From IMG/VR virus record IMGVR_UViG_3300003178_000005: a stretch of 64,000 nt of DNA; one strand, written 5' to 3'. Every line of letters starts with the position of its first letter. Position 1 is the first letter of the stretch. Below, piece by piece: positions 1-64,000 of the stretch. Source of the DNA: an uncultured virus (IMG/VR IMGVR_UViG_3300003178_000005). Its lineage: Duplodnaviria > Heunggongvirae > Uroviricota > Caudoviricetes. The translations under genes were made by a program, and so were the position numbers. The notes under the pieces were generated by a model. That model saw nothing but the letters and a program-made list of their open reading frames with translations, did not search any database and was not told where the DNA came from.

Positions 1-43
1 GTTGCCAAGTGGCAGCAAATCTTCGAAGTGGGCGTGCGGTCAT

Positions 44-118
44 GGCTCCATCATCTAGCGGTTAGGATTCCAGGTTTTCATCCTGGCCACAGGAGTTCGA
101 GTCTCCTTGGAGTCACCA
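44..118 (+). tRNA. tRNA-Glu(UUC)
   Basis: Acceptor GGCTCCA/TGGAGTC, anticodon arm CCAGG-TT-TTC-AT-CCTGG, T loop TTCGAGT, encoded CCA. Confidence 0.95.
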
Positions 119-122
119 TTTT

Positions 123-153
123 GTGAGTGTAGCGCAGTCTGGTAGAGCACTTG
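123..153 (+). pseudogene. 5' half of a disrupted tRNA (Pro-like)
   Basis: GTGAGTG-TA-GCGC-AGTCTGGTA-GAGC-A-CTTG, then an abrupt switch to AT-rich sequence; pairs with the half at 789-829. Confidence 0.8.
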
Positions 154-188
154 ATAATGTAACTATGTTTGGTTAAACATTATTTGAG

Positions 189-194
189 TATAAT
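189..194 (+). promoter_or_regulatory. -10 box for the HNH gene (probably leaderless mRNA)
   Basis: TATAAT ending 6 nt before ATG 201, no SD. Confidence 0.55.
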
Positions 195-200
195 GCTACC

Positions 201-716
201 ATGAGAAAAGAAAGTCAAGGTGAATATATTTTTGTTGTTGATTCGTTTTGTGAAATGGCAGACAGCAGAGGCAGAGTACTCGAACATAGATATGTAGTGG
301 CTAAACATATTGGAAGACCGTTGCGTAACGATGAACATGTGCATCATAAAAACGAGAACAAAAAAGACAATCGTATAGAAAATCTTGAAATAGTGTCTCA
401 AGCAGAACATAGGCGACTACATGCAAATACATACGTAAAATGTGCATTTATTTGTCCAATATGCGGAACTTTTTTTGAAAAAACTAAAAGGGAGCTAAAA
501 TATGGGAAAATACAAAAACCATGCTGCTCAAGAAAATGTGCTGCAAGGAAACAATTATTAGATGGAAGGTTTCCTATAGGAAATAGTGGACGCAAAACAG
601 AAATTGCTCATGGAACATATGCAGAATACAAAAAAGGATGCAGATGCGATAAATGTAAAAAAGCAAATTCAGAATACATGAAAAAATATAGAAAAGAACG
701 GGGTGTGGGAAAGTAA
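201..716 (+). CDS. HNH homing endonuclease with C-terminal Cys-rich zinc-binding motifs
   Basis: EHRYVVAKHIGRPL..EHVHHKNENKKDNRIENL..H HNH_3-type motif; CPIC..CCSRKC and HGT..GCRCDKC motifs; stop lies inside tRNA-Pro. Confidence 0.9.
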   Translation: MRKESQGEYIFVVDSFCEMADSRGRVLEHRYVVAKHIGRPLRNDEHVHHKNENKKDNRIENLEIVSQAEHRRLHANTYVKCAFICPICGTFFEKTKRELKYGKIQKPCCSRKCAARKQLLDGRFPIGNSGRKTEIAHGTYAEYKKGCRCDKCKKANSEYMKKYRKERGVGK

Positions 717-777
717 GGTTTAATCCGCTTGCTTTGGGAGCAAGAGAGCGTCAGTTCGAATCTGACTACCCCGACCA
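699..777 (+). tRNA. tRNA-Pro(UGG)
   Basis: Acceptor CGGGGTG/TACCCCG, anticodon arm CTTGC-TT-TGG-GA-GCAAG, T arm GTCAG-TTCGAAT-CTGAC, CCA. Confidence 0.92.
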
Positions 778-788
778 TGAATATTTTT

Positions 789-829
789 GAGCAAGAAAGT
801 CGCAGGTTCGAATCCTGCCTCTCGCACCA
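789..829 (+). pseudogene. 3' half of the disrupted tRNA
   Basis: GAGCAAG-AAAGTC-GCAGG-TTCGAAT-CCTGC-CTCTCGC-A-CCA; acceptor strand pairs 6/7 with 123-129. Confidence 0.8.
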
Positions 830-899
830 TTAGATTGGTTTTGATAAAGTCATGGCTTTATGAGAACCAGTCTAATTTTTGATAGTTTTGAATTGACTT

Positions 900-1140
900 G
901 GGGCCCAGAGGACGCTCTGGGATGGTACCTAAAAACCTATCCAAAACTATTAACGCAATATGCCTTCGGAGGGTTAAGCCCAAAGACGCATATCTGGCGT
1001 GACTAAGAGAGGGTGAAGCCGTTCGGGAGATAAGCGCCCTGAATCCGCCACGCTCGTGGAGGCCCCTCTCGATTGTCGAACTCATTCTGCCAACTACGGT
1101 TTACTAAAGTGAGGAGTGGGAGAAGACGCAATCTTCGACT
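900..1140 (+). ncRNA. Candidate structured ncRNA, family unassigned
   Basis: GC-rich, no credible ORF; stems 904-910/915-921, 958-963/988-993, 1007-1013/1064-1070, 1048-1052/1055-1059. Confidence 0.5.
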
Positions 1141-1180
1141 TACCGCTTTCAATATCAAATACCTAGATGGCGGAAATTGT

Positions 1181-1266
1181 GCCCCTGTGTTGGAATGGTA
1201 GACATTGGGGACTTAAAATCCCCTGGCCTTTGTGCCGTGCGGGTTCAAATCCCGCTGGGGGTACCA
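1181..1266 (+). tRNA. tRNA-Leu(UAA)
   Basis: GGGGA-CT-TAA-AA-TCCCC, long variable arm, GCGGG-TTCAAAT-CCCGC, CCA. Confidence 0.92.
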
Positions 1267-1269
1267 TAT

Positions 1270-1353
1270 GCGGATGTGGTGGAATGGTAGACACGCCAGC
1301 CTTAGGAGCTGGTGCCGAAAGGTGTGGAGGTTCGAGTCCTCTCATCCGTACCA
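1270..1353 (+). tRNA. tRNA-Leu(UAG)
   Basis: CCAGC-CT-TAG-GA-GCTGG, variable arm, TTCGAGT T loop, CCA. Confidence 0.95.
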
Positions 1354-1386
1354 ATCAAAAGGAGAGAAATTGTCTCTCTGAAATAT

Positions 1387-1455
1387 GAGGTGTGCCATAA
1401 TTGGAAAGATGACTGCAGCATCCTGAAGCAGGTTCAAACCCTGCCCACCTCGCCT
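1387..1455 (+). pseudogene. Degenerate tRNA (possibly Cys GCA derived)
   Basis: GAGGTG/CACCTC acceptor-like stem and intact T arm GCAGG-TTCAAAC-CCTGC; damaged D and anticodon arms; ends CCT. Confidence 0.55.
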
Positions 1456-1462
1456 TACACAT

Positions 1463-1548
1463 AGAGGGTTGGCCGAGCGGTCGAAGGCACTGGTCTTGAA
1501 AACCAGCGTGCGTAAGCACCAAGGGTTCGAATCCCTTACCCTCTGCCA
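1463..1548 (+). tRNA. tRNA-Ser(UGA)
   Basis: AGAGGGT/ACCCTCT, CTGGT-CT-TGA-AA-ACCAG, variable arm, G73, CCA. Confidence 0.95.
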
Positions 1549-1571
1549 TTTTTTTTAGCATATATTTTTAT

Positions 1572-1648
1572 GCTCGAATAGCTCAGTTGGCTAGAGCAGC
1601 TGATTTGTAATCAGCAGGTCGTCGGTTCGAGTCCGACTTTGAGCTCCA
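1572..1648 (+). tRNA. tRNA-Thr(UGU)
   Basis: GCTGA-TT-TGT-AA-TCAGC, GTCGG-TTCGAGT-CCGAC, CCA. Confidence 0.95.
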
Positions 1649-1679
1649 CAAAAATCAACAGGACGAAAAAATATATGCT

Positions 1680-1710
1680 AAAAAAACCGCACGGGGTGTG
1701 CGGATTCTTT
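1680..1710. terminator. Probable bidirectional intrinsic terminator
   Basis: A-tract, CCGCAC/GTGCGG hairpin, T-rich tail between convergent units. Confidence 0.6.
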
Positions 1711-2138
1711 CACCCCAGCTTCTTCAGCCTTCTCTCACCCTCTTTGAACTTGAGTTCTGCAATAGCAGATGCTGCTCTCAGGCTTGAAATGCTAGTGACA
1801 AAGGCTGGGATATATGCCTCTATCACTTTTCCATATGTCTCGTATACGATTTGTGCAACCTTTGGGTCGGACTCAAAGTTAATGCTAATATTGAATCCAT
1901 CCTTTTTGTTGGCCCTCACGAGAACATCGACCGACGTCCCCATCTGGTTGAATGATGCTGACTCGCTGATTGTTCCGCCAAGCGCAACTTTCAACTGTTT
2001 CCAAACAGATGGTTTTTTGGGAGTCTCCGCACCAAATTCTTTAGAGATTGCTCTCACTGCTTCCGCAATTCCATCTTGGAATTTTGCATAACTTTTCATT
2101 TCCTCTGTGCTGACATGTGCTGTAATTTCGATTCTCAT
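1710..2138 (-). CDS. Hypothetical protein
   Basis: 142 aa ORF, AGGAG SD, ends at the terminator. Confidence 0.7.
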   Translation of the reverse strand: MRIEITAHVSTEEMKSYAKFQDGIAEAVRAISKEFGAETPKKPSVWKQLKVALGGTISESASFNQMGTSVDVLVRANKKDGFNISINFESDPKVAQIVYETYGKVIEAYIPAFVTSISSLRAASAIAELKFKEGERRLKKLG

Positions 2139-2372
2139 CGTGTACTCCTGTTTTGATTTTTGCTAAGAATATGCAATACACATCTTCTCGCACAAATAGT
2201 TACCAGCTTTTTTTTCAAAAGTTCACTTTACACAAGGGCGAAAATATAGTACAATTCCTACTCTTTTAAAAATGAACTTTTTGCATGCCCACATGGTATA
2301 TAATACTGAGGACAGATGCCACTCAAAATATGAGCTTCAAACACCAAGGAGCTAAGCCAAGAAGTCAGCCAC

Positions 2373-2452
2373 TCCTATGGTGCAAACGCAGGGGAACAGT
2401 ATTTTGTGTTTGCTAAGTCGGTTGCTGAAATCCAAATCAACCAGCCATAGGA
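2373..2452 (+). ncRNA. Candidate three-way-junction RNA in the tRNA leader
   Basis: TCCTATGG/CCATAGGA closing stem enclosing GCAAACGCA/TGTGTTTGC and GGTTG/CAACC hairpins. Confidence 0.4.
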
Positions 2453-2492
2453 TACGGGCGGGTAGCTCAGTTGGTTAGAGCCCTCGGCTCAT

Positions 2493-3220
2493 ACATCTTT
2501 ACATTCGGATGTTTTTATGGCATAATGCATTAAAACATAAGGATTAAAGAATGAAGCATAGTTACAGAAGATTGAATGGTTACGTCCTAACCTATGAGCC
2601 GTCTAGCAAGTATTGCATGACATCAGAAAATTGGGATGGATGGGTATATGAACATATACTCGTCATGGAAAGAAGGCTTGGTGAAATACCTGACGGATTT
2701 GAAGTGCATCATCTTGATGGTGACACTGAAAACAATAGGGACGACAACCTAATACTTCTTTCAAAGGAAGACCATACAAGACTTCATAACTGGCTTCAGT
2801 CGTGTGACATCAACTTGAAAGAGTTGAATGCAAATCGGATGAATTCAGGGAAACCTAAACTATTCAGGTGTAAAGAGTGCGATAAGCCATTGTCTGGAAG
2901 CCAGACAACATTTTGTTGTACTGCATGCCAAAATAGGTTTAGCTCAAAGAAACCTCCTGTAGACGAGCTTATAGGTAAAACTATAAGCGAAATCTCAAGC
3001 AAGTTTTCAGTAACTCCGAAGACTGCAAGAAAATGGTTTCATTCATACGGAATAGCATGGCAATCCTGAGCGAAGCCAATGACGAACTTCATTGGAACGT
3101 GCAGAGACTACACGGTGCAAGAAGCGTCTTGCGTAATACGTGATTAGCGTCCGACACCTAAGTGCTACATGCATATGGTGATGATATAGTCCACGGAGTA
3201 GTGAAAGCTACACAAACGTG
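2493..3220 (+). mobile_element. Group I self-splicing intron (728 nt) encoding an HNH endonuclease
   Basis: 5' exon ends in U, intron ends in G; P3 TCGGATG 2835-2841/CGTCCGA 3148-3154; P4 TTCAGG/CCTGAG; P7 GAGACTA 3104-3110/TAGTCC 3187-3192; P9 GTAGT-GAAA-GCTAC. Confidence 0.92.
2551..3069 (+). CDS. Intron-encoded HNH homing endonuclease with zinc finger and HTH-like tail
   Basis: YEHILVMERRLG..EVHHLDGDTENNRDDNL..H; CKEC..FCCTAC; AAGGA SD; TGGCATAAT -10-like box upstream. Confidence 0.9.
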   Translation: MKHSYRRLNGYVLTYEPSSKYCMTSENWDGWVYEHILVMERRLGEIPDGFEVHHLDGDTENNRDDNLILLSKEDHTRLHNWLQSCDINLKELNANRMNSGKPKLFRCKECDKPLSGSQTTFCCTACQNRFSSKKPPVDELIGKTISEISSKFSVTPKTARKWFHSYGIAWQS

Positions 3221-3271
3221 AACCGAGTTGTCGCAGGTTCGAGCCCTGCTCCGCCCACCATTTAATCTTCA

Positions 3272-3378
3272 GATTTCCGCAGGATGCGGCTAATCGTCAA
3301 CGCCAAAAACAAAAAGTGTTAAAACTTCCTTCCAAAGAAACAAACATTTTTCGACATTGGCCGCATCCTGGGGAAATC
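3272..3378 (+). ncRNA. Long rod-like hairpin RNA candidate
   Basis: 15-bp helix 3280-3294/3356-3370, flanked by 3272-3278/3372-3378, with an inner AAAAAGTGTT/AACATTTTT stem. Confidence 0.5.
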
Positions 3379-3379
3379 C

Positions 3380-3582
3380 CTGGAGGAAAGACCAGCAGTT
3401 GAGTTCTACGAGGATTGACGAATACGAACCTTCTTGTCCCTTATTTAAGGAACGAGAACCAGTACTATTGCGCTTTGAGAGTAGATACAGACAGGAGCGT
3501 CAGCCCCCTCCTAAAGCCAAATATATGGTAGGTTCCGTTACCTATCCGGCAGAAATAAACGGATAAAGAAGCAGCTCAGGCA
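3380..3582 (+). ncRNA. Candidate multibranch ncRNA with pseudoknot
   Basis: GAGG..TTGACG/CGTCAG..CCTC stem; TTCTTGT/ACGAGAA hairpin; GGTAGG/CCTATC hairpin whose loop TCCGTT can pair with downstream AACGGA. Confidence 0.45.
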
Positions 3583-3705
3583 ATCTATATGATGCTTGAC
3601 AAAAGTTGCTTCTTGATTTTTTTAGCCTACATTATGGTATATATATTTGGAGAGAGTGTGGTTTTAAAACGAGCCCTAGGGCAAAAATCACCTTTAGGAG
3701 ACCAT

Positions 3706-3819
3706 ATGGTAAAGTTTGTAAAGAAAATAGCAACCGATGAAAGGACTATTGCAATAGCAGGGCTAATAGCACTGGCGGTTGCTGAGGCGCTTCTAAGCAA
3801 AAAGCCAGCGGATAGCTAG
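3706..3819 (+). CDS. 37 aa single-TM peptide (type I toxin-like)
   Basis: AGGAG SD; hydrophobic IAIAGLIALAVAEALL followed by SKK; own promoter; 5'/3' UTR complementarity. Confidence 0.6.
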   Translation: MVKFVKKIATDERTIAIAGLIALAVAEALLSKKPADS

Positions 3820-3846
3820 CGTTGGCTGCCACGCTCTCTCTATTTT

Positions 3847-5028
3847 TTAGCATCTAATACTATCATGAATATTCTTTACCGCTTTTCCTGAAAGGTGCAT
3901 TCCAAGCGCAATAGCTGCTGCATCTGATGCAGCTGGCCCAAAAAGCTTTCTTGTAATTCCATACCCAAGACCAGCACCAGCTAAATTGAGCGCAACATCT
4001 CCGACTATACTATCATCTAGTGTTTTTTGCATCTCGTGAGTTTTCGCCCTTATAGCATCTCGTGCTGTCATCTTAACGGTTGATTCTTTTTTTAGCTCTC
4101 TATTTTTTAGGTATTGAGACAACTGGTCTATAGCTAACCCAACGCCTAAGCCTGCAAGACCAAATTTTCCGGCAGCTTTTAAAGTATTTCTTGCTAACCC
4201 TTTAGTTAGTGCTTTTGATGTGTTTTTTGCCCGCTGAGCTTCTGCCCCAACAAGGAAGTCTGGTTTTGCCTTGTTTCTCCAGAATCTGTCAGGCTTTTTC
4301 TTTAGTCTTTCGTATTCTGCTCTTTCATTTTTTATATATTCTTTATTTTTTGTGTTGTATCCAACAATCCTATTCGTTATCGGCTCTATTGCCCCTGAGG
4401 CAGCAAACGATGCTCCAGTCCCAAGTATTTGCTTCTTTCTTGATGAGTTTTCATCTCCCGCTCCGGTCGCATTATCTGCAATATCATTAGCTGCAGTACC
4501 GAGCCCTCCTAGTGCTGCCCCACGCTTTGCAGATATTCCCCTAAACTTTCCCTTTGTAAAAAGTGACAACCCTGCGCCAAGAGCTGCACCACCAAGAGAA
4601 TCTTTTATCATCTCAGATGTTTTTCTTTTTTTTGGCTTCTTGTCTTCAACTGCACTTTCTGCAATTTCATATGCATCATCTGGTATGACGGCAGCAGACT
4701 GCTTGTAGATATCTGTCGCAGATTTGATATATTTCTTTTCTTTTCTATTATCAGCAAGCCACCTTCTTGCTCTTGTGGCATCATCAACTTTTTTGTCGTT
4801 ATATACTTTTCCGGCTGCAGCACCAACCGCTGTTCCTGCTGCGAGTATTGCCGCCTCTTTTGGTCTTGATTTTGTTTTGATTATTCTAGACAGCAAACCA
4901 GAAGAGAGTGCACCCTTGAATGCTCCCTCTGCTATAGGCTCTTTGCTGTCCCTGCCATATTCATAAGAAGCATCACGCTTTGCTTTTTCTTCAGCAAGCT
5001 CTCTTGCTACCTTATCTTCTTTTCGCAT
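3847..5028 (-). CDS. Gly/Ala/Lys-rich putative virion internal protein
   Basis: Repeated GxxxG-rich hydrophobic segments; likely ATG at 5028. Confidence 0.55.
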   Translation of the reverse strand: MRKEDKVARELAEEKAKRDASYEYGRDSKEPIAEGAFKGALSSGLLSRIIKTKSRPKEAAILAAGTAVGAAAGKVYNDKKVDDATRARRWLADNRKEKKYIKSATDIYKQSAAVIPDDAYEIAESAVEDKKPKKRKTSEMIKDSLGGAALGAGLSLFTKGKFRGISAKRGAALGGLGTAANDIADNATGAGDENSSRKKQILGTGASFAASGAIEPITNRIVGYNTKNKEYIKNERAEYERLKKKPDRFWRNKAKPDFLVGAEAQRAKNTSKALTKGLARNTLKAAGKFGLAGLGVGLAIDQLSQYLKNRELKKESTVKMTARDAIRAKTHEMQKTLDDSIVGDVALNLAGAGLGYGITRKLFGPAASDAAAIALGMHLSGKAVKNIHDSIRC

Positions 5029-5491
5029 CAGAAAGACCTCTTCCGCCGCTGTTGTTTTTGGCCATACTGTTTCCAGCGTTAACATAGCCAAAGAACTCGC
5101 TTGTTCCAGACTGCTTGTGTGTTTTTTCTCCGGTATCTGCAATCAGCTTTGCAGTCGCAAGGTCTATGTTCCCACCGTAGCTATGAACTGTAGAAAGCAT
5201 GCTCGCACCAAGCTCCTTATTTGTGGCTATCCCCGGAGACAGTGTATAAAATGCGTTCATCCACTCTTTCATATCTTGATGTGGTACTTTTTTTAGCTCA
5301 GGATGTTTCTTTTTTGCATAATCTATAACACTATTAAGTTTTCTTTTTTGCACACCTGAGTGTATAGTGTCAATTAGAGAATCTACTCCTTTTAGCGCTA
5401 CAGCAGCACCTATTACTGGAACTATTTGTTTTGCCATATCCATTCCAGCGCTAGAAGCCGAAGAAATTTTAGATAGCCCTTGTCTAGCCAT
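5012..5491 (-). CDS. Hypothetical (putative virion) protein
   Basis: 159 aa, AAGGA SD, TGGTATAAT promoter upstream. Confidence 0.65.
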   Translation of the reverse strand: MARQGLSKISSASSAGMDMAKQIVPVIGAAVALKGVDSLIDTIHSGVQKRKLNSVIDYAKKKHPELKKVPHQDMKEWMNAFYTLSPGIATNKELGASMLSTVHSYGGNIDLATAKLIADTGEKTHKQSGTSEFFGYVNAGNSMAKNNSGGRGLSDAKRR

Positions 5492-5520
5492 AATATAATC
5501 CTTTTGGGTATTTTTATTTT

Positions 5521-5886
5521 TTATCTAATTATACCATTTATTTTTTTTGGAGCAGAATTTGTGAATTTGGGCTGCCCAACAAGCTTTGTCGGGCCACCTA
5601 CTTTTACACTTGTGTTCAACTTGAACATTTTTGAAGCTGCGTTTTTTATTTTTGGTATTTTTAGCCCAAAAGCTGCTGTTTTCCCAATATCTCCATATGG
5701 TCCAGCTCCATGCTGTATATTTTTTAGGCCAGATGGTCCACCACTAATAGCTTCTATTCCTGCTCCCCATTTTATTTGGTTCTTAAAGTCTTTTCCGAAA
5801 GTAGCCAAACCTTTTGATGTATTTTTAGTGAATAGTTTTGTTACGATAGGCCTTACTGCCCTTATGGCAGCGCCCCTTGAATGCAA
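5521..5886 (-). CDS. Basic Gly-rich protein, N-terminus probably lost at a deletion junction
   Basis: Overlaps the HU 3' end in another frame; contains IGKTAA motif. Confidence 0.45.
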   Translation of the reverse strand: MHSRGAAIRAVRPIVTKLFTKNTSKGLATFGKDFKNQIKWGAGIEAISGGPSGLKNIQHGAGPYGDIGKTAAFGLKIPKIKNAASKMFKLNTSVKVGGPTKLVGQPKFTNSAPKKINGIIR

Positions 5887-6118
5887 TATACAGCTTGTCT
5901 TCTCTCTGTATCTCTTCCCCAGACAACTTATCTTTTTTGCCTTTTCTTCTTTTTAGTGTGAAGGAGCCTATATTCTGAAGGTATACCGTGTCACCTTCTT
6001 TTTCAATAGCATCTGTAATTGCAAAGTGTAAAGCCTTCAAGAAAGTAGCAGTATCACGCTCGCTCATTCTTGCATTTTGTGCTATTTTCTTAACCAGTTC
6101 ACTGTGTGGAAGTTTCAA
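5825..6118 (-). CDS. HU/IHF-family DNA-binding protein
   Basis: ELVKKIA..ITDAIEKEGDTVYLQNIGSFTLKRRKG..IAFK pattern. Confidence 0.8.
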   Translation of the reverse strand: MKLPHSELVKKIAQNARMSERDTATFLKALHFAITDAIEKEGDTVYLQNIGSFTLKRRKGKKDKLSGEEIQREDKLYIAFKGRCHKGSKAYRNKTIH

Positions 6119-6139
6119 GTGTAGCCTTTATATCTTACT

Positions 6140-6157
6140 TTTGATATAATTATACCA
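6140..6157. promoter_or_regulatory. Overlapping divergent extended -10 promoters
   Basis: TTTGATATAATTATACCA reads TGnTATAAT on both strands, between divergent genes; identical copy at 44869-44886. Confidence 0.7.
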
Positions 6158-6172
6158 AAAAAAGAGATTACT

Positions 6173-6451
6173 ATGAATATAGGCAATAAAATAAAACTGC
6201 GCAAAGCAGCAATAAGAAAAGTATTCACGCAAACCGAGTCAGCTTTTTTATTCTCAATAATAAATTTAACTGGCGACATGTCAGATGCCTATGATGCGAT
6301 GATTGGCATATTGTCTACTGATGACAGAGACAATGCGGTAATTGTCCCAGGGTACATGTATGACGAACACAAAACATTATCTAAGGCTATTGTAGATAAA
6401 ATAGATAAGCAAGAAATTGATGCAGATGACCTAGAGGAGATACAAAGATAA
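6173..6451 (+). CDS. Hypothetical protein
   Basis: 92 aa ORF downstream of the promoter, coupled to the next gene. Confidence 0.6.
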   Translation: MNIGNKIKLRKAAIRKVFTQTESAFLFSIINLTGDMSDAYDAMIGILSTDDRDNAVIVPGYMYDEHKTLSKAIVDKIDKQEIDADDLEEIQR

Positions 6452-6753
6452 TGGACCTGAATGAATTTATTGATAAACAAGCGGCAGGAATAGCAAAGTC
6501 ACTAAGTATGCCAAATGTCAAAACAACAACATTTGATGAAGAGATAAAAAAGAATAAATCAAAAAAACCTATATTCAAAACAAGAGTTTTTGTCCTTCTA
6601 GACGACATATCCGCAGAGGATTATGCAGACTTTATAAACAGTATTCTAACTTCCAATGGTGATAAAACAATAATTAGAGAGGTTGAAAACTGGACAAAGG
6701 ATGGTGAACTAATAAGAGTTGTAGATTATACAGAGAAGCCAGAAGACGACTAG
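6451..6753 (+). CDS. Hypothetical protein
   Basis: 100 aa, GGAGG SD, IDKQAA motif. Confidence 0.65.
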   Translation: MDLNEFIDKQAAGIAKSLSMPNVKTTTFDEEIKKNKSKKPIFKTRVFVLLDDISAEDYADFINSILTSNGDKTIIREVENWTKDGELIRVVDYTEKPEDD

Positions 6754-6754
6754 G

Positions 6755-6982
6755 CTACTGTATATCTAGTATATCTTCAAATCTTATTTTTGCTACTTCT
6801 CCATCTGGTTCACGAATTGCAAACTCGTCAAAGCCAACAACCATAACTTTTCCAAACTTCATTCCACCAAAAGATGTAGCTCTTACACCAACATCACTCT
6901 TAGTGTCAAGCTTTCTGAATAGTATTTCTCTATAGTAGTCTACTCCGGTGACTCCTGTTCCATCTTTTGTTAACTCTTCCAT
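6755..6982 (-). CDS. Hypothetical protein
   Basis: 75 aa, coupled to the VRR-NUC gene. Confidence 0.55.
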   Translation of the reverse strand: MEELTKDGTGVTGVDYYREILFRKLDTKSDVGVRATSFGGMKFGKVMVVGFDEFAIREPDGEVAKIRFEDILDIQ

Positions 6983-7470
6983 TACTTATCCTTTTTGTAT
7001 TCTAGTTTTGCCCTTCCCGTATAAAGGGTCCAGCCATCCATTGATGACTCTATACTGTTTTTCACACTTGACATAAACTCAACAACATCTTCTATACTTC
7101 TAGCTACAGTGTAGAAGTGCCCATTTCGCTCAAGCATATCTTGAAACTTTATCTGGTCATCGCTCTGCTTCCCACCGTGAGACTTTTTAACCTCTATATA
7201 TAAAGTAATACCAATCTTATGCTTTCCATCAGTAGCATATGTCCATGCTTCAATATCGGCCTTTCCATTTATAGAATTGCACCTAATTCTTCTTGTTGAT
7301 GAGTTCCCTCTTTTATTTGTTCCTGTAGCAGTAAACTGTGCGCCATTTACCCTATTATTTGGTATTCCAGCTCTATTTAGAAACTTTATAATCATTGATT
7401 GCACATTTGACTCTGGAATTATCAGTTCACCGGATGCTGTTCTCTTCGTAGGTCTGGCCATTATCCCCAA
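6982..7470 (-). CDS. VRR-NUC (PD-(D/E)xK) nuclease
   Basis: ESNVQ..I; GKADI; IEVKK..GGKQSDDQIKF; YTVARS. Confidence 0.8.
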   Translation of the reverse strand: MGIMARPTKRTASGELIIPESNVQSMIIKFLNRAGIPNNRVNGAQFTATGTNKRGNSSTRRIRCNSINGKADIEAWTYATDGKHKIGITLYIEVKKSHGGKQSDDQIKFQDMLERNGHFYTVARSIEDVVEFMSSVKNSIESSMDGWTLYTGRAKLEYKKDK

Positions 7471-7859
7471 AATCCTCCACGAGTTTTCTTGTGTTTCTCA
7501 AGCACAAATCCTTCTGCCTCACAAGAGCTGCAAGGAGCAAAATAGCTTCCATCTTCGTTGCTTACATACACAGCTGGCTCCTCTAGGCACACTGGGCACG
7601 GCATATTATGTTTAAGCACTCCGTCCTCAAATCCGAATGTTGTTATTTTAAGAAGTCTTGGCTTCTTTGATATATCACTCCCTACCGTAACTCCTAGTCC
7701 AATATTTTTTCTAGCTTTGACTTTTTTGCTTGTGTCTCTGTCCTCAAAATACCCAGCTATCTGCTCATCCAAGCTTTTTATCTTTGTAGGAATTCCCATT
7801 CTCTCAAGCTCTTTCTCTTCCTCTTCTATTCTACCTATATCTTTATCTGACAATCCCAT
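7461..7859 (-). CDS. Hypothetical zinc-ribbon protein
   Basis: CPVC and CSSC pairs. Confidence 0.6.
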   Translation of the reverse strand: MGLSDKDIGRIEEEEKELERMGIPTKIKSLDEQIAGYFEDRDTSKKVKARKNIGLGVTVGSDISKKPRLLKITTFGFEDGVLKHNMPCPVCLEEPAVYVSNEDGSYFAPCSSCEAEGFVLEKHKKTRGGFWG

Positions 7860-7860
7860 T

Positions 7861-8781
7861 TTAGCCCTCCATATAGCTCTTTATTTCTGCATACAGCTTA
7901 TCGTACACATCTTTGTTTTCTTCAAGGAAAAGTTTTGCACTATCTTTCCCTTGCCCTATAGACTTGCCGTCATAAGAGAACCATGAACCATTTTGCTTTA
8001 TTATCCCATGCTCCTTCCCATAGTCTACCTTATTCTTCTTGACTCTAGCTTTTACTCTTACATTCGAGGACTCGCTCTTTATCACTTTGGTCTCTATTCT
8101 GACAGAAGAGAAGAACTTTAAGCCTTTACCGCCAGTAGTCACCTCTTTTGGGCCATACCCCATTGAACTTATGTTTGCCCTGAGCTGATTTATAAACAAA
8201 ACCGTTGTATCTGTAGATGAAGCTGGCCCAACTATTTTTCTTAGACCTTTAGACATTATTCTCGCTTGAAGACCTATTGTCTGGTCTGTCATATCTCCCT
8301 CTATCTCGGCCTTTGGGGTTATGGCTGTAACAGAATCAACTACAACTATACTAAATGCACCGCTTTCAACAAGTTTCATCAATATATCCATCGCCTGCTC
8401 GCCGAAGTCTGGCTGAGCGAACAGCATATTTGATGTATCAAGACCTATTTTCTCTGCGTATGAAACATCAAAAGCATGCTCTGTATCTATGTATGCTACT
8501 TTTTTATCTGGAAACTTTCTTTGAGCCTCTCTGGCAATCGATATAGCAAGCGATGTTTTTCCTGAGCTTTCATTTCCATAAACTTCAACAACCCTTCCTA
8601 CCGGAACGCCGCCTATCCCAAGTGCGGCATCCAGCCCTATCGAGCCAGTTGGTATGCTTTCGATAGTCTTTATATCTTCGCTGCTCAGGGTCGTTACGAC
8701 ATCCTCTCCGAACATGCTCTTAAGTTCTGCTATAGCATCATTCATCTTATTGGACACATTGTCCTTTCTTTTTTTTGCCAT
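7861..8781 (-). CDS. recA: RecA recombinase
   Basis: IPTGSIGLDAALGIGGVPVGR, GNESSGKTS, VVVDSVTA, FINQLR; the segment after KKNKV is missing. Confidence 0.95.
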   Translation of the reverse strand: MAKKRKDNVSNKMNDAIAELKSMFGEDVVTTLSSEDIKTIESIPTGSIGLDAALGIGGVPVGRVVEVYGNESSGKTSLAISIAREAQRKFPDKKVAYIDTEHAFDVSYAEKIGLDTSNMLFAQPDFGEQAMDILMKLVESGAFSIVVVDSVTAITPKAEIEGDMTDQTIGLQARIMSKGLRKIVGPASSTDTTVLFINQLRANISSMGYGPKEVTTGGKGLKFFSSVRIETKVIKSESSNVRVKARVKKNKVDYGKEHGIIKQNGSWFSYDGKSIGQGKDSAKLFLEENKDVYDKLYAEIKSYMEG

Positions 8782-8863
8782 ATTGCCCTCTCTTTTGTGT
8801 TTATTTAGGCAAGTATACCAGAAGTAACCTTATAAATATTTAATAGAAGGCTTCTATTGTACA

Positions 8864-11800
8864 TCACCCGACAGTAACCCTATCGTTATAGTTTATTTCT
8901 CCACTCTTTATTTTCTTTTTGAGTTCGTCAATATTTTTTACCCTTACAGTCTTTTTTCTTGACGGATTAGACGCTTTGTAGATTCCAAGGGTAGCATCTT
9001 GGTCTGGAAGCGCAACAATATCCGGGTCAGCAAAAGAGCCCTGGTCACTAAAAATATTCTTACTTGGCATAAGCTTATTTTTGACATCATCTATTGCTTT
9101 TGTTGTGACTGGCACATGCACGGCAACAGTATCCCCATCATAGTCTGCCCCAAGGCTTCTCTCAAGCAATGGATTTATTCCTATCGTATTACCCTTAACA
9201 AACTTAGGAAATCCTCCAACCATATTATGCTTCCATAGTGATGGTGCCCTATTGTACACAACAGGGATTTCTTTTCCGATTTGATGCAAAGCGTTTATCG
9301 CCTCAGGAGACTTTTCATCAATCATCTCTTTTGCTCTTACTGGAGGGATGCCTGCTCTAGATAGCCTTCGTGTAATATGTGGCTCGTACATTTTGAGTCC
9401 CATTTTTTCTGGTATCTCTATCTCATCTATTCCAATATCTGTTCTTGCTGGTTTAATTACGCCACGACCACTCATGAACTGCTTTACTCTCAACATGTTT
9501 TTTTGAGCAAAGGACTGCTTTGGCGTATCTCCACCCAATATATCAAGAACACCTTTTGTATTTTTGTCAATCATTTTCTTATTCGGAGATTTTTCAAGTC
9601 CATACATTGCTCCAACTGACTTGTACAACTCATACTCAAGGTCGTGCCTTGTTGAGTCTTTATCATTTCTTGAATGTTTTATTGTATCAGCTAGAAGGTT
9701 TATATCTTGATAGTGCAAGTTCAAATCATTTACTGATATGTCTCCATTTGCATCTTTTGATACAGGTCTGAATACTGGAGGAATAACAGGAACTTTTGAC
9801 AAGAATGCATAGTCTGATATCTTTCCTCCCATATCTTTTGCTTTATCAAGGAACTTAATCAGCTTTATGTTCCTGTTTATGAGCTGCTGACTTTTTGTGT
9901 TCTCTGACTCTTTTTTTAGCTTCTTTATCTCTTATTCAGGCTTAATTTTACTAATTTCATCATAAATCCACTTTGAGCCCTCTTTTTTCATCTTTGAATC
10001 AAGTTTATCTGTTGTCATACCTAGAAGCCTTGCAACTGGCTCTTTGTATATAGGATTAAGTATTTTTACGCCAAGATTTATATGGCCATACTTTGTCCCG
10101 TTTGGTCCGCCAAATATTGTCTCATCAAAAAGACCACCCTTTATCACCTTTCCATCTTTAGCGTAAACCGTGTCAGCGTTTTTTATTGCTCCAGACGATT
10201 TTTTCTCTATTTCTTTATCTGTCATAGGAGTTAGTGAGAACTCTGATGTATTCTTATCAGCCTTCACGTTCACTCCCATCTGTGTAAGGTAAGCCTTAAA
10301 TTTTTCTGACGCAAAGTTCTCGGCAGGAGGAGGCAATGGCGCACCAGACCTAAATGCATTAAAGAACTCATCATTTCTTTGTCCCTTTATATGCTTCGCC
10401 TCGTGCAGCAGGTCTCTTGCATTATGAGCAAGAAGGGCATTAACCTCCATGTTTGAGTATGATGACGCACTCTCCTCTCCACCTTTTAGTGGTTGTTCAT
10501 TTATATCAGTTCCGCCAACTCCAACTGCGCTCATTCCTGATTCTGAATCCTTGAATAGTTTCATTATCAATGGGTTTCCGACAAAAACCTTTTTCGGGAA
10601 AGGCTTGCCTGTTTCTGGATTTATTAGCTTTTCATACAATTCAACATTGTGTTTTTTTGCCTCTTCTTCCATAAACTTCAGATTATCAGGCTTTTCATAA
10701 TGCTCAAGAACATATCTTTTTTTTGTTTTTTCTGATACTTTTCCAAGGCCTGCCTCAATAAGGGAGCCACCATTTGTACGAGATATTACACCAGCAGATG
10801 TCATAAGGATATGCACANNNNNNNNNNNNNNNNNNNGGCATATCTTTATCTGGAATTATCTTTGTAACAACACCTTTGTTTCCCTGCCTTGCGCTAAGCT
10901 TATCCCCTATCTTTACTTTGCTGTCAACCTTGACCGTCAGCCTTATTTCTGACGCACCTCGCTTAACATCAACAATCTTGCCTGGGTCAGCATGATGCCA
11001 CACATCAATTATTGCTTTATATGGCCTATGCATTACCTTTTCAAGTTTTGTTTTTATTTGTTTTGCGTCAGACTTTGCGAGTTTGAATGATAGTGGCTGG
11101 TTTTTTTGAACAGTAGCACCTTTCTTTATTACTCCATATTCGTCATAGTTCTGGGCTCCCCACTTTGCTACTATTTGAGGAAAAAGCGTCTTAAACCTTT
11201 TCATGTCAAGTATTTCACCAGCTCCTATATGTATATTTTCCTTATACATATGCTCCGACGTAAGCTGCTCTGCGGCTGTCTCAGATATAATGATTCCATC
11301 GTTTCTGTTTCCAGGCATCGATAGCCAAGCAGTCCTCATATTCTTGCCAAGTGCAAGATGTCCATCTTTAGTGAAGTTTGAATCAGCAAGAGGTTGACCT
11401 TTTTTTACCTTGTCTCCAACTTTAACCTTTAATTCATGACTTATGAATGTTTTTCTTGCCAGAGGCATATCTTTTTTCTTGCCAGAGGCATATCTTTTGT
11501 GTAATCCTCTTTATGGACCTTTCCGTCTTTGTCTTTTATGTATATAAAGCTCTTATCTATCTTTGAAACAACGCCGTCAACTGGAGAAAAAGGTATATGA
11601 TTTGAGTCTTTTAGAACTACACGGGTAAAATCTTCTCCGTCTTTCTTTACTGAAACATGAGGAATCTCTCTGTCTCTTAGTGATAGCGCCTGCTGCGAGT
11701 GCTTTTGTGCCATATTCGTTCTGTTTGCATCAGATGAATTTATTAGCGGTATAGTATTGCTTGATGGAGCATGAATATCAGCAGAGCTTGGAATTATATA

Positions 11801-13129
11801 GTCAACATCTTTTTTGCTTTTTGCCTTAAAATCTTGATTGCCAAGTCTAACCATTATGCCGTCAGTCTTGGCTCTCTCTTTTGAAACTGGGTACGCAACT
11901 TTCTTATTCCACAGGTCGGCAATTCTCTTCACTTCATGCTTTCCTGTTTTCGCATTAATTACACCTATAGCTGGCGCTCCAGTTTCATCAATATATGAGT
12001 TGTCAGTAACAGCAAGAGTAATTCCTACTGAAGCCCCTTCTGGAGAAACAATTGGGTCTATGAATCCCAAGTGTGACGGGTGAACTGCCTTTGTGTCAAG
12101 ATTAAGCGCCCTCGTATCGCCAACTCCTCCCTCTCCCATAGGTGTAATCAAGTGTGTTGTTGTATGCATCATGAGAGGGTTGTATTCTTCGCTAAGCCTT
12201 GAAGCCTTCGAGCTAACTATAAAGTTTTTTACAGGCCTAGTGATTTGTGCAGTACCACTTCCAAGCACATCATCAATCTTTGATGTAGATGGATTTCCAA
12301 GCTTAAATTTTATTTTATTTATCTCTTCTCTTATGTTCTTAGAAAAGGCCTCTGCAAGCATGTCCTCAGGCGCCATTACTTGCTTAAATAACATATTTTC
12401 TCTGTCGTCTTGAGGCTCCTTTCCACTATATACGGCTAAAAGCTTTTTTGCAGCAGCGAGTATTACATCAGGATTTAGAGTTTCAGCTGAAATACCTAAT
12501 GTCTGTTTGACAGCTTCAGGACTAACAGTTGCCTCGCTTATTGCTCGCTTCAGCTCATCTTTTGCATTATGTTCATTTACACTATCAGAAGAGTATCTGA
12601 ATGCCTTCATAAATTTTTGAGAGTCTCCTGGATTGTAAGTCTTCTTGTTTATTTCAAGAAGCTCCTTTCCTATCGCTGCCTCTATTTTAGAATCTGAAAC
12701 GCCAAGGTCATGCAGTATCGAGTATAGCGACACATGTAGCGAGCCTACCTTGAGTGTGTATACTCCAGGTCTCATTCTTTGCTGGTATGGGATTGTGTAC
12801 GAGTTTCCCTCAATTACAAAAGAACCCTTCTTTGTGTATGTTGGTATCCTCATAATTGAGCGTCTCTTTCTGTCAACAACTTTCTTTTTGTTTTTGTCGT
12901 ACAGTGTAATATCTGCAACAACATTTGACATTATTGACGAGCCACTGGAAAGCGCATTTTTTACATCAGACAGAGATGCAGAATCTCTTGTTATTTGGAA
13001 GTTTTTTGCATCAAGGCGGAAGAAATTGCCTTCTATTGGGAAGATGTTTGATAACTCTGTTATTATTTTTTGTTTTACAGCCCTGTCAGTTTCTGCACTG
13101 GACCTATTTAGTTTTCTAAAAGTAGACAT
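8864..13129 (-). CDS. rpoBC: RNA polymerase beta fused to the N-terminal half of beta-prime (ORF pieces 11441-13135, 10755-11468, 9932-10816, 8864-9832)
   Basis: Beta motifs VHPSHLGFIDPIVSPEG, DANRTNM, GDKLSARQGNKGVV, NMEVNAL; beta-prime motifs GGLFDETIFG, VPVIPPVFRP, NRAPSL, GADYDGD. Breaks: 23-bp duplication, N gap, one in-frame TAA. Confidence 0.88.
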
Positions 13130-13193
13130 ACACAAAAGCCTTTATCGATAAAGTATTTTGTGTATTTTAGCATAATATGACTTATCCTGCGTA

Positions 13194-13409
13194 CTAACCT
13201 TCCTCTCTTGCGTCAATTATTTCTCCAGAAGTTATTAGTCTTCCGATTGTGTCGTTGTATACCTCTATTGGAAGCTTAACGTGGTCTCCATTATTAAACA
13301 GGATATCTACAACAGAATCATTGCCATCAACCGGGAATACTTTCCATCCGTAAGTAACAAAATCCAGAGCTCTATCTAGCCCATTTTCGTCTTTTACCAA
13401 AATTACCAT
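13194..13409 (-). CDS. Hypothetical protein
   Basis: 71 aa ORF in a tightly packed operon. Confidence 0.55.
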   Translation of the reverse strand: MVILVKDENGLDRALDFVTYGWKVFPVDGNDSVVDILFNNGDHVKLPIEVYNDTIGRLITSGEIIDAREEG

Positions 13410-13410
13410 A

Positions 13411-13725
13411 TTAAATCCTTTTCGTAAACATTGATGGTGTCGAGTTTACTAATGCGTTTATGTAGATTGTGTCAACAAATGAGTCTTTATTTACTTCATC
13501 CGTAACAATCTGATACTCAATTATACCCAAATCTTCAGCAGTATTCTTTATGATGCTAGCAATTGTTTGCTCAAGCTTTGGATTAAGCTTTTTGCCTGAC
13601 GGGTTAAATACCATAATCCCTATACCGCTATTATTTAACCTTGAGTCCCTGACTGTTCCGCATCTCTGGCTGAGAGGCCTAGGCTTTAATACCTTGTATT
13701 CCTCAGAATCGTCAGAATCATCCAT
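13411..13725 (-). CDS. Hypothetical protein (may continue 13686-14459 across a frameshift)
   Basis: 104 aa, overlaps the upstream ORF. Confidence 0.5.
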   Translation of the reverse strand: MDDSDDSEEYKVLKPRPLSQRCGTVRDSRLNNSGIGIMVFNPSGKKLNPKLEQTIASIIKNTAEDLGIIEYQIVTDEVNKDSFVDTIYINALVNSTPSMFTKRI

Positions 13726-14459
13726 TCTAAATATATAGAAATGTGGTCTTCATCCGCTTTTCTTACACGAGGAAAACTATCGAGGTCCTCTTTGATGTGC
13801 TTTGGCATTTTATCCGAATTGTTCACTATGTGCATCAAAGAAGTCATTCCTAGCCCAAACATTATACACATTCCAGGAACCTTTTCTTTTCCGTCCCCAG
13901 TAGAACGACCAGCAGAGCGTGTAGATACCAATCCAACAGTTTGTAGAACATTCCATGTGTCAACAGACAGTGTTCCTGAAAGCATAAACATCTCAGGCTT
14001 CCCATCTTCATCAGAGTACAGTTCCATAAATTGTGGAGTTTCAAACATACTTTCAACTAGAGCAAGAATCTTCTCCTTGTCTATCTTGTCGATAATATCA
14101 ATAGACACTTTTGCATCTCCGTCTTCCTGCGCCACGGATTTGAATGACTCAAGAAGGTTGACGTTTACAAAAGCACTATTTTCAGTAAATACAACATCTC
14201 TGCTTGATACAGAAAAGCTATTGTTGGCAGAAAGCAGTAAAAGAGATGTGAGAAAATCCAAATTCTCCTCTTTTTTGTCAAATCTAACCCATGCATACCG
14301 CAAATTGGCAGGATTTTTAACTATTGCTGCTATCTTCTCATCACTATCTTCTCCCTCAATAAGCGCCCTTACTCCATCAATAAAATCTTCCTTTGATGCA
14401 GAAGAGGCAAGCATCTGAGCAAGGACCGCAAGGTCAGGAGCTACAAATGTTGCCTTCAT
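13686..14459 (-). CDS. Hypothetical protein
   Basis: 257 aa ORF, SD upstream. Confidence 0.65.
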   Translation of the reverse strand: MKATFVAPDLAVLAQMLASSASKEDFIDGVRALIEGEDSDEKIAAIVKNPANLRYAWVRFDKKEENLDFLTSLLLLSANNSFSVSSRDVVFTENSAFVNVNLLESFKSVAQEDGDAKVSIDIIDKIDKEKILALVESMFETPQFMELYSDEDGKPEMFMLSGTLSVDTWNVLQTVGLVSTRSAGRSTGDGKEKVPGMCIMFGLGMTSLMHIVNNSDKMPKHIKEDLDSFPRVRKADEDHISIYLEWMILTILRNTRY

Positions 14460-14461
14460 CG

Positions 14462-14662
14462 TTATACACCTTCTTTTAGCATTGCTTTTCTAAGGTCTAC
14501 TTTTAGTCTTGCAATAGTGTCAAGAGATTTTCTGATTCTTCTTGCAGCTGCAGCGTTGTGTTTTTCTTTGATTTTGTCCCAGTCGGTTTTTACTCCATCA
14601 ACAAGCTCAATAATTTCTTCCATAAGACCATTTGTCTCAGGCATGTTAGTTTCGTTACTCAT
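14462..14662 (-). CDS. Hc1 / histone H1-like small helical protein
   Basis: NAAAARRIRKSL..I..LKVDLRK pattern; AGGAG SD. Confidence 0.6.
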   Translation of the reverse strand: MSNETNMPETNGLMEEIIELVDGVKTDWDKIKEKHNAAAARRIRKSLDTIARLKVDLRKAMLKEGV

Positions 14663-14945
14663 AGGTACTCCTAGTTTTTTGTTTTCGAGTTTCCTCGTAA
14701 ATGGGATTATACCCGCAAAATGATTAAAAAGTCAAGTTAAAGGCCGTAAAGACGCTTTTTACTTATCTTTATTGCACAAAAGTTATCCTTATCTCTTCCA
14801 AACAACTCATTATACCAGTTATACAATGTCTTCTCTTTATTGTGTTCTACTCTATAGTTTCTCATAGCATTGTCTATATTTATAGCAGCTCCGTACTCGT
14901 CTAGCATCCTTGAGAATTGTGTGAAATTCATCCCAATATCTTCAT

Positions 14946-17360
14946 TCAAGCTATCGTACACGTCTTTTTTTCTAAAAACAAGGACAAAGTTGTCAGTATC
15001 ACACCATGCTGATTCATCCTTAGCCTCTTATCAAACAGCTTGTCTTCAACCTTGTTCTCACCTACTTTTATATTTAAAAGCAATTTTTCTATATTCATTA
15101 GTGATGCTACGGCCTCATTGCTGAAGAATACTTCGTACATCAAATCATGAAAGTCCCATCCATCCATGTATCCTGACACCTCAACAAGACACATTCCAGG
15201 AAGTATCTTTTCAAAGAAATCAACATATGGATGCTTTGAGTCCAATCGTTTTTTGCTTAGCTTCTTTAGCACGGCTGAAACAAATTTATTTTCAGCTGCA
15301 ATAAGTTTTTTGTGGCTATTCATGACAAAAGATATTATCACATGCGACATGTCATCAGTATCAACAAGAAACGAGTCAGCTTCACTGCTTATTCTTGCAG
15401 GGAAATTAAATATCATAGACTCTTCGATAATTATAGGCGACTCTGAAAATACCACTATCGGCGTTGTATTTATGCTTTTTATTGTTGAATCAGTATTTTT
15501 GAACCTGCTTATGGTTTCTGTCCCAAACCTTTCTATTGATAGCTTTTTAAGAATCTTCTCTGTTTTGTTTGTGATGTCAGATACCAGTATTGAGGTAGTC
15601 CCGTCGGCTATCTTTTTTAAAACGAACTCACTCTCTGTATTCATAAATATAGAATTCCTAAAGCATCCCTCAAACACTTTTCTAATCATTCCGTTTTTTG
15701 TATATGTTCCAGCTCCATATACTGAAAGAGTAGACTTGTTTGCCCTTTTTAGGACAGGCAAAACAGCCGATGACGATATCAGTATCGCAAATATCTCATT
15801 TAATCTATCTGCACTAGGAATAAATCCTTCAACAGACTTTACTATCTGGGATATAGCAGACACTACTGTATTTTTTGTTGGCCTTGTCTTTGGTATACGA
15901 ACATCTGTTGAGCTAGGGCTAAAAAGGACTCCACCAAACGAATGTCTCCCCCCTAGTCCATACACCCCATGTTTCGAATTGTAAACAATCTTGTCTCCAA
16001 TTCTATGCACTCCTGGACCATAAAACCTATCAAATACTGGCAATGCAGCAAATTCACTATGAACGACTTTCATTACCATATTAACAACAAATGATTCAAT
16101 AGTATTGTATCCAGCTGGTATATTTTCCTTATTTACTCCACAGTAAGAAGCAATATACTTGACGCCTCCAATTTCCGGTATCAATTCGTTCATTATTCCA
16201 TTTTTGTCTAGGTTGAAGTCTTTGAAGTATTTCATGTCCTTATTGTAGAATCTAATTAAACTACTATCACCATTTAGCCTTACTATTCTTGATGATAGTT
16301 CTATATTTTTATTGTTTATCAGCTCACTTATCTTCGATATATAATTGTTGTCTGAACCGTCAATATATGGTTTCACTAAGTCAACTATATCCTGAGGCAA
16401 CAACTTGGATAGTGAATCTAACACCACACCACGATTTACAGTGTTCATTCTTGATATTATTCTTGATATGTCTATTATTCTTGCAATAGAAGATGAGCCA
16501 TATAGCTCATATAGCTCTGCCATCATTCCTGCTATCTTTGTGGTTGCAACCTCGGAATTTATCAGTATTGTCTTGTCACCACCACCAATCTTAAGTATGG
16601 ATTCAAGCATATTTACAATGAAGTCGTCATTAAGACTCTCTATGTTTAGAGAATCGAAGTACTCAACTACGTTTGATATACCATCTGTGCTCTCTTCTGG
16701 AAGGTAGACTGTGGACTCACTGAACTCTTCAGAGCTATCTCTTATGTCTTTTATTTTTACTGTATCTTTTGTTGATAGCGACAACAACCTATCCTCAAGA
16801 AAAGCAGACCTTTTCACCTCAGCAAATCGAACTGGTATAAATATTGTCGTAGTATCCAGTATTATTTCAAATCCAGTGAGCCTATCATATATATCAACAT
16901 AGTATCTTGCGCTACTGCCTTCATAAACAAATAGGCCGTCTAGAATATCCTCCATATGTCTCGATGCATCCTTGAACATCGACAACGCATACTCTCTTGT
17001 AGGTATAGTAAATACACCATTTTTTGGTGATAGTACAGTTTCAATTGCAGACAGAACGCTTTGGTTAATCATGTCGAATTTTACATACTCGTCATAGTCT
17101 TTCTTTTTTATTGGAAGCTTTATCCCTGAAGAGTATAGTATTTTTGATATTCTTACAAATTCATTGTCGGAAGATGGAGCAGATGTCTCAAACTTTTTTC
17201 TAAATAAGACCAAAAGTAGATACATTGGGTCTGGATTCCACAGGTCTCCACGGTAGAACTTTTTCCCTTTGGCGTCTATCCTTACTTCTGCAGAATGAGC
17301 CATATTTTCAAAAAAACTCAAATTTTCATCAAAAAAACTCCATAAAGCGTCAAAATCCAT
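14946..17360 (-). CDS. Large hypothetical protein (weak resemblance to degenerate primase/helicase-associated proteins); likely continues into 14737-14961
   Basis: 804 aa ORF, GAGG SD, TGGTATAAT promoter; no intact catalytic motif seen. Confidence 0.6.
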   Translation of the reverse strand: MDFDALWSFFDENLSFFENMAHSAEVRIDAKGKKFYRGDLWNPDPMYLLLVLFRKKFETSAPSSDNEFVRISKILYSSGIKLPIKKKDYDEYVKFDMINQSVLSAIETVLSPKNGVFTIPTREYALSMFKDASRHMEDILDGLFVYEGSSARYYVDIYDRLTGFEIILDTTTIFIPVRFAEVKRSAFLEDRLLSLSTKDTVKIKDIRDSSEEFSESTVYLPEESTDGISNVVEYFDSLNIESLNDDFIVNMLESILKIGGGDKTILINSEVATTKIAGMMAELYELYGSSSIARIIDISRIISRMNTVNRGVVLDSLSKLLPQDIVDLVKPYIDGSDNNYISKISELINNKNIELSSRIVRLNGDSSLIRFYNKDMKYFKDFNLDKNGIMNELIPEIGGVKYIASYCGVNKENIPAGYNTIESFVVNMVMKVVHSEFAALPVFDRFYGPGVHRIGDKIVYNSKHGVYGLGGRHSFGGVLFSPSSTDVRIPKTRPTKNTVVSAISQIVKSVEGFIPSADRLNEIFAILISSSAVLPVLKRANKSTLSVYGAGTYTKNGMIRKVFEGCFRNSIFMNTESEFVLKKIADGTTSILVSDITNKTEKILKKLSIERFGTETISRFKNTDSTIKSINTTPIVVFSESPIIIEESMIFNFPARISSEADSFLVDTDDMSHVIISFVMNSHKKLIAAENKFVSAVLKKLSKKRLDSKHPYVDFFEKILPGMCLVEVSGYMDGWDFHDLMYEVFFSNEAVASLMNIEKLLLNIKVGENKVEDKLFDKRLRMNQHGVILTTLSLFLEKKTCTIA

Positions 17361-17500
17361 ATAATATCCTCTTGTTTAACTTACTTTTAACGGATTATAC
17401 CATAATGAGATACTCAATAAAAAAATGGTATATATTATTAGAGTAGTTGCTTAGCCTATATGGAATCCTTCTGCTCGCCATTTTTACTAAGGAGGCGGAT

Positions 17501-17590
17501 ATGACAATAGCGTCAGTATTGCTATTTGTTCTGGTAATAATCCTTCTATTCGGATTTATTGTCGGCATGATTGCCGCAAGAATGAAATGA
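17501..17590 (+). CDS. 29 aa single-TM peptide
   Basis: AAGGAGG SD; MTIASVLLFVLVIILLFGFIVGMIAARMK; ATGA overlap with the NYN gene; not in the ORF track. Confidence 0.7.
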   Translation: MTIASVLLFVLVIILLFGFIVGMIAARMK

Positions 17591-18150
17591 ATAGGGGAGG
17601 CACGCTAGTTCTGTATGATGCAGAAAACCTAAAGACACCACTCACCAAAAATAAGGGTGAGTACATATTGTCTAGAGTAGACATTCTCGAAACGAAAGAG
17701 AAGATAAGAAGAACATTTAACGATGTCTTACATGTCGAAATAGCATTTGTTAGGGCATATCATCATACAGACCACAGATACAAGAGGAATGAGAGGTTTT
17801 TCTCAATGCTTGAAAGCAATGGGTTTGAGGTAGTGAGAAAAAAAATAAAGAAAGCCAAGAATATAGTTCATGTTGATGGCAAAAAGTTTGTATACACATA
17901 TGAAGAGTGTGATATGGACGCAAAAATAATACATACAATTTTAACAATTGGAAGAGAGTTCGAGAGAATAATATTGCTTAGTGGGGATGATGACATGTAT
18001 GACTCGTTGAAGTTTGTAAAGGACGAATACGGAACCGAAGTTATTGTCATTGCTCACAAGGAAAACTTGTCGGGAAAAATGAAAGAGTTCAAGCATATAT
18101 TCTTACACGAACTCTTAAATAACAAGGAGTATGGAGGTAAAGATGAGTAA
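17587..18150 (+). CDS. NYN (LabA/DUF88, PIN-fold) ribonuclease-like protein
   Basis: LYDAENL, ECDMD, IILLSGDDDM, GTEVIVIA motifs. Confidence 0.8.
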   Translation: MNRGGTLVLYDAENLKTPLTKNKGEYILSRVDILETKEKIRRTFNDVLHVEIAFVRAYHHTDHRYKRNERFFSMLESNGFEVVRKKIKKAKNIVHVDGKKFVYTYEECDMDAKIIHTILTIGREFERIILLSGDDDMYDSLKFVKDEYGTEVIVIAHKENLSGKMKEFKHIFLHELLNNKEYGGKDE

Positions 18151-18538
18151 AACAGAAGAACTAAAGAGAGAGCTCCAGGTGCTATCGGACGCTCTCGTGG
18201 AGTATGTTGGCACGAATATGGAAAGGATGACATCAAAGGGTGCACTGATGCACAACCTAAGGGATGTCGGGTTCACTAGTGTAGGAGAATCTAAATTTGC
18301 GCTAAATCTTAAATACCACAACAAAACGTATGTATCTTTTCTTCTTTCGTTTAGGAATGGGAGTGTAGATATAACCGAAGACCACATAATAGTAGTTGAT
18401 GGCAAAGAAGAGCCTCTTTCGTCAGTAAGGAAGCCTTTCACATTAATAGGCGTTAGATACAGCAAAGTTATAGAATCTCTACTAAACAGAGTGAAAGAGC
18501 TAACAGAACTTTTTAAGGAGGGAGCAATAGATGAGTAA
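18143..18538 (+). CDS. Hypothetical protein
   Basis: GGAGG SD, overlaps both neighbours. Confidence 0.65.
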   Translation: MSKTEELKRELQVLSDALVEYVGTNMERMTSKGALMHNLRDVGFTSVGESKFALNLKYHNKTYVSFLLSFRNGSVDITEDHIIVVDGKEEPLSSVRKPFTLIGVRYSKVIESLLNRVKELTELFKEGAIDE

Positions 18539-19463
18539 ATATAACATAGAAAAGGATATAAAGTATCTGGAGGACAATGGTGTTGTGTTTGATGAGTGGA
18601 TTGATATTGAAGATGATTTTTACCACTCGTCACCAGGGATAAGCGCTAGTGGGCTAAAACTGATAGACAAAGAGTGCCCAGAGGTATACAAGTATATGAA
18701 AGAGCACCCAAAGGAAAAGACAGAGGCTTTGATTCTTGGAAATGCTATCCACAAGTATATACTTGAAAACGAAAAGTTTGAGGAGGAGTATCTTGTTGCC
18801 CCCACAAGCAAAAAAACAGACCGTGATTACAAGATATTCATCAACAACCATAAAAAGGAGATTGAGGAAGGTAAGATAGTCTTAAGAAAAAAGGACATGG
18901 AGATGCTTGAGGGCATACTTGCCTCGCTAAGAGATAGCTCCACGAAAGGAGGGACTAATACTTATGATGGCATAATTCTAAATCCGAATACGCAAAGAGA
19001 GAAGGCTCTTTATACTATAGACAAGGACAGAAACATTATACTGAAAGTGAAGGTTGACATCAATATGTCAGGAATGTTTCTTGACCTCAAGTCAACAAAA
19101 AGTGCCCATCCGGACAATTTCATGAAGGATGCAGCAAACCTTGGGTATGGCATTCAGGCTGCGTACTATAGAAAAATAGCATCGCTTGCGGGGAAAGAAG
19201 CCAAGATGTTTGGTTTTATTCCGGTTGAAAAGGAGCCCCCATACATTCACTCTGTAATTATCATGGATGAAGAGGATGTTCAGCTTGAGCAGCACAAAGT
19301 TGAAAGGCTTCTTGACATATATTCATTCTGTATAAACAATGATATATGGTACGGTCCGAACGGGATAGACACAAAAAAGAAAAAAGAGCCGCTCTTTGTC
19401 GTAAAGAGGATGCCGTCATGGCATAGATTTAAACTTGAGGAGGAGAAGGATTTTGAAGGATGA
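18531..19463 (+). CDS. RecE-like exonuclease (DUF3799, PD-(D/E)xK)
   Basis: YHSSPGISASGLK, LGNAIH..ILE, KVKVD, DLKST, YGIQAAYY, FIPVEKEPP. Confidence 0.85.
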   Translation: MSKYNIEKDIKYLEDNGVVFDEWIDIEDDFYHSSPGISASGLKLIDKECPEVYKYMKEHPKEKTEALILGNAIHKYILENEKFEEEYLVAPTSKKTDRDYKIFINNHKKEIEEGKIVLRKKDMEMLEGILASLRDSSTKGGTNTYDGIILNPNTQREKALYTIDKDRNIILKVKVDINMSGMFLDLKSTKSAHPDNFMKDAANLGYGIQAAYYRKIASLAGKEAKMFGFIPVEKEPPYIHSVIIMDEEDVQLEQHKVERLLDIYSFCINNDIWYGPNGIDTKKKKEPLFVVKRMPSWHRFKLEEEKDFEG

Positions 19464-19683
19464 GAATGAAGTTTACTACCCACAGATAAAATCCATAGAA
19501 GAACTAACTACTGGAAAGTACTACTGGTGCGTTAACAAAAAAACGGGAAAACCAACAGTAGAAGTAGTTGGTGAAATGTATGGAAACAAATATCTTGGGT
19601 ACGGAAAGATATGGGCATCAAAATCAAACAACCAGGCATTTGAAATATGGGACATTTACGGACCAATACCATTACCAAAATAG
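19435..19683 (+). CDS. Hypothetical protein
   Basis: Fills the gap between recE-like and recT; start uncertain. Confidence 0.5.
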   Translation: MRRRRILKDENEVYYPQIKSIEELTTGKYYWCVNKKTGKPTVEVVGEMYGNKYLGYGKIWASKSNNQAFEIWDIYGPIPLPK

Positions 19684-19692
19684 GAGACTGAT

Positions 19693-20622
19693 ATGGGAAC
19701 AGAAATTCAAACAGTAACAGATAACGGAGGACTTGCTAGTCAGGTGGTAAGTCTAATTGCGGAGAAGAATTCCGATATAGATAATGGACTTCTTATGAAC
19801 AAGCTAAACATGATTATAGCAAAAACGCCAAAAATTGCACAAATGCCGCCTGAGGTTGTGTCTCAGGCAATACTCAAGGCTATGATACCGGACCCTACAC
19901 TGCAAGACCATGACGATATATACTTTGTGCCCTACGGGAAGACAATAGATGTATCATTCTCTCATAACTATCTTCAAAAACTTGCCTATAGAAATGGAGC
20001 CGTGAAACTCATAGAAACTCATTTAATCTATGACGGAGACGATGTTAAGGTTACAGAAAAGGGCGTCAGCTACAACATTAACCCATTTAAAAAGAATAGA
20101 GGCGAGTTTGCTGGAGTCATGGTTGTTGTTAAGCTTGCAAATGGCGAAACAAAATATGGCTTTGTTGATGTTGAACATATAGAAAAAGCCAGGAAAGCGT
20201 CTAAATCTGGGAACAATGGTCCGTGGAAAACGTGGTATTTTGAGATGGCAAAAAAGGTTGCAATCAAAAATACATTAAAGGGTCTTGATATATCTCCTGA
20301 GTTTAATGCTGCAATAACAATCGATAACGAGGACACAGACTTCTCTAAAGCAAATGAAGCGGAAGCTCCAGCAGCAACAGAAGAACTTGAAAAAATGATG
20401 GAAACAGGAAGCTCTATTGCAAATTCTGCAGAAAGCATACTGGAAAGCCTTGGGATTGAGTTTAAATTTAATGGAGATTGGTTCTCTGTTGATATCATAA
20501 ATTCAGAGAAAGATGGTGTTGAGCAGCTTGGGAAAATCATTAAGCTTGGAACAAAATCCAATAGACCTGGATATGTATTTGGAAAAATAAGTGACCTTGT
20601 AAAGGCATATGAAAATGGCTAA
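19693..20622 (+). CDS. recT: RecT-family ssDNA annealing protein
   Basis: YFVPYG, IEKARKASKS..GPW..W..EMAKKVAIK. Confidence 0.85.
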   Translation: MGTEIQTVTDNGGLASQVVSLIAEKNSDIDNGLLMNKLNMIIAKTPKIAQMPPEVVSQAILKAMIPDPTLQDHDDIYFVPYGKTIDVSFSHNYLQKLAYRNGAVKLIETHLIYDGDDVKVTEKGVSYNINPFKKNRGEFAGVMVVVKLANGETKYGFVDVEHIEKARKASKSGNNGPWKTWYFEMAKKVAIKNTLKGLDISPEFNAAITIDNEDTDFSKANEAEAPAATEELEKMMETGSSIANSAESILESLGIEFKFNGDWFSVDIINSEKDGVEQLGKIIKLGTKSNRPGYVFGKISDLVKAYENG

Positions 20623-20875
20623 ATTTGAGGTTACGGTAAACGTCATCGAGGAGGCGTCAATAGACTATACGATAGTCGTTGACGCTAGGGATATAGGCTC
20701 AGCAATAAAAAAAGTTGAGAAAGCAATTAAAAAAGACGGGACAGCCTTTATGCAGTATGATGCCTCCTCTGAAACAATCATAGACACATTTGGAATAGAT
20801 GGTGAAAAAGAGGAGGTTGTAGATGCTAGAAAAATAGAAGACGATACAGGAGATGACAGTGAAAATCACTTTTAA
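20609..20875 (+). CDS. Hypothetical protein
   Basis: 88 aa ORF, coupled. Confidence 0.55.
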   Translation: MKMAKFEVTVNVIEEASIDYTIVVDARDIGSAIKKVEKAIKKDGTAFMQYDASSETIIDTFGIDGEKEEVVDARKIEDDTGDDSENHF

Positions 20876-21220
20876 GGTAGAGATAACAGAGAAGGAGCTT
20901 GCTGCGGCATTATTGCCAAATGGAGGAAAAATAACAGAAGTTACAGTAGAGGAGACACCCACAAGAAGAAGGAGGTCTGCTGCCACAACACAGACGGGAA
21001 GCACCTCTGCTAAAAAGGCAGCGGCAAAAAAGGAGAAGAAAGCGTAAGAAGCCTAAGCCTCTGCTTGAGTGGCTTAGTGAATTAGCTGCATTGGACAGAC
21101 AATGGAGGAAAGAAGGAAAATACGGAAAGCAAATAGTCGATAAGGTTTCTGAGCTTGTCGAAAACAAGCCGATAGCCATGACAGAGGTATTGATTTCTCC
21201 ATCAATGTACCAGTTCAAAT

Positions 21221-21571
21221 TTGGAACCAGAAAAAGGAAGAAAAATGGATAAAATAGAGATAAGATACCTGCAACAAGGACTTGTAAAGGTGGATAAGCC
21301 AAAAGACTGGGATGCAATGACCAGCAAGCAAAAGGCCGAATACTGCGAAAATATACTATACAGCCTAGATGACAGAACTCTTCTTGAGGGTATGGCTGAA
21401 TCATACCCATTCGATATAGACTGTTTCTTTGCTGATACGCCAAGAGTTGATGCCATCGAGCTTTCTGAAGATAGCGATGATGACCCAGTTCTAATAGCAA
21501 GTACTGAAACGTGGGACAAATTCATTGAAGATTCGGGAGGGCTATCATGGAAGAGCTCCCAAGAGACATGA
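21221..21571 (+). CDS. Hypothetical acidic protein
   Basis: ORF in a plus-strand operon; start uncertain. Confidence 0.5.
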   Translation: MEPEKGRKMDKIEIRYLQQGLVKVDKPKDWDAMTSKQKAEYCENILYSLDDRTLLEGMAESYPFDIDCFFADTPRVDAIELSEDSDDDPVLIASTETWDKFIEDSGGLSWKSSQET

Positions 21572-21849
21572 ATTGGAAGGCGTTTGCTGACTATCTGTCA
21601 AAAAAGTTCGAATGGTTTGGCGAAACAATTGGGCAATTCTTTGACAACGAAAAGTACAACGATATCCAGTTCAGGAGGATTGACCATATTTTGTCTGACA
21701 AAGAAATAGACGGAGACAGGATAGTTCTAAACATTCAAGACGGAGACCCGTTTACGAGCGGAATAGAGTCATATATTGTCTTTATGAATTCCGTGATAAG
21801 AAAAAAATACGACTGCTACTTTGCGGTAAATAAAGTAGACTATTTTTAG
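21547..21849 (+). CDS. Hypothetical protein
   Basis: 100 aa ORF. Confidence 0.5.
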   Translation: MEELPRDMNWKAFADYLSKKFEWFGETIGQFFDNEKYNDIQFRRIDHILSDKEIDGDRIVLNIQDGDPFTSGIESYIVFMNSVIRKKYDCYFAVNKVDYF

Positions 21850-21858
21850 GAGGAGCCT

Positions 21859-23339
21859 ATGAAGAAGGATATAAGCGACCTAGTCAAGGACTCTTTCGGG
21901 ATGAGACCAATAGCATACTTTCCGATATACAAGGATATAACCGGAAACTTCAACGGAGCAATAATGCTGTCTCAGCTTATGTACTGGTTTAGAAAAAAGA
22001 GCAAGGTATACAAAACCAGACGTGAATTTATGGATGAGGTTGGATTTACTGAAAGAGAGTACAAAACTGGCAGGTCTGCGTTGGAAAAACTTCCTTTTCT
22101 TAGGCTAGACAGAAGTGGAGCTAGAGGGAAAAGACACTACACTCTACTTCGCTCAGAATTCAGAGAATTTATGATTTCATTCATAAAGAACAATCCAACT
22201 GTGGCAGAGCGATACGCTCATGAGTTGTCCGAGCATCCTGATTTTAAAGCATTTTATGCAGAGTTCGGCTTTGGGTTAGAGGACGTTTCCGCCCAATCAT
22301 CGGACACGCAAACGTCCAATTAGAGGACGCAAACGTCCCAGAAAAATCAGAAAAAACGGGGCAAAAAGATAGTGTGTTTTTGTACGAACAGGACGCAAAC
22401 GTCCCAACTGAAAAGGACGTTTCCGCCCAACATCAAGACGTTTCCGCCCAATCATCGGACGCAAACGTCCCATCTTTAACAGAGACTAAGACTACAAAGA
22501 CTACAGACAGAGAATACTATGTAGATGGCTTAAACGTGGTTAAAACCGAATCAGAGAAGAACCCTTCGGATTCTTCTTCTCATTTACCTTCTGAGGGTAA
22601 ACCTCAGAAAGGTAAAAGAACTCCTATAGAATATACCCCTGAATTTGAATTTGCTTGGAAGATGTATAAAGTAGATTCATCGATGAAGGGCCAAAAATCA
22701 CGAGCATTTAAGGAGTTCAATAAAACGCTTGAGTTCTACCAAGACAAAGATGTCATATATATGGCAATACAAAAATATAAGGCAAGTACAGCTTTTGAGT
22801 TGAGACCAGCCCAGGCTGCATCATTCTTTAGCGGAATAAGAAACCCTGAGCATAAGTACTACAAAGACTACGTGCAAGGTGGGTACAAAGAAAGGCTAGA
22901 GATTGTAAAGGCCAAAGAGGTTGTTAAGAACAAAGAGAAGTACTCTGCCCAAGAAGCATACAGGAAAGACCTGTCACTTCAAGGTGAGCTAAGTGCAATC
23001 GAGCTGCTAGACAGAACCTCAAAGGTAAATGTGATAATAAACGAGAAGTTTGGTGAGGAGGCATATATCGGAATATTCCGAGTCGGCGAGAGAAAAGACT
23101 GGATTAGGTTCACTGGTCCAGAGTATGTAGCTCTGCCGATAAAACACCCAATGTCAAAGACCGACAAGGTAAAGGTCCTGTTCCACATAGAGGAGCTTCG
23201 ACAAAACCTATACGTTCACCTTCATGGCCATGTTTGGTCGGAAGAGCTCGAAGAGAGATACAGAAAGTCTAATGAGGGTTTTGATATGATACCAAGTATA
23301 AAAGCCCCAGGGAAGGAGGAATTGAATGACACACTCTGA
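21859..23339 (+). CDS. Replication initiator (winged-helix N-terminus, internal iterons), split by a 2-nt insertion
   Basis: RPIAYFP..ITG..GAIMLSQLMYW N-terminus; YTPEFEFAWKMY..K..AFKEF C-domain; removing the extra AC near 22305 joins the two ORFs; lies upstream of dnaB. Confidence 0.8.
22281..22470. repeat. Seven 14-bp iterons (putative replication origin)
   Basis: GGACGCAAACGTCC / GGACGTTTCCGCCC at 22281, 22302, 22325, 22391, 22415, 22436, 22457; mostly 21-bp spacing. Confidence 0.8.
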
Positions 23340-23865
23340 ATTACTTGCGGCTTTAGTTGACAAGATACCAAAAATGAACAAGTTCGACTTGGAAATTCTT
23401 AGAGACATAGTTGCTGGCATAGCTTTAAAGGACAATTCTCTATATGACTTTTATAGAGAGGTCACAACATCAAATTCCTTCATAGACGTAGCCTTGATAA
23501 AGAAGATATCTGAAAAATACAGTGTCCCAACAATGTACAGGGAGCATATAGACTCAAGATTTTATGCTTTTAAGGAGAACATAAAAACAGTATGTGCGCT
23601 GAACAGGGAAAGGGTGAAGTCTGGAAAAAAGCCAGGTTTTAACCCAGACAAGTGGATGAAAGACGGAAAACCTATGTTCTCTTCAACTGAAAAGAGGACC
23701 ATAGAAAAAATTGGAGGACTAGATAAGCTATGTGAGAGCATGCTTAATGTCGGGTTCTTCGACTACCTAAAGACGTTATTTGAAGAATCCGCCACAGATG
23801 TGTCGAAAGTAAAATATGCTCTCATGATGGATGGAAAAAATAAGCCTAAGCAGATAGGAGGGTAA
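23326..23865 (+). CDS. Hypothetical protein between initiator and helicase (possible loader/adaptor)
   Basis: 179 aa; functional guess from position only. Confidence 0.6.
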   Translation: MTHSELLAALVDKIPKMNKFDLEILRDIVAGIALKDNSLYDFYREVTTSNSFIDVALIKKISEKYSVPTMYREHIDSRFYAFKENIKTVCALNRERVKSGKKPGFNPDKWMKDGKPMFSSTEKRTIEKIGGLDKLCESMLNVGFFDYLKTLFEESATDVSKVKYALMMDGKNKPKQIGG

Positions 23866-23866
23866 T

Positions 23867-25339
23867 ATGGCAGCAACAGAAACAGAAGAGCTATACAACC
23901 TTCCTGTCGAATATGCTATTCTCAGTGCTATAGTATTTGAGAACGAGCTTATTCATGAAATATCAGAGAAGCTTTCTCCAAACGATTTCTATCTTCCGTC
24001 AAACAGAGATATCTATTCGATAATACTAGAGCTTGCTGAAGAAGGCAAGCCTATAGATGAGGTTTTTATTGAGGAGCGTCTAAGAGCAAGAAGAAAAGAC
24101 TACGAGATGGCACTCTTGTCAGTTCTTTCCGCAAACCCAATAGCAAATACAGAACCATATCTAGAGATGCTTAAAGACCTGTCAGCAAAAAGAAGACTAT
24201 TTGACCTGTCCATCGAAATAAGAAAAAAGCTTGACGACTCAAATGTTGAATCATCAAGTATACTTTTTGAAGCTATGGAGATGATAGAGCGGATACAAGA
24301 TGAGTCCTCTACAGAGCGTGGCGATAGGAAAATAAGCGAAATAACAGCTGAGATAAGGTCTGATATGGACAAAGCAAGAACTGGCGAAAAATTGCCGTTC
24401 TTTGAAACTGGATACAGAACATTCGACTCTCAAATTGGAGGATTTGCCGAAAATGGCCTAAACGTAGTTGCTGCAAGGCCATCGATGGGCAAGTCGAGCT
24501 TTGTGAGCGGACCAATAGTGAACACCATAAAAAAGGGGAAGTCTGCAGTTCTATATTCCATGGAGGTTGTTGACAAAAACGCACTGGCAAGACTAATTTC
24601 GTTCAAGTCACAAGAGCCGCTATCAAACATAAAAAAGGGGCTCGTTAGAGATATATCGAAGTTCAATGAGGCAATGGAGTTTTTTGAGTCCATGGAGGAT
24701 AGGCTTGTTATTGTTGATAGAAGCGGAATGAATAAGCGTGAGCTTGAGCTTGATATAATCAAGCGTATCAAAAGAGACCCAAGTCTTGAATTGATTGTTG
24801 TTGACCATCTGCTTCAAATGCAGATAGACCCAAAGAAACATACCCCTACTGAGCTTGGAGAAATAACAAAAATGTTAAAAAGGATATGCCAGAACTATAA
24901 GGTTACTGTTGTTCTCTTGTCTCAGCTAAACAGGGCTGTAGAGGCTAGAGAGAACAAGAGGCCAATGATGGCAGACCTGCAGGGTTCAGGCTCTATCGAA
25001 CAAGATGCAGACCTTATAGTGTTCCTATACAGGAGTGAATACTATAAGGAGAAAGAGTGGGACCAAGAGAAGAATGGTGGACCGTACCAGAGGAAAGATG
25101 TCGAGCAGGCAGAGGTCATAGTGGGCAAGAACCGAGATGGCCCTACTGGCTCAGTTGAATTAGGCTTTAGGGCCAAAACGGCATCATTCTTGACTGACTA
25201 TCTGCCTGACTCTGTAACAGAATATGTCTATACAGAGGATGACGAAAATGACGATTATCAAGGCTCAGTTAAAGAAAATGATGCTATAATACCAGAAGAT
25301 ACAGATGGAAGTAGCAATGTATCGATGCCACTAATTTAG
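23867..25339 (+). CDS. dnaB: Replicative DNA helicase
   Basis: AARPSMGKS, YSMEV, LSQLNRAVEAR..KRPMMADL..SGSIEQDAD, KNRDGPTG. Confidence 0.95.
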   Translation: MAATETEELYNLPVEYAILSAIVFENELIHEISEKLSPNDFYLPSNRDIYSIILELAEEGKPIDEVFIEERLRARRKDYEMALLSVLSANPIANTEPYLEMLKDLSAKRRLFDLSIEIRKKLDDSNVESSSILFEAMEMIERIQDESSTERGDRKISEITAEIRSDMDKARTGEKLPFFETGYRTFDSQIGGFAENGLNVVAARPSMGKSSFVSGPIVNTIKKGKSAVLYSMEVVDKNALARLISFKSQEPLSNIKKGLVRDISKFNEAMEFFESMEDRLVIVDRSGMNKRELELDIIKRIKRDPSLELIVVDHLLQMQIDPKKHTPTELGEITKMLKRICQNYKVTVVLLSQLNRAVEARENKRPMMADLQGSGSIEQDADLIVFLYRSEYYKEKEWDQEKNGGPYQRKDVEQAEVIVGKNRDGPTGSVELGFRAKTASFLTDYLPDSVTEYVYTEDDENDDYQGSVKENDAIIPEDTDGSSNVSMPLI

Positions 25340-25350
25340 AAAGGAAACCA

Positions 25351-25656
25351 ATGACAGACCAAGAGATTGAGAGAGAGATACAAGAGAAGGGACTTACAGC
25401 ACCAAGGGTTACACCAGAGCTGATAGAGTCGAAAATTAAAAGTGAATATTACCACGTTGTCCCAAACACAACACTTACCATATGCGTACTTACGCTTGAA
25501 AATGGGTACTTGGTCACTGGCGAAAGCGCTGCTGCATCAGAAGAGAATTTTGACGAAGAAATCGGAAGAAAGATTGCAAAAGCGAATGCCGTTGACAAGA
25601 TTTGGGCACTAGAGGGGTATTTACTAAAAGAAAAACTTTACAGAGGAGACAAATAA
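25351..25656 (+). CDS. N4 Gp49/Sf6 gp66-family protein
   Basis: TAPRVT..TICVLTLENGYLVTGESA...ENFDEEIGRKIA...A..KIW.LEGYLL. Confidence 0.85.
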   Translation: MTDQEIEREIQEKGLTAPRVTPELIESKIKSEYYHVVPNTTLTICVLTLENGYLVTGESAAASEENFDEEIGRKIAKANAVDKIWALEGYLLKEKLYRGDK

Positions 25657-26150
25657 TGCTTTTTAAGATAAATGACACAGCAAGGCTTGTGAGAGACATC
25701 GAAGTTAGATATACTCAATCAGGCACAGCAGTTGCATCTAGTGCAGTTGTAAAATCAAGAAAATGGAAGGACAAAAACAGCGGAGAGCTTATGGAGGAGG
25801 CATGTTTTATAGATATTGTTGCCTTTGGCCAGACTGCAGAGCACATGAACCAATTCTTCTCAAAGGGAAGTATTATTGAGTTCGAAGGTGAGCTACAGCA
25901 GGACAAATGGGTTGATAACAATGGAAACAACAGGTCTAAACATCAAATAAGAATCAACTCTGTTGACTTCGGGCCATGCAAGAAGGGTGAAAATGGCGGC
26001 GGTGGATACACTCCAAAAGAGCCAAATGAAAGAGGAACACCAGCTGGATATGGAAGCAATAATGGGCATACTCAAACACGAAATGAGACTCCGGCTAGCA
26101 CGCCACATGTTCCAGATATAGATGTGTCAGAAGATGAAATTCCATTCTAG
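25656..26150 (+). CDS. ssb: Single-stranded DNA-binding protein
   Basis: RLVRDIEVRYTQSG, FIDIVAFG, EGELQQDKW, acidic tail DEIPF. Confidence 0.93.
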   Translation: MLFKINDTARLVRDIEVRYTQSGTAVASSAVVKSRKWKDKNSGELMEEACFIDIVAFGQTAEHMNQFFSKGSIIEFEGELQQDKWVDNNGNNRSKHQIRINSVDFGPCKKGENGGGGYTPKEPNERGTPAGYGSNNGHTQTRNETPASTPHVPDIDVSEDEIPF

Positions 26151-26294
26151 TAAGCAGAATATTTTTGCAAAGTTTCACTGAAAGGTCTTTTAGGTGTTAA
26201 CTCCGAAGCAACAAGAACCAGCCTCGCAAAAAAGCCGAAAAATGGTCAAAGCCTGCACTGAAAGAGCTTGTGAAACAAAAAAAGATTATTAGGA

Positions 26295-26654
26295 ATGGAG
26301 ATGCATATGCCCCAAATGAGAATGCCAAAGAGGATGGCAATATTCAACGATAGTTTTGCAGACATATCTAAGCTTGATGGTGGAGACATAGATGCCATAC
26401 TTACTGCAAATGGGCTTGTTCCATTATCGAAAATGGAAAGAGCATTTCTTGAAGATATGGAATATAGCCTTCAGCTGTCAACAGATAAGCTTGTAGAAAT
26501 AAGCGAAAAACTGCAATCAAACACTGACCTCACTCAACAAGAAAAAGATAAACTAATCAAGGAAATTGATGATATTGTCCAGGACAACAATGGAATACTT
26601 GGGCTTGGTGTGTCTAATGTTGGGTGCGGACTAAAATTTGAAAGGATAGAGTAG
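26295..26654 (+). CDS. Hypothetical protein
   Basis: 119 aa ORF. Confidence 0.55.
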   Translation: MEMHMPQMRMPKRMAIFNDSFADISKLDGGDIDAILTANGLVPLSKMERAFLEDMEYSLQLSTDKLVEISEKLQSNTDLTQQEKDKLIKEIDDIVQDNNGILGLGVSNVGCGLKFERIE

Positions 26655-26887
26655 TGGAAAAAGGAAACGATAAAGACGGGCTATATAGCTCATACTATGA
26701 TGTTCCAAGTGGTGCAAGAGATTTAGTTGACCTCATGAACCACAAAAACATGAACCATAGTGTAGGAGAGGCATTTTGTGCATTGTATCGCTTGTACGAC
26801 AAAGACACTCCGATAAGGAATCTTGAGAAAGTGATATATTATGCGACAAGAGAGTTAGAGAGATTGAAGGGAGAGATGGATGAGTAG
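26654..26887 (+). CDS. DUF3310-like protein
   Basis: SYY..DLVD..GEAFCALYR...KD...NLEKVIYY..REL. Confidence 0.65.
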   Translation: MEKGNDKDGLYSSYYDVPSGARDLVDLMNHKNMNHSVGEAFCALYRLYDKDTPIRNLEKVIYYATRELERLKGEMDE

Positions 26888-27701
26888 AAACATTAAAAAA
26901 GTAGGTGATATAGGTTTTGTTGAGTATCTAGATGCTTCGCTTGCCAACAAGGACGAAGAATCAAGAATAGAGTGGACAACAAAACTTGCGGCAATAAGCA
27001 GAGGAAAAGACAAGAGCGCAAATCCGCCAAAAAGATATGAATCTCTAAAAAAAGAAGCGGAGGGCGGTAAGCCATCTAGGCCATTTGAATTTCTGCCAAT
27101 TGTCCTTGATAGAGGTGTTGGCCCAGTAGACCTTGGAATAATCAGGGATGATGACATATATCGTGTAATGAAATTCTCACACGATAAGGATGGATTTGTT
27201 TTTACAAATATGCGTGCTCTAATTAACGGAAATGCAAGATATGAACTTATCCCATATAATGAGAGAATTGGAGAGTTCGCAGCGTTTAAGGTGTATGCAC
27301 CAATGTTCGTGTGGGCACAAATTGTAACACATACCCAGTTGTCAACAGAGTCTCAGATGCTTGACGGCTCTCTTCCTGAGAAAAAAGAGCATTTCAAGAC
27401 ATGGATGATTAACATTGCTCCACAGAGAGATGTGCAGCTGCTTCTAAAACTTCTTGGATATCCAAGAGAAATTTACAGCAGAGCACCATATTATTTCAAG
27501 ATGAAAAAATTTGTTATAACAGGCTGGGTAAACTGTGACGACGCATGGCCACACTTCCTGAGAGAGAGGAATGCATACATGGATGACGGTGGACCAAAGA
27601 ACTGGACACAACCTGAGACTCAAAAATATGCATACGCAATAAGACAACTCCTGGAAGAAAATATGGGGCTGTCAAAAGAAACAGTCCTAAAAAACTCATA
27701 A
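26880..27701 (+). CDS. ThyX-like (flavin-dependent thymidylate synthase fold), divergent
   Basis: SRPFEF, FKVYAPMFVWAQIVTH..S, G.PRE..R, W.HFL..R, TQPE..YA. Confidence 0.65.
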   Translation: MSRNIKKVGDIGFVEYLDASLANKDEESRIEWTTKLAAISRGKDKSANPPKRYESLKKEAEGGKPSRPFEFLPIVLDRGVGPVDLGIIRDDDIYRVMKFSHDKDGFVFTNMRALINGNARYELIPYNERIGEFAAFKVYAPMFVWAQIVTHTQLSTESQMLDGSLPEKKEHFKTWMINIAPQRDVQLLLKLLGYPREIYSRAPYYFKMKKFVITGWVNCDDAWPHFLRERNAYMDDGGPKNWTQPETQKYAYAIRQLLEENMGLSKETVLKNS

Positions 27702-27710
27702 GGAGGCCTT

Positions 27711-28145
27711 ATGGGTTTTATAGCATATGGGATGTGCTATTGCACAATCCCTGAAAACAAAATAAAAGAGCTGTGTCCAAATGAGTTTGAAGATTTAAAA
27801 ACAAAGATGGACTATTTTGATGTAGATATGACAGATATTGGAAGATATTGCTCATTTGATGACATTGAGCCTATCTATGAAGAAGTTGACCGTGATGCGG
27901 CAATAGAAAAATATTCAATGGACGATGAGGATGGTTCGATAGAAAGGGCAGCGCTAGAAATAGCTGACTCTTTTGACAATCTTTGCAAAGTGTTTAACGA
28001 AAAAACTGGTTATATACTTGAGGTTGTTACGCCAGATAGTGAAAGCTATGCCGAAGAAGACTATTATTGGGTCACAACTCTTCAACTTAGCAGGAGGCTA
28101 AGTGAGATGGGCGCTAGAGTTGTGACATGGGTTGAGTACGGATGA
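27711..28145 (+). CDS. Hypothetical acidic protein
   Basis: AAGGAGG SD, 144 aa. Confidence 0.65.
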   Translation: MGFIAYGMCYCTIPENKIKELCPNEFEDLKTKMDYFDVDMTDIGRYCSFDDIEPIYEEVDRDAAIEKYSMDDEDGSIERAALEIADSFDNLCKVFNEKTGYILEVVTPDSESYAEEDYYWVTTLQLSRRLSEMGARVVTWVEYG

Positions 28146-29038
28146 TTAAAATATTCGGAGCATCAGACTATGATGGCATAGCAAAATACTGGGTGAATAT
28201 GTCTGAAGACTCTCCTGATGCAATATGTAGACAAACAAAAATCATCGGTGAATATCGAAAATCGTCCAGAATGAAATGTACATATAAGCATATATACAGC
28301 TACAATACAATAGTTGGAACCAGAGTAGGTGACAATGACTTTATCCTAACAAGCACAACGTACTCAAATACAACAAGCATGCAAGTTGGTCTTCTGTCTC
28401 GCTCTCTGAGGGAAAAAAATGCAAGATTTACATTTGCGCTTATCCCTGAAAACGGTATGACATTAAACTACATGAAGCATGTTATCTCGATAAAAATGAG
28501 AAATCTTCGTTTGGCACATGAAGCGATAGCAAGGTCAAGAAAAGAGCATACTAGAAACGAAAAAATATTGAGTTTCAATTCCATGCTACAATCAGCCATT
28601 GTATTGATGAGGCTATATTATGCTAGCAACAAAAAGGCAGAAGACGGTAAGGATATAGATATTGCAATGTCTATAGACTACAGGTCAGATATAAATGATG
28701 CAGAAAAGAGAATACTTTCTGTTTACAACAAGAGGGCAAGTGATAAAAGGTACAGGATGAAGATGCTGAATGCGAAAAAACTGTACCCAGACTACAACAA
28801 TATGAAGATTATCACATCTGGCAATAAAGAGCTAGATATGATGACTCTTGCTATTTTGTCTGGAAAAATTACAATGCCATTCAAAAATCTAAAGATTGAT
28901 GATTTCGATGAAAAGCTTATCTCTGGAAAGCGCTACTATAAGTACAAAGGTGAGCTTATTGATGCAGAAGTTACAGATAAGCTTATATCGATATACTACG
29001 AAAAAATAAGCAATAAGGATAAAAATGAATACGCTTAA
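28142..29038 (+). CDS. Hypothetical protein
   Basis: 298 aa, ATGA overlap. Confidence 0.65.
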   Translation: MIKIFGASDYDGIAKYWVNMSEDSPDAICRQTKIIGEYRKSSRMKCTYKHIYSYNTIVGTRVGDNDFILTSTTYSNTTSMQVGLLSRSLREKNARFTFALIPENGMTLNYMKHVISIKMRNLRLAHEAIARSRKEHTRNEKILSFNSMLQSAIVLMRLYYASNKKAEDGKDIDIAMSIDYRSDINDAEKRILSVYNKRASDKRYRMKMLNAKKLYPDYNNMKIITSGNKELDMMTLAILSGKITMPFKNLKIDDFDEKLISGKRYYKYKGELIDAEVTDKLISIYYEKISNKDKNEYA

Positions 29039-29660
29039 AAGAATGTTCGAAATACAGGATTCGCTGAACATCGTAACTGCTGGCGAAGACTGGGCACAAA
29101 AAGGTCTTGACTGGAGGCTTGCTATTACACAAGAATGCTCTGAGCTGATTGACTCACTTCCATGGAAATGGTGGAAACATGGCTCATTTGACATTGAGAA
29201 TGTAAAAATAGAGATTGTCGATATATGGCACTTTATTTTATCTATCATGATTGAGGAGGATATTGTTCCGACAGAAATTCTTGAAGAGCAACTCAGAATA
29301 GCAGCTGGAGCAAAATCAGATGATTACGATGGCATCATAAATTTCTCAAAAGAGCTTATAGTTAAGACGCTCACAATAGAAAGGGGTGTTGACCTTGCAA
29401 TGATTCTAATGAATATTGCAGGAAAAGCCGGAATGAATTATGATGAAATAATGAAAATATATATCGGAAAGTCTGTGCTAAATAACTTCAGGCAGCTCAA
29501 TGGGTATTCTGATGGAGCATATAAGAAAGTATGGGACGGAAAAGAAGATAACGAGGTCATGATGGAGATAGTTGGAGCTATGAAATATGCAGAGTATGAT
29601 AATAGCTTTGAGGAAAAGCTTATGAATGAGTTGACTGAAAGATACATGATTGTAGAGTGA
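29025..29660 (+). CDS. Dimeric all-alpha dUTPase (dUTPase_2)
   Basis: ECSELIDS.PWKWWK, EIVDIWHF, K..LN.FRQ..GY..G.Y.K.W.GKEDNE. Confidence 0.92.
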   Translation: MNTLKRMFEIQDSLNIVTAGEDWAQKGLDWRLAITQECSELIDSLPWKWWKHGSFDIENVKIEIVDIWHFILSIMIEEDIVPTEILEEQLRIAAGAKSDDYDGIINFSKELIVKTLTIERGVDLAMILMNIAGKAGMNYDEIMKIYIGKSVLNNFRQLNGYSDGAYKKVWDGKEDNEVMMEIVGAMKYAEYDNSFEEKLMNELTERYMIVE

Positions 29661-29661
29661 T

Positions 29662-30045
29662 ATGGTATCCTCAGCTTTTAATAAAAAATATCATGCTACA
29701 CTTTCAGACATAGTATTTTCATCAAAGAAAATTCTTATAGAGAGAGACGGAGTCATAGTATCTATCGATACTAGGCTCCTGGACATAGAGGGGCTCAAGG
29801 TAATACTTAAGGTTCTGGATAGCAATTATCCAAGAGACGAAAAAACAGAAGAATACACACATAGCGCTAAGCTAAACAGACTTTATGAAAAGTTTGGGCA
29901 CCCTAAGTCAACAAGAGACATAACATCATCTGAATTGACAGAGCACATGTTGTGGATTCAAAATATTTGTGCACTAAACAATATAACATTACATGATGAC
30001 GAGTGGGACTCGTTATTAGAAAGGGCGGAAAAATATGATTACTAA
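29662..30045 (+). CDS. Hypothetical protein
   Basis: 127 aa ORF. Confidence 0.55.
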   Translation: MVSSAFNKKYHATLSDIVFSSKKILIERDGVIVSIDTRLLDIEGLKVILKVLDSNYPRDEKTEEYTHSAKLNRLYEKFGHPKSTRDITSSELTEHMLWIQNICALNNITLHDDEWDSLLERAEKYDY

Positions 30046-30655
30046 AAAAGATTTAGACCTAATACAAAAGGTTTTCGGAACAAATAAGCTTGAAGGAAGC
30101 ATGCCATACGCTTTTATTGACCAGTATGGGATATCTGTAAAATCGGTAGATAATGTCCATTCAATAGTTCTAAGAGTAGAGAATACTGGAAGTCAGTCAA
30201 GCAGGATATCATATACTATGCTTGTGTCTGTATTGTCGCATCTTAACGCTTTTGATGATGTTGGAATATACGGAGATGGAACGATTAAACTTTATGATAC
30301 CGTGTCTCAGCAAAACTTTGACATCAATATAGCCATGGAAAATGGAGAGTATGTAAATTTGCTGTCAAGAATACAAGGGAAAATAGCATCAAGCAAAGAA
30401 GAAAACGAAGACGATACAAGAGAGTTTTTTGTTGAGGATAAGCATTCAATGGACTCAGTGTATCTTTTTATACAAGATAAGTGCTATATGTCGCCTGAAG
30501 ACTTTGCACATATACAAAAGATGATGCACTTGCTTGTTGATACAACTGTGTATATCACAAGAATTCCTGAAGAAAATTCATTTGTATTGTACAACGAACA
30601 CGTCACATACATGTCGGATAACAGTGCAACTGTAGCAGACAATGAGGAGGCATAA
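30035..30655 (+). CDS. Hypothetical protein
   Basis: 206 aa ORF, coupled. Confidence 0.6.
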   Translation: MITKKDLDLIQKVFGTNKLEGSMPYAFIDQYGISVKSVDNVHSIVLRVENTGSQSSRISYTMLVSVLSHLNAFDDVGIYGDGTIKLYDTVSQQNFDINIAMENGEYVNLLSRIQGKIASSKEENEDDTREFFVEDKHSMDSVYLFIQDKCYMSPEDFAHIQKMMHLLVDTTVYITRIPEENSFVLYNEHVTYMSDNSATVADNEEA

Positions 30656-31539
30656 ATGAGAGTTGCGTCTGATTATATACTTGACTTTAACGACAGCCTT
30701 GATAATGTAAATGATGTAAAAATTTTCTTTGGTAAGCATGATGGAATACAGAGGTATGATAGATACAAATATCCTGTGGCGGAAAAGCTTGTAAGAGCCC
30801 AGCAGGCAGCTACATGGTTTCCTAGAGAAATAAACTTCTCAAGAGACAGGACTGGCTTTAACAATGCATTGTCAGAGCCTTTTCGTGAGATATACAAAGC
30901 CAATCTTCTATTTCAGACAATGGCAGACAGCCTTGCTAACAGATTCCTAGACAATGTCCTTGCTGAGTATGTAACAAGTCCAGAATGGGAAGCTGTCCTA
31001 AAATGGCAAGCGCACTTTGAACTTGTTCACTCAGAAGCATATAGTTGGAATATTAGAGAAGTTTTTAGTGACCCTGAAAAATTCTTCAACGAAGGCTTCA
31101 AGAACGAGAACATAAGAAAAAGGCTAGATATCGGTTCTTCGTTTCGTTTCTATATACATTCAAGATAAATGAAATGAATGAACAGGTAATGCAGGGTTCT
31201 GTAAACAATATTAAACTAATACTCAATGACGAAATAATTCACACTGTTATCTTTAGGAATCTAATCAATATATTGAAAGAAAACAGTGACGAAGGTTTTT
31301 CACATCTATTTACAGGTGAAATAGAAGATTTGATAGCAAATTGCTTCACTGAAGTAATAGAAAGCGAAATGGAGTGGTTTAGATACCTGTCAAGCATACA
31401 AGAAATTCTAGGTTTCAACGAGGAGACAATCCGTGGGTTTCTTGAGTACTACACGCATGCCGCATTAAAATTCATCAATAACAAAAATAGCGAGAATTTT
31501 ACATCATCACAGAACGAGCTTGTTGTTATAAATGGCTAA
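30656..31539 (+). CDS. nrdB: Ribonucleotide reductase class Ia beta subunit (two pieces, internal deletion near 31130)
   Basis: QRYD..KYP, WFPREI, FQTMADS, ELVHSEAY, RFFVSF, DEIIH. Confidence 0.88.
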
Positions 31540-33745
31540 AACAGATATGCTTGGCGATATAAAAAACAAATCTTTCATTGTAATCAAGCGTGATGGAAGA
31601 GAAGAGCCGTACTATAAGAGGAAGATGAATAGGGTTGCTATGTGGGCTTGTGATGGTGATGAGAATATGGCAGAAATACTTCTTAGAGACACAGTCGTAA
31701 AGGTTAAGGACAGAATAAAAATAAAAGACCTGTATCGTAACCTTATAGAAACTGCAGAAAGCAAGGTGAGTCAGATACAGCCATTTTGGCAATTTGTGGC
31801 GGCTAAACTATATCTTCTTGAGATGTATGCGGAGGCATATAATATAAAAGACAAAAAGTACCCACACATTATGGATGTCCTCAAGAAAGGAATCTCTAGC
31901 AAGGTTTATGACCCTGAGATTATATCGCTATATACACCAGAGGAAATAGACGAGATAAACTCTTTTATAGACCAAGAGAGAGACTTGACATTCAGCATAA
32001 ATGCTTTAAAGCAGTTCAACAAAAAATACTGCAAAAATTACTCAAAGACAAAAAAGCTTGAACTTCCTCAGATTACATATATCCGTGTTGCAATGGGGCT
32101 GTGTTACAATCTTGGGAAAGAATTCATACCTAAAATGACAAAAAGAAGAGTGGAAGTAATAAAGGACCTTTATGATATTCTGTCTAAAGGACAGGCCACT
32201 CTTGCTACTCCGATAATGATGAATTCTTTGACTCCATTAAATCAGTTCGCTAGCTGTATACTAAATACTATAGGTAATGATACGTGGGATTTAATGAATA
32301 AGCTTGTAACTGCAGGGTTATATACAAAAGGGCGTGGTGGCCTAGCATTTGATATAACACATATACAGGCAAAAGGCGGATATACAAAAAACGGTGTAGA
32401 GACCGGAGGAATTGTGCCTTTTATTAGAAATATACAGGCAGTAGTTACTTCAATGATGCAAGCTGACTCAAGAAGAGGAAGCGCTGTTATCACCTGCCAT
32501 TGGTGGCATCTTGACATAGAAGACTTCTTGCAGTTAAAAGATGCCTCAAGCGGAACTGACGAAAACAGGGCTCACCATCTCCAGTATTCTCTTGGAACAA
32601 ACGATTTCCTGTATAAAGCCGTAATAAACGACGAAGATGTGTATCTTTTTGACCCAATAGACGTACCTGAGCTTTTGTATGCTTATGGAGACGAGTGGGA
32701 AGAAATTTATATGGCTGCAGTAAATAGACACGGGATACGTAGAAAAAAAATAAAAGCGAAAGAGCTTTTTAGAGACTATTTCCTTAAATATTCGTTCCAG
32801 ACTGGGAATGTATATGAAATTATGCTTGACAATGCAAATAAGTCAAACATGCTTAATAGGTACATAGGCTCGTCTAACTTGTGCTGTGAAATTCTAGAGC
32901 CATCTAGACCGGGAAGGCTGATTAAAGAATCAATCATGTCTGAAGATGGCGAAGAATTCATGGTGACAAAATATGAAGATGAAGAAATAGCACTGTGCAA
33001 TCTTGCATCATTTAACTGTAATATTGCAGACCTCAGTGAAGATGAGATGAATAATATTGTCTATATAATTTCTCTTGTTGTGGACAATACAATTGACATC
33101 GGAAGATACATGAGGGCTGCAGGAAAGAAAACAAACATAGATTACAGATATATTGGGCTAGGATACAGTAATTATGCCAATTATATGGCTAGACATAAAG
33201 TAAAACTTGATTCTGATGAATCTCACGAAGTCACTTTCAAGTTATTTGACAAAATATCAAGTTCAATCCTGTACAACAATACAGTCCTCGCAGAGCAAAG
33301 AGGTAGGTTTAAAAAATTCGACGAAACAAAGTGGGCTGATGGAGTGGTTCCTTATGACCTAGGCAACAATATTCTTAAATCAAAATTTGGACACCTTTAC
33401 GACAAGGAAAGGGCAAAAATGATTAAAGAAAGAATTGCAAGGTTCGGGGTAAGGAACGCATTAATGTCCGCCATTGCTCCGACTGCCAGCTCAGCAACAT
33501 CTAGAGACCTGACTGAGTCAATAGAGCCAATCCTTTACTATAGCTATGAGCTCGATGGAGCAGTGTCAACTCGTGTGCTTGTGCCTGAGTTTCAGGAGCT
33601 AAACCAGCACTACAGTCTGGCATACGAGACAGACCAAAAAACTGACTTGCATGTCCTATCTTGGAAGCTTGGCGGAAAGACAATATACTATACAAATACG
33701 CCAAAAAATTCAGAGCACGACCAATGTGACAGCTGTAGCGCATAA
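31532..33745 (+). CDS. nrdA: Ribonucleotide reductase class Ia alpha subunit
   Basis: VIKRDG ATP cone, ATPIMMN, ASCIL, SSNLCCEI, LCNLAS, IAPTASS, C-terminal CDSC. Confidence 0.95.
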   Translation: MAKTDMLGDIKNKSFIVIKRDGREEPYYKRKMNRVAMWACDGDENMAEILLRDTVVKVKDRIKIKDLYRNLIETAESKVSQIQPFWQFVAAKLYLLEMYAEAYNIKDKKYPHIMDVLKKGISSKVYDPEIISLYTPEEIDEINSFIDQERDLTFSINALKQFNKKYCKNYSKTKKLELPQITYIRVAMGLCYNLGKEFIPKMTKRRVEVIKDLYDILSKGQATLATPIMMNSLTPLNQFASCILNTIGNDTWDLMNKLVTAGLYTKGRGGLAFDITHIQAKGGYTKNGVETGGIVPFIRNIQAVVTSMMQADSRRGSAVITCHWWHLDIEDFLQLKDASSGTDENRAHHLQYSLGTNDFLYKAVINDEDVYLFDPIDVPELLYAYGDEWEEIYMAAVNRHGIRRKKIKAKELFRDYFLKYSFQTGNVYEIMLDNANKSNMLNRYIGSSNLCCEILEPSRPGRLIKESIMSEDGEEFMVTKYEDEEIALCNLASFNCNIADLSEDEMNNIVYIISLVVDNTIDIGRYMRAAGKKTNIDYRYIGLGYSNYANYMARHKVKLDSDESHEVTFKLFDKISSSILYNNTVLAEQRGRFKKFDETKWADGVVPYDLGNNILKSKFGHLYDKERAKMIKERIARFGVRNALMSAIAPTASSATSRDLTESIEPILYYSYELDGAVSTRVLVPEFQELNQHYSLAYETDQKTDLHVLSWKLGGKTIYYTNTPKNSEHDQCDSCSA

Positions 33746-33754
33746 GGTAGTGCT

Positions 33755-34156
33755 ATGAAAAAGATAGATATAATAACCGCCATAACAAACACTGATGCTG
33801 GAAGGGCCGAACTTGGCCTTCCTAATGAGAAGATAGTTGTTTCCGACGAAGGAGGCAGCTATGCTTTTGTCTACTCAAAGGGATATGCAAGAATCTCTGA
33901 GTCTGAATTCGAAACAATTGTAATGAGGAATATTTTGTCGAAAATAATCCCAGATGATTACAAGGTTGAAGTTTCTCAGACAAAGGGAGACGAGATGATA
34001 AGATGTTCTGTATATAGTAAGAGAATGCATCATACAATGGCATATGGATACGGAACTACACATATAGAAGCCATTGGAAAATGCCTTCTTTCTGTAAACA
34101 AAGCAGTAGAAAAAGGGGAAGTTGTATATGGGGAACTTGGAAAAGATAAGCTCTAA
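33755..34156 (+). CDS. Hypothetical protein
   Basis: 133 aa ORF. Confidence 0.55.
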   Translation: MKKIDIITAITNTDAGRAELGLPNEKIVVSDEGGSYAFVYSKGYARISESEFETIVMRNILSKIIPDDYKVEVSQTKGDEMIRCSVYSKRMHHTMAYGYGTTHIEAIGKCLLSVNKAVEKGEVVYGELGKDKL

Positions 34157-34805
34157 AAAATTCCTAGCAAGAGCATTAAAAAGAAATATTGATGCAGGAA
34201 CAAATAAGTGCTTTGAGTACAATGGATTTAAGCTGTATCGTGATGGGGTAGATGGGTATAAAATACTAGACGAAGACATGCTTGATATTGGAACTTTCAA
34301 GATTGATGAAATCAACGAATATTTCATATCAAGCAGGTTGTCAAAAAAAAGCAAGCAGACTCAAAAGCCTATAAAAAGCAAGCCTAGAAAAAAGAAGAGA
34401 TTTGACATAATCTCTAATGAATTTATGGCTTTTGTAAAAGGATTTCCATGTATGGTTGAAGGGTGTTCAAATAAAAATATAGAAGCACACCATATATATG
34501 GAAGGCAGCCTGCAAGGCATGATATTCTGACAGTTCCATTGTGCAAAGAGCATCATACTGGAAGTAAATTTTCTGTCCATGAAGGAAATGTCAGAGAGTT
34601 CAGAGAACAGTATACCAGGCCGAAAATGGAGAAGGTGGCACTCGAAATACTTAAAGAGTGGAACAAGACAAGCATGTCAAATGAAATGTCACAAGAGATA
34701 GAAAAGCATCTGTCGAGGACATCGAAGCCATTTACTGCTGCAATAAAGGAGTTTATCCTTGGACGAAGAAAAGCTAACAAAGAAAGCATTATGGGTAAGG
34801 GATGA
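34122..34805 (+). CDS. HNH-like nuclease (DUF968/Ref-like domain)
   Basis: PCMVEGC...EAHH...HD..TVPLC..HH. Confidence 0.7.
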   Translation: MYMGNLEKISSKKFLARALKRNIDAGTNKCFEYNGFKLYRDGVDGYKILDEDMLDIGTFKIDEINEYFISSRLSKKSKQTQKPIKSKPRKKKRFDIISNEFMAFVKGFPCMVEGCSNKNIEAHHIYGRQPARHDILTVPLCKEHHTGSKFSVHEGNVREFREQYTRPKMEKVALEILKEWNKTSMSNEMSQEIEKHLSRTSKPFTAAIKEFILGRRKANKESIMGKG

Positions 34806-34982
34806 AAAGCTCAGATTGTCATCTGATGACAAAATAAAAGAGGTTGAAATAGAGTTTTTCGACGATAGAGTGAAAGTCACAGCAAGGCTTCCGGGAAACA
34901 AAACAAGAGCTGTTGTTATGAATAGCAAAAAGCTCGCAATGAAGCTTGCCGGAATATTATCTATGAACAGGGAGCAACATAA

Positions 34983-35420
34983 ATGTTGATAATTGATAAA
35001 GAGAACGACTACTTGGTAGATAGAGGGGATTACTATTCCATAAGCACAATAAACTCAAATGATAGCGTTATTGTAGAGCTCGATAAAAGATTGCATGTTG
35101 ATAGTGATATTATGGTTGCTGGGGATTTGCAATGCGGTGATATCGTGTGTGATGGAGTTGTAACAGTTAGTGGTAATTTGCTAACAAAAGACATACAGGC
35201 AGACAGTATATTTTTGTTTGGCGTTGCAAGAATAGAGGGAAATGTAGTTGTTAACAAGAATATCCAGTTTGGTAAAGCTAACGTAACAGGGACCATAATA
35301 TCTCACGGAGGACTGCATTCAATATCAGAACTTTATGTAGGAAGAAATGTAAGTGTTGCCACAACAGCAACTTTCAAGGAGAGTATGTGGCTGTCGTTAC
35401 AGATAATGTCCTTGCAGTAA
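34983..35420 (+). CDS. Beta-helix (bactofilin-like) repeat protein, probably frameshifted into 35387-35578
   Basis: Periodic V.G.L/I.A..I repeats. Confidence 0.5.
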   Translation: MLIIDKENDYLVDRGDYYSISTINSNDSVIVELDKRLHVDSDIMVAGDLQCGDIVCDGVVTVSGNLLTKDIQADSIFLFGVARIEGNVVVNKNIQFGKANVTGTIISHGGLHSISELYVGRNVSVATTATFKESMWLSLQIMSLQ

Positions 35421-35601
35421 CAAGAAATGGAAGCTCAGCGGAAATAGTAGAGAACTATCATGAGCACATAGAGGACATGAAAAATGATATTGACCATGTG
35501 TTTAAAGAGAGAGATGAGTTTATAATGAAGAATAGGCACATATTTGATGTCATTGCTTCAAAAATAAAGAAAAAATAACGAGGGGGCAGGAAACCCTCTC
35601 A

Positions 35602-37387
35602 TTATGCCCCTTGCTCGCCCTCTTGAACACTTTTGGCAGCTTGGTATGCCTGCTTGTTCTGCTGCATCTCCAGCATGGCCTTAACTACACCATACATTAT
35701 ATAATTGGTTTTGGCCATTTCGTCTAGCTGAGAACGTCTACTTCCTTCATCCATCTGAGAAAGCTGCTCTGCATATTGCTGCGCTTCAGCCATTAGAGCC
35801 TGCTGGTTCAGCGACTGGAAGTTGCTTGTATTCATTTGCTCCTCGGCTTTTGCTCTCTCTTCTATGCTAGTAGAAACCTCTTGTTGGTACCTGCTAAGTT
35901 CAAGCTGCGCCTTAACAGCATCTTTCTGGTCTTGTACCCCACGCTTCTTCTCTGTTCCAGAATCAATATTAAACATCTCAAGAAGTGTAGAGTTGCTAAT
36001 CATTCCTTGCCCAGAAGAAGCAAGCTGAATAATAGCAGCTTTTTCCTGCAGGTCATCAATAATCTTAAACGGAACCATTTTTACTTTTATAGGCTCTTTG
36101 TCTATCGCCACAGCAACTCTTCCAATAATAAACTGAATAACATCCTCAAGATTTGCTGATAGTCTTGCAAGCTGATTCTCTAGCAGTCTCAGGGAGCTTC
36201 CTTGTGCAGTATAGCTAAGCCCTCCCTTTATAAACTCAATTGGTATCCCTAGTGCATTTGCGATATTGGACTCAAGCTGGTCTATCTCCTGATTTAGAGA
36301 CAGCAGCTTCCCATCTCCAAGTATTGTTTCAACGCCAAGAGAAAAAGGCACTGTTTGTACGGCAGATGGGTCAAGCTTCCATTTTTCAAGCATTGAGTTT
36401 ATCTTTGCTACAAAGTCTGTTCCGCCATGCTATTTTCTCATTGGCTTTTCTGAGAATCATCAATGTAAGAAATGGAGGTATTGCTGACATAAGTGCTGGC
36501 ATACCCCATGCAGAGCTAATTCCGTTTATTGTCTCTCTCTTTGAGTGATATATGTGGCCATCAGCAAATTTAAATATCTTCTTCTGAAGTGCTGCTTCTA
36601 TCATTCCTATCGGCATGCTTGATAGCATGAACTCATCACTGCTTCGAACACCTTTTATTATATCGTCTGGAATCTGATAGTAGTACTGATTTTTTCCTGA
36701 TATTGGGTTTGACTTTATTTTTATAAGATTTGGATTCCAGGTTATTATGTTTATATCTTCTTTTGATTTAAACTTAATATCACGAACCGAATGCTCTGTT
36801 ATCTTTCTACATGAGCTGCAATGGCACGTAAATTTTACATTTATCTTTTTCCCTGATGTGCCTTTATACTTCCTTGTTACGTCGGCGGCACTCTCTACTG
36901 CCTCATCTCTTGATAAAGCATTTGAACTGAATGAGCCATACGTTGTTGTAGATGTATCGTCCTTTTTTCTTAGACCAACTTTTAGCTTTTCTGCGTGAGC
37001 CAATTGCTTTGTTTCTCCACACTCTGTACACCTAAGTAGCCTAACTATAGGAGAATAAACAGATATGAAACAGTTTCCATATAGAAGTGTGTTGTACGAT
37101 ATAGAGAGAAGCTTTGATTTCAAGTTAAGCGAATCTTCAAGCACAGATTTCCAGCTATCATCGACAGATGATGATGCCTCATTCTGGTCTCCTGCTGCAA
37201 GGTATTTAAAGGTTGTGACAGGCGTTTCAGACATCTTTTTTATACCTGCAGCAGCAATAGGGTTATTATTTACAATGAATTCCATCCACTCAAACAGTTC
37301 TTTTATGTTTGATGGAAGAGAGCTGCTAAATTGTGATAATAATGGATGCTTTCTATAGCGCCGTCTAAGGTCGAAGTCAGTAAACAA
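35602..37387 (-). CDS. Putative portal protein (pieces 36386-37387 and 35602-36393) with zinc-ribbon insertion
   Basis: YGNCFIS, HIYH, WGMP, IANALGIPIEFI.GG.SY; acidic Gln-rich tail; adjacent to the protease. Confidence 0.7.
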
Positions 37388-37395
37388 AGAGGCTC

Positions 37396-37530
37396 CTATT
37401 TCTTAATAACGGCGAGAAGAGAAATAATTCTCATGTCTGACGCCTTTTTTAGCAACTCCCTAGAAGAGGCAACTGTAACCCCTTGCTCTCTTACGTCTCT
37501 TGCAACCTTTAACAGTAGTTCTTTGTCCAT
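37396..37530 (-). CDS. 44 aa protein with K-x-A motifs
   Basis: MDKELLLKVARDVREQGVTVASSRELLKKASDMRIISLLAVIKK; AAGGG SD; below the ORF-track cutoff. Confidence 0.55.
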   Translation of the reverse strand: MDKELLLKVARDVREQGVTVASSRELLKKASDMRIISLLAVIKK

Positions 37531-37541
37531 ATTGTTTGCCC

Positions 37542-38063
37542 TTATTGTGCAGAATTTAAATTTTCAATTATTCTATCTGTAATTTTGTCTGCCAATGCTT
37601 CAGCAACCTTCTCAAGGTCATGCAGCTCAGCAAGAGTTTCTTCAGCGACCTTTAGTAGAGTATTTTCTTCAGCTTCTTCAGATGCAACTTTTCTAAGGTC
37701 AACTCCAGCCGCTTCATAAAGGGCGTCAAGAACATCCGCACTTGCTTTCTTTTCAAACATTACACCTGGCTCTACAGGCGGCTTCTTTGGCTTGATATTT
37801 TCAGTGCCTTGTCCATCTGGACTATTTGGTGTAACTTTGTCGAAATTAAGCACATCTTCTTCGTGCTTATTTTTTCCAAGAATGCCAAGACCAAGCTTCC
37901 CTTCAGACTTCTTAGGGGTTTCTGCGGGAACTTTTTTTACAGCTTCCTTGTTTTCTGTTGATTTTAGTGCGTTTGCGTCTGTAGCAACTTTCTCTATAGT
38001 TCCAGTCTCTTCTTCGCTAAGGTTTCCAAGTATATCCCTAAGGATGTCAGTTCTTTCGCCCAT
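37542..38063 (-). CDS. Putative scaffold/head-core protein
   Basis: Acidic and helical, five K-x-A motifs, between protease and portal. Confidence 0.6.
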   Translation of the reverse strand: MGERTDILRDILGNLSEEETGTIEKVATDANALKSTENKEAVKKVPAETPKKSEGKLGLGILGKNKHEEDVLNFDKVTPNSPDGQGTENIKPKKPPVEPGVMFEKKASADVLDALYEAAGVDLRKVASEEAEENTLLKVAEETLAELHDLEKVAEALADKITDRIIENLNSAQ

Positions 38064-38125
38064 TTGTTATTCCTTTATAAGTTTAATCCATATTTTAGCT
38101 AATTATACCAAAAAAAGGCACCATA

Positions 38126-38860
38126 TCAAACACTGTACTTTCCACGAAGCATCTCTGCATACAGAGCATCATCTACGTCAGAAGATGCAGTCTTGTTGTA
38201 TACAACTGTTTTTTGCCCACTTGAAAGAATTTTTACAACTTTTATGATTACGCCATCATTAATTAACTTGTTTATCAAATCTTTGCTTTCCTCTATACTA
38301 CGCTTTCCAACCTTCTCGGTTCTTCCATTCATATATGTTAATTCAAGTGACGAAAGGAAGTCCGATGTGCCAAGCTTGTCCCTTGCACTCTTTTCAAGCA
38401 TATCTGGAGACATACCCCTCATCCTTGCTATTATCTTGATATGCCTTGGGACATCAAAATCATCAAGTTTCATTGGTGTTGAGGCATTTTCCTGCGCTAC
38501 TGCTGGAACATTTGAAATCATAGACAGTATGTCTCCAAGAGTCATATCCAATGCGGCGCTATATATGCTTGGGTCTTTTACCCCAATAGCGTGGTATAAA
38601 GCCTCGCCTGGCAGCAACATTGCTCTATGTTTAGACAGATGTGCAATTGTAGTATCAAGTCCATCATCTATGGTGTCATCGAGTATTTTCTTTGGTATTG
38701 GGCACGAGCCACGCATGTTAAGGTCGCTAGTTATAGGCTCAGGAATATCTATGCTTCCATCCGAATCTTTTATGGATTCTATTTTGCCTGATACTATTTT
38801 TTCCAAATCAGCAAGTTTTTCAAGTCTCTTGAAGGTTTCACTTTTATTAAAATTATTCAT
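38126..38860 (-). CDS. Probable C-terminal region of the protease precursor, or a separate head protein
   Basis: LEKLA, LEKSA, YNKTAS motifs. Confidence 0.55.
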   Translation of the reverse strand: MNNFNKSETFKRLEKLADLEKIVSGKIESIKDSDGSIDIPEPITSDLNMRGSCPIPKKILDDTIDDGLDTTIAHLSKHRAMLLPGEALYHAIGVKDPSIYSAALDMTLGDILSMISNVPAVAQENASTPMKLDDFDVPRHIKIIARMRGMSPDMLEKSARDKLGTSDFLSSLELTYMNGRTEKVGKRSIEESKDLINKLINDGVIIKVVKILSSGQKTVVYNKTASSDVDDALYAEMLRGKYSV

Positions 38861-39105
38861 AGTACATTCCTAGTTGCATTTTTGAGTAAATAGCATTGCA
38901 GCTTTTCTCTCTACGTCTTTGTAGCCATGCTGTGCGGCTCTAACTTTTGCATAGGGAATTTTCTTTTTGCTGGAAGAAGGAATGCCTCTTTGCCATATTT
39001 TTTTTCAATCTTTTCCCTGTCATGACCACTATCTATCTTTTGTCTGAGCGTTTTACCAAATCTAGTTTGATTAATTGTCATTTTTCCCTCATATTTTTTA
39101 TGCAT

Positions 39106-39810
39106 TTACTTATTTGATGGTATCTCTACAGACGATAACCCAAGCTCTTTATGGCTCGCAGATTTTGTCAACATAGCATATGCAGTTCTGTCTGCTGGTC
39201 GAAAAACAAATGATATATCGAACAGTTTTAGTGGAGTGCCGCTTATTGCGTAGACTTTTCGTCCGTCATGAAGAACGGTGTTCATCATAAACTTCAAGTG
39301 TTCACATCTATTTGCATACGAGCCACGTGTCACATGGCCACATATAGAGCATGTCTCTGTTGGAGTATTGAGTCCCATCGACACAGATATCGGACGTCCT
39401 TCTTTGATATAATCTTTAAGGTGCCTAGACTTCTCAACTGGAACTTCTATTACAAGCTCTATTCTGTGCATCTTGTCATTATAGAATGCCTTTAGAACAT
39501 TTCCGAAGCTCTTGCTTGGGTCCTTGTTGTCATGATTCCAAAAGACTCCAGAATTCTCAAAAATCTTATAATATTTCTTCAAATCCTCTTCCTTAAAGTA
39601 ATCACCGTTACGGTTGCTTCCGTAAAATTCACCAGCAGTCATTGCTACAACAAGAAAGTACAAGTGGTCTTTCTTTGGCTTTAGCTTGTTAAAGTACTCT
39701 ACTGACTCGGCTGAAGCTTCTTTCCTTAGGAATTCGCAGCTATCAAAACAATGGTTTGTCGAACCTATCTTTATCTCATGTGCATTGTGTTGTATTTCTT
39801 TAAAAAGCAT
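39106..39810 (-). CDS. Prohead maturation protease (HK97/assemblin fold) with zinc-ribbon insert
   Basis: NRNGDYF, WNHD (His), SVSMG (Ser), CSICG..CEH, DISFV..PAD. Confidence 0.8.
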   Translation of the reverse strand: MLFKEIQHNAHEIKIGSTNHCFDSCEFLRKEASAESVEYFNKLKPKKDHLYFLVVAMTAGEFYGSNRNGDYFKEEDLKKYYKIFENSGVFWNHDNKDPSKSFGNVLKAFYNDKMHRIELVIEVPVEKSRHLKDYIKEGRPISVSMGLNTPTETCSICGHVTRGSYANRCEHLKFMMNTVLHDGRKVYAISGTPLKLFDISFVFRPADRTAYAMLTKSASHKELGLSSVEIPSNK

Positions 39811-39842
39811 ATGTTTTCCTGTGTAGTTGTTGTAGTATTATA

Positions 39843-40313
39843 TCATAACTGAAGCTCTATTAGTGCTCCACTGTTTGATGGTGTTGAGTCTGGATATATT
39901 GTCTTGTTTATCATTTTCTTTGCCCTTCTAAATGAATCACCGATAGAGAATGACATTACTCTCTCATCAGGATAAATATCATACATTCCAACACCAAGCT
40001 CAAGCATTCCTTTGTAATCTGGGACATCAATTCCGACAATATGATACTCCATATTAAATTTGTCTATAAAGTAGCTTGAGATAATCTTGCCTCCATACGC
40101 AGGGTAGTCATAATTTATTGTTTCTGAATTCATAAAATGGTCAACAGTGGAAAGGATACTTAGCTCATAACTATGGAAAAAGAATATTGCGGGGCTACTA
40201 TATGAACCATGAATATCTGTAAAAACAAAATCATAGTTATATTTTGGAACAGAGTAAATCCGATTAAGGTATTCAAGGTCTGTTCCTGTGCTAAAAAATT
40301 CATCTATAGTCAA
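39843..40313 (-). CDS. Hypothetical protein
   Basis: 156 aa ORF. Confidence 0.55.
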   Translation of the reverse strand: MTIDEFFSTGTDLEYLNRIYSVPKYNYDFVFTDIHGSYSSPAIFFFHSYELSILSTVDHFMNSETINYDYPAYGGKIISSYFIDKFNMEYHIVGIDVPDYKGMLELGVGMYDIYPDERVMSFSIGDSFRRAKKMINKTIYPDSTPSNSGALIELQL

Positions 40314-40325
40314 GCTACACCCTTT

Positions 40326-42590
40326 TTATACCGAAGATTTGGTATTTAAGTCAAAAATTGTTTTTGACAATTCAGCAAGAGAAGGGCCAGCTGATATTTC
40401 AAACAACATATTCCTATTGTCTTGCGATATGAATGGAACAAGATTTAACGCAGCAAAATCAACATATGCCCTAATCGGAGTGTATCCAACTGGTATTCCA
40501 TCCCATTGTGACGCTGTGTCTTCCTCTATTACACAATCAAGTGTATCTAGTATTCCGTCATCTTTTTCATATGTAAGTGTAGTTGAAAATTTTTCCGCAA
40601 ATTCGGATGCAGTGAATCTTGAAGCAAAGAATATTTCAATCTTTGTCTTTCCTTCTTCTAGCACTCCTCTAATTTCGTCTACATACAGCAGCGAGTCAAT
40701 CACATTATGGTTTTCAACCTCAAGTGATATATCTGAACCACCAATTCTGAATATTGGAACTATTTTTTTTGTTACATTATTGTTGTGGGCAAAAAAAGAT
40801 ACATTAGCCCCATTAAGCATTGAGTCAAAAATTTTAATCTGAGAGTTGCGTGAGCTTTCAAAATCGCCTTCAATTTCGCAATTTATTAAGTTAATGTTCA
40901 CTTTTGTTGACGCTAATGGCTTTGCGCCCAATTGTTTAATTTTTGAATTTCTAATTATTCCAGATATATTTTCAAGCCTATTATTTGAGTCATTTGTACC
41001 TATCTCGCAGTTGTCAATATCAACTTTTCCATTAAAAGACACTCCTTGTGTTTTAACATTTCTCATTTTTATGTTAGAAAATGTCATGTCTCCGACTGCC
41101 GCATATCCTGAGATGTACGTATTTGATATAACCGCATTCACGTATTCAATATTTTCTAGTGCATGACCTCTTATATGGCTATCATTTATTCTAACAAGAG
41201 AAGTTCCGGATACGTAACAGTCTACTCGCAGTAGATAGTTTGCGTCTATTATCTTGTTGTCAACGAATACAAACCTATTAAATTCCTGCAAATTGCCATA
41301 CACATGGACAAGACGCTCTGCGACATCTATCTCACAGTTTTCGAAAATTATTGGGCCTTTTAGCCTTGCTGCAGCCTGGTCCGGTCTTTCGAAAATCATA
41401 AAATGCTCACCACATACAAGCTTTGAATTCTTAAAATGTATTGTTTCATACGAATTACTCTCGTGCCCATAAGCATTTCTGTGATAAAAATGAAACGCCC
41501 TAGTATTTGAGTACAGCTCAGAGTCTATTACGTCTACTTTTAGTGGAGACATTCCGTATTGATAGTCAGTTGTATAGAAGTACATAACTCTTTCTGTATG
41601 CACAACTGAATTTCTTATATTTATGTAATTTTTACCATTTATATATGACCTGTTTCCCTGCTGGATAAATACCCTATCCCTAAATACAGCATTTGAATCT
41701 ATAATGTGTATCTCTCTGTTGTTTTGCCATTCGTAGTCGTTTGTACAATATGCTCTTAATCCGGTTCCTGCGTCAATTGTACATCTTTGCATATATAGAT
41801 ACATATGGAAATTTGTCCCTCCAGCACCGTTATCACGAGACATAATGCTTCCAGCTGAATATATGTCGCAATCATAAAACCTTACTCTCATATCATATCC
41901 AGTCCAATGCTGAACTATCGGAGCAAGTTCTGTATGTGTTCTGTAGTTTTTGACAACACAGTTATGAAAATTCAAATCACCTCTAGAAACAAACATGCCA
42001 TCTGTTGGACCATCTTCGCTAGTTATTTTTACATTTGCAATATTAACTTCACTGTCGCTTGCGCTTATATCAAAATGTTGCCCATATATATTCAACTCTG
42101 ATGTTTTGTCTGAATCGTTATCCCATCCGGCGTCTATTGCCTCCTGAGGCCTTGAATCATAATACGCTTCACCTTCGATTGGCCAAAAGATATAATCAGC
42201 ATATCCTACAGACTCAGTGTTTGCAAGACCAATATTTGCACCACGCCTAATCCATACTGTGTTTCTTTCCGTCACAGTGCCTTTTAGGGCGGAAAAAATC
42301 CAGTAAGCACTTCCACTTCTTTTTGCTGTTTGTGGCGTCAGCCCATCCCAGTTCTCATCGTCTATAATAAGCTCTTCCCCTGCTGTGCTTGCTGTAGTAA
42401 CAGCTCCAGTTAGAGTAATATCATTTCCGTTGATTGAATCTATTGTATACTTGACTCCAGCAAGCCAGACTGTCTGCCCTGCAGTAAAAATAGACCCATC
42501 TTCTACTGGTACCACTGCAGAATCTACTGCCACATCTGCTGTTGTTGCCGACTTCCATGGTAAAGTTGTATCGTGAAAATATACTGCCAT
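40326..42590 (-). CDS. Beta-helix tailspike/depolymerase-like virion protein
   Basis: DGLTP.TAK motif followed by many F.NC.I / I.NS.I repeats. Confidence 0.7.
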   Translation of the reverse strand: MAVYFHDTTLPWKSATTADVAVDSAVVPVEDGSIFTAGQTVWLAGVKYTIDSINGNDITLTGAVTTASTAGEELIIDDENWDGLTPQTAKRSGSAYWIFSALKGTVTERNTVWIRRGANIGLANTESVGYADYIFWPIEGEAYYDSRPQEAIDAGWDNDSDKTSELNIYGQHFDISASDSEVNIANVKITSEDGPTDGMFVSRGDLNFHNCVVKNYRTHTELAPIVQHWTGYDMRVRFYDCDIYSAGSIMSRDNGAGGTNFHMYLYMQRCTIDAGTGLRAYCTNDYEWQNNREIHIIDSNAVFRDRVFIQQGNRSYINGKNYINIRNSVVHTERVMYFYTTDYQYGMSPLKVDVIDSELYSNTRAFHFYHRNAYGHESNSYETIHFKNSKLVCGEHFMIFERPDQAAARLKGPIIFENCEIDVAERLVHVYGNLQEFNRFVFVDNKIIDANYLLRVDCYVSGTSLVRINDSHIRGHALENIEYVNAVISNTYISGYAAVGDMTFSNIKMRNVKTQGVSFNGKVDIDNCEIGTNDSNNRLENISGIIRNSKIKQLGAKPLASTKVNINLINCEIEGDFESSRNSQIKIFDSMLNGANVSFFAHNNNVTKKIVPIFRIGGSDISLEVENHNVIDSLLYVDEIRGVLEEGKTKIEIFFASRFTASEFAEKFSTTLTYEKDDGILDTLDCVIEEDTASQWDGIPVGYTPIRAYVDFAALNLVPFISQDNRNMLFEISAGPSLAELSKTIFDLNTKSSV

Positions 42591-42591
42591 C

Positions 42592-43008
42592 TTAATTTCC
42601 TTTTCCTAATTTATATTCTGACTCAATTATAGAGAATATTCCGTTCGTCTCGATTATTGTTGTGTTATCAACTGGAAGCTCTATTTTTTCAAAAGGGAAA
42701 AGGATAAATTCTCCACCATTAAAAAAAATCGAGTAGCTTTCAGTAGGACTTACATTCTTTATTAGTATTTTACCAGTTCCTTCATTAAGCTGATACTGCT
42801 CTCTCTGGTCGGATGTATTTATTGTGGAGACTTTTATTATCTTATTTATGAAGGGGTTTGATGTATCTGCAATTTTTTTTATATACAGAAAAGCCTTCAG
42901 AATATTTTCTGCATTCTTCAATACGTCTTCGAGATATGGAGACTGGTCCGTCTCTTCGAATACGATATCTTCTTCTAATGGCTTATCAATATCTGTCTCT
43001 ATAAACAT
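42592..43008 (-). CDS. Putative virion protein (paralog of 43008-43445)
   Basis: Shared LKNAEN..K.FLY..K and NG.E.I..P.EK.E.P motifs. Confidence 0.65.
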   Translation of the reverse strand: MFIETDIDKPLEEDIVFEETDQSPYLEDVLKNAENILKAFLYIKKIADTSNPFINKIIKVSTINTSDQREQYQLNEGTGKILIKNVSPTESYSIFFNGGEFILFPFEKIELPVDNTTIIETNGIFSIIESEYKLGKGN

Positions 43009-43445
43009 TAGTATTCCTGACTATTTTCTATAATATATGAAACTTGCCCATTAAGCTCAAGAGTATCACCTGCAACAGCAGGAGAAACCGAAGTATCTGG
43101 TGCAACAAGCGGAAACTCTGCCTTTTCTCCAGGCTGCATAATATATTCTTTTCCATTTATCTTTATCCCAGCATTATTCTGAGAAAAGTTATTTACGATA
43201 ATTTTGTTTGCACCGCTTGGAATCGAAATGGTGTTGTATGCTGAAAAATTAACTGTACCCATATCAAGTATTGTTCTTTTTGCAGGATACATGCTGTACA
43301 TTTTTCTAAGGTACAAGAACGACTTGTAGACGTTTTCTGCATTTTTCAATGTTGTTTGTACTGGAGGCGGGTTCCCGTCAATAGGTTCTAGAATCACATC
43401 TTGGTCTATTTGCTGGTCAAATGATGTATTTATTGCTTGTGCCAT
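43008..43445 (-). CDS. Putative virion protein (paralog of 42592-43008)
   Basis: Same shared motifs. Confidence 0.65.
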   Translation of the reverse strand: MAQAINTSFDQQIDQDVILEPIDGNPPPVQTTLKNAENVYKSFLYLRKMYSMYPAKRTILDMGTVNFSAYNTISIPSGANKIIVNNFSQNNAGIKINGKEYIMQPGEKAEFPLVAPDTSVSPAVAGDTLELNGQVSYIIENSQEY

Positions 43446-43457
43446 TTCTTAATCCTT

Positions 43458-44009
43458 TTAAAAGTATGAAATTATGTCGTTTTCTGCACACTCTTTTATT
43501 TTAACCGTGTTTGCAGAATTGTCTATCGTAATCATGTGTGGGTCGTTCTGGTTTGTAGTGCATAACACGCCATTAAGAAAGAACATCTTTAATGGCTTTG
43601 TTATTCCAGCCAAAGTCACGCTATTATTATCGCTTACATCAATGTTCTCTGCAGATACAACAACCGATGTTGGCGTGTATGATGGAATGTCAGTAGGGAG
43701 AACCTGCTGGATAATATTGCCTGACATAGTCTTGTATTGAAGTCTTTTTGTGTCGGTATTAAATGCTATTGTGCCATTTTCTTGTATAGAGGATAGCTCT
43801 TGCGATGTTCCAGTAATCGGAGTATATTTAAGAACCCCGTCTTTAATCATCGCAGACACAAAATCCTCGTTAGGGATATGTATGTTTTTATCTCCTGTTC
43901 CTATGAAGAATTTTTCTGTATCAATAGCGAATCCTGGCTCACGAGTTTGTAGTTTTATGTCTTTAAAGTCTTGTTCATATCCCCATCTTATCAGGAAAGC
44001 TTTAGCCAT
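43458..44009 (-). CDS. Fibre protein with Mtd-N/hyaluronidase-like N-terminal domain
   Basis: LIRWG..DF...L..REPGFA.DT.K.FIG. Confidence 0.65.
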   Translation of the reverse strand: MAKAFLIRWGYEQDFKDIKLQTREPGFAIDTEKFFIGTGDKNIHIPNEDFVSAMIKDGVLKYTPITGTSQELSSIQENGTIAFNTDTKRLQYKTMSGNIIQQVLPTDIPSYTPTSVVVSAENIDVSDNNSVTLAGITKPLKMFFLNGVLCTTNQNDPHMITIDNSANTVKIKECAENDIISYF

Positions 44010-44047
44010 GTTTTGCCCTTTCTTTTTATATAATTATATCATACTGG

Positions 44048-44845
44048 TTATGTGGCGTGCCACGTCATATTAACAGAAGGAATCCCTGTTAATGTCTGCA
44101 TTTTTGGAGTTATTGTCAAGATTGCCTTGTTCATGCTTCCATTTATTCCGAACGCAGGTATCTTGACTATCACTTTTGAATCGCTTGTTATATAGAGCGA
44201 GTAATACTGGTCGTCATAGTCAGACAGGTTAAGGTTTGTCTTTAGCACAAAAACATCACCAGTATCAGGGACCAAAATGTTTGCTGGGACAAAAAATATT
44301 CCAGGAAGTATTCTTGGAGCATCGGCAGACTCTATCAGGTTATCGCCTTCTGTTACAGTGAAATTAAAGAATTCAGTAAACATAAACTCATATACGCACT
44401 CAGTACCATCGTAGTCGCCTATCTCAAACTCGTAGTAGTATCCAGCTGCACCGCCATCAATAGGTGTGAGCGTCACGGCCTCTTTACCTGAGCCGGAGCC
44501 TCCGCCAAGACTATTAATAAAATCTTCCTCTGTTCCTATGTTTCCAAGACCCAGCCAGATATCATATGCAGACTCGCCGTCATCGCCAGCGAGAGAATTA
44601 AGGAAATCTTCTTCTGTTCCAGTATTCCCATTGTTTAGCCAAATTTGGTATGCAGAGTCGAAGCTCTCAAGCTTTGCATCTACAATTTCTCTTACTATGT
44701 CCTCTGTTGGAATATTTACATTTCCTTTTGTTGTTCCAAGATATAGCTTTTCTGTATCTGATGCAAAACCAAGCTCTCTGACCTGCAAATTGACAGATTG
44801 AAAATCTAGTTCAGTCCCTACTCTTAGTAAAAAAATCCTAGCCAT
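44048..44845 (-). CDS. Fibre protein with Mtd-N-like domain and two SAY.IWL..GN.GTEEDF.NSL repeats
   Basis: N-terminus paralogous to 43458-44009; tandem repeat typical of phage fibres. Confidence 0.7.
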   Translation of the reverse strand: MARIFLLRVGTELDFQSVNLQVRELGFASDTEKLYLGTTKGNVNIPTEDIVREIVDAKLESFDSAYQIWLNNGNTGTEEDFLNSLAGDDGESAYDIWLGLGNIGTEEDFINSLGGGSGSGKEAVTLTPIDGGAAGYYYEFEIGDYDGTECVYEFMFTEFFNFTVTEGDNLIESADAPRILPGIFFVPANILVPDTGDVFVLKTNLNLSDYDDQYYSLYITSDSKVIVKIPAFGINGSMNKAILTITPKMQTLTGIPSVNMTWHAT

Positions 44846-44868
44846 CTTTTTGTGCCTTTTGAGTTTAA

Positions 44869-44886
44869 TTTGATATAATTATACCA
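44869..44886. promoter_or_regulatory. Overlapping divergent extended -10 promoters
   Basis: TTTGATATAATTATACCA, identical to 6140-6157. Confidence 0.7.
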
Positions 44887-44906
44887 TATTAATAGTAGGA
44901 TTCGAT

Positions 44907-45533
44907 ATGGCAGAAAAGATAAAGATTGGAGATACATTTTACAAAGAAGTGTATGTCACAAGAAGAGATGAAGACGGAGAAGAAGAAGCTGTTGACCTGA
45001 CAATATATGATGATAATTATGTTGCAATCAAAAAAGACAGGATGGACCCAGACTCAGAAGCCTTACTGTTTATTGATGCGCCAATAAAGGGAGACCCAAA
45101 GGATGGTGTACTTGTTGTAAACCTAAGACCTGACGACACAGTCTCACTGCCATTATCTACAGAAGAATCACCATATTTGTACGGATTTGTACAAATAGGC
45201 AGCTCGATAACAGGAGAAGTCCACGAGGTTGCAGAATTTAAAATAAAAACTATCATGGGCGGTGTTCATCATATAACTCCAGTAGATAAAAGCTATGATA
45301 TGGGCTACATTGGAGAGTTGGTTGGATATATATTCGATGCCGGAAGATTGTGTGATACAGTTAGTCTTATTATAGATTTCGATGAAGAAAATATGGGAAG
45401 ACTTGTCTATAATGGAGGAAGTCTCACGAGTGGTGTCCTTGAGATATATGACCCAGGGAGTATCCTTGACATTCCTGAAACTACAGACCTCGGAAGACTT
45501 ATGGACTGCTATTTGCACCCTAGCCTTTCTTAA
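44907..45533 (+). CDS. Putative virion protein (BppU-N-like)
   Basis: IKIGDT..VDLT..AIK..G..V.L.P.DT; only plus-strand gene in this block. Confidence 0.55.
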   Translation: MAEKIKIGDTFYKEVYVTRRDEDGEEEAVDLTIYDDNYVAIKKDRMDPDSEALLFIDAPIKGDPKDGVLVVNLRPDDTVSLPLSTEESPYLYGFVQIGSSITGEVHEVAEFKIKTIMGGVHHITPVDKSYDMGYIGELVGYIFDAGRLCDTVSLIIDFDEENMGRLVYNGGSLTSGVLEIYDPGSILDIPETTDLGRLMDCYLHPSLS

Positions 45534-45805
45534 TCTTTCCATTTATGGCTCCTGAGCCAAAGGAGCCAGATGTTCTGCTTGCTCCTATTTCTCCGCCAAT
45601 ATTTGTAGATAGTTCACCAGCTAGCTCGCCCTCTGAGATATCACCATCTATCTCACCGTACAACTCTCCTTTAGAGCTTCCAGACACACGTGAGTCTTGG
45701 ACTACTATAGTTCTTGTCTTTTTGTCAATTTCGTTAAGCAGTTGTATTTTCAGCTCTCTTACTGCAATCGCCACCTCGTCTGCACAATCTTTTTCTGGAG
45801 GACAG

Positions 45806-46999
45806 TCATATGCTATCGCAAATTTCTGTTACAGTGATGTCCTTAAAGTCCTCTGCTGAATCTCCATAATCATCTGTTGCTATAACCTTAACTCTGTATT
45901 CTCCAGGTATAGAATATGCCATTTCGAGTGTCTGCTTGTCCTGGGCGCACCCACGATATATTAGCTTATATTCAGATGTTTGAGTGTCATTACATCTAAA
46001 GAATGGGTCTGGAAGCTCCGAATTTGCCGCCATATAGTATAGTTCCCAGCATATGTCTGACACTATTCCGTCAACATCTGCTGCATTCGCATTTGCAACA
46101 AAAATTTCCTTCCTCACTGAGTCTTGCTCTACTGTTAGGTTTACAGATGGAGGTTGGTTTGCTATAGATATCGCTTTTTTGTATACAAAACTATTGTCGT
46201 CAAACCCATCATTCCAATATATTACTTGTTCTGCGTAATACGTACCAAGAGAGTCTGAGGATGTAGTGTATGAATAATTTATGTCTGTATTTTCATCTAT
46301 AACTTCAATTATTGGAGAATTGTTTGAAAACGATAGGCCACCAACGGGAGAGTGATACTTTATTCTTATTGGTTTCTGACATTCTGAAGATAGTCCATAG
46401 GTAGATACAACAGTATGAACAACATTAAAGTCGCCACTACTGCTATATTGAGTAGAGTTCCCATCAGTATCACCATTACCGAAATCATAATTATCAGATT
46501 GGATATCAAGAAATCCAAAAATTGTCTGGCCATACCAATTTCTCCTTTGATAAAAAGTCTTACCAGAGTATGTCCACTGGTATGTTGTGCTAGCCCTACT
46601 AGTTGCAGAAACAGTTTCTTCCACCAGGGCTATAGACGGCAACAAGAAATCGCATCCTGGATTATGTGGAGGCAAAAGCTGAACATCCTGAACAGTATTA
46701 TCGTTCCCATCATATATAAAGACGGTTGCAGAGAATAGAAGCTCTTCATCGTTTCTTGTGCTTCCTCCTGTCCAAAAAACAATAACGAGCGCATCTCCTG
46801 AAGAAACAGAGCCAGACTGAGTGTTTAAATCCCCATCCCCATAGTTTACATTATATTGACCCTGCTCTGTTGTTCTTATATCGCTCCATTTGTCTATATT
46901 TGAACTGTATGCTTGGTATTTGCAGTCTATTATTTCGCCATTATTATTTACAACATTCCCTTGATAATTTATGTTTAGTGCCATTTTTATGTGCTCCAA
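45806..46999 (-). CDS. PKD/Ig-like domain virion protein; likely continues into 45520-45774
   Basis: YDFGNG..Y...G.F.V, NQPP.V, A.DVDG.V...W, PGEY.V.V..TDDYG. Confidence 0.65.
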   Translation of the reverse strand: MEHIKMALNINYQGNVVNNNGEIIDCKYQAYSSNIDKWSDIRTTEQGQYNVNYGDGDLNTQSGSVSSGDALVIVFWTGGSTRNDEELLFSATVFIYDGNDNTVQDVQLLPPHNPGCDFLLPSIALVEETVSATSRASTTYQWTYSGKTFYQRRNWYGQTIFGFLDIQSDNYDFGNGDTDGNSTQYSSSGDFNVVHTVVSTYGLSSECQKPIRIKYHSPVGGLSFSNNSPIIEVIDENTDINYSYTTSSDSLGTYYAEQVIYWNDGFDDNSFVYKKAISIANQPPSVNLTVEQDSVRKEIFVANANAADVDGIVSDICWELYYMAANSELPDPFFRCNDTQTSEYKLIYRGCAQDKQTLEMAYSIPGEYRVKVIATDDYGDSAEDFKDITVTEICDSI

Positions 47000-47066
47000 T
47001 CAAAAATAACACTATCTATATCAGGGACAACTGCAGACATATCTTTTGTCTTGACCCAGAAGCCAG

Positions 47067-47714
47067 TTATCTCCATGTTCCCAGAATCATCATAAACAAG
47101 AGGAAAGTTATTTGCAGTAGAAGGGTTTGTAACTCCTGGGATATAGCTTCTGAACTGTCCACAAAATACTCCTTCACCTTGACATCTTTTACTGGAATAG
47201 ATATAAGCTGCCACACATTATTCTCTATCTTTATATTACCTGATGTGCTGCAGTCAACATTTCCTGTGTTGTAGGGTATTCTGACGGGGAACGGCCTATT
47301 GTCAACTATTATTATTGACTTATCGTATCCTTCGACTTTGTGTGAGTAAAACCCATTTGTTAGCTCATCAAGAATTCCTGATGATATTGTAGCGCCAGAA
47401 TCCGTTATGTGCTCATATGGAATGCTTTCGCCTTCATTTACCCTGTAATAAATAAAAAATTTCTCTGGGTTTCCTACCGATATTACAATCGGCTGCTCTT
47501 TAAACAGGGCAAATACAGTGCAATCATAGTCCGGAAGAGTTACGTCTGTAGAATATAGGTTGTCGTCTACTTGCTGTATATTGGGTGTATACTGAATCTG
47601 CGAAAAGCTTCCATCGTTGAGAAGCGACCATAGCAAGCACTCGCTATTTGAACTGTCAGTCTTTGCAAATAATGTTACTTGTTCCGATAAGCTTCGTATT
47701 GCTGAGTGCTGCAT
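47067..47714 (-). CDS. Putative virion protein (frameshifted into 46987-47214)
   Basis: Beta-rich ORF with an overlapping continuation. Confidence 0.5.
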   Translation of the reverse strand: MQHSAIRSLSEQVTLFAKTDSSNSECLLWSLLNDGSFSQIQYTPNIQQVDDNLYSTDVTLPDYDCTVFALFKEQPIVISVGNPEKFFIYYRVNEGESIPYEHITDSGATISSGILDELTNGFYSHKVEGYDKSIIIVDNRPFPVRIPYNTGNVDCSTSGNIKIENNVWQLISIPVKDVKVKEYFVDSSEAISQELQTLLLQITFLLFMMILGTWR

Positions 47715-47725
47715 TTGTTTTCATA

Positions 47726-47917
47726 TTACTTTTTTTTGTCGAAAGCTCTAAACCACTTGCTTACGCACGACTGGCAAATATATATTTTAGAATCAAAAAA
47801 TAGACCCTCATCTATTACCTCTAAACATTCTTTGTTTTCTTTTCCGCAAATATCACACTTTTTGTCTTCTGCAATCTTTAATAACATAATAGCTCCTGCT
47901 TTTTTACAATTATACAA
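47726..47917 (-). CDS. Small zinc-finger protein
   Basis: CDIC..CQSC; AGGAG SD before the internal Met. Confidence 0.55.
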   Translation of the reverse strand: MYNCKKAGAIMLLKIAEDKKCDICGKENKECLEVIDEGLFFDSKIYICQSCVSKWFRAFDKKK

Positions 47918-47976
47918 TAAAAAACAATAAATATATCATTAAAGATGGCAGGAAGATAGTCTTCCAGCCATAGATA

Positions 47977-48481
47977 TTAAACAAATCCTCTGTAAGAAAC
48001 CTCTGCTGCCGAAATCCCAAGCTCAGTAAGGATATTGTCGAGCTTTGCTTGGGCGTCATCAAGAACCTCATCTGCGATAGTTACAGGGAATGCAATGTTT
48101 TGCATATTTACCTCAGGGTTGTCTACCACGATTGTGTAATCTCCAGCTGTTGGGATATTGATTACAACACGGTATATTCCAGTGTTTCCAACTTGAGTAA
48201 TAGCATCTCCAGTTAAAACATCCTCAACAAGTTTGCTCTTAAGATTTAGGTCTGTTCCATTAATGCTTTCTACATAGTACATATTTCCATTTGCATCACT
48301 AATGGTATCTCCGTCTTGGAAGCCAGTAGACAATCTCAGTGAAAGATGACGCTACATCAGTAACGGTTCCAGTCGCATCGTTTACATATGAGGCCTTAAA
48401 TCCAGATGCCACACCGAACAAGTCCCTATTTGTATCCACTTTTGCATAGAAGTCAGTTCCTGCTTTTTTGATAGTTGACAT
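47977..48481 (-). CDS. Putative virion protein (two pieces, deletion near 48330)
   Basis: 48299-48481 plus 47977-48333; followed by hairpin 47945-47971. Confidence 0.55.
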
Positions 48482-48493
48482 AGTTTTTACCTT

Positions 48494-49030
48494 TTATTTT
48501 TTTTTGCTTTGTGCACTTGATATTATATCATTTATTTTAGAGATTCTATAATCCGATATCCTCTCCCCGTTACATGCCTTCAGTGATATCTCGAACACGT
48601 CTTTTGGCGACATGTTTTCCGGTTTTACATATATAAAAGGTTCAACGTTGTATATTTGAAGAATCTTTGACACAAATTCAGAGCAAAACCATTTGTCTTT
48701 CTTATCTACGCCAAGTTTAATAACCTGTGACAGAAATATGCCGACCCAATCGTATTTACTTCCCATCTGGGAGTCTATGAAAGAATCGACAAGATTCTGT
48801 GTATGTGCGCACTTATTAACTGGGACCTCAACGTAGTGATATGCATCGGATAACGGCCTAAGCTTATGCCTAACCAGCCCCTTGCTGTTGTCTGCCTCTA
48901 TCCATTCTCCGTCTATTATTATCTCAACATGATAGTAAGGACTTCTTGTCCATTTTTGTATTATTTTTTGCTTTAATCTCGTCGAAAACCTGTCTGACAA
49001 TTTGTGTTTGAATGCTAATATTACTTTCAT
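48494..49030 (-). CDS. Permuted papain-like (NlpC/P60, YiiX/YebB-like) protein
   Basis: TRSPYYHVEI, G.KYDW.GI, KWFCSEFV, SP.D. Confidence 0.8.
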   Translation of the reverse strand: MKVILAFKHKLSDRFSTRLKQKIIQKWTRSPYYHVEIIIDGEWIEADNSKGLVRHKLRPLSDAYHYVEVPVNKCAHTQNLVDSFIDSQMGSKYDWVGIFLSQVIKLGVDKKDKWFCSEFVSKILQIYNVEPFIYVKPENMSPKDVFEISLKACNGERISDYRISKINDIISSAQSKKK

Positions 49031-49076
49031 TTTTTATTACCTTATTATGTCTGCGATACAAATGTCGCTAACATAA

Positions 49077-49655
49077 TTATACAGTATCTTTTCGATATAG
49101 CTCTGCAGACACTACAAGTACTAAATCTGGATTGTTTGTATCAGAATTAACTCTAAGCTGTGTCTTTAATTGCTTTGGGATTAGGGCAGTATCCGCACTT
49201 TCTATAATGTATCCAACAGTGTTGTCACCAATAATCATAACTTCATTAACGAATCTGTTTAGCGTTATGTCAATTGGATACATCATATATTTTCCAGTCG
49301 CAGAGTTATTCTCCACTACGTTACCATATTCGTCTATATCGTAATTCCCTGTATTTGTAGGAGACGGAAACATTGTGTTTGCAGGCAAAATAATCTCAAG
49401 CGTCATACTGTCTCCAAGTTTGGCATTTTGCCAAAGAATAACGCCATCTTTTAAATATACATCATCTATAAATTGAATTGAAATAAGCTTTTCTCCATCA
49501 GGGACCCCATTAACATACAGGTGCTCACCTTTTCCACGTATTCCGTTCTCTACATCATCTCCTCTTGATGTTATATAAAGGTTAGTGTCACCTTGCTTTG
49601 GCGAGGTAAACATTTTTCTTGTTCCGTCCCTCTGTATATAGAACTTCTGAATCAT
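49077..49655 (-). CDS. Putative virion protein
   Basis: 192 aa beta-rich ORF. Confidence 0.55.
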   Translation of the reverse strand: MIQKFYIQRDGTRKMFTSPKQGDTNLYITSRGDDVENGIRGKGEHLYVNGVPDGEKLISIQFIDDVYLKDGVILWQNAKLGDSMTLEIILPANTMFPSPTNTGNYDIDEYGNVVENNSATGKYMMYPIDITLNRFVNEVMIIGDNTVGYIIESADTALIPKQLKTQLRVNSDTNNPDLVLVVSAELYRKDTV

Positions 49656-51856
49656 TATGAGTACCTTTCTTTTTCACTAAGCTCAAGCCCTTTATCTAAT
49701 ACTCCATCAAGATAGAATCTTGCTTTTACGCCATCTACAAGCATATCAATCTTGTGCCATCCAGCAGATATTCTATTTCTAGTAGAAGATTCCTCGTTGT
49801 ATAGACTCACGTGAAGTTTGTTTGACGATAGGTATATGCTGATGTAGTGCTGCCAAGCGTCTCCACCACCAACACAGAACATATATGCATATTCGCCTTT
49901 ATTCTTGAACCAGAACGATACCCTCAAGACATTTGAATATATCGTCTGAGGAATATTTTGTATGGATATATAGTCCTCTTTCCCTCTAAAATCAAAATAT
50001 CTGTTTGGAGTTCCTCCCAAAACAACAGGAAGAGAGCTGTTTGACGTAATATCTTGCTCGGACCCAGTATCTATTATGCTTACAAACCCTTTCCACGCTA
50101 CATCTTGTTTTTTTGTATACAGATAGTAGTTTGGCACAAGCTCAAAATCAGAAGCACCAGGTTTCATCCAATAAAGCTTAAAAGAGCTGGTCCCAGTTAT
50201 TTCCTGGTGTCTGAATTTGATATTGTATTCTCCAGCATCAAGAAATATCTTCTTTTGATGGTCTGTCGTATATGATTCATCATGAACATCGTACCATCCT
50301 ATTATCTCGGCATCGTCAATAAGAAATTCTATTGCATCTCCACCATCTATTGCGAATACATAATGTCCTTCTTCGTATACTTTAAGTACACCAGTAATTA
50401 TAGTAAGATAGTAATCATCTTGAGGCGGCGTAATCTTATCGCTATCAACTTCGTATATTTTCCCGCTAGATAATAGATTTGTAGACTTTGCAAATTCCTT
50501 TTCAAGCACTGTATATTCATAGTGGTTCTGAGGATACTTTTGTTTGTAGTTGTGAATATCGTAGAAAGAATACAGTAGTCCATTCTCATATGAGTCAAGG
50601 AATATGTCTTGAACAGTTGGGTTTTCATTTTGTGCAACGTATGCCATCATTCCAGCAGATAGCTTGTAGTTATACATTCTTATCTTGCCAATTTCTCCGT
50701 CAAACATCTGTGTATTATTGTGTCTTCTTCCTATATAGAAGGCAGTAGTTTTTGGTGTTACACGCTTAGATTTGATTGTTTTTACAAATGAACCATTCAG
50801 ATAAATATCAACAACATCATCATCGGCACTAAACCCAATACAGTACCATTGGTCTACTATTATTTCATCAGAAATTGAAGTAGTTGAGTTTCTGACGGAT
50901 GTATATATTTTTCCATTGTACACTTTTACATAAAATTGCTCGTAATTGTCGATAACATAGCAGTTGTCTTTGTTTGCAAATTTAATCCATGTTGTCAATG
51001 TGTGCTCTGCACCATACTGCATTGTAAGGATGTTACCGCAAGTAAAATACATATCCTTTGGGATATATCTATTATTGTGGAAAGAGTCGGATTCATTATG
51101 CACAGTTATTCCCTGCCCAAGCGCCTTTTCTACTATCACCTTTGACCCAGGTTCAAAATCAAGCTGAAGGTCTAGGTCAAAAATCAAGCCCCTAATCTCT
51201 TCTGGAACCTCTTCAGAAATATTATCTTTCGCCTCAAGCTCTTTTATAAACTGTTCTTTTGTTTTTCCATCATCACTTTCGTATACACCGTCACAAAATA
51301 TTACAAACACAGACGGCTCATGTGCAAAAATCTTTAATTCAAGGTCTTTCTTTTGATAATCAATCTCAATGCTTGTTTCGGAAAAGGCATCTATATCAAA
51401 CCCTGACATTCTTGGGTTGTTTATGTATGCTGTCATTTTGGCCTCTTCCGCTCGTATCGCAAATGTCTTCATATATCCTTTGAATTTTATGTGGAAAACC
51501 TGATTTGCAACAAGATTTACTCTTCTCGTGAAGTAGTAATAGTCATCAGACCTCTTTTTTAGGCTAGATAGGTCTACATTTATTATATCACTGTTAGATG
51601 AAACGCTTGTAATGTTAACATCGGCAACATCTCCATTAAGTATTGACAATATGGTCGGAAAATCTGTAATTTTAGTTCCGTCATTGTATTGGAGCTCTAT
51701 TTTATTGTCTAAATACTCATTGACTATGTCCTTAGACCCCTTTTTTATAAATTCCCTATCACCAAGCTCGTACACATATATGTCTTCGTCTGGCTGAAGT
51801 TCATACCCTAGCTCCTCAAATAGTATTGGAGACCCATATATATTCTTTATTCTCAT
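49655..51856 (-). CDS. Lectin-like adhesin with LamG/ConA and PA14 domains
   Basis: TWIK..QWYCIG..IYLNG..IGR..F.GEIG..RMYN; G.Y.F.I...D...LID..IIGW..H..L.AG.Y.I..RH.E..G..L.W. Confidence 0.75.
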   Translation of the reverse strand: MRIKNIYGSPILFEELGYELQPDEDIYVYELGDREFIKKGSKDIVNEYLDNKIELQYNDGTKITDFPTILSILNGDVADVNITSVSSNSDIINVDLSSLKKRSDDYYYFTRRVNLVANQVFHIKFKGYMKTFAIRAEEAKMTAYINNPRMSGFDIDAFSETSIEIDYQKKDLELKIFAHEPSVFVIFCDGVYESDDGKTKEQFIKELEAKDNISEEVPEEIRGLIFDLDLQLDFEPGSKVIVEKALGQGITVHNESDSFHNNRYIPKDMYFTCGNILTMQYGAEHTLTTWIKFANKDNCYVIDNYEQFYVKVYNGKIYTSVRNSTTSISDEIIVDQWYCIGFSADDDVVDIYLNGSFVKTIKSKRVTPKTTAFYIGRRHNNTQMFDGEIGKIRMYNYKLSAGMMAYVAQNENPTVQDIFLDSYENGLLYSFYDIHNYKQKYPQNHYEYTVLEKEFAKSTNLLSSGKIYEVDSDKITPPQDDYYLTIITGVLKVYEEGHYVFAIDGGDAIEFLIDDAEIIGWYDVHDESYTTDHQKKIFLDAGEYNIKFRHQEITGTSSFKLYWMKPGASDFELVPNYYLYTKKQDVAWKGFVSIIDTGSEQDITSNSSLPVVLGGTPNRYFDFRGKEDYISIQNIPQTIYSNVLRVSFWFKNKGEYAYMFCVGGGDAWQHYISIYLSSNKLHVSLYNEESSTRNRISAGWHKIDMLVDGVKARFYLDGVLDKGLELSEKERYS

Positions 51857-52414
51857 TTAGTTGCCCGCCTGAATATTTATTATTCTTCTAACTGTCAATA
51901 TTACAACAGGATTGTCTACCCTTGTTCCCAGAACCCTACATGTAAGCTCGACACCGTTTCCTACTTGATATGCTAATCCGTCTATATAGTATTCTGAAAC
52001 ATCAGCGCTGCCAACATCTATATAGAAAATTTCTGCATATCCTTGCGCCCTATCTCTTATTGAGAACAGTTTACCATTATTTTCATCAGAGCTATATGTT
52101 TCTACCGCAGTTATTAGATAGTCGTCATCTGTTAGAATTTTATATGGAACTTTTGAGCTTCTTATCCCAGGAATGTAGTTCAGGTAAGTATTGCGCTTTC
52201 CGTTCCCATTAAGATAGAATGGAACTTTGTATTCTTGGGTTGATAGGTATAGTCCAGTGCCTTCATCGTAGTAGCCAGAGTCGTCTTGCCCAGCAGGGTG
52301 GTACTCTTGTATATGCTGCTGCATTTCTGCAGCACGCTCAACGTCTGTTGAAGCCCCCTCTTGATTTATAGATGAGGCCTCAGATGGCTTAACTGTTCTA
52401 TTGACTAGGCCCAT
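51857..52414 (-). CDS. Putative virion protein
   Basis: 185 aa, GAGG SD. Confidence 0.6.
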   Translation of the reverse strand: MGLVNRTVKPSEASSINQEGASTDVERAAEMQQHIQEYHPAGQDDSGYYDEGTGLYLSTQEYKVPFYLNGNGKRNTYLNYIPGIRSSKVPYKILTDDDYLITAVETYSSDENNGKLFSIRDRAQGYAEIFYIDVGSADVSEYYIDGLAYQVGNGVELTCRVLGTRVDNPVVILTVRRIINIQAGN

Positions 52415-52426
52415 CTATCGCCTCTC

Positions 52427-53109
52427 TTACGCTGTATACATATAAGTCACCTTCAATGTTTTACCATTGTAGGCACTATTTGCTCCAACGAGCGTGCCGT
52501 TTGCTCCAGTAAAAGAAATGCCTTCCCACTCATCATATGAGCCGTCACCATTATCTATGATGGCGACATCCATTATAACAACTCCATCCTTCGGAGCATA
52601 TGTTGTTGTGAATCCATCTCCAGATATTGCAAGAGCTTTATCAACTTTGATTTTCGGTTCTCCCCCGCCAAGCTCCTGCACCTTTGTATCGACATACGTC
52701 TTTACTGCCTTCCGCCAACATTAAGGTCAACTCCTCCAACTGTTCCCGCAACAGAAACTTTATAAAAGTCGCCCTGAGATGGGTCAGTTGGCCATGAGCC
52801 AGCAGAAGCATCGAAAGGGCCTTTATATTGTAGACCATTTGACATTCCGTCAATAAGCCCCTTGAGCGTTTTTACTGTTTCTGCAGAAGCTGGCACAGTA
52901 GAGCCTCCAGTAGTTAAATCATCAACGATATCACTGTATGCTATTTTCTCATCAACCTGTTGTTTTAAAATCTTCCCTTGCTCGGCAGATAATGGGACAG
53001 TAGTTCCACCAGTCACAAGGTCATTAACAATTGATGAAATGTTAACCTTTGCTGCAAGCGTTGGCTCCAAATCTTTTATCGATGGTATGGTTCGTCTTAA
53101 TAATGGCAT
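52427..53109 (-). CDS. Tail-fibre repeat protein (two pieces)
   Basis: IV.DL.TGG.TVP.SAE..K.LK repeated twice; C-terminal FTTTYAP domain shared with 55044-55703. Confidence 0.65.
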
Positions 53110-53142
53110 TCTTTTTCCTTTTTATTGTAATTATACAGTATT

Positions 53143-55044
53143 TTAGGCTCCAGATGAAATCGATAAAACACCGTTGTTGTTCCATAGTTTTCCTGCAATA
53201 CCTGGGTCTACTGTTGGAAGCATGTTGCCAAATTCCTCACTTAATAGAAACTCTATTGTTGTAATGGATTTTGCACCCAAGCCAGCGACTGAAGATGGTG
53301 TCGATACTGGGAGAGATGCGGAGCCATCGACATATACCTCAATAACGTTTTCTTGTTGTTTGTCCGAACCATTTCCAACTTCAAGCACAGTGTTATCTTT
53401 TCCGATATTATATGCACCAAGAAGAACCTGGGCTTGAGGAGCTGCGTCTGCGGAAATTATGTTCGAGCCAATACCTACAGCATTTATAGAGTTTAGATAT
53501 ACATTGACACCAGATGCAAACAATCCAGTATCAATATTGCAGTTTGAACCAATAATATGTCCAAATTGGTAGTTGCTTGCAGAATCAGAGCCAATCACTA
53601 CAGTACTGACAGCCGAAGCAGAATTGCTATCGCCTATTGCTATTGCATAGTCTGCAGACGCTGAACATGCAACCCCAATAGCTACAGAAGACACACCTGA
53701 TGAAACCATCTCTTGTCTTTTNNNNNNNNNNNNNNNNNNNNNNNNNNNNNNNNNNNNNNNNNNNNNNNNNNNNNNNNNNNNNNNNNNNNNNNNNNNNNNN
53801 NNNNNNNNNNNNNNNNNNNNNNNNNNGCATCATTACCTATAGTTCCGTAGTAATCTGGATTTGCCCCGGAAAACCTCCATCCAGAATTTTTTCCATCAAT
53901 AATCCTTTCCAACCCAATAATTAGTCTTGCCGCCTCTTTAGTTAATACTGATTTTTCTCCCCTGTCTAACACATTTGTTGCTACAGAGTTCTTTAGCTCT
54001 AATGTACCGTCTGGATAGTCTGCAAGACCGTTTTCTGTTGAAAATCCATCGAATACTTGATGATAATATCCTTCCTTCTTCTGTGATTGGTTCAATGTCA
54101 AGGACGACTCTACTGTTTTGTGTGACATCTATATCATCTTCAGTTGTTCCTTCTATGCTTATCGATGATGATGATAAAAATACTATCCTTCCATTGTATT
54201 GTGCTTGTATTGCATTTTTTGAATTTTTTATGCTTATGTTTGCATAATTTATTTGAATCGACGAATTTGATGAGGCTGTTATAGCATCTACGGCCACACC
54301 ATTTGTTTGCTCTATAACCATATCATACCAAGAAATAGCATTTGCGTTTGATGATATATATATTACGGAATTACCAAAAACATTCATGTTGTATGTATAT
54401 ATATTCCACATCAATATAGAGCTGTTGTACATGCACGATATGGCACGCATCCCCCCAGTCATAGACAAGTCATGAACACGACCAATCCCACCATTTATGT
54501 TAACATGGACCAAGCTCTGAGACTCATCAGTATCAATTGTTGACAGGTTTGATACAATAAGTTGTCCTGCAGAGGATGAAAAGATAGCCTTGTATCCAGA
54601 ATTCTGACCTCTAGAAACTCTTATTATAGTTGAATCTTTTCCTGAGCCTACAATTTCAATCGGAAGTTGTCTTCCGCTTGTGCTGAATAGATAATCGCCC
54701 TCAATCACAAAATCATATGTTCCACTTTCAATGCTTACTCTTAGCCATGAATTTGGAGCAAATACATTTTCGTCTATCCAGGCTGATAATTCATCGAAAG
54801 TCTGAAAGTCTCCACTTGGACCAAGCGTTTTCTCTACTACACCAGACTTTTTTGAGAAGGCAATATCGCCAGGAGTGATTGTTCTACCATCTGACATGAG
54901 GAATCGGCCATTAAAATCTTGGCCGTCAAATGTTGGGATAGTTTTTCCGTCAAAAGATAGTGTTCCATCATTGCTTATATCTAGTATTTTATTTTTTAGT
55001 GTTATTGCACCTTCTACTATTAAATCAAATACTTTCCATGCCAT
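53143..55044 (-). CDS. Tail fibre/spike with beta-helix and YadA-head-like repeats (frameshift and N gap)
   Basis: G.SGDFQT motif, beta-helix repeats, then SVAIG..A.AIG repeats. Confidence 0.65.
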
Positions 55045-55703
55045 CAGATAACTCTCCAGTTTATATTTCCGTTATCTGAGTATAGCTCGTAAGTCAAGCC
55101 ATTTGTAAGGTCTTGAAAAACATTATCCCCAGAAACTTCTTCGGTTACAGCATAGGAGCTAACCCTGCCCTTGCTATCAATAAAAATTCTTTGATTTTCA
55201 ACTGTCACTGAGTCCTCTATCACTAGGTCAAAAAACGAGTCTGAAATCTTTCTTGTCTCAGGATATCCTCCGTCGAAAACTATACCGTAGTATAACATAG
55301 TTTCGTTATAGAAATATGTAACCGTTACCGTCATTCCGTCATACTGAGAGTTTGCGCCCATGAGTGTTCCGGTCTTCTCATAGAACTCTATGTCGCCCCA
55401 CTCATGAACAACTTTTTCCCCGTTTGCATCTTCTACGGTAATAATTACACTATTATTTACTACCCACGAATCTCCCAAAAGTATAGGTGCATAAGTTGTC
55501 GTAAAGCTATCTCCAGAAATAGGAAGCTCGACTTCACATATTGGTTTAATCGCATTAGACGATAATGTTTCAATATTATTAAGCCTACCGTTAATCGTCT
55601 CACTATCAGTGAAATACCTGAGGCCAATATGTTGCTCTATCCTCTCTATGGCATCATAAATGCCGTTAAATGCTTCTCCGTAAATCATACCATTAGTCTC
55701 CAC
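55044..55703 (-). CDS. Putative virion protein
   Basis: N.IYDAI.RIE..IG motif; FTTTYAP domain. Confidence 0.6.
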   Translation of the reverse strand: METNGMIYGEAFNGIYDAIERIEQHIGLRYFTDSETINGRLNNIETLSSNAIKPICEVELPISGDSFTTTYAPILLGDSWVVNNSVIITVEDANGEKVVHEWGDIEFYEKTGTLMGANSQYDGMTVTVTYFYNETMLYYGIVFDGGYPETRKISDSFFDLVIEDSVTVENQRIFIDSKGRVSSYAVTEEVSGDNVFQDLTNGLTYELYSDNGNINWRVI

Positions 55704-55909
55704 CCTAAGTCATTCACTGACTCAAGGGCTTCATCGGAACACAGTCTGTTTACGCAGGTTTTTATTTCCGATGAGTTGTTTTTAAGAATAGACAAGTCGG
55801 AAGCATTGTCATCCAGCATTGCAACTATCTGGTCGAGTCTTGCGACCATATCTACTGAATTCGATACATCTATCCTGTCAAAAGGCGTAAAACTGTCAGG
55901 GAATGGCAT
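55685..55909 (-). CDS. Hypothetical protein (possibly the N-terminus of 55044-55703)
   Basis: GGAGG SD; MPFPDSF start. Confidence 0.5.
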   Translation of the reverse strand: MPFPDSFTPFDRIDVSNSVDMVARLDQIVAMLDDNASDLSILKNNSSEIKTCVNRLCSDEALESVNDLGWRLMV

Positions 55910-56019
55910 AGTTAGCCTCCCCCGTTTATTTTCTTGTATCTAAGATGGTTTGGGCAAGCATATAGCTAGCTATCTTTTTCAGTACAGCCTCTTTGACAAG
56001 CGCTCTTATTTCTTCTTTT

Positions 56020-56910
56020 TTAATATTGATTTTCATTTTGAAAGCTCCTTAGTGACATATCAATTCTGTCTTCATCTGGTTTATCCATTCTCTTAGAGTT
56101 TGCGTACATTAAGCCGCCAGCCGTCCCAAGTGCTATATAATGATGCTTTACCGGGAATGCCAGAACGTCCTTTAGCCCAATAGCAGCTTTTTTAGCGTCA
56201 TGCCCAGTCTCCTTGGCTGCCTTAATGACTCTCTTTACATGGCCAGCTGCCTCTTTTGTTAATTCTTCTGCCTTTGCCTCAGAAATATCAAATGATGAAA
56301 ACTTGGAGTTTTCAACCATAGTTAAAGCAAGCTCATCTAGTCCAGCAATAGAAAGTGCGGCAACTGCTGTCTTTGTGATTCCCTCACTTTCGTTTGCTAT
56401 CTTTGTAAGCAACCCAAGCTCTCTATGTATCTCCTCGCTCCTTGCAAGCTTCTCAAGGCCTGACTTGTCTTCTGCCAATACTTCTGCACGCATTCTTTCT
56501 GCTTCTTCCCACTTGTCTTCGGATGTCATTATTGAATCATCTTCCGAATATGAAGCGGTTTTTTCAAGTCCATATTCAATATCATTACTGCAAGGCTGAG
56601 TAAGGTCGAACATATCATGAGATATAGAATATTCACTTCTTGCTGATGCAGCTTTGTTTAGCTCAGCAGGCTCAAGTGTTTTGTCGCTGGCGCCATGCGT
56701 GACAACTGGAGATGCAACAGCAAACTCTTCATGTTGAGAGCCATCTCTAAGTTTATCAAGGAATGTCCCGACATTTACCTCTTCTACAAGCCTCTGTTTT
56801 TCATTGTCGTTTAAGCTGTTGTCGGATGCATATTTTTCTATCACCTTGTCAACATCGGACCCATTTGACAATTTTCTGATATCCTCTGCCATTGCAATGT
56901 ATTTATTCAT
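56020..56910 (-). CDS. Head-associated protein rich in K-x-A motifs
   Basis: IEKYAS, LNKAAS, LEKTAS, LEKLAR, LTKIAN, ITKTAV, LTKEAA. Confidence 0.65.
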   Translation of the reverse strand: MNKYIAMAEDIRKLSNGSDVDKVIEKYASDNSLNDNEKQRLVEEVNVGTFLDKLRDGSQHEEFAVASPVVTHGASDKTLEPAELNKAASARSEYSISHDMFDLTQPCSNDIEYGLEKTASYSEDDSIMTSEDKWEEAERMRAEVLAEDKSGLEKLARSEEIHRELGLLTKIANESEGITKTAVAALSIAGLDELALTMVENSKFSSFDISEAKAEELTKEAAGHVKRVIKAAKETGHDAKKAAIGLKDVLAFPVKHHYIALGTAGGLMYANSKRMDKPDEDRIDMSLRSFQNENQY

Positions 56911-57674
56911 TATGTTTTCTCCTGCTGGGTTGCGTTATTTATAAATTCTTCGCTACTTAGCTCATCCAATGTGGTCATTGGAGGCTTAACATCTTCTATA
57001 ATTATATCCAAATGCTCAAGCATATCCAAGCTAGCATCAGCTTCAGAACTTTCCTTTATTGCGGTTCCGCTTTTGACATTTCCAAGTAGCGAACTAACTG
57101 ACCTTAAATACTCTGACAGTGTTATACTTTGATTGCCCATTGATTTTTCTTTATGGTAGAAAAACGCTTCTTTCAAGATTGTATTGTATAAACTTGCGGG
57201 AGTATACGCTACAGGCTTAAGCCTATATCTCCATATAACAAATTCTTTTCCGAGAGATATAGTCCATCTCTTCAGTAAAAAAGACTCAAGCTCTGATTCG
57301 TAATCCTGACCAAGAGACGAATAATAGTCTATGCCAGTTTCTATGTAATCTAAGAGGTCAAGTTTTGACACAAATGCATCTGATATCCTAAAAAATATCT
57401 TTTCATACAGTGAAATTGTAGATGAATCTATCTTTGTCAATTCTGATATCTCATCAATTGAGCAGTCCTCTGCTAAAATCAATGATTCGATTACATCTTT
57501 CTGCATCCTGCTTTGAAATATCTTTACAACATGTGATATTCTTGATTCTGATACTGCTGATGAGCCATCAAGAATCTTTTTTGCAGCTATGCAATCCTTG
57601 TCTCTTTTGAAGCCTTTTATCAGCTCAAGGTTGCTGTCTATGCAGCTAACCTTCCATTTGTCCATCGGATTCAA
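56910..57674 (-). CDS. Hypothetical protein
   Basis: 254 aa ORF, coupled. Confidence 0.65.
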   Translation of the reverse strand: MNPMDKWKVSCIDSNLELIKGFKRDKDCIAAKKILDGSSAVSESRISHVVKIFQSRMQKDVIESLILAEDCSIDEISELTKIDSSTISLYEKIFFRISDAFVSKLDLLDYIETGIDYYSSLGQDYESELESFLLKRWTISLGKEFVIWRYRLKPVAYTPASLYNTILKEAFFYHKEKSMGNQSITLSEYLRSVSSLLGNVKSGTAIKESSEADASLDMLEHLDIIIEDVKPPMTTLDELSSEEFINNATQQEKT

Positions 57675-59793
57675 ATTGCATCCTTGTTATATCAACATAT
57701 AGGTCACTAATCTTCTGGAAGACAGCTCTTAGACTGTTGACTGTTTGTTTGTATTTAGGTTCACCTATTTGTTCTATAACAGAATTTCTTTTCACTAATG
57801 CGTTAAGAAGTATTCTACCTATTGCCGATGCACCATAGAGTATATCACCTTTGTATTGCGAAACAACATCGGCTATATCTGTATTGCTAGCAATGGCGGC
57901 AATTACTCCAACATCCATAACGCTACTGTCTTTGAGCTCGGACAATGTTTTTAGTATTTCTGGGTCTATACTTGTGTTCATTCCGCTAACATCTGGTTGT
58001 TGTTGCTGTTGCTGCATAAGCAATTGCTGGTCTGCTGATACATCTTGCTGCTGTTGAGCTTGCATTGCTGCATCCTGCTCTTCCGTTGGCATTCCGCTTG
58101 CATCATCAGGCATTGAAAGCTGTTGCTCTTGCTCTTGAGGTGAAATGGCCTGCTCTTGCTCTTGCACTGGCTGCTCTACATTGGATAACCCATTTGCATT
58201 CTGGTCAGATTGAACTTGCTGCTGGCCACCAGAAATAGATTCCACTTTTCCTGCAAGATTCATCACTATATTTCCAAGCATGTCAAGCTTTGCGTTTATT
58301 GCTGCAAACTCGGCTGACCCGCTGTCTTTTGCCGTCTTTACAAGGGCATATACACTAGCTTTGTCATATCCCTCTTTCAACAGTTCATTAACAAGCGTTT
58401 GTTGGCTATATGCAGCTTGCTTATAAATATACTCAACTCCATCATATGCAACTTTTACAAGCCTTCTATTTGTCTCAGGCTCGCCTATATTCGATGTTCT
58501 GACGACAGCTGTATTTTTTATTTCTCTAGGAGTTTCTTTTGCGATAAGAACATTTTTGTCTCCAGTATACAGTGTTGAGCCGACAACAACTGGTGTTGCA
58601 TCAGAGCCTTTTTCAATAACTACACTTTTTATTCTTGAGCCAAATGGATTAGATATTACGGCTTTGCTTAGGCTTTCTGAAATATTTTCTGGCTCAAGGA
58701 AGATTCCAAGGAATCCGTAGATTTCTCCACCCTTCACGAATACAAGTCTTGTTCTTTTGTTTGCTTCAATGTACGATTTCAACTTGGAAAAACTATCAAA
58801 TGCTGATGAATCGGAAAGGTTTACCTGCTTGCCAATAACACCATTGCCATCAATTACCCCATCAGTACCAAAAATGCTGTTTGGACCATATATGACATGC
58901 GGAATAGTGCTTTTCCCTGATGCCAAGTCGTCGGCAATAACAACTTCTGTTGGCTTTAGAGAGTTTAGTGCATAGACGGTATATACACCAGGTCTCATTC
59001 CGTCTATTGTTGATATTGTCTGGTCTCCTGTTATTGCTTTAAGTCTTGTTGCAATTGAGGCGGTCTTCACTAAAGAGTATTTAGGGTAATCACTTCCGTG
59101 TGATATTGCAAATCCATGCAAAGCATACTCTTGCATAGCTGCACTCTTGTGCAACCAATCACTATCCATTATCTCGTCATATGAGAATTTTACATCTGTG
59201 AAAACCTGTCTATACTCCTTATCTGAAGAGAGCTTGTTAGCCAATGCTGTCTTTACTAAGTCGCTTTGTTCTGCAACTGCAAACAGGATTGAGCCAGTAG
59301 CTGAGGCAACTTTTGGACTATATGTCTTTGGAGGAACAAACAGCTTATGAATATCTCCAATATCAAATGACTGGGTATCTTTTTGGCTTGCCGGAGAACC
59401 AGACAGNNNNNNNNNNNNNNNNNNNNNNNNNNNNNNNNNNNNNNNNNNNNNNNNTACGGTAAGGACAGATGCAACTTTCTTGGTTAGAGCTAAGATTATG
59501 TCAGTGTCATCGTTGTACACAAAGCTTGTTGCATCAACATTCCCATTTGTGTATACGACCGGAATCATGAGCTTTTCAGACTCTATATTTAGGACTGCTG
59601 CACCTATTGCTGTTTCATTGTCTATGATTTCTATAATGTTTATCCCGACAATAAATGGAATCAGCTTAGGAAACTTTGATGATATTTGAGAATAGGCTTC
59701 ATCGGTTATGAGCTGCTTCATGTTGTTCTCAATAGAGCCTTCTCCAGCTTGCTTAATTAGTGTTTTTTTGTCAAGTTTTCCCAACCCAGTCAT
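57646..59793 (-). CDS. Large head-associated protein with K-x-A motifs and a Gln-rich region
   Basis: LIKQAG, LVKTAL, LHKSAA, LVKTAS, LVKVAY, LVKTAK; poly-Q; N gap. Confidence 0.65.
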   Translation of the reverse strand: MTGLGKLDKKTLIKQAGEGSIENNMKQLITDEAYSQISSKFPKLIPFIVGINIIEIIDNETAIGAAVLNIESEKLMIPVVYTNGNVDATSFVYNDDTDIILALTKKVASVLTVXXXXXXXXXXXXXXXXLSGSPASQKDTQSFDIGDIHKLFVPPKTYSPKVASATGSILFAVAEQSDLVKTALANKLSSDKEYRQVFTDVKFSYDEIMDSDWLHKSAAMQEYALHGFAISHGSDYPKYSLVKTASIATRLKAITGDQTISTIDGMRPGVYTVYALNSLKPTEVVIADDLASGKSTIPHVIYGPNSIFGTDGVIDGNGVIGKQVNLSDSSAFDSFSKLKSYIEANKRTRLVFVKGGEIYGFLGIFLEPENISESLSKAVISNPFGSRIKSVVIEKGSDATPVVVGSTLYTGDKNVLIAKETPREIKNTAVVRTSNIGEPETNRRLVKVAYDGVEYIYKQAAYSQQTLVNELLKEGYDKASVYALVKTAKDSGSAEFAAINAKLDMLGNIVMNLAGKVESISGGQQQVQSDQNANGLSNVEQPVQEQEQAISPQEQEQQLSMPDDASGMPTEEQDAAMQAQQQQDVSADQQLLMQQQQQQPDVSGMNTSIDPEILKTLSELKDSSVMDVGVIAAIASNTDIADVVSQYKGDILYGASAIGRILLNALVKRNSVIEQIGEPKYKQTVNSLRAVFQKISDLYVDITRMQFESDGQMEG

Positions 59794-59803
59794 TTTTAAA
59801 CCT

Positions 59804-60532
59804 TTATAGTATTTTTTGCTTTTTAAGCTTTTTTATGTCCTCTGCAAGAAACATATAGATATTTTCTGGATTATCGTCGGTCTCTGCCGCAATAAGTTCG
59901 TCTGCAAGAATTGGATTTATCTCTCCATTCTTCTTAGCTCGTTCCAGGCGCTCTATTTTTTCTTTAGATTCGGCATCGATTCTTTTTTCTTCCGCCTCGT
60001 CTTCTTTGAGTTTATTAACAAAAGCTTCTTCAATCGTAATTATACCAAAATCTTTATCGGATGGCCCAGCTCTTCTTACCCATCCATTCTTTGTCAGCTC
60101 GTCTTTTATATTTTGCCCATCTCTCTTGAAAGAGATTGTTGTTCCGACATGAAACATTCCTAGCGCAACCTCTTTTGCGTCTATTCCTTGTTCAAGTCCA
60201 GGAGTCATTCCTAGCGTAAACTTTGTAGAGTCTTGTCTTACTATAAAGATTGGCTCCTTTACTGCTGTAACTTCGAAGTCGTAACCTTCTCCAACATATA
60301 CTCCGAAAACCTCACCTGACGCCAATTTATTCATTGGTAGAATGTCTATATAATAATTGCCATCCTTTGTGTAGAAGTTTATATCTCCGTATACAAACCT
60401 CTGGTCTCTATATATATCCTTTCTTGTATCTCTGATAAAAATGCCTTTTCCGCTGTCTTCAACGAAGAAATTAAGAATAGTTATCTCCTCTAGGTGCTTT
60501 ATTATTGGGTTGTTGAAATATATCTTTGCCAT
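59804..60532 (-). CDS. Hypothetical protein
   Basis: 242 aa, AAGGA SD. Confidence 0.65.
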   Translation of the reverse strand: MAKIYFNNPIIKHLEEITILNFFVEDSGKGIFIRDTRKDIYRDQRFVYGDINFYTKDGNYYIDILPMNKLASGEVFGVYVGEGYDFEVTAVKEPIFIVRQDSTKFTLGMTPGLEQGIDAKEVALGMFHVGTTISFKRDGQNIKDELTKNGWVRRAGPSDKDFGIITIEEAFVNKLKEDEAEEKRIDAESKEKIERLERAKKNGEINPILADELIAAETDDNPENIYMFLAEDIKKLKKQKIL

Positions 60533-60642
60533 CTGTTTCCTTCTTTATTTGCTTCTTATACTACCAGACAAGGCCAAATCATGCAATGTATTGACTTGAC
60601 ATTGAAACTGTATGCTAATTTTATCATATATTGGCTTCTGAA

Positions 60643-62137
60643 TCACAAAAACCCTCCAGTGTGCTTAGCTCTATCTGATGTAACATTATTTACATATGTC
60701 GGAGTTTTTGTATTCAGAATCTCTTCCCTAATTGCTTTTGACAAGTTTCTATAATTCATTTTTGAAAACAAGTTACCAGAAAATGTTGGTCTCTGCTCAA
60801 GTGCCTTAAAGATTGGCTTTACGGGTGGTCGCTCTTTTGTTGTCCTTACTCTAAAAATATTCCATTTTTTTAGTATCTTGTATACTCGCTCATCTATCTC
60901 AAGCCCTTTCGATAGAGAGCCAACATCTTCACCTAGATATTTGCCTATTATATTTTTTGACACTTGCTCCATCATGGATGTCCTTGGGTACTTTTCCATA
61001 AGCATAGAGTGCGAATCTATGTCTCCGTGCTTATCCATGCCGAGAGACAGATGCCCTCTTGATACCAATTCAAAATGCTTTTTCTGTAAATCTTTTCCAG
61101 TAGAGTTCAAGAATAGCTTATGGAGCATATTGCTTTCATGTTCTCGTGCTTCACCTATGCTTCTTGTTTCAAGAATCTGCTTCGGTGTAACTATCCCACT
61201 AGACAATGCTGTTCCCTTGTATACTATCTCGCCAACCTTTACTTTTACTGCAGATTTTGGCTACTGTTTGATTTTCCCATTGTAGAGTGCTTCGTGGATA
61301 GTGTCATCTGCGTCAGTACCTCACCCATTGTTTGTGCCGCTATTATTCCAACATTGTCGCCTACCGATGGAAGCTTTCCTGTTGGAAGTAGCCCGTAGCA
61401 CTTAGCGCAAACTCCTTTTTTTGCCTGGCACGTCAGCGGGCTTCTGACCTTTACCTTTCCTCCTTTTCTCTTTAGCACCTTAAAATAAGCCTCGTCTATA
61501 AGCTTGTTTGTTCCTGCCTCAAATCTACCAAGTATATGTCTATCTGAGGCATCCATGAATATCCCATTTGTTGTACCGCAGTCAACCATCGTTATTGTCT
61601 GGTCGTCTGTATTTGCGACAAGAACCTTGCCTAGAGCACCCGGCTCAGCAGTTGCGTTTGCAGCCTGAACAGATGAGAACCTTCCCTGGCTTGACACATT
61701 AAAATATTCCTGAGAATTCAACCCACTTGTAAAATTATTCTTTATTAGTGTTGGCTTTGGTAGCTGGTTCATGTCTACGGCATAAATTGGACCTATTGAC
61801 ATTCTGGCAAACTGAGCAGGCTTTCCTCTTGAGCCTGATTTTACTTGCTGCGCCATTTCGTTATCTTTTTCATCTATTTTATTAGCTTCTTTGACTCCTT
61901 ATCATTTGCCTTTAGGTCATTTGGACCAACATTGGCACCAAGATAAAATGCCATATGCTCGCCTATTGCGGCTATTTTGCTTATTGTGGATGCATATTTG
62001 CTTGGGTATTTTTTTGCAAATAGCTTCATTTTGGTTTTGAATTCTTTAGAATCTATCTTTTTATTGTACGGAAACTTTATGTCCGGTGGCAACATTTCAT
62101 TTATAAGTATAATCCCAGCTGTTCCTGTCATTTCCAA
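60643..62137 (-). CDS. rpoC: RNA polymerase beta-prime C-terminal half (pieces 61874-62137, 61245-61856, 60643-61206)
   Basis: SGSRG, NF..GL...EYF (bridge-helix region), [41 protein letters not shown] (trigger loop). Confidence 0.88.
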
Positions 62138-62430
62138 TCCTTGTCTCCAAAATTAATGGAATAGTAATCCAAAAGCCTATCTCCATCTGCCTTAAACCTT
62201 CCAATAAACGTTCCTCTTTTCTTCACAACATCGAGCATCTTCTCGTTGTCGTTGTATATTGGAACTATAACAGGTTTCCCCTTTAGTCTATTCTTCATGT
62301 CTGCGTACAGCGAGTATCCATCCCTTGTTTCACGGACTCTTTTGTCTAGCGCAAAAAAGCTTAGTGTATATGTATTTGGATTTTCATAATACCCATACAA
62401 GCGTAACCACGTCATGATAGTTAAAGGCAC
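62128..62430 (-). CDS. Hypothetical protein fragment (weakly GNAT-like C-terminus)
   Basis: Overlaps 62384-62944, suggesting a deletion junction. Confidence 0.35.
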   Translation of the reverse strand: MPLTIMTWLRLYGYYENPNTYTLSFFALDKRVRETRDGYSLYADMKNRLKGKPVIVPIYNDNEKMLDVVKKRGTFIGRFKADGDRLLDYYSINFGDKDWK

Positions 62431-62944
62431 TTAAGCTAGTGATTTCAACTTTATTGTCAAGAAAAGCCATCTGCGTAGACTTATCGACAAGCAAATCCTG
62501 CATGTCTTTTTTTGTAAGAATCATGATTTTAGATAGCGCATATACCAATTTGTTATCAGATACATCTTTCAATGACATCAATATGAATGGGTGCACCTCT
62601 TGTTGTCTCTCAAACAGCCTACTGACCTCAGCCTGATTATATAATGCCCTATTCAGCTCGTGAGTAATGACATTCTTGGCAATATCCGCATAAGACATAC
62701 TGTAGTACTTTGTATGCTTTTTGTAAAATGCGCCAACAAGCATTAGTAAAAACGAAAAAACTTTATCAGAGCTTGAAATTATCATATCTATGTCAGATGA
62801 CAGTATTTTGTAAAACGATGCTATTATCTTTTGTTTTGTGGCAACATCTTCTATACTATAGCTATCCATTGCTGTCATAAAGTCTATTAGTGACTTTTCG
62901 CTATACCCAACCATTACAGTACTCCTTCGCAATATAGAGAACAC
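62384..62944 (-). CDS. Hypothetical protein
   Basis: Helical ORF; AAGGAG SD before the internal Met. Confidence 0.6.
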   Translation of the reverse strand: MFSILRRSTVMVGYSEKSLIDFMTAMDSYSIEDVATKQKIIASFYKILSSDIDMIISSSDKVFSFLLMLVGAFYKKHTKYYSMSYADIAKNVITHELNRALYNQAEVSRLFERQQEVHPFILMSLKDVSDNKLVYALSKIMILTKKDMQDLLVDKSTQMAFLDNKVEITSLSAFNYHDVVTLVWVL

Positions 62945-63696
62945 CTAACTATTGCTTTTAATTTTTGTTTTGACACCATAAGGTGTGGCTCGTCTAAATG
63001 AATCCACTCGCACTCTATTTCGCACCCTTCATCTATATTGTCGGGCGGAGGCATGTCACACTCATCGTTCTTTATGTACTTACTATTTAATTCTTTTATT
63101 TTATCAAGAATCCACTTTATCAAGTCTGATAGCGGTCCATTGCCGTCATAATCTTCAAGGAATAGCTTTAGCTGTAGAGCATAAAACTGGCTCAGGCTTT
63201 CTGTGAGCAGTAGATGTAGAAGCTTAAATGTAAGAGCATTCTGACCACCACTATTCTCAATATAGTAAGAATCGTCTATATACTCAGCATTTTTACTTAA
63301 CAGAATTGATTTCACCTCTGAGAAGTTGCTGTCAGATATAAGCTCCTTCTCCTCTCTATCTGAAAGCATCTTCTCAAGGATTACAAACTCATTTGTATTG
63401 CTCAGTGTCTTAAGAATAAATGAGTCCTCCATATAGGACACATTTGCCGGAGAATCGTCTGAAAAGATATATCCAGATATAAAGGAGAAGTTGTCAACAT
63501 TTATTGAGATATCAAGCTCAACAGATAGACTCTTTCCGTATGCATTAAAAGAGTCCCCTGATATTGCACCAGGATTGCAGTATACATTTTGATTGGTTCG
63601 AATATTAAGCTCACGAAGAGCAATTTCTTTGCTGACAACGCTATTCTCGTCAGCTGTATCATGCATTAATGTGGTCACTATCGAATCTAAAATCAT
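62914..63696 (-). CDS. Hypothetical protein
   Basis: 260 aa ORF. Confidence 0.6.
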   Translation of the reverse strand: MILDSIVTTLMHDTADENSVVSKEIALRELNIRTNQNVYCNPGAISGDSFNAYGKSLSVELDISINVDNFSFISGYIFSDDSPANVSYMEDSFILKTLSNTNEFVILEKMLSDREEKELISDSNFSEVKSILLSKNAEYIDDSYYIENSGGQNALTFKLLHLLLTESLSQFYALQLKLFLEDYDGNGPLSDLIKWILDKIKELNSKYIKNDECDMPPPDNIDEGCEIECEWIHLDEPHLMVSKQKLKAIVRCSLYCEGVL

Positions 63697-64000
63697 CAGA
63701 CGACAGGTCGTATAGCCATAGCACCTTATGAGAATTTATAGCTTTTGTCAGAAAGTATTCATCTAGATACGAGACAGTATACTCTGCACTATCTATATGT
63801 GACGCACTGTTATCGTAATATAAGCCAGCGGAAGCCTCTTTCCTGAATGAAAAGTTCGAATTGTTGCCATCTATTGTTATGTCTGTATTTATATTAAGAG
63901 TATAAGAGTCCTTGTCAAAAGGGTATGGACCTATAAAGAATGTTATGTTTGGATTAAAGATATCGAATTCTTCTTGAATAAGACTATGCTTATCCTCTAT

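Follow-up and report, generated by a model that had tools for sequence, protein, structure and literature searches.

A putative non-splicing HNH homing cassette with its own tRNA-Pro(UGG) in a broken tRNA-Pro gene of an uncultured Caudoviricetes virus

A broken tRNA-Pro gene and its 635-nt insert

The locus was analyzed within a 64,000-nt stretch of viral DNA (the window), and all of its features are located on the + strand. An intact tRNA-Glu(UUC) gene (44..118), called by ARAGORN and scoring 53.6 bits with the Rfam tRNA model, is followed after a gap of 4 nt by a broken tRNA-Pro gene. The 5' part of this gene (123..153, canonical positions 1-30), which was recognized from its sequence, from blastn and by comparison with a tRNA-Pro of Stenotrophomonas phage Pokken, contains the acceptor 5' strand, U8/A9, the D arm, A26, and CTTG at positions 27-30. 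The 3' part (789..829, positions 37-76) was recognized in the same ways and contains G37 and A38, GCAAG, a 6-nt variable loop, the T arm, the acceptor 3' strand, A73, and CCA. Where positions 31-36 of the old tRNA-Pro should be, there is an insert of 635 nt (154..788), delimited by sequence, Rfam, and contigs, that consists of a leader, an HNH gene, a complete tRNA-Pro, and an 11-nt tail. Directly 3' of the old CCA, folding places a long hairpin with a T run behind it (830..875), and the sequence of the relative X3 departs from the window from base 834 onward. The preliminary description of this DNA had noted two tRNA halves about 635 nt apart, and both of them read as tRNA parts.

Sequence comparison assigns 123-153 and 789-829 to opposite ends of a single tRNA-Pro gene. 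Among the best 40 blastn rows for the 3' half, 32 were tRNA-Pro, 8 were unannotated, and none was another tRNA, while the best 40 rows for the 5' half comprised 29 tRNA-Pro, 2 Ile, 3 Phe, and 6 other or unannotated matches. The tRNA-Pro of Pokken matches both halves with exactly 6 nt between them, at identities of 28/31 (5' half) and 33/40 (3' half). Of 360 script-joined junction combinations of the halves, ARAGORN at a relaxed threshold accepted 264 as the tRNA frame 123..829; the native locus 123..829 received no call from ARAGORN with the intron option. The acceptor strands of the old halves pair at 6/7 positions, and four anticodon-stem pairs are possible. Acceptor complementarity was rejected as proof of the kinship of the halves, since one of the six other 3' strands in the cluster, that of tRNA-Leu(UAG), also pairs 6/7 with the old 5' strand. 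The decay that had been proposed for the old halves is evident: read by hand against Pokken, they carry two stem mismatches (T6xT67 and G12xA23) and one additional variable-loop base, and positions 31-36 are absent. The preliminary description had also allowed for halves of two different tRNAs, for a resident tRNA other than Pro, and for a chimeric assembly; the halves are of one tRNA type, namely Pro, and the layout is the same in two independent assemblies.

Logan contigs of X1 and X2 cover 44-381, 365-1607, 44-659, and 665-1348 of the window with 0-2 differences. A second study contributed X3 contigs over 94-345 and 334-834, which span both junctions. Both junctions are thus bridged by contigs from two studies, indicating that the layout is not an assembly artefact. 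X3 differs from the window by 5 letters over 94-345 and by 3 over 334-834, and the two listed differences within the HNH ORF (281 and 558) were worked out by hand to be synonymous. In an X3 contig, 834-944 is swapped for 335 other letters, and 1711-2394 is without X3 cover; stretches without X3 or X4 cover were not counted as evidence.

The HNH gene, the cassette tRNA, and the search for a ribozyme

The HNH gene (201..716) is the sole ORF in the insert, and no integrase gene is present. It codes for a predicted HNH_3 homing endonuclease of 171 aa, as assigned from its translation, PHROG HNH families, a family alignment, and Pfam PF13392 (39.6 bits against a cut-off of 24.8, E 4.1e-10). The motif HHKNENKKDN...N..L...H...H is intact in the product, and H48, H49, N57, N61, H70, and H74 are conserved without exception in an alignment of 10 family sequences, in agreement with the first identification of this gene as an HNH endonuclease. 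The protein departs from its intron-borne relatives in the C-terminal 50 aa, and a PDB sequence search returned only a chance zinc-finger match and no relative of solved structure. The promoter that had been placed in the insert was not confirmed. A lone -10-like hexamer, TATAAT (189..194), is located 7 nt upstream of the ORF, no -35 partner was found for it, and a sigma-70 promoter scan listed no + strand site upstream of the ORF. Similarly, a Shine-Dalgarno 4-mer is absent from -20..-1 of the ORF, and a leader hairpin (153-184) was no better than those of shuffled sequences (z -0.71).

The complete tRNA-Pro(UGG) with encoded CCA (699..777) is called as a cloverleaf by ARAGORN, scores 59.1 bits with Rfam against a gathering score of 29, and has tRNA-Pro genes as its nearest phage matches. 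It has C1-G72, A73, G37, the UGG anticodon, and the conserved tertiary positions; C1-G72/A73 are presumably its bacterial proline identity elements. The HNH gene ends within this tRNA: its stop and the 5 codons before it coincide with the first 18 nt of the tRNA, which starts at 699, the ORF ending at 716. Both the complete tRNA and the 18-nt overlap are as first described. The identity of the cassette tRNA to the old halves is 19/30 (5') and 33/38 (3'), and the only stretch common to old and new tRNA is the anticodon arm, where the break lies and which is intact in the new tRNA. The CTTG..GAGCAAG arm in both copies, to which the preliminary description had drawn attention, is real, but the Pokken tRNA-Pro has it too, so the arm does not specially tie the old copy to the new one. 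As the arm is intact in the new tRNA, any putative cleavage resistance would need to reside in the flanks. In naive ORFs of at least 200 aa, CCA is the commonest proline codon (234/440). The tail (778..788), delimited by sequence, leads from the cassette tRNA to the old 3' half. An 11-nt stretch comprising the tail and base 777 is identical to 2033-2043 of the related locus L045, directly 3' of the cassette tRNA of that locus; by a rough estimate, this identity may be due to chance after multiple comparisons.

For the cassette, Rfam searches of 1-4000 (E<=1) and of 100-1200 (E<=10) revealed no intron family, and the former gave 70.5 bits (Intron_gpI, RF00028) for the intron of a neighboring tRNA(CAU) gene. 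This HNH-bearing group I intron (2456-3260) is located 1.7 kb from the cassette, and its exons join into a clean cloverleaf in ARAGORN. A 12-nt group I core motif taken from related introns, with 3 mismatches allowed, had 120 matches throughout the window against about 71 expected, and the one + strand match in the insert falls within the tRNA D loop. A hidden intron in the insert was rejected, with the Rfam search empty and the core motif at chance level. In 154-788 no catalytic core (P3-P9) was detected at E<=10, and the flanking exons rebuild no intact gene; the HNH gene lies outside any Rfam-detectable intron and is free-standing in this sense. The earlier statement that no group I core is visible is consistent with these searches. 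With the exon ends for the anticodon loop gone and no ribozyme, splicing is very unlikely. The term 'intron-less' used in the preliminary description is appropriate in that no ribozyme was detected, but it needs to be qualified, as the HNH lineage resides mostly in probable group I introns of tRNA anticodon loops.

Intron-borne relatives and the same layout in other phages

The closest relatives of the window HNH, at 43-44% identity, lie inside interrupted tRNA-Arg(UCU) genes (HNH-containing inserts at L029, L030, L032, L034, L039, and L040). The inserts housing these relatives are probably group I introns of the tRNA-Arg(UCU) genes, and this probable location is newly recognized here. Group-I-like 3' ends were present in all 7 related inserts examined (7/7), and of 10 loci scanned with Rfam Intron_gpI, two had hits, of 40.4 and 36.8 bits, both below the gathering score of 50. 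The related introns are 599-654 nt long, have 15-57 nt between the 5' junction and the ORF, and are inserted at position 34|35. The corresponding values for the insert, 635 nt and 47 nt, both fall inside these ranges, and the 72 nt from the HNH stop to the old 3' half are within or near the intron range. With the intron option, ARAGORN made 16 calls enclosing an HNH gene, 6 of them not tRNA-Arg(UCU). The calls at L031, L035, L055, L058, and L059 were discarded as five probable artefacts joining neighboring tRNAs, while L014 has a group-I-like 3' end as in the tRNA-Arg introns, so that doubt concerns its tRNA identity alone; 4 further ARAGORN intron calls elsewhere were used as controls. Without the intron option, a tRNA was called nearby in 15 of 97 family loci. 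The searches revealed no ribozyme remnant in the insert or in 9 cassette-type loci. Good support is confined to 3 of the 26 inner branches of the family tree, which does not place the window HNH; the cassette-type members L016, L010, and L045 are placed among intron-type members with modest support (83/87, 85/80). It seems most appropriate to regard the cassette as related to the tRNA intron, either as its sister form or as derived from it.

The preliminary description had suggested a search for HNH homologs with the layout half-tRNA/HNH/full tRNA/half-tRNA, and this layout recurs. IMG/VR locus L043 has it in full, with a 5' half, an HNH homolog, a complete tRNA-Arg(UCU), and a matching 3' fragment, and its remnants pair at 7/7 acceptor positions. 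Four more loci, namely L045, L010, and those of coliphages O18-011 and Bas91, have a 5' remnant, an HNH gene, and a full tRNA-Arg. In phiEco32, an intact tRNA-Arg without HNH is located between flanks homologous to those of O18-011/Bas91. Among the 97 family loci, a tRNA on the same strand starts -39..+8 nt from the HNH stop in 6 clear and 2 ambiguous cases. A D-arm-like remnant motif was observed within 150 nt upstream of HNH in 4 of the 6 welded loci, and the background of this motif is 9 in 128 kb (window, both strands), 3 of them real tRNA 5' ends. In both cases with known identities, old and new tRNA share their isoacceptor (Pro/Pro here and Arg(UCU)/Arg(UCU) in the coliphages); the best blastn matches of the old tRNA of L043 were tRNA-Gly at E 0.1, too weak to assign an identity. 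In addition, the cassette tRNA of Bas91 differs from the phiEco32 tRNA over its whole length, indicating that the cassette brings a whole tRNA. A patch model, in which the cassette provides the tRNA 5' part only and the resident 3' part is reused, is excluded in Bas91 by this divergence. The end of the 5' remnant in L043, L045, and O18-011 is placeable only between positions 26 and 31, and the window HNH has only 36-44% identity to its analogues.

IMG/VR patterns, neighbor ORFs, phage searches, and Logan contigs brought to light no empty-site relative of this phage. An exact 28-nt pattern from the 5' half and a 20-nt pattern from the D arm of the new tRNA each had 0 IMG/VR matches, the neighboring ORFs 1710-2138 and 3847-5142 had no relatives in IMG/VR, and blastn of 1-1700 against phages gave generic tRNA matches only. 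The RecA-like protein shares at most 44% identity with those of cultured phages. A joint 148->799 in X2 was rejected as an empty-site allele, being present in one contig with 20 letters on the shorter side and 80% likeness; it is most likely an intact tRNA of another organism. The empty-site alignment that had been called for thus gave nothing for this phage, but phiEco32, HNH-less with an intact tRNA-Arg, provides a coliphage version of it. We infer the insertion from the anatomy of the locus and from its analogues.

Origin of the arrangement and comparison with known systems

We consider it fairly likely, on the strength of the sequence comparisons, that the arrangement is a non-splicing homing cassette in which the spare tRNA does the job that the ribozyme does in its relatives. 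A free-standing HNH gene with a tRNA-Pro(UGG) welded to its 3' end would have arrived as one unit and been inserted into the anticodon stem-loop of the tRNA-Pro gene already present in the phage. The nuclease may target intact same-isoacceptor tRNA genes, cutting close to the anticodon stem-loop, and repair of the break would copy the nuclease gene and the adjoining tRNA from the donor. With too little sequence in common between old and new tRNA, the two junctions would have formed outside homology, leaving both old ends in place. The cassette tRNA might keep up CCA decoding while the old halves decay, and the overlap of ORF and tRNA might stop the nuclease and the rescue tRNA from parting. 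The original proposal of a selfish insertion neutralized by its own tRNA receives partial support from the insertion of Pro into Pro, from the improbability of splicing, from the intact HNH motif, and from the recurrence of the layout; its promoter was not confirmed. More tentatively, the HNH lineage could be switching repeatedly between two neutralizers, a group I ribozyme or a spare tRNA fused to the nuclease gene.

One point against the cassette explanation is that the insert length and the ORF placement fit an ex-intron origin equally well. The old tRNA-Pro might have had an HNH group I intron whose ribozyme was lost, a complete tRNA-Pro taking its slot and rescuing function, in which case the final state would be the same and only the route would differ. 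This route accords with the location of the closest HNH relatives within interrupted tRNA-Arg(UCU) genes, with the group-I-like 3' ends of their inserts (7/7; sub-threshold Intron_gpI in 2/10), and with an insert length, a leader, and a stop-to-3'-exon distance of 72 nt within or near the intron ranges. L016, L010, and L045 also nest with intron-type members at modest support, and a true HNH group I intron is only 1.7 kb away. However, no ribozyme remnant was detected in the insert or in the 9 cassette-type loci. Related introns are at 34|35, whereas the old 5' part here ends at position 30, and a 3' exon from 35 should start with GG but TT is found. The route would also need a tRNA gene exactly in the ribozyme's place several independent times, and no group I intron was seen in a tRNA-Pro gene among the loci examined. 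We regard it as conceivable but unlikely.

It is improbable that the arrangement is an unrelated scar, produced by illegitimate recombination in a recombination-prone tRNA cluster with the nuclease uninvolved and no tRNA targeting. Such an event would not readily account for a nested or half-nested layout in at least 5 unrelated loci, for the agreement of old and new isoacceptor in both cases of known identity, or for a remnant motif that is found upstream of HNH in 4/6 welded loci and is rare in the window. Intron-borne relatives, moreover, occupy the same part of tRNA genes. The tRNA clusters of large phages are nevertheless mosaic, as in X3 with 834-944 replaced and 1711-2394 without cover, and a tRNA is nearby in just 15/97 family loci (without the intron option).

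The chance that the old gene still works, its halves being joined by an unrecognized ribozyme or by processing and ligation or acting as a two-piece tRNA, is very small. The halves can pair (acceptor 6/7 plus four anticodon-stem pairs) and the layout is maintained in two populations, but with positions 31-36 missing there is no anticodon, the acceptor and D stems have mismatches, the variable loop has an extra base, and no Rfam intron at E<=10 and no ARAGORN intron-mode call was obtained; given a complete tRNA-Pro(UGG), the old gene would also be dispensable. An assembly chimera or a chance resemblance is scarcely credible even for a metagenome-type record, as X1 and X2 contigs agree with 0-2 differences, X3 from a second study spans both junctions, and both halves match tRNA-Pro genes specifically.

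No description of such an element was found in the literature searched. In the usual view, homing endonucleases persist in essential genes only via introns or inteins and otherwise between genes. Here the nuclease gene interrupts an RNA gene, has no detected means of splicing, and comes with a full replacement of the gene destroyed. The tRNA-borne HNH group I introns are similar to the cassette in HNH subfamily (HHKNENKKDN), part of the tRNA gene, insert size, and ORF placement, and in both the 3' end of the ORF runs into structured RNA. However, self-splicing restores the tRNA in these introns and their exons are intact, whereas in the cassette no ribozyme was detected, exon ends are missing, and a second tRNA gene stands at the 3' place of the ribozyme. 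Integrases insert into tRNA genes and restore them by a duplicated tRNA segment. Their islands resemble the cassette as mobile elements in a tRNA gene that bring function-keeping tRNA sequence, but the cassette is without an integrase, the break is in the anticodon stem and not at the 3' end, and its tRNA is whole and divergent, not a near-identical patch.

The mobE gene of Aeromonas phage Aeh1 is reportedly an endonuclease insertion that splits nrd genes without splicing. 'Fractured genes' with split inteins have also been described (PMC2677866). These cases are similar in having a free-standing endonuclease within the target gene and function kept without an intron; they differ in that the protein pieces cooperate or join via split inteins, while here the split gene is probably dead and a spare is supplied. 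SegB makes its cuts within tRNA genes and is transferred along with such genes (PMC2330249; PMC13096335). In T4/T6, as in the cassette, the nuclease gene is not in an intron and is located among phage tRNA genes; it is inherited with neighboring tRNA genes, nuclease-plus-tRNA units being copied as blocks. SegB is a GIY-YIG nuclease recognizing a T-arm motif, whereas the window nuclease is HNH; its gene lies between intact tRNA genes and is not reported as nested in a broken same-isoacceptor gene with the halves left, and its ORF is without such a fusion to a tRNA 5' end.

Empty site, intron form, and cassette form may represent a natural series for the trading of neutralizing devices, and part of this series is present in the cultured coliphages phiEco32, O18-011, and Bas91. 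If the HNH lineage does switch between the two neutralizers, 'replace what you break' would be a general, evolved strategy that selfish elements in RNA genes can follow instead of splicing. It would also offer a possible route for tRNA gene movement between phages, with cassettes spreading variant tRNA genes among unrelated phages, possibly ones escaping host anticodon nucleases. Phage tRNAs counter host tRNA-cutting defences (PMC13096335). In the annotation of phage tRNA clusters, orphan tRNA halves deserve attention because they may mark such events.

The broken tRNA-Pro gene and its insert

The window, from a large phage-like contig with a GC content of about 39%, starts with a tRNA cluster on the plus strand. 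Other genes of the contig encode pieces of a split multisubunit RNA polymerase, along with a RecA/UvsX-like protein, a DnaB helicase and ribonucleotide reductase. Six intact tRNA genes were called by ARAGORN and Rfam in agreement, all on the plus strand: tRNA-Glu (44-118), tRNA-Pro(UGG) (699-777), tRNA-Leu(UAA) (1181-1266), tRNA-Leu(UAG) (1270-1353), tRNA-Ser (1463-1548) and tRNA-Thr (1572-1648). In addition, two plus-strand segments separated by 635 bases read as parts of an older tRNA gene. The 5' half (123-153), starting four bases past tRNA-Glu, reads as canonical positions 1-30, and the 3' half (789-829) as positions 37-76, whose terminal CCA is encoded.

The preliminary description took these segments for two parts of one tRNA, and comparison with phage sequences supported this. 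Each half was run by blastn against 50,697 phage records, and among the best 40 rows the 3' half matched 32 annotated as tRNA-Pro, none as another tRNA and 8 unannotated, and for the 5' half the figures were 29 for tRNA-Pro, 2 for Ile, 3 for Phe and 6 for rows with another annotation or none. Both halves matched one tRNA-Pro gene of Stenotrophomonas phage Pokken, where a gap of exactly six bases separates the two matches; these bases are C31 to G36 of its CTTGC-TTTGGGA-GCAAG arm. Identity to this gene was 28/31 (5') and 33/40 (3'), and identity to the intact tRNA of the insert was 19/30 and 33/38, respectively. Halves joined by script were accepted by ARAGORN at a relaxed threshold in 264 of 360 junction combinations; its intron mode did not call the old split gene in the native locus. 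The acceptor strands pair at 6/7 positions, which is weak evidence alone because the same 5' strand pairs equally well (6/7) with the 3' strand of tRNA-Leu(UAG). Judged by these sequence comparisons, the old halves are one tRNA-Pro gene. A hand-read alignment with the Pokken gene showed a compensated pair change at 4-69, which means that the old gene once evolved as a working tRNA, together with unpaired T6xT67 and G12xA23 and one extra variable-loop base, in agreement with the decay proposed earlier. The CTTG..GAGCAAG arm common to the old and new copies is real, but it is merely the usual tRNA-Pro(UGG) arm, since Pokken has the same one.

The insert (154-788) consists, on the plus strand, of a 47-nt leader, an ORF of 171 aa (201-716), the complete tRNA-Pro(UGG) and an 11-nt tail. 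The ORF scored 39.6 bits with Pfam HNH_3, whose cut-off is 24.8, and also matched several PHROG HNH families; the first 18 bases of the tRNA double as the last codons and stop of this ORF. The nuclease gene, the complete tRNA and their 18-nt overlap were thus as originally described. However, the promoter was not confirmed: there is a lone TATAAT, and the promoter scan lists no plus-strand site upstream of the ORF. The leader hairpin was unremarkable.

The cassette layout is not an assembly artefact. Contigs of two runs from one sample, probably the source of the window, cover 44-381, 365-1607, 44-659 and 665-1348 with 0-2 differences. Both junctions are also spanned by contigs of a second study (X3), which cover 94-345 with 5 differences and 334-834 with 3. 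The two X3 differences listed in the ORF (281 and 558) were both synonymous by hand translation. The X3 sequence diverges directly past the old CCA, with 834-944 replaced by 335 letters and 13 differences in 944-1103. No close relative and no empty site turned up when IMG/VR, JGI metagenomes and cultured phages were searched with exact patterns, the HNH protein and the proteins of nearby genes. A single read joint skipping the insert was considered as an empty-site allele; it most probably comes from a tRNA of a different organism.

The probably intron-borne lineage of the nuclease

As the preliminary description stated, the insert has no visible group I core: no Rfam intron family was matched in 154-788 at E<=1 or even E<=10, and the same search scored 70.5 bits (2778-3213) for a group I intron nearby. 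This intron splits a tRNA(CAU) gene (2456-3260) with a 728-nt insert; the exons form a clean cloverleaf, the 5' exon ending in CTCAT and the 3' exon starting with AACCGAG. It contains a second HNH ORF (2551-3069), with only 35% identity to the cassette HNH over 51 residues. A promoter-like TTTACA-17-CATAAT lies at 2498-2526, and one X3 contig skips 2495 to 2830 and 2858 to 3057, indicating an ORF-less allele of this intron.

The HNH lineage of the cassette is carried mostly by probable group I introns. ARAGORN intron mode found tRNA-Arg(UCU) genes with 599-654-nt inserts around an HNH gene in 10 loci, of which several are redundant, and these HNH proteins are the best matches of the window HNH (43-44% identity). 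Two of 10 loci scanned gave Rfam group I hits below the gathering score of 50 (L030, 40.4 bits; L032, 36.8 bits). Each of the seven inserts compared ends in core-like sequence common to all, followed by G|CTAAGC, so that the insertion point is U34|C35. Their leaders are 15-57 nt and stop-to-exon distances 29-104 nt, against 47 and 72 nt in the window. In a weakly resolved tree, the cassette-type L016, L010 and L045 nest among intron-type members, and the window HNH and L043 had no placement.

The main alternative is that the cassette arose when a tRNA-Pro intron lost its ribozyme. The insert size and the HNH lineage favour such an origin, but the exon ends speak against it, as does the absence of a ribozyme remnant, and we regard it as rather unlikely.

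Other structured RNAs were seen at loci of the family. L059 carries ROOL RNA (321 bits) and skipping-rope RNA (59 bits) at 241-855 and 1304-1443, in a tRNA cluster shared with a family HNH whose start is overlapped by the skipping-rope RNA. In two viral or metagenome loci, a tmRNA (L014, 2930-3301, 104 bits) and a permuted tmRNA (L031, 3122-3312, 60.7 bits) lie just downstream of an HNH-interrupted tRNA gene.

Recurrence of the layout and a proposed mechanism

By tblastn, distant HNH homologs end at or inside a downstream tRNA gene: in Acinetobacter phage 14/CRR8 the homolog abuts tRNA-Phe, and in coliphage Bas91 it overlaps tRNA-Arg by 10 nt. The HHKNENKKDN motif was invariant across the family alignment. 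In 97 partly redundant loci (17 metagenome and 80 IMG/VR), with ORF bounds taken as naive frame extensions, a tRNA was called in 15, and a same-strand tRNA started within -39 to +8 nt of the HNH stop in 6 clear and 2 ambiguous cases. The half-tRNA/HNH/full-tRNA/half-tRNA layout of the window was found again, with another tRNA, in L043. There the order is a 5' tRNA fragment that runs through the D arm, then the HNH gene, a complete tRNA-Arg(UCU), 7 nt, and finally a T arm with an acceptor 3' strand pairing 7/7 with the upstream 5' strand. Blastn assigned no identity to the old tRNA of L043. L045, L010 and the coliphages Bas91 and O18-011 have a 5' remnant, HNH and complete tRNA-Arg(UCU). The remnant ends in L043, L045 and O18-011 can be placed only to positions 26-31. 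The analogues as a group are distant from the window HNH (36-44% protein identity). Phage phiEco32 has an intact tRNA-Arg(UCU), no HNH and homologous flanks; the Bas91 cassette tRNA differs from it throughout its length, so the cassette brings a whole tRNA. In 4 of the 6 loci with a tRNA welded to the HNH gene, a D-arm consensus motif lies no more than 150 nt upstream of that gene; the motif was also hit in 17 of 89 other loci, mostly as 5' exons. As background, it occurred 9 times on the two strands of the 64-kb window, and 3 of these matches are real tRNA 5' ends. No ribozyme was detected in 9 cassette-type loci.

Our results show a dead split tRNA-Pro that surrounds an intact nuclease gene, which is itself fused to a complete tRNA-Pro, without a splicing device. 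In the reading that we favour, the nuclease would target the region of the anticodon stem-loop in tRNA genes for a single isoacceptor, and a break in the resident tRNA-Pro would have been repaired by copying the nuclease gene and its linked tRNA. Both junctions would then form outside homology, leaving both old halves, because the old and new tRNAs share too little homology; where the 3' side was homologous or resected, only a 5' remnant would stay, as seen in the coliphages and in L045 and L010. Through the cassette tRNA the phage would still decode CCA, which accounts for 234 of the 440 proline codons counted in naive ORFs, and the overlap would tie the nuclease to the rescue gene. The GIY-YIG nuclease SegB cuts within tRNA genes and the T4 tRNA region is preferentially inherited (PMC2330249), and SegB, 'frequently associated with tRNAs', amplifies in units with tRNA-Tyr (PMC13096335). 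The literature covered, which takes in few subscription journals, contained no account of a nuclease-plus-tRNA cassette lying inside a broken tRNA, which does not prove absence.

Additional elements were observed at related loci. Downstream of the Bas91 cassette tRNA-Arg (L007, 1873-1987) lies an unannotated 115-nt tRNA-like element whose ends pair 6/7 and whose 3' end is a T arm plus ACCA, resembling a tRNA with an insertion of about 40 nt. In coliphage Paul (L109, 906-1525), a different, SPO1-like HNH gene follows the tRNA at the same Kuravirus tRNA-Arg locus; several endonuclease lineages apparently share this locus as a hot spot. The 11 bases directly after the cassette tRNA (777-787) are identical to L045 2033-2043, where they begin a small ORF; the HNH proteins of these loci share only about 41% identity, and the 11-base match could reflect a common cassette end or chance.

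Other elements of the tRNA cluster

Contigs from the probable source sample link base 118 back to 44 with 25 other letters between, which suggests a tandem second tRNA-Glu copy or a variant arrangement at the left edge of the window. Between the old 3' half and tRNA-Leu, 830-1180 is a GC-rich, strongly structured RNA-like stretch (MFE -124.5 kcal/mol, z -5.59, 0 of 100 shuffles as good) that matched no Rfam family and may be a stable RNA of the cluster. A tRNA-like cloverleaf at 1387-1457, called by neither ARAGORN nor Rfam, has a 6-bp acceptor, a short D arm, a stem of 4 bp closing the 7-nt loop ACUGCAG, and a perfect T arm that contains TTCAAAC, and may be a degenerate or unusual tRNA.

Follow-up and report, generated by a model that had tools for sequence, protein, structure and literature searches.

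A group I intron in a phage tRNA(CAU) gene, probably mobile, with a modular HNH endonuclease frame threaded through the ribozyme core

Introduction

How can a phage tRNA gene host a group I intron and, in some of the same nucleotides, the reading frame of a homing endonuclease? The question is raised by a locus at 2456–3260 of the window, the 64,000-nt stretch of DNA from an uncultured virus of the Caudoviricetes (IMG/VR IMGVR_UViG_3300003178_000005) analysed here. A first-pass annotation had proposed a tRNA(CAU) gene split by a group I intron whose endonuclease frame passes through the ribozyme core. According to a 2014 review, all phage group I introns then known were in protein-coding genes, despite the many tRNAs of phages (PMC3984707). 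Our literature search, with most subscription journals outside its coverage, found no account of a phage tRNA(CAU) gene whose intron carries an HNH ORF. We conclude, with a probability of roughly 0.8, that the locus is a mobile, Azoarcus-like IC3 tRNA(CAU) group I intron in a phage tRNA gene, carrying a core-threaded modular HNH endonuclease.

Results

A group I ribozyme in a split tRNA(CAU) gene

ARAGORN, run with introns allowed, called a split tRNA at 2456–3260 with an intron of 728 nt. The group I model of Rfam (RF00028) matched 2778–3213 over model positions 1–253 with 70.5 bits (E 7e-16) against a gathering cutoff of 50 bits, in agreement with the proposed intron class. All of the named intron and ORF elements were found where they had been placed or a few bases off (Table 1). 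Judged by its covariance score, a P1 with guide and U.G wobble, omega-G, and a P3/P7 pseudoknot with P4–P6 and P8, the sequence is a group I intron.

Table 1. Coordinates of the tRNA exons, ribozyme elements and reading frame in the window (^, splice site).
Feature	Position	Strand	Evidence
tRNA(CAU) 5' exon: acceptor, D arm, 5' anticodon stem, loop CU-CAU	2456..2492	+	ARAGORN -i; stems 100% paired across relatives
Predicted leader hairpin: exon end and intron start against Shine-Dalgarno AAGGA (2539-2543) and AUG (2551-2553)	2487..2557	+	z -2.78
P1 5' strand U33-C-A-U36^A+1 C+2; U2492.G2804 splice-site wobble	2489..2494	+	compensatory changes in 2 pairs
Group I intron, 728 nt, IC3-like tRNA(CAU) class	2493..3220	+	Rfam RF00028 70.5 bits; covariation
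Loop L1, 307 nt: leader and HNH catalytic domain	2495..2801	+	ORF and HNH_3 match
Promoter-like TTTACA-17-CATAAT with upstream TG	2498..2526	+	10/12 matches; same position in L002 only
HNH homing-endonuclease ORF, 172 aa and TGA stop	2551..3069	+	Pfam, PHROG, model, alignment
Internal guide GUGUGA, P1 3' strand, ORF codons S84-C85-D86	2802..2807	+	Alignment
P2 hairpin (2811-2816/2821-2826), GAAA tetraloop, codons 87-92	2811..2826	+	6/6 pairs covary, 100% paired
P3 5' strand, partner 3148-3154	2835..2841	+	4/7 pairs covary
P4 5' strand 2845-2850, J4/5 AAA, P5/receptor-like CCUAA 2854-2858	2845..2858	+	RF00028; alignment
P5a 5' strand, partner 3050-3055	2860..2865	+	6/6 pairs covary
L5 insert, 184 nt, encoding a putative zinc finger (C107, C110, C122, C126) and the helical ORF tail	2866..3049	+	Homology; model
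P5a', P5', J5/4, P4' (3064-3069) with UGA stop 3067-3069	3050..3069	+	Sequence; alignment
P6/P6a	3070..3100	+	Alignment
P7 5' strand, partner 3187-3192, A3105 bulged	3104..3110	+	100% paired; one U-A to C-G change
Additional hairpin separating P7 from P3'	3111..3142	+	Present in 22/22 bacterial tRNA(CAU) introns examined
P3 3' strand	3148..3154	+	Alignment
P8 with CCUAAG...UAUGG motif	3155..3180	+	Sequence; alignment
P7 3' strand within J8/7-P7 (GAUAUAGUCC)	3187..3192	+	RF00028; alignment
P9 hairpin, GAAA loop	3198..3211	+	4/5 pairs covary
omega-G, final intron nucleotide	3220	+	G then AA in 8/8 relatives reaching 3' end
tRNA 3' exon: anticodon-loop AA, 3' anticodon stem, T arm, acceptor, encoded CCA	3221..3260	+	Sequence; ARAGORN; alignment

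The proposed fold is strongly patterned across relatives. In a nine-sequence alignment, 92.1% of 772 cells pair, compared with 34.6–44.4% when partners are slid, and both sides change in 53 of the 92 pairs; none of 500 shuffles reached the observed values. Pairing amounts to 96.8% in P3 and 100% in both P4 and P7, and the position of U2492.G2804 is U.G in 9/9 rows. The long-range P1 also covaries, its +1 pair being A-U in four rows and C-G in five and its +2 pair C-G, U-A, A-U or G-U among relatives. This substantiates the suggestion that the guide GTGTGA (2802–2807) pairs with UCAU^AC (2489–2494) some 300 nt away. P5a closes the L5 insert in all lineages, and all 6 of its pairs covary. A natural deletion variant without the insert (L004) retains a full ribozyme match of 88.4 bits, from which the insert appears to be dispensable for the ribozyme.

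Some details of the fold merit separate mention. L1 is, at its 307 nt, unusually long for P1 formation. The motif in P8 is the 11-nt receptor, and the receptor-like motif of P5 is off-canonical, with CAUGG in place of UAUGG. Two further candidate elements were considered. The first hairpin of the RF00028 match, CUUCAUAAC (2782–2790) with the guide, could be an internal exon mimic but was rejected as a conserved feature, as its CAU is a His codon that reads CAC in L002 and L006. The TCGGATG repeat (2506–2512, and the P3 strand at 2835–2841), a candidate relic or alternative P3, is absent from L008 and other members of clade B.

Position of the splice sites and identity of the tRNA

The intron had been placed directly 3' of the CAU anticodon. 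The rule of U(-1) and omega-G, P1 pairing and the relatives agree with this and set the end of the 5' exon at U2492 and that of the intron at G3220, which puts the insertion between nucleotides 36 and 37 of the tRNA, just past the last base of the anticodon. The default choice of ARAGORN is a different one, a CTG split in which C2490 is joined to U3219 to give a tRNA-Gln(CUG). Such a join requires C at -1, and the base preceding its 3' site is variable in the relatives, all of which keep omega-G and the AA after it; it also disregards the covarying pairing of UCAU^AC with the guide and the CTCATAAC of intron-less relatives. We consider it almost certainly wrong.

With the CAU split, the pre-tRNA transcript would fold into the ribozyme, the guide reaching back to the 5' splice site. 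Guanosine would attack after U2492 and omega-G3220 would then direct the joining of the exons into a 77-nt tRNA whose CCA is encoded in the gene. The G1-C72 pair of this spliced tRNA excludes an initiator tRNA, and all six of the other tRNAs in the window (6/6) read A-ending codons, consistent with a tRNA for AUA. The host tRNA is probably tRNA-Ile2.

A predicted modular HNH endonuclease encoded in two loops

The HNH domain had been assigned to L1, and this is borne out by a match of HNH_3 (PF13392) to ORF residues 33–77 (E 2e-14; 53.2 bits, curated cutoff 24.8). The match to phrog_15471 is longer, covering residues 10–168. Residues H53, H54, N62, N66 and H75 are invariant in 14 sequences, as are the four Cys of the putative zinc finger. 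In the AlphaFold model, pLDDT exceeds 90 in the HNH domain, is 54 for residues 91–100 and drops below 50 for residues 100–103, and residues 137–165 contain helices; a match to HTH_23 (E 0.023) fell below the Pfam cutoff. A Foldseek search with the model gave no match at E 0.001 or better, the top hit being a weak one to I-HmuI (E 0.04), and a sequence search of the PDB with the family profile gave 0 matches.

Free-standing members of phrog_15471 lie in the tRNA clusters of phiKZ (gp296), BRkr (RVBP21_2480) and PBC2 (gp251). These full-length homologues have the same architecture over residues 8–168 at 29–34% identity and lie among tRNA genes as the window ORF does, but without a surrounding intron. 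The part encoded by L5 aligns with their zinc finger and helices, in keeping with the proposal of a DNA-binding module in a P5 extension. The insert, which would encode a zinc finger and helices, is 184 nt (2866–3049) rather than about 200. The single ORF would thus be a modular HNH homing endonuclease, with its catalytic domain in L1 and a zinc-finger/helical DNA-binding part beyond P5a.

It could be argued that the real protein is confined to the HNH part in L1 and that beyond it, in the core and L5, the frame merely stays open without selection. L004 has lost L5, and the extreme C-terminal tails do fit such a run-on: those of L011, L056, L031 and L009 are in a different frame, their ORF extending about 70 nt further through P4', P6 and P7 (AILSQA...EGAET) in RNA-fixed sequence. 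A run-on would not, however, be expected to align with the zinc finger and helices of free-standing proteins (query residues 8–168), to keep four Cys invariant in 14 sequences, or to remain open through the core in 8/8 lineages that carry the L5 insert. Codon position 3 within L5 is moreover less conserved (0.36–0.37) than position 2 (0.54–0.64), as protein selection predicts. This reading is improbable, and we treat the whole ORF as the endonuclease.

The ribozyme core is also a protein linker

As had been noted, the ORF runs through the guide, P2, P3, P4 and P5 to a TGA in P4' (3067–3069). The overlap is larger than the roughly 55 nt first estimated: the paired core inside the ORF measures 64 nt (2802–2865) plus 20 nt (3050–3069). 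Residues 84–105, the inter-domain linker, are encoded by the 5' strands of the P1 guide, P2, P3, P4, P5 and P5a, and the last residues and stop codon by P5a', P5' and P4'. The linker of the free-standing homologues is about 10–14 residues shorter, and what they lack is exactly the ribozyme-encoded stretch of the window. The 5' half of the core, from guide to P5a, would thus lie within the linker of a tRNA-cluster-specific HNH endonuclease.

Selection differs sharply along the frame. Third-codon identity is 0.73 at 2802–2859 and 0.75 at 3050–3069, which points to RNA selection, but 0.36–0.40 in the HNH and L5 parts, which points to protein selection. In the overlap the sequence would be dictated by the RNA and tolerated by the protein, and the same stretch, on this comparative evidence, serves as ribozyme and as protein linker.

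These data also bear on whether the locus is a dead relic, that is, an old intron and a tRNA pseudogene merely disrupted by an HNH gene. A neighbouring tRNA-like gene (122–165 and 786–832) does look disrupted by another HNH gene, without a ribozyme. At the present locus, however, every core helix is intact and covaries across lineages with only 36–42% protein identity, the U.G and omega-G are preserved in all rows, the exons give a complete cloverleaf in ARAGORN, and third-codon conservation in the overlap indicates ongoing RNA selection. A relic is therefore very unlikely, and a functional intron is the reading we retain.

Core creep was likewise considered as the only origin of the L5 part and rejected on account of its homology to free-standing relatives. 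The part beyond the core is homologous to a free-standing zinc finger and helices, which does not agree with creep from a single loop; only the last residues fit core creep.

Intron-borne, free-standing and intron-less relatives

Relatives from metagenomes and viral contigs have the same intron/ORF layout. Forms without an ORF, which have a short P5 and no L5 insert, make up 55 of 60 viral loci with the same P4–P5 motif, and in ORF-less relatives the guide lies 6–12 nt past the splice site. Intron-less alleles exist for relatives: all viral contigs with the 23-nt exon stretch of L003 (6/6) read straight through CTCAT^AACGGG. For the window itself, the corresponding 23-nt exon sequence was found in 0 viral contigs, hence no intron-less copy of the exact exon, and its exact 35-nt P7'–P9 stretch likewise in 0. 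A protein search of viral contigs with the single window protein gave one weak relative. Blastn against 50,697 phage records found 0 that cover 80% of the locus; short core matches only were returned, to the psbA intron of a cyanophage and, in a Vibrio phage, to an unannotated region flanked by fragments of the terminase CDS.

The presumed targets of the enzyme are tRNA(CAU) genes without the intron in co-infecting phages, into which the intron would be copied during repair. One relative, L005, itself free-standing, groups within an intron-borne clade; it is located beside an intact tRNA(CAU) and has the ribozyme-encoded linker deleted. The nuclease tree has a midpoint root only, and its forks among clade B and the free-standing phage genes lack resolution, so it gives no order of states.

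A leader hairpin and a candidate internal promoter

The start of the ORF lies in a predicted leader hairpin, in which the Shine-Dalgarno and AUG are base-paired to the end of the exon and the beginning of the intron. The window, L002 and L011 give z-scores of -2.8, -4.3 and -4.2, and analogous hairpins are predicted in L002, L011, L009, L008 and L031; that of L003 is not significant (z -0.95). The hairpin would also occupy the 5' splice site and could hinder P1 formation.

Translation and splicing would be expected to be mutually exclusive, as first suggested, because a ribosome on the ORF would unwind the ribozyme core. We propose that the leader hairpin holds off translation on the precursor, and its predicted presence over the Shine-Dalgarno and AUG in most relatives lends indirect support to this exclusion. 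In phage T4 td, a hairpin over the ribosome-binding site reportedly blocks translation of the precursor and an intron-internal promoter is said to make the mRNA.

The evidence for such a promoter here is divided. A strict sigma-70 motif is present in the leader of the window and L002, as the internal promoter proposed for the window would predict, but it is absent in 6/8 lineages, and a scan found five such sites in 2.6 kb where shuffles give 4.7. The endonuclease might instead need no internal promoter, its message being either the long pre-tRNA transcript or the intron RNA after excision, with splicing coming first. The scarcity of the strict motif (2/8 lineages) and its shuffle-like frequency (5 versus 4.7 expected) would fit, as would L006, whose 2-nt leader leaves no room for a promoter, so that once excised the intron would begin with the AUG after barely any leader. 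Yet the window and L002 have their -35 and -10 at the same place in the hairpin, both with an extended TG, partial motifs can be seen by eye in L008 and L011, and the inner helix would still cover the Shine-Dalgarno in an excised intron. Splicing first is a real possibility, although one we hold to be doubtful. For the window phage and L002 we prefer a promoter inside the hairpin, which probably yields a shorter mRNA that would be unable to splice but whose ribosome-binding site would be free.

Discussion

The closest known counterparts of this intron are bacterial. Insertion between nucleotides 36 and 37 of tRNA(CAU) defines the class 'Ile2.5Ug' (Williams 2020, bioRxiv 10.1101/2020.01.27.920355), to which the IC3 intron of Azoarcus pre-tRNA-Ile(CAU) belongs; the window intron has the same site after nucleotide 36 and the same U(-1) and omega-G, with GAAA loops on P2 and P9 and receptor-type motifs in P8 and P5. 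The P4'–P6 motif GGCAAUCCUGAGCSAAGC occurs at at least 120 genome loci, from which 22 bacterial tRNA(CAU) introns were picked; these share the exon CTCAT, a nearby GGTG guide and the P7–P3' hairpin, and have the guide type, that hairpin and the P4'–P6 motif in common with the window. The window differs in that its host is a phage rather than a bacterium, its L1 spans 307 nt instead of just a few, P5 has a 184-nt insert, and an HNH ORF runs through the core, whereas the bacterial introns examined are 297–380 nt including exons and lack an ORF.

Other systems match the endonuclease in part. The tRNA-fMet intron of Synechocystis PCC 6803 is 655 nt and encodes I-Ssp6803I, of 150 aa (Bonocora and Shub 2001, as listed in PMC1995217). 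It too is a bacterial-type tRNA group I intron of similar size with a homing endonuclease aimed at the anticodon region, but the enzyme is PD-(D/E)XK rather than HNH, the tRNA and position differ (fMet.2Ug) and the host is cellular. I-TevI, of phage T4 td, is composed of catalytic domain, linker, zinc finger and HTH (PMC3943268), which makes it a modular phage endonuclease like the window ORF; unlike the latter it is a GIY-YIG enzyme, encoded in one peripheral loop within a protein-coding host gene. For the free-standing HNH genes of tRNA clusters, T4 SegB is a functional analogue (PMC2330249).

In 'core creep', an intron ORF comes to overlap the ribozyme core as shifts of its stop or start add non-homologous residues (Edgell, Chalamcharla and Belfort 2011, PMC3073962). 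The window ORF likewise codes over core helices, and the tails of its family, which vary in ending within P4' or some 70 nt beyond it, are compatible with drift of the stop codon. In core creep, however, the ORF lies in one loop with new residues at one end (PMC3073962), whereas the window has two homologous functional modules in two loops with a core-encoded linker between them.

We therefore put forward, tentatively and at somewhat short of even odds, that ribozyme and nuclease are interlocked as a single gene with an origin other than the accepted route, in which an ORF inserts into a single peripheral loop and core creep follows, that this layout is old and reversible, and that precursor folding gates nuclease translation. 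The layout would be old because two nuclease clades only about 36–42% identical have it in common, and reversible in view of the free-standing copy, L005, in the intron-borne clade. Gating would come about through pairing in cis of the pre-tRNA anticodon CAU with the nuclease AUG in the leader hairpin.

The locus and its relatives indicate that mobile group I introns do occur in the tRNA genes of phages. The relationship between ORF and ribozyme goes beyond what core creep predicts, with two protein modules in two loops and the catalytic core as linker. This would offer a natural system for studying how one sequence meets the demands of an RNA fold and a protein, how translation is separated from splicing on a non-coding host RNA, and how homing endonucleases move between free-standing and intron-borne states, both of which occur in phage tRNA clusters. 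These clusters are counter-defence loci of current interest, and selfish nucleases that shuffle them may shape the arms race.

Architecture of the split tRNA(CAU) gene

Reading of 2300–3500 resolves two halves of one tRNA gene (table). The gene is not called by ARAGORN in standard mode; with introns allowed, the program returns a single tRNA at 2456–3260 with a 728-nt intron. ARAGORN's own choice, a Gln (CTG) split two bases to the left, was overruled by the group I rule, the guide pairing and the relatives. The exons end at U2492 and A3221, giving anticodon CAU, because U precedes the 5' site and G the 3' site, because UCAU/AC pairs with the guide, and because relatives agree. The position directly 3' of the CAU anticodon proposed by the first-pass annotation is thus borne out.

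Protein searches found 11 relatives beyond the window's own product, and for several the DNA was recovered by scanning metagenome and viral contigs. The same insertion point, after ...CTCAT, and the same kind of ORF through the core recur in the tRNA genes of loci L002, L003, L008, L006, L009, L011, L022, L056 and L031 (L007 duplicates L008; L006 and L009 are cut at the 3' end). Their introns are 705–768 nt where both ends are present, and the relatives' proteins are 36–67% identical to the window's. An uninterrupted tRNA, CTCAT/AACGGG, is present in all six viral contigs sharing a 23-nt 5' exon stretch of L003 and its near-duplicate L004, confirming the junction and revealing a presence/absence polymorphism at the insertion site. 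Viral contigs searched with the window's own exon stretch gave no match.

The G1–C72 pair rules out a bacterial initiator tRNA as host. Assignment as Ile2, reading AUA, fits the window's six other tRNAs (anticodons UUC, UGG, UAA, UAG, UGA and UGU), all of which read A-ending codons; elongator Met is the other possible identity. The intron class of the split tRNA is Ile2.5Ug in Williams (2020, bioRxiv 10.1101/2020.01.27.920355). Directly 3' of its CCA, window 3261–3400 forms a long hairpin with a stem of ~30 bp (−49.2 kcal/mol, z −6.2; 0 of 200 shuffles equally stable).

Features of the split tRNA gene, its ribozyme and its ORF (window coordinates)
Feature	Coordinates	Remarks
tRNA 5' half	2456–2492	acceptor GGGCGGG, D arm, anticodon stem CTCGG, loop CT-CAT
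tRNA 3' half	3221–3260	AA, CCGAG, T arm, TCCGCCC, A, CCA
L1	2495–2801	307 nt
AAGGA	2539–2543	upstream of ORF
Endonuclease ORF	2551–3069	ATG 2551, TGA 3067–3069; 172 aa
P1	2489–2494 / 2802–2807	3' strand is the guide
P2	2811–2816 / 2821–2826	GAAA loop
P3	2835–2841 / 3148–3154	
P4	2845–2850 / 3064–3069	
P5	2854–2855 / 3059–3060	inside CCUAAA...CAUGG receptor-like motif
P5a	2860–2865 / 3050–3055	
P6/P6a	3070–3100	
P7	3104, 3106–3110 / 3187–3192	
Hairpin between P7 and P3'	3111–3142	
P8	3155–3180	with CCUAAG/UAUGG
P9	3198–3211	GAAA loop

Ribozyme structure and a distant guide

The covariance-model search suggested by the first-pass annotation returned one group I match in the 64-kb window, at 2778–3213, covering the whole Rfam model above its cutoff (70.5 versus 50 bits, E 7e-16). 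Helix assignments draw on the Rfam alignment and the sequence itself, and in the window they contain standard pairs only. We examined the ribozyme helices and four tRNA stems in a MAFFT alignment of nine sequences. Of 772 cells, 92.1% are paired, falling to 34.6–44.4% when partners are slid by 1–3 columns; both sides change in 53 of 92 pairs, and none of 500 shuffles matched any observed pairing measure. These cell counts overstate independence because the rows include near-duplicates L056 (of L011) and L004 (of L003). Covarying pairs are found in P2 (6/6), P3 (4/7), P5a (6/6) and P9 (4/5), and P4, P5, P6 and P7 hardly vary. The variable inner portions of P6a, the P7–P3' hairpin and P8 align poorly between the two clades (67–83% paired). 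By class, the ribozyme is one of the tRNA(CAU) introns of Azoarcus type.

The U.G at the splice site is constant across alignment rows. At intron position +1, four rows have A-U and five have C-G. The +2 pair is C-G, U-A, A-U or G-U and is mismatched in L011 and L056; there the helix would be lengthened by a one-base bulge. This covariation points to a real long-range pairing between splice site and guide, as had been predicted for 2802–2807. Hence L1 contains both leader and HNH domain, the placement foreseen for the latter. By contrast, the guide GGTG lies just 6–12 nt past the splice site in 22 bacterial tRNA(CAU) introns, which were selected among genome-scan loci by their ARAGORN call ('Gln ctg' or 'Met cat').

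A single ORF through the ribozyme core

The claim that one ORF runs through the core to a stop in P4' holds. HNH_3 (PF13392) occupies residues 33–77 (E 2e-14), and PHROG family 15471 (HNH endonuclease) matches residues 10–168 (E 5e-24), so that a single known architecture accounts for the whole ORF. In an alignment of 14 sequences, four cysteines and the HNH His/Asn residues never vary. An AlphaFold model built from an 11-sequence alignment (mean pLDDT 81.8) is confident at residues 11–80 (block pLDDT 89–95), drops to 74, 54 and 68 for residues 81–90, 91–100 and 101–110 (below 50 at 100–103), and regains confidence in the Cys-rich part and helices 137–165. The core encodes residues 84–105, where confidence drops, which makes the ribozyme-encoded stretch the inter-domain linker. 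Of the zinc finger and HTH-like tail originally proposed, the invariant cysteines and the predicted helices stand; the tail gives only below-threshold matches, to HTH_23 (E 0.023) and zinc-ribbon families. Structurally the protein comes closest to I-HmuI, a weak match (E 0.04, probability 0.96). The window's nuclease is a modular HNH enzyme of phage type.

Codon positions were compared in seven lineages, leaving out L056 and L004. Mean pairwise identities at positions 1/2/3 are 0.58/0.65–0.78/0.37–0.40 in two HNH segments and 0.46–0.51/0.54–0.64/0.36–0.37 in the L5-encoded part, a pattern that bears the usual mark of protein selection. In the overlaps, position 3 is conserved as much as positions 1 and 2 (0.62/0.71/0.73 for 2802–2859; 0.65/0.79/0.75 for 3050–3069). 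Within P2 the amino acids vary freely (N/G/S/T, L/T/A/G, E/K/V/A/D/L) and pairing is retained; from P3 to P5 the constancy of the RNA leaves the peptide N-R/G-M/V-N-S-G-K-P-K almost invariant.

The insert at P5 forms a peripheral insertion of its own, closed by P5a in every lineage. L004 is almost the same sequence as L003 apart from ~205 nt missing at P5, its ORF being shortened to 117 codons; its ribozyme match (88.4 bits) is the highest of all. Among 60 viral loci with the same 18-nt P4–P5 motif, in 55 P4' follows after just 32–39 nt and the motif is crossed by no long ORF, four carry a threaded HNH ORF (L011, L022, L056 and L031), and in L066 a long frame enters the motif from ~980 nt upstream.

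The ORFs of the window, L002, L003, L008 and L006 all stop at the UGA of P4'. L011, L056, L031 and L009 use another frame, in which the ORF is ~70 nt longer (AILSQA...EGAET...): it crosses P4', P6 and the 5' strand of P7 and ends in the hairpin that follows. These extended tails fit core creep, the overlap of intron ORF and core through codon shift, as described by Edgell et al. (PMC3073962). Core creep was rejected for the main overlap, since the residues encoded past the core share homology with the zinc finger and helices found in free-standing relatives; in tblastn these relatives cover query residues 8–168.

Intron-borne and free-standing relatives

The free-standing genes phiKZ gp296, its BRkr homologue and PBC2 gp251 all lie inside tRNA gene clusters, and no group I intron was detected at these loci at E 0.01. 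Another homologue (L005 2001–2581; 161 aa, 49% identity) precedes an intact, intron-free tRNA(CAU) by 20 nt. In the protein alignment, free-standing forms are shorter by ~10–14 residues exactly at the P2–P4-encoded NLKEL..NRMNSG of intron-borne forms. The L005 protein ends ...IMWKK, and intron-borne forms end ...I(A/T/V)WQS, encoded by P5'/P4'; its C-terminus may reflect an intron-borne ancestor.

A maximum-likelihood tree of 20 rows, none dropped, groups the window, L002, L003, P0002 and P0003 with L005, P0004, P0007 and P0008 in clade A (support 100/99). Clade B is weaker (80/81; L008, L011, L031, L006, L009 and P0009), and its branching order relative to the phage free-standing genes is not resolved. 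Both clades hold threaded loci, and the threaded layout is therefore common to both. L005, inside clade A, looks like a secondary escape. Rooted at its midpoint only, the tree fits either order and cannot show whether intron-borne or free-standing forms came first.

Leader hairpin and promoter motif

An internal promoter had been proposed. Scanning for sigma-70 sites gives TTTACA-17-CATAAT, with a TG upstream, at 2498–2526, and the same criteria find TTTATA-17-TATAAT at the same place in L002 but nothing in the leaders of the other six lineages; such sites are no commoner than chance (5 in the region versus 4.7 expected from shuffles). Partial motifs can be picked out by eye in L008 (TTGACA-17-TAGAAA) and L011 (TGCTATAAT). 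The L006 leader is 2 nt, leaving no room for an internal promoter, and its nuclease AUG lies 3 nt past the 5' splice site (L006 390–400), so that the excised intron would be an almost leaderless mRNA.

The predicted fold of 2483–2575 is a hairpin (z −2.78; 4 of 200 shuffles equally good), in which GCUCAU, the exon end including the anticodon, is predicted to pair with AUGA-AGC at the start codon, and UCUUUAC-AUUC with GGAU-UAAAGA of the Shine-Dalgarno region. Leader regions of relatives are also more stable than shuffles (z −4.33 in L002, −4.19 in L011, −2.47 in L008, −2.44 in L009, −2.34 in L031, and just −0.95 in L003). A predicted hairpin spans the ribosome-binding site or start codon in the four compared, L002, L003, L009 and L011. 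The promoter-like elements of the window and L002 occupy the 5' arm and apex, hence a transcript from ~2533 would lack the occluding arm. The arrangement resembles control of I-TevI in the T4 td intron.

Other tRNA loci and known systems

Elsewhere in the window, two halves of a tRNA-like gene, with D and T arms, CCA and 6/7 acceptor pairing, lie at 122–165 and 786–832. They are ~620 nt apart and flank a second HNH_3 ORF (201–716; 171 aa, E 4e-10) together with an entire tRNA-Pro(UGG) (699–777). No group I intron is detectable in 122–832 and ARAGORN calls no split gene; the arrangement looks like a tRNA broken at the anticodon loop by a cassette of HNH ORF plus tRNA. A tRNA-like remnant (1385–1455; T arm GCAGGTTCAAACCCTGC) between tRNA-Leu(UAG) and tRNA-Ser is called by neither ARAGORN nor Rfam. 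A GC-richer ~300 nt between tRNA genes (885–1180; fold z −2.3) has no long ORF and no Rfam match at E 1 or better.

tRNA introns with other HNH ORFs in L1 occur in genome contigs L096, L127, L119, L143, L088 and L112, from bacterial MAGs and MAGs labelled archaeal; ARAGORN gives Asn(GUU) as host, and Leu(UAA) for L112. The ORF reaches or enters the P4–P5 motif in L096 and L143, continues past P4' in L112 and L119, and stops upstream in L088. An L1 ORF, often entering the core, thus recurs across tRNA introns. In Vibrio phage vB_VpaM_R16F (L010, record 81060–86126) the terminase large subunit is annotated as five CDS fragments, and between two of these lie 67 unannotated nt with 82% identity to the P7–P3' region of the window intron, which suggests that this gene holds unannotated group I introns.

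A tRNA intron with an endonuclease, I-Ssp6803I, is already described for Synechocystis (PMC1995217), as are ORFs overlapping ribozyme cores (PMC3984707 and, as core creep, PMC3073962). The 2014 review PMC3984707 places all phage introns then known in protein-coding genes. In the literature searched, we found no description of phage tRNA genes carrying group I introns, or of a nuclease whose two parts occupy L1 and L5 and are joined by a core-encoded linker. The first-pass observation is confirmed, and its reading of the intron anatomy is supported. As proposals from sequence, the intron would splice from the pre-tRNA, its nuclease would be regulated, and the element would home.

Follow-up and report, generated by a model that had tools for sequence, protein, structure and literature searches.

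A predicted two-polypeptide bacterial-type RNA polymerase core, with beta joined to the catalytic part of beta-prime, in an uncultured tailed phage

We describe an RNA polymerase core of bacterial type that very probably consists of two polypeptides in an uncultured tailed phage with a genome of roughly 190 kb, the reading-frame breaks in the assembled fusion gene appearing to be mostly assembly faults. The analysed DNA, referred to here as the window, is a stretch of 64,000 nucleotides, roughly one third of the expected genome size. Chain 1 (13129-8864, 1445 aa) would comprise a complete beta subunit whose C-terminus passes with hardly a break into the start of beta-prime, and would run on via the clamp helices and the catalytic barrel, which bears the aspartate triad, to about residue 550 of beta-prime. 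Chain 2 (62131-60643, about 582 aa) would start from about residue 570, provide the bridge helix and trigger loop together with what remains of the clamp and jaw, and close the active-centre cleft. Because chain 1 holds beta as well as the catalytic part of beta-prime, the two catalytic barrels would be covalently linked. The relevant features are collected in Table 1.

Table 1. Positions of the polymerase features and of the lesions in the assembled chain 1 gene, numbered from the first letter of the window
Feature	Position	Strand	Basis or remark
Gene of chain 1 (beta fused to the N part of beta-prime)	8864..13129	-	ATG at 13129, TGA at 8864-8866; four ORF pieces as assembled
Beta N-terminal ~580 residues (Rpb2 domain 3, rifampicin-pocket region)	11474..13129	-	Pfam PF04565; phmmer vs Salmonella RpoB
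GNKG motif, beta barrel (active-site lysine)	10872..10883	-	K775/G776 invariant in 36/36 (alignment A1)
Beta motif QPLKGG	10478-10495	-	
Beta motif NMEVNAL	10433-10453	-	
Beta motif QMGVNV	10265-10282	-	
Beta/beta-prime junction	10234..10249	-	End of beta (~RpoB 1338 of 1342) to beta-prime residue ~19
Beta-prime motif EIEKKSSGAIK	10181-10213	-	
Beta-prime motif GGLFDETIFG	10109-10138	-	
GPNGTK linker, in place of the zinc ribbon	10091..10108	-	39 profile A1 positions correspond to RpoC 65-177
Beta-prime motif YGHINL	10073-10090	-	
GADYDGD, Mg-binding aspartate triad of beta-prime	9131..9151	-	Pfam PF00623
PDQDATLGIY	8978-9007	-	Stop codon at 8864-8866
Gene of chain 2 (C part of beta-prime with bridge helix and trigger loop)	60643..62131	-	Pfam PF04998; three frames, two internal stretches missing
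Perfect 23-nt tandem duplication, frame-shifting	11450..11498	.	TRF period 23, 2.1 copies, 100% matches
93 nt (31 codons) missing	12748..12749	.	31-aa gap vs L005
Run of 19 N, beta catalytic barrel region, frame not preserved	10818..10836	.	
In-frame TAA	9932..9934	-	Aligns with Lys in homologues; polymorphic in the sample

An earlier note on this DNA had delimited the chain 1 gene, exactly at its stop codon and ATG, and had described beta motifs running directly into beta-prime motifs within a single ORF. All of these motifs are found where it placed them, the C-terminal motifs of beta and the N-terminal motifs of beta-prime sharing one continuous frame (9935-10816), and it located GADYDGD and the stop soon after PDQDATLGIY with equal accuracy. 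The HMM domain mapping that it proposed matched bacterial beta and beta-prime on adjoining parts of one chain. Rpb2 domains 3 and 6 and Rpb1 domain 2 exceed the Pfam cut-offs on adjoining ORF pieces, and in the family profile A1, an alignment of 36 sequences with positions running to 1445, positions 21-990 match residues 29-1062 of the 1104 of bacterial beta (E about 8e-131) and positions 1076-1445 match bacterial beta-prime 169-539 (E 6e-82). The beta part is thus of bacterial type, colinear over the whole subunit including both Rpb2 domains and the GNKG lysine motif. Chain 1 as a whole is colinear with Arash gp206, Vibrio D69_0261, the ORF of the homologous contig L005 and the homologues P0001-P0008; its first 580 or so residues are 74-75% identical to P0004-P0006 (tblastn). 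It ends at about residue 550 of E. coli beta-prime, with the same terminal motif as P0004-P0007. Residues D1353, D1355, G1356 and D1357 of the triad region are invariant in all 36 sequences of the alignment, and the active site of the fusion chain is conserved.

When mapped to Salmonella RpoB and RpoC, profile positions 861-985 correspond to RpoB 1209-1338 and positions 990-1035 to RpoC 19-64, i.e., beta gives way to beta-prime no more than about 4 residues before it would naturally end. An AlphaFold model has pLDDT values of 86-94 across the junction (82.9 for the junction fragment), and the best structural matches of the modelled fragment are bacterial beta-prime chains. The beta-prime zinc finger had been described as replaced by the GPNGTK linker, and this reading extends to the family: the N-terminal four-cysteine zinc ribbon is absent from all 118 members, 116 of which have no cysteine and two a single one. 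No PHROGs v4 family spans the fusion, and the pieces match separate beta-like and beta-prime-like families. None of 419 candidates at E<=1e-5 was a shorter, unfused protein over the junction region, in a search that works through shared words and is therefore weak evidence against unfused close relatives.

The rest of beta-prime was expected on a second chain, and its gene is indeed present, 47 kb from that of chain 1 in the window. The beta-prime C profile matches RpoC 572-947 and 1152-1325, so that the catalytic barrel, the bridge helix and the trigger loop are not on one polypeptide, the match to RpoC 572-1325 being a separate gene. A close homologue of 582 aa (P0121, 95% identical) maps to 60643..62131 as segments 1-80, 116-324 and 378-582, and chain 2 starts as this protein does. 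There are 632 relatives of the beta-prime C part at E<=1e-10, the closest ~60 of which are stand-alone proteins of 570-620 aa. Damage comparable to that in the chain 1 gene is seen in this gene and in those for the portal and the small RNR subunit of the window.

The claim that both barrels lie in one chain of about 1400 aa holds, at 1445 aa, once artefacts are removed, but the window itself has the gene in four ORF pieces (11441-13135, 10755-11468, 9932-10816 and 8864-9832), a fragmentation that the earlier note overlooked. Contigs from two runs of one sample, which is probably the source of the window, remove three of the four lesions. Neither run has the 23-nt duplication in its contigs (depth 20.6 and 27.1); the contig of the first run, X1, has 93 letters between 12748 and 12749, where that of the second, X2, has a loose end; and the contigs of both runs have 20 loose letters before 10837, continuing the frame after DMP, where L005 has 7 residues and the true gap would therefore be 21 nt. 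With these three lesions contradicted by the contigs, we read the breaks as mostly faults of a poorly assembled scaffold. The corrected length is 4266-23+93+2 = 4338 nt, and the 1445 codons obtained after the three repairs equal the length of the closest homologues; in L005, whose ORF is 73% identical, none of the break points interrupts the frame. Given that both contigs come from one sample, the probable source of the window, they represent re-assembly rather than independent biology. The TAA site is polymorphic, with GAA in the X1 contig (depth 23.2) and TAA in the X2 contig (depth 25). Reassignment of the stop codon is ruled out as the reason for the in-frame TAA, as TAA, TGA and TAG end 7, 6 and 2, respectively, of the 15 genes checked.

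Three other explanations have to be weighed against these data. If the TAA allele were functional, chain 1 would be cut again ~100 residues into beta-prime and part of the population would have a three-chain core, which would suit both the presence of the TAA in the window as well as in the X2 contig at depth 25 and the variation of subunit boundaries within the family. We consider this unlikely. The next in-frame ATG, GTG or TTG is 33 codons downstream of the TAA, at 9832, so conserved sequence would be lost; the GAA of the X1 contig has equal depth; the frame is open at the site, with Lys, in L005 and in each of the 8 close homologues; and TAA is the normal terminator of 7 of the 15 genes checked. 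Part of the population may still have a truncated or further-cut chain 1, as the window and the X2 contig share the TAA. Even less probable is that all four lesions are real and that the gene is decaying as a pseudogene, within a defective phage or the remnant of a prophage. Four lesions in one gene, along with similar breaks in the beta-prime C, portal and small RNR subunit genes, are what decay would leave behind, but three of the four are absent from the contigs of the same sample, the breaks coincide with ends of contigs and runs of N, other long genes of the window are intact (804, 754, 737 and 733 aa), and no bacterial flanking genes were seen in the window, which also counts against a remnant.

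The scaffold is demonstrably error-prone, and one could on that account suspect that the junction itself is an assembler chimera of separate rpoB-like and rpoC-like genes. We regard this as extremely improbable. The sequence around the junction is uninterrupted, the nearest N being 570 nt away, and a single re-assembled contig (X2 contig record 10, 10126-10813) bridges it; the junction recurs in L005, in 120 listed proteins, in four cultured phages and in seven contigs with a full fusion. The check for misassembly suggested in the earlier note, with one contig bridging the junction and L005 and the 120 listed homologues spanning it, thus came out on the side of the fusion, which on these alignments and contigs is genuine. 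The two-polypeptide core with mostly artefactual breaks is the reading followed below.

A total of 440 proteins match at E<=1e-5. The 120 listed among them all cover 97-100% of the junction region and have PF00562 and PF00623, and no domain of the beta-prime C part was found in these 120. The C part is likewise absent from proteins of 1400 aa or more (0/110); the chain 1 stop at 8864 is conserved in homologues. The fusion is also present in four cultured phages, namely Salmonella phage Arash and Vibrio phages D69, D148 and D181, and the layout, which the earlier note did not recognise from characterised enzymes, is not unique: Arash gp206 and gp216, public since 2023, have the same arrangement, as do at least 120 metagenomic proteins. 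A megablast search of 8800-13200 against cultured phages gave no match. In seven viral contigs (L009-L015) the whole of beta and beta-prime forms one frame of 2057-2631 aa. Subunit boundaries hence vary in the family, and since these contigs read straight through the cut, the ends of chain 1 and chain 2 adjoin. On the order of fusion and fission the trees differ: the six full fusions fall within the split family next to Arash and D69 in FastTree (120 rows, support 0.968), whereas a quick IQ-TREE run (35 rows) made the full fusions sister to all split forms (SH-aLRT 91); the FastTree placement was not rejected by the AU test (p 0.458), in trees whose outgroups are only two long branches. The layout is common to hundreds of phages yet barely described. 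No description of it was found in the literature searched, subscription journals being outside its scope, or in the consulted parts of PMC7598289, PMC7824862, PMC12619734, PMC13282480 and PMC12028318.

The closest known counterpart is that of Arash, where gp206 (1525 aa) joins beta to beta-prime up to ~550 and gp216 (606 aa) is the separate C part. Profile A1 covers residues 6-1524 of gp206 and the beta-prime C profile residues 5-598 of gp216; the cut is the same, with the end of gp206 at profile position 1445 and the start of gp216 at position 2 of the beta-prime C profile. Vibrio D69_0261 (1527 aa) is likewise colinear with chain 1. However, these relatives are only 29-38% identical, and the gene for the C part follows about 5 kb downstream in Arash but is 47 kb distant in the window. 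According to the parts of the Arash study consulted (PMC10585845), gp206, gp216 and a sigma factor were detected in virions by mass spectrometry, gp206 with 128 unique peptides and 100% coverage, and gp206 was named plain 'subunit beta' with no remark there on the fusion.

Joining or dividing the large subunits has precedents that differ from the window in one respect or another. Full RpoB-RpoC fusions are natural in Helicobacter and Wolbachia. These run, as in the window, from the C-terminus of beta to the N-terminus of beta-prime, but they are cellular and contain all of beta-prime, whereas the window chain has beta-prime cut after the catalytic barrel. Against the NCBIfam models for 'subunit beta/beta-prime', NF007172 and NF011417, the N part of beta-prime in the window scores 122 and 98 bits (cut-offs 5372 and 4632), and the window chain is thus not a full RpoBC fusion; L009-L015 are. 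In the gamma/beta-prime split of cyanobacteria and plastids (RpoC1/RpoC2) beta-prime is also divided after the catalytic domain, but gamma keeps its own N-terminus and is not fused to beta. The earlier note took this split to lie near the same point; chain 1 stops at about residue 558 of gamma, roughly 66 residues short of where cyanobacteria divide the subunit (PDB 8syi_D, 624 aa), and the cut is a different one.

Phage systems were compared in the same way. The jumbo phage polymerases of phiKZ/AR9 type have, according to the consulted parts of PMC7598289 and PMC7824862, a virion form, no alpha, and beta-prime divided after the catalytic barrel. They resemble the window in being phage-encoded and multisubunit with this cut, and differ, on the same parts of these sources, in that beta is split too, there is no fusion, they act without sigma and they are very divergent from bacterial enzymes. 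In L005 and P0001-P0008 beta is whole and colinear, i.e., not divided as in the phiKZ type. Yersinia phage YerA41 (L007) has, like the window, a phage core of bacterial type with a divided beta-prime (N part 556 aa, C part 518 aa), but its beta (924 aa) is unfused, its beta-prime is divided roughly 45-80 residues later and the profile matches are weaker. The mReC phages are tailed, as the window phage is, with deep-branching bacterial-type beta and beta-prime. The consulted parts of Weinheimer and Aylward 2020 (PMC7481178) give their selection as a beta-prime match of >=800 aa with NADxDGD, and in supplement 4 all 40 PF00623 rows examined, of 91, had COG0086 as best match (68-490 bits), which indicates separate beta-prime proteins. 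As far as these 40 rows and selection rules go, the mReC phages are ruled out as the same family. The L005 sample number is absent from the mReC supplements.

As the earlier note had found, neither a sigma factor nor an alpha subunit was detected in the 64-kb window by Pfam (74 of 98 ORFs, E<=1e-4), by PHROGs (57 ORFs) or by NCBIfam (42 unknown ORFs). Its term 'minimal two-chain enzyme' leaves out sigma, and sigma region 2 was found in both complete cultured relatives; in Arash, sigma is represented by gp10 and a sigma-like frame of 380 aa. Alpha was found in neither of these two genomes, while the alpha control was positive in 14 of 14 genomes; that the family needs no alpha is suggested by this absence of matches, and there may be a divergent or host-supplied alpha. 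A promoter and terminator scan around the chain 1 gene gave fewer sites than shuffles. At the equivalents of D516, H526 and S531 of Salmonella RpoB (phmmer), which we take to be rifampicin hot spots, chain 1 has E, T and T, from which a rifampicin-insensitive enzyme is predicted; such insensitivity of the phage polymerase would suit host shut-off.

By analogy with Arash, the virion probably carries this enzyme, which would be used together with a sigma factor of the phage, and the covalent link probably takes over the role of the alpha dimer in assembly. We tentatively propose, at somewhat less than even chances, that the family is a distinct alpha-free class, in which the covalent beta/beta-prime link stands in for the alpha dimer during assembly and yields a sigma-dependent enzyme of one chain (2057-2133 aa) or two (1445 + 582 aa), small and stable enough for packing in the capsid and injection for early transcription, with the second cut free to move.

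To our knowledge, the well-studied bacterial polymerases are all built on an alpha dimer with beta and beta-prime separate and whole, and the phage polymerases studied so far are either single-subunit or of the very divergent phiKZ type. The fused family resembles the bacterial enzyme closely enough for a residue-by-residue comparison, but its two catalytic subunits are joined, the zinc ribbon is gone, beta-prime has a new cut and alpha is seemingly absent. It thereby provides a natural test case for which subunit boundaries and which accessory parts a polymerase really needs, for how a sigma-dependent polymerase is packed in a capsid, and for how multisubunit enzymes are shaped by the fusion and fission of genes, and with Arash as a cultured member such questions become testable.

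The fusion of the RNA polymerase beta subunit with the N-terminal part of beta-prime (chain 1) is real and family-wide. All of the beta and beta-prime motifs that the earlier note had read in this gene were found in their places, the C-terminal motifs of beta and the N-terminal motifs of beta-prime share one unbroken frame (9935-10816), and the proposed gene limits, 8864 and 13129, are a stop codon and an ATG that are both common to homologues. The junction is not a misassembly, as it is spanned by a contig (record 10, 10126-10813) re-assembled from X2, one of two sequencing runs of one sample; moreover, a 73%-identical protein on the IMG/VR contig L005 has a single open frame over every break point of the window gene. 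A protein search with the junction region scored 7999 candidates, 440 of them at E<=1e-5. Each of the 120 matches listed, with lengths of 797-2300 aa, spans 97-100% of this region and combines PF00562 with PF00623, and none has a beta-prime C-part domain; likewise, a beta-prime C profile matches none of the 110 proteins that are 1400 aa or longer. The whole layout is found in 4 of 50,697 phage records, namely gp206 (1525 aa) of the cultured Salmonella phage Arash and the Vibrio phages D69, D148 and D181. According to the Arash paper (PMC10585845), gp206, named there "subunit beta", was detected more than any other virion protein, with 3516 spectra and 128 unique peptides that cover 100% of it, and the virions also contain gp216, which resembles the window's chain 2, and the sigma factor gp10.

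Among the matches listed, intein or LAGLIDADG domains (PF14528, PF14890) are present in many of the chain-1 homologues that measure 1800-2300 aa, and others carry PF18823 (InPase), PF00583 (acetyltransferase) or PF00719 (pyrophosphatase); examples with added domains are the metagenomic homologues P0044, P0061, P0077, P0083, P0085, P0086, P0089, P0098, P0104 and P0107, among others. The polymerase gene thus often hosts insertions and added enzymes.

The profile A1, built from 36 members of the chain-1 family, matches bacterial beta over nearly its full length (A1 21-990 corresponds to residues 29-1062 of a 1104-aa cyanobacterial beta, E 8e-131) and beta-prime over residues ~169-539 (A1 1076-1445, E 6e-82). 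It was also mapped onto Salmonella RpoB and RpoC, with RpoB numbers corrected for a 38-aa annotated extension (see table). Since the match reaches RpoB 1338 of 1342 and resumes at RpoC 19, the end of beta passes straight to the start of beta-prime, and the gap left between them is only some four positions. The suggested replacement of the zinc ribbon by a short segment is borne out by the 39 A1 positions in its place, where 116 of 118 family members have no cysteine and the other two have one. The junction has a constant length of 16 or 18 residues among family members, and all 36 sequences of A1 share the aspartate triad and the GNKG lysine. An AlphaFold model of a 529-aa L005 fragment across the junction (mean pLDDT 82.9; 86-94 at the junction) pairs two strands across it, and Foldseek matches this model best to bacterial beta-prime chains (E ~1e-14, query TM ~0.5).

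Features of the polymerase genes, the A1 profile and the single-chain relatives
Feature	Location	Strand	Remark
Chain-2 gene	start 62131 (Met-Thr-Gly-Thr-Ala-Gly), end 60643	-	
Rpb2 domain 3	chain-1 ORF piece 1	-	Pfam
Rpb2 domain 6	chain-1 ORF pieces 2 and 3	-	Pfam
Rpb1 domain 2	chain-1 ORF piece 4	-	Pfam
Rpb1 domain 1	chain-1 ORF piece 4	-	Pfam, below threshold
31-aa gap relative to relatives	12748/12749		chain-1 lesion
Perfect 23-nt tandem duplication	11450-11498		chain-1 lesion
19-N run, frame not kept	10818-10836		chain-1 lesion
In-frame TAA	9932-9934	-	chain-1 lesion
RpoB 1209-1338 of 1342	A1 861-985		
RpoC 19-64	A1 990-1035		
In place of RpoC 65-177	A1 1036-1074 (39 positions)		zinc-ribbon region
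RpoC 178-550	A1 1075-1445		
Full-fusion frame	L009 6713-12934		
Full-fusion frame	L011 6512-12910		
Full-fusion frame	L013 6764-12934		

The remainder of beta-prime is encoded by the chain-2 gene, whose family profile matches RpoC 572-947 and 1152-1325, taking in the bridge-helix and trigger-loop region with the proteobacterial insertion absent. This family comprises 632 proteins at E<=1e-10, the closest of which are stand-alone and 570-620 aa long. With chain 1 extending to RpoC 550 and chain 2 starting from 572, the cut lies between RpoC ~550 and ~570. The earlier note likened it to the split of beta-prime in cyanobacteria, but this is not the same cut, as the cyanobacterial gamma subunit has 624 aa and the phage chain ends near its residue 558; the cut in YerA41 beta-prime lies roughly 45-80 residues beyond that of the window's family.

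A relative of the C part retrieved seven IMG/VR contigs of 40-210 kb (L009-L015, six of them distinct), in each of which a single frame without stops, 2057-2631 aa long, includes the entire A1 profile and, some 10 residues later, the entire C-part profile. In these phages the whole of beta and the whole of beta-prime are thus fused in one chain, and because their frames run through the cut point uninterrupted, the ends of chains 1 and 2 adjoin. Big insertions are present within the frames of L012 and L015. FastTree nests the single-chain form beside Arash and D69 (0.968), whereas IQ-TREE makes it sister to all split forms (91), and an AU test between the two placements gives no decision (p 0.458). 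If rpoB and rpoC were at first two neighbouring genes, the simplest path would be fusion first and fission later.

As assembled, the chain-1 gene consists of four successive ORF pieces of 564, 237, 294 and 322 aa (13135-8864, minus strand). Runs X1 and X2 contain 90-94% of the window's words and are probably its own source. The 23-nt duplicate is absent from the contigs of both (depth 20.6 and 27.1); the X1 contig has 93 additional letters between 12748 and 12749, where X2 has a matching loose end; and at the N run contigs of both runs supply 20 loose letters that continue the frame after Asp-Met-Pro. Because L005 has seven residues there, the true gap is 21 nt rather than 19. These three corrections yield 4266-23+93+2 = 4338 nt, or 1445 codons and a stop, a length identical to that of the closest homologues, P0004-P0007. 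At base 9934 the X1 contig gives GAA (Glu, depth 23.2) and the X2 contig TAA (depth 25). An altered genetic code as the source of this TAA was rejected, since all three stop codons serve as terminators in window genes. The scaffold is damaged at other genes in the same manner: compared with a 95%-identical relative, the beta-prime C gene is missing residues 81-115 and 325-377 and shifts frame at both places, and the genes for the portal and the small ribonucleotide reductase subunit are further cases.

The window is phage DNA, with genes for RecA, RecT, DnaB, SSB, ribonucleotide reductase, dUTPase, portal, protease and tail-fibre proteins and few PHROG matches. The portal gene, a homologue of Arash gp204 (35602-37387), is split over two frames with a break near 36400. 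The ribonucleotide reductase small subunit occupies two ORFs (30656-31168 and 31174-31539; profile 6-132 and 175-271 of 281), and the ~40 absent profile positions are probably another assembly deletion. Further N runs occur at 53722-53826 (105 bases) and 59407-59454 (48 bases, within a 715-aa ORF). RecA and a RecT/PDDEXK-nuclease pair constitute two recombination systems (7861-8781, 18531-19463, 19693-20622), and a six-tRNA cluster (Glu, Pro, Leu x2, Ser, Thr) has two HNH endonuclease ORFs inside and beside it (44-1648, 201-716, 2551-3069). For an 804-aa ORF directly upstream of the polymerase gene (14946-17360), Pfam, PHROGs and NCBIfam all gave no match. Two adjacent paralogous ORFs (43458-44009, 44048-44845) have alike N-termini, one weakly matching Mtd_N (major tropism determinant N-terminal domain), which hints at variable receptor-binding proteins.

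The accessible text of the literature searched, reviews included, describes neither a beta::beta-prime-N fusion whose C part is a chain of its own nor a full phage beta-beta-prime fusion. The family sequences are public and one member is cultured; the window contributes one further member, poorly assembled, and a polymorphic stop.

The two window genes jointly span all of a bacterial-type catalytic core, and its active-site residues are conserved. Three rifampicin hot spots, D516, H526 and S531, are replaced in the window by E, T and T, from which we infer that its enzyme would be rifampicin-insensitive. As noted earlier, neither sigma nor alpha is seen within the 64-kb window, in searches that covered 74 of its 98 ORFs with Pfam, 57 with PHROGs and 42 with NCBIfam; the window is only part of a genome (related contigs reach 165-197 kb). 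The complete genomes of Arash and D69 both have sigma region 2, and the alpha N-terminal domain PF01000 was found in neither (control 14/14). Chain 1 would keep both barrels covalently together, chain 2 would dock and close the cleft, and sigma may bind the clamp helices kept in chain 1. The covalent beta/beta-prime link may make the alpha platform dispensable, and the polymerase would be injected and start phage transcription.
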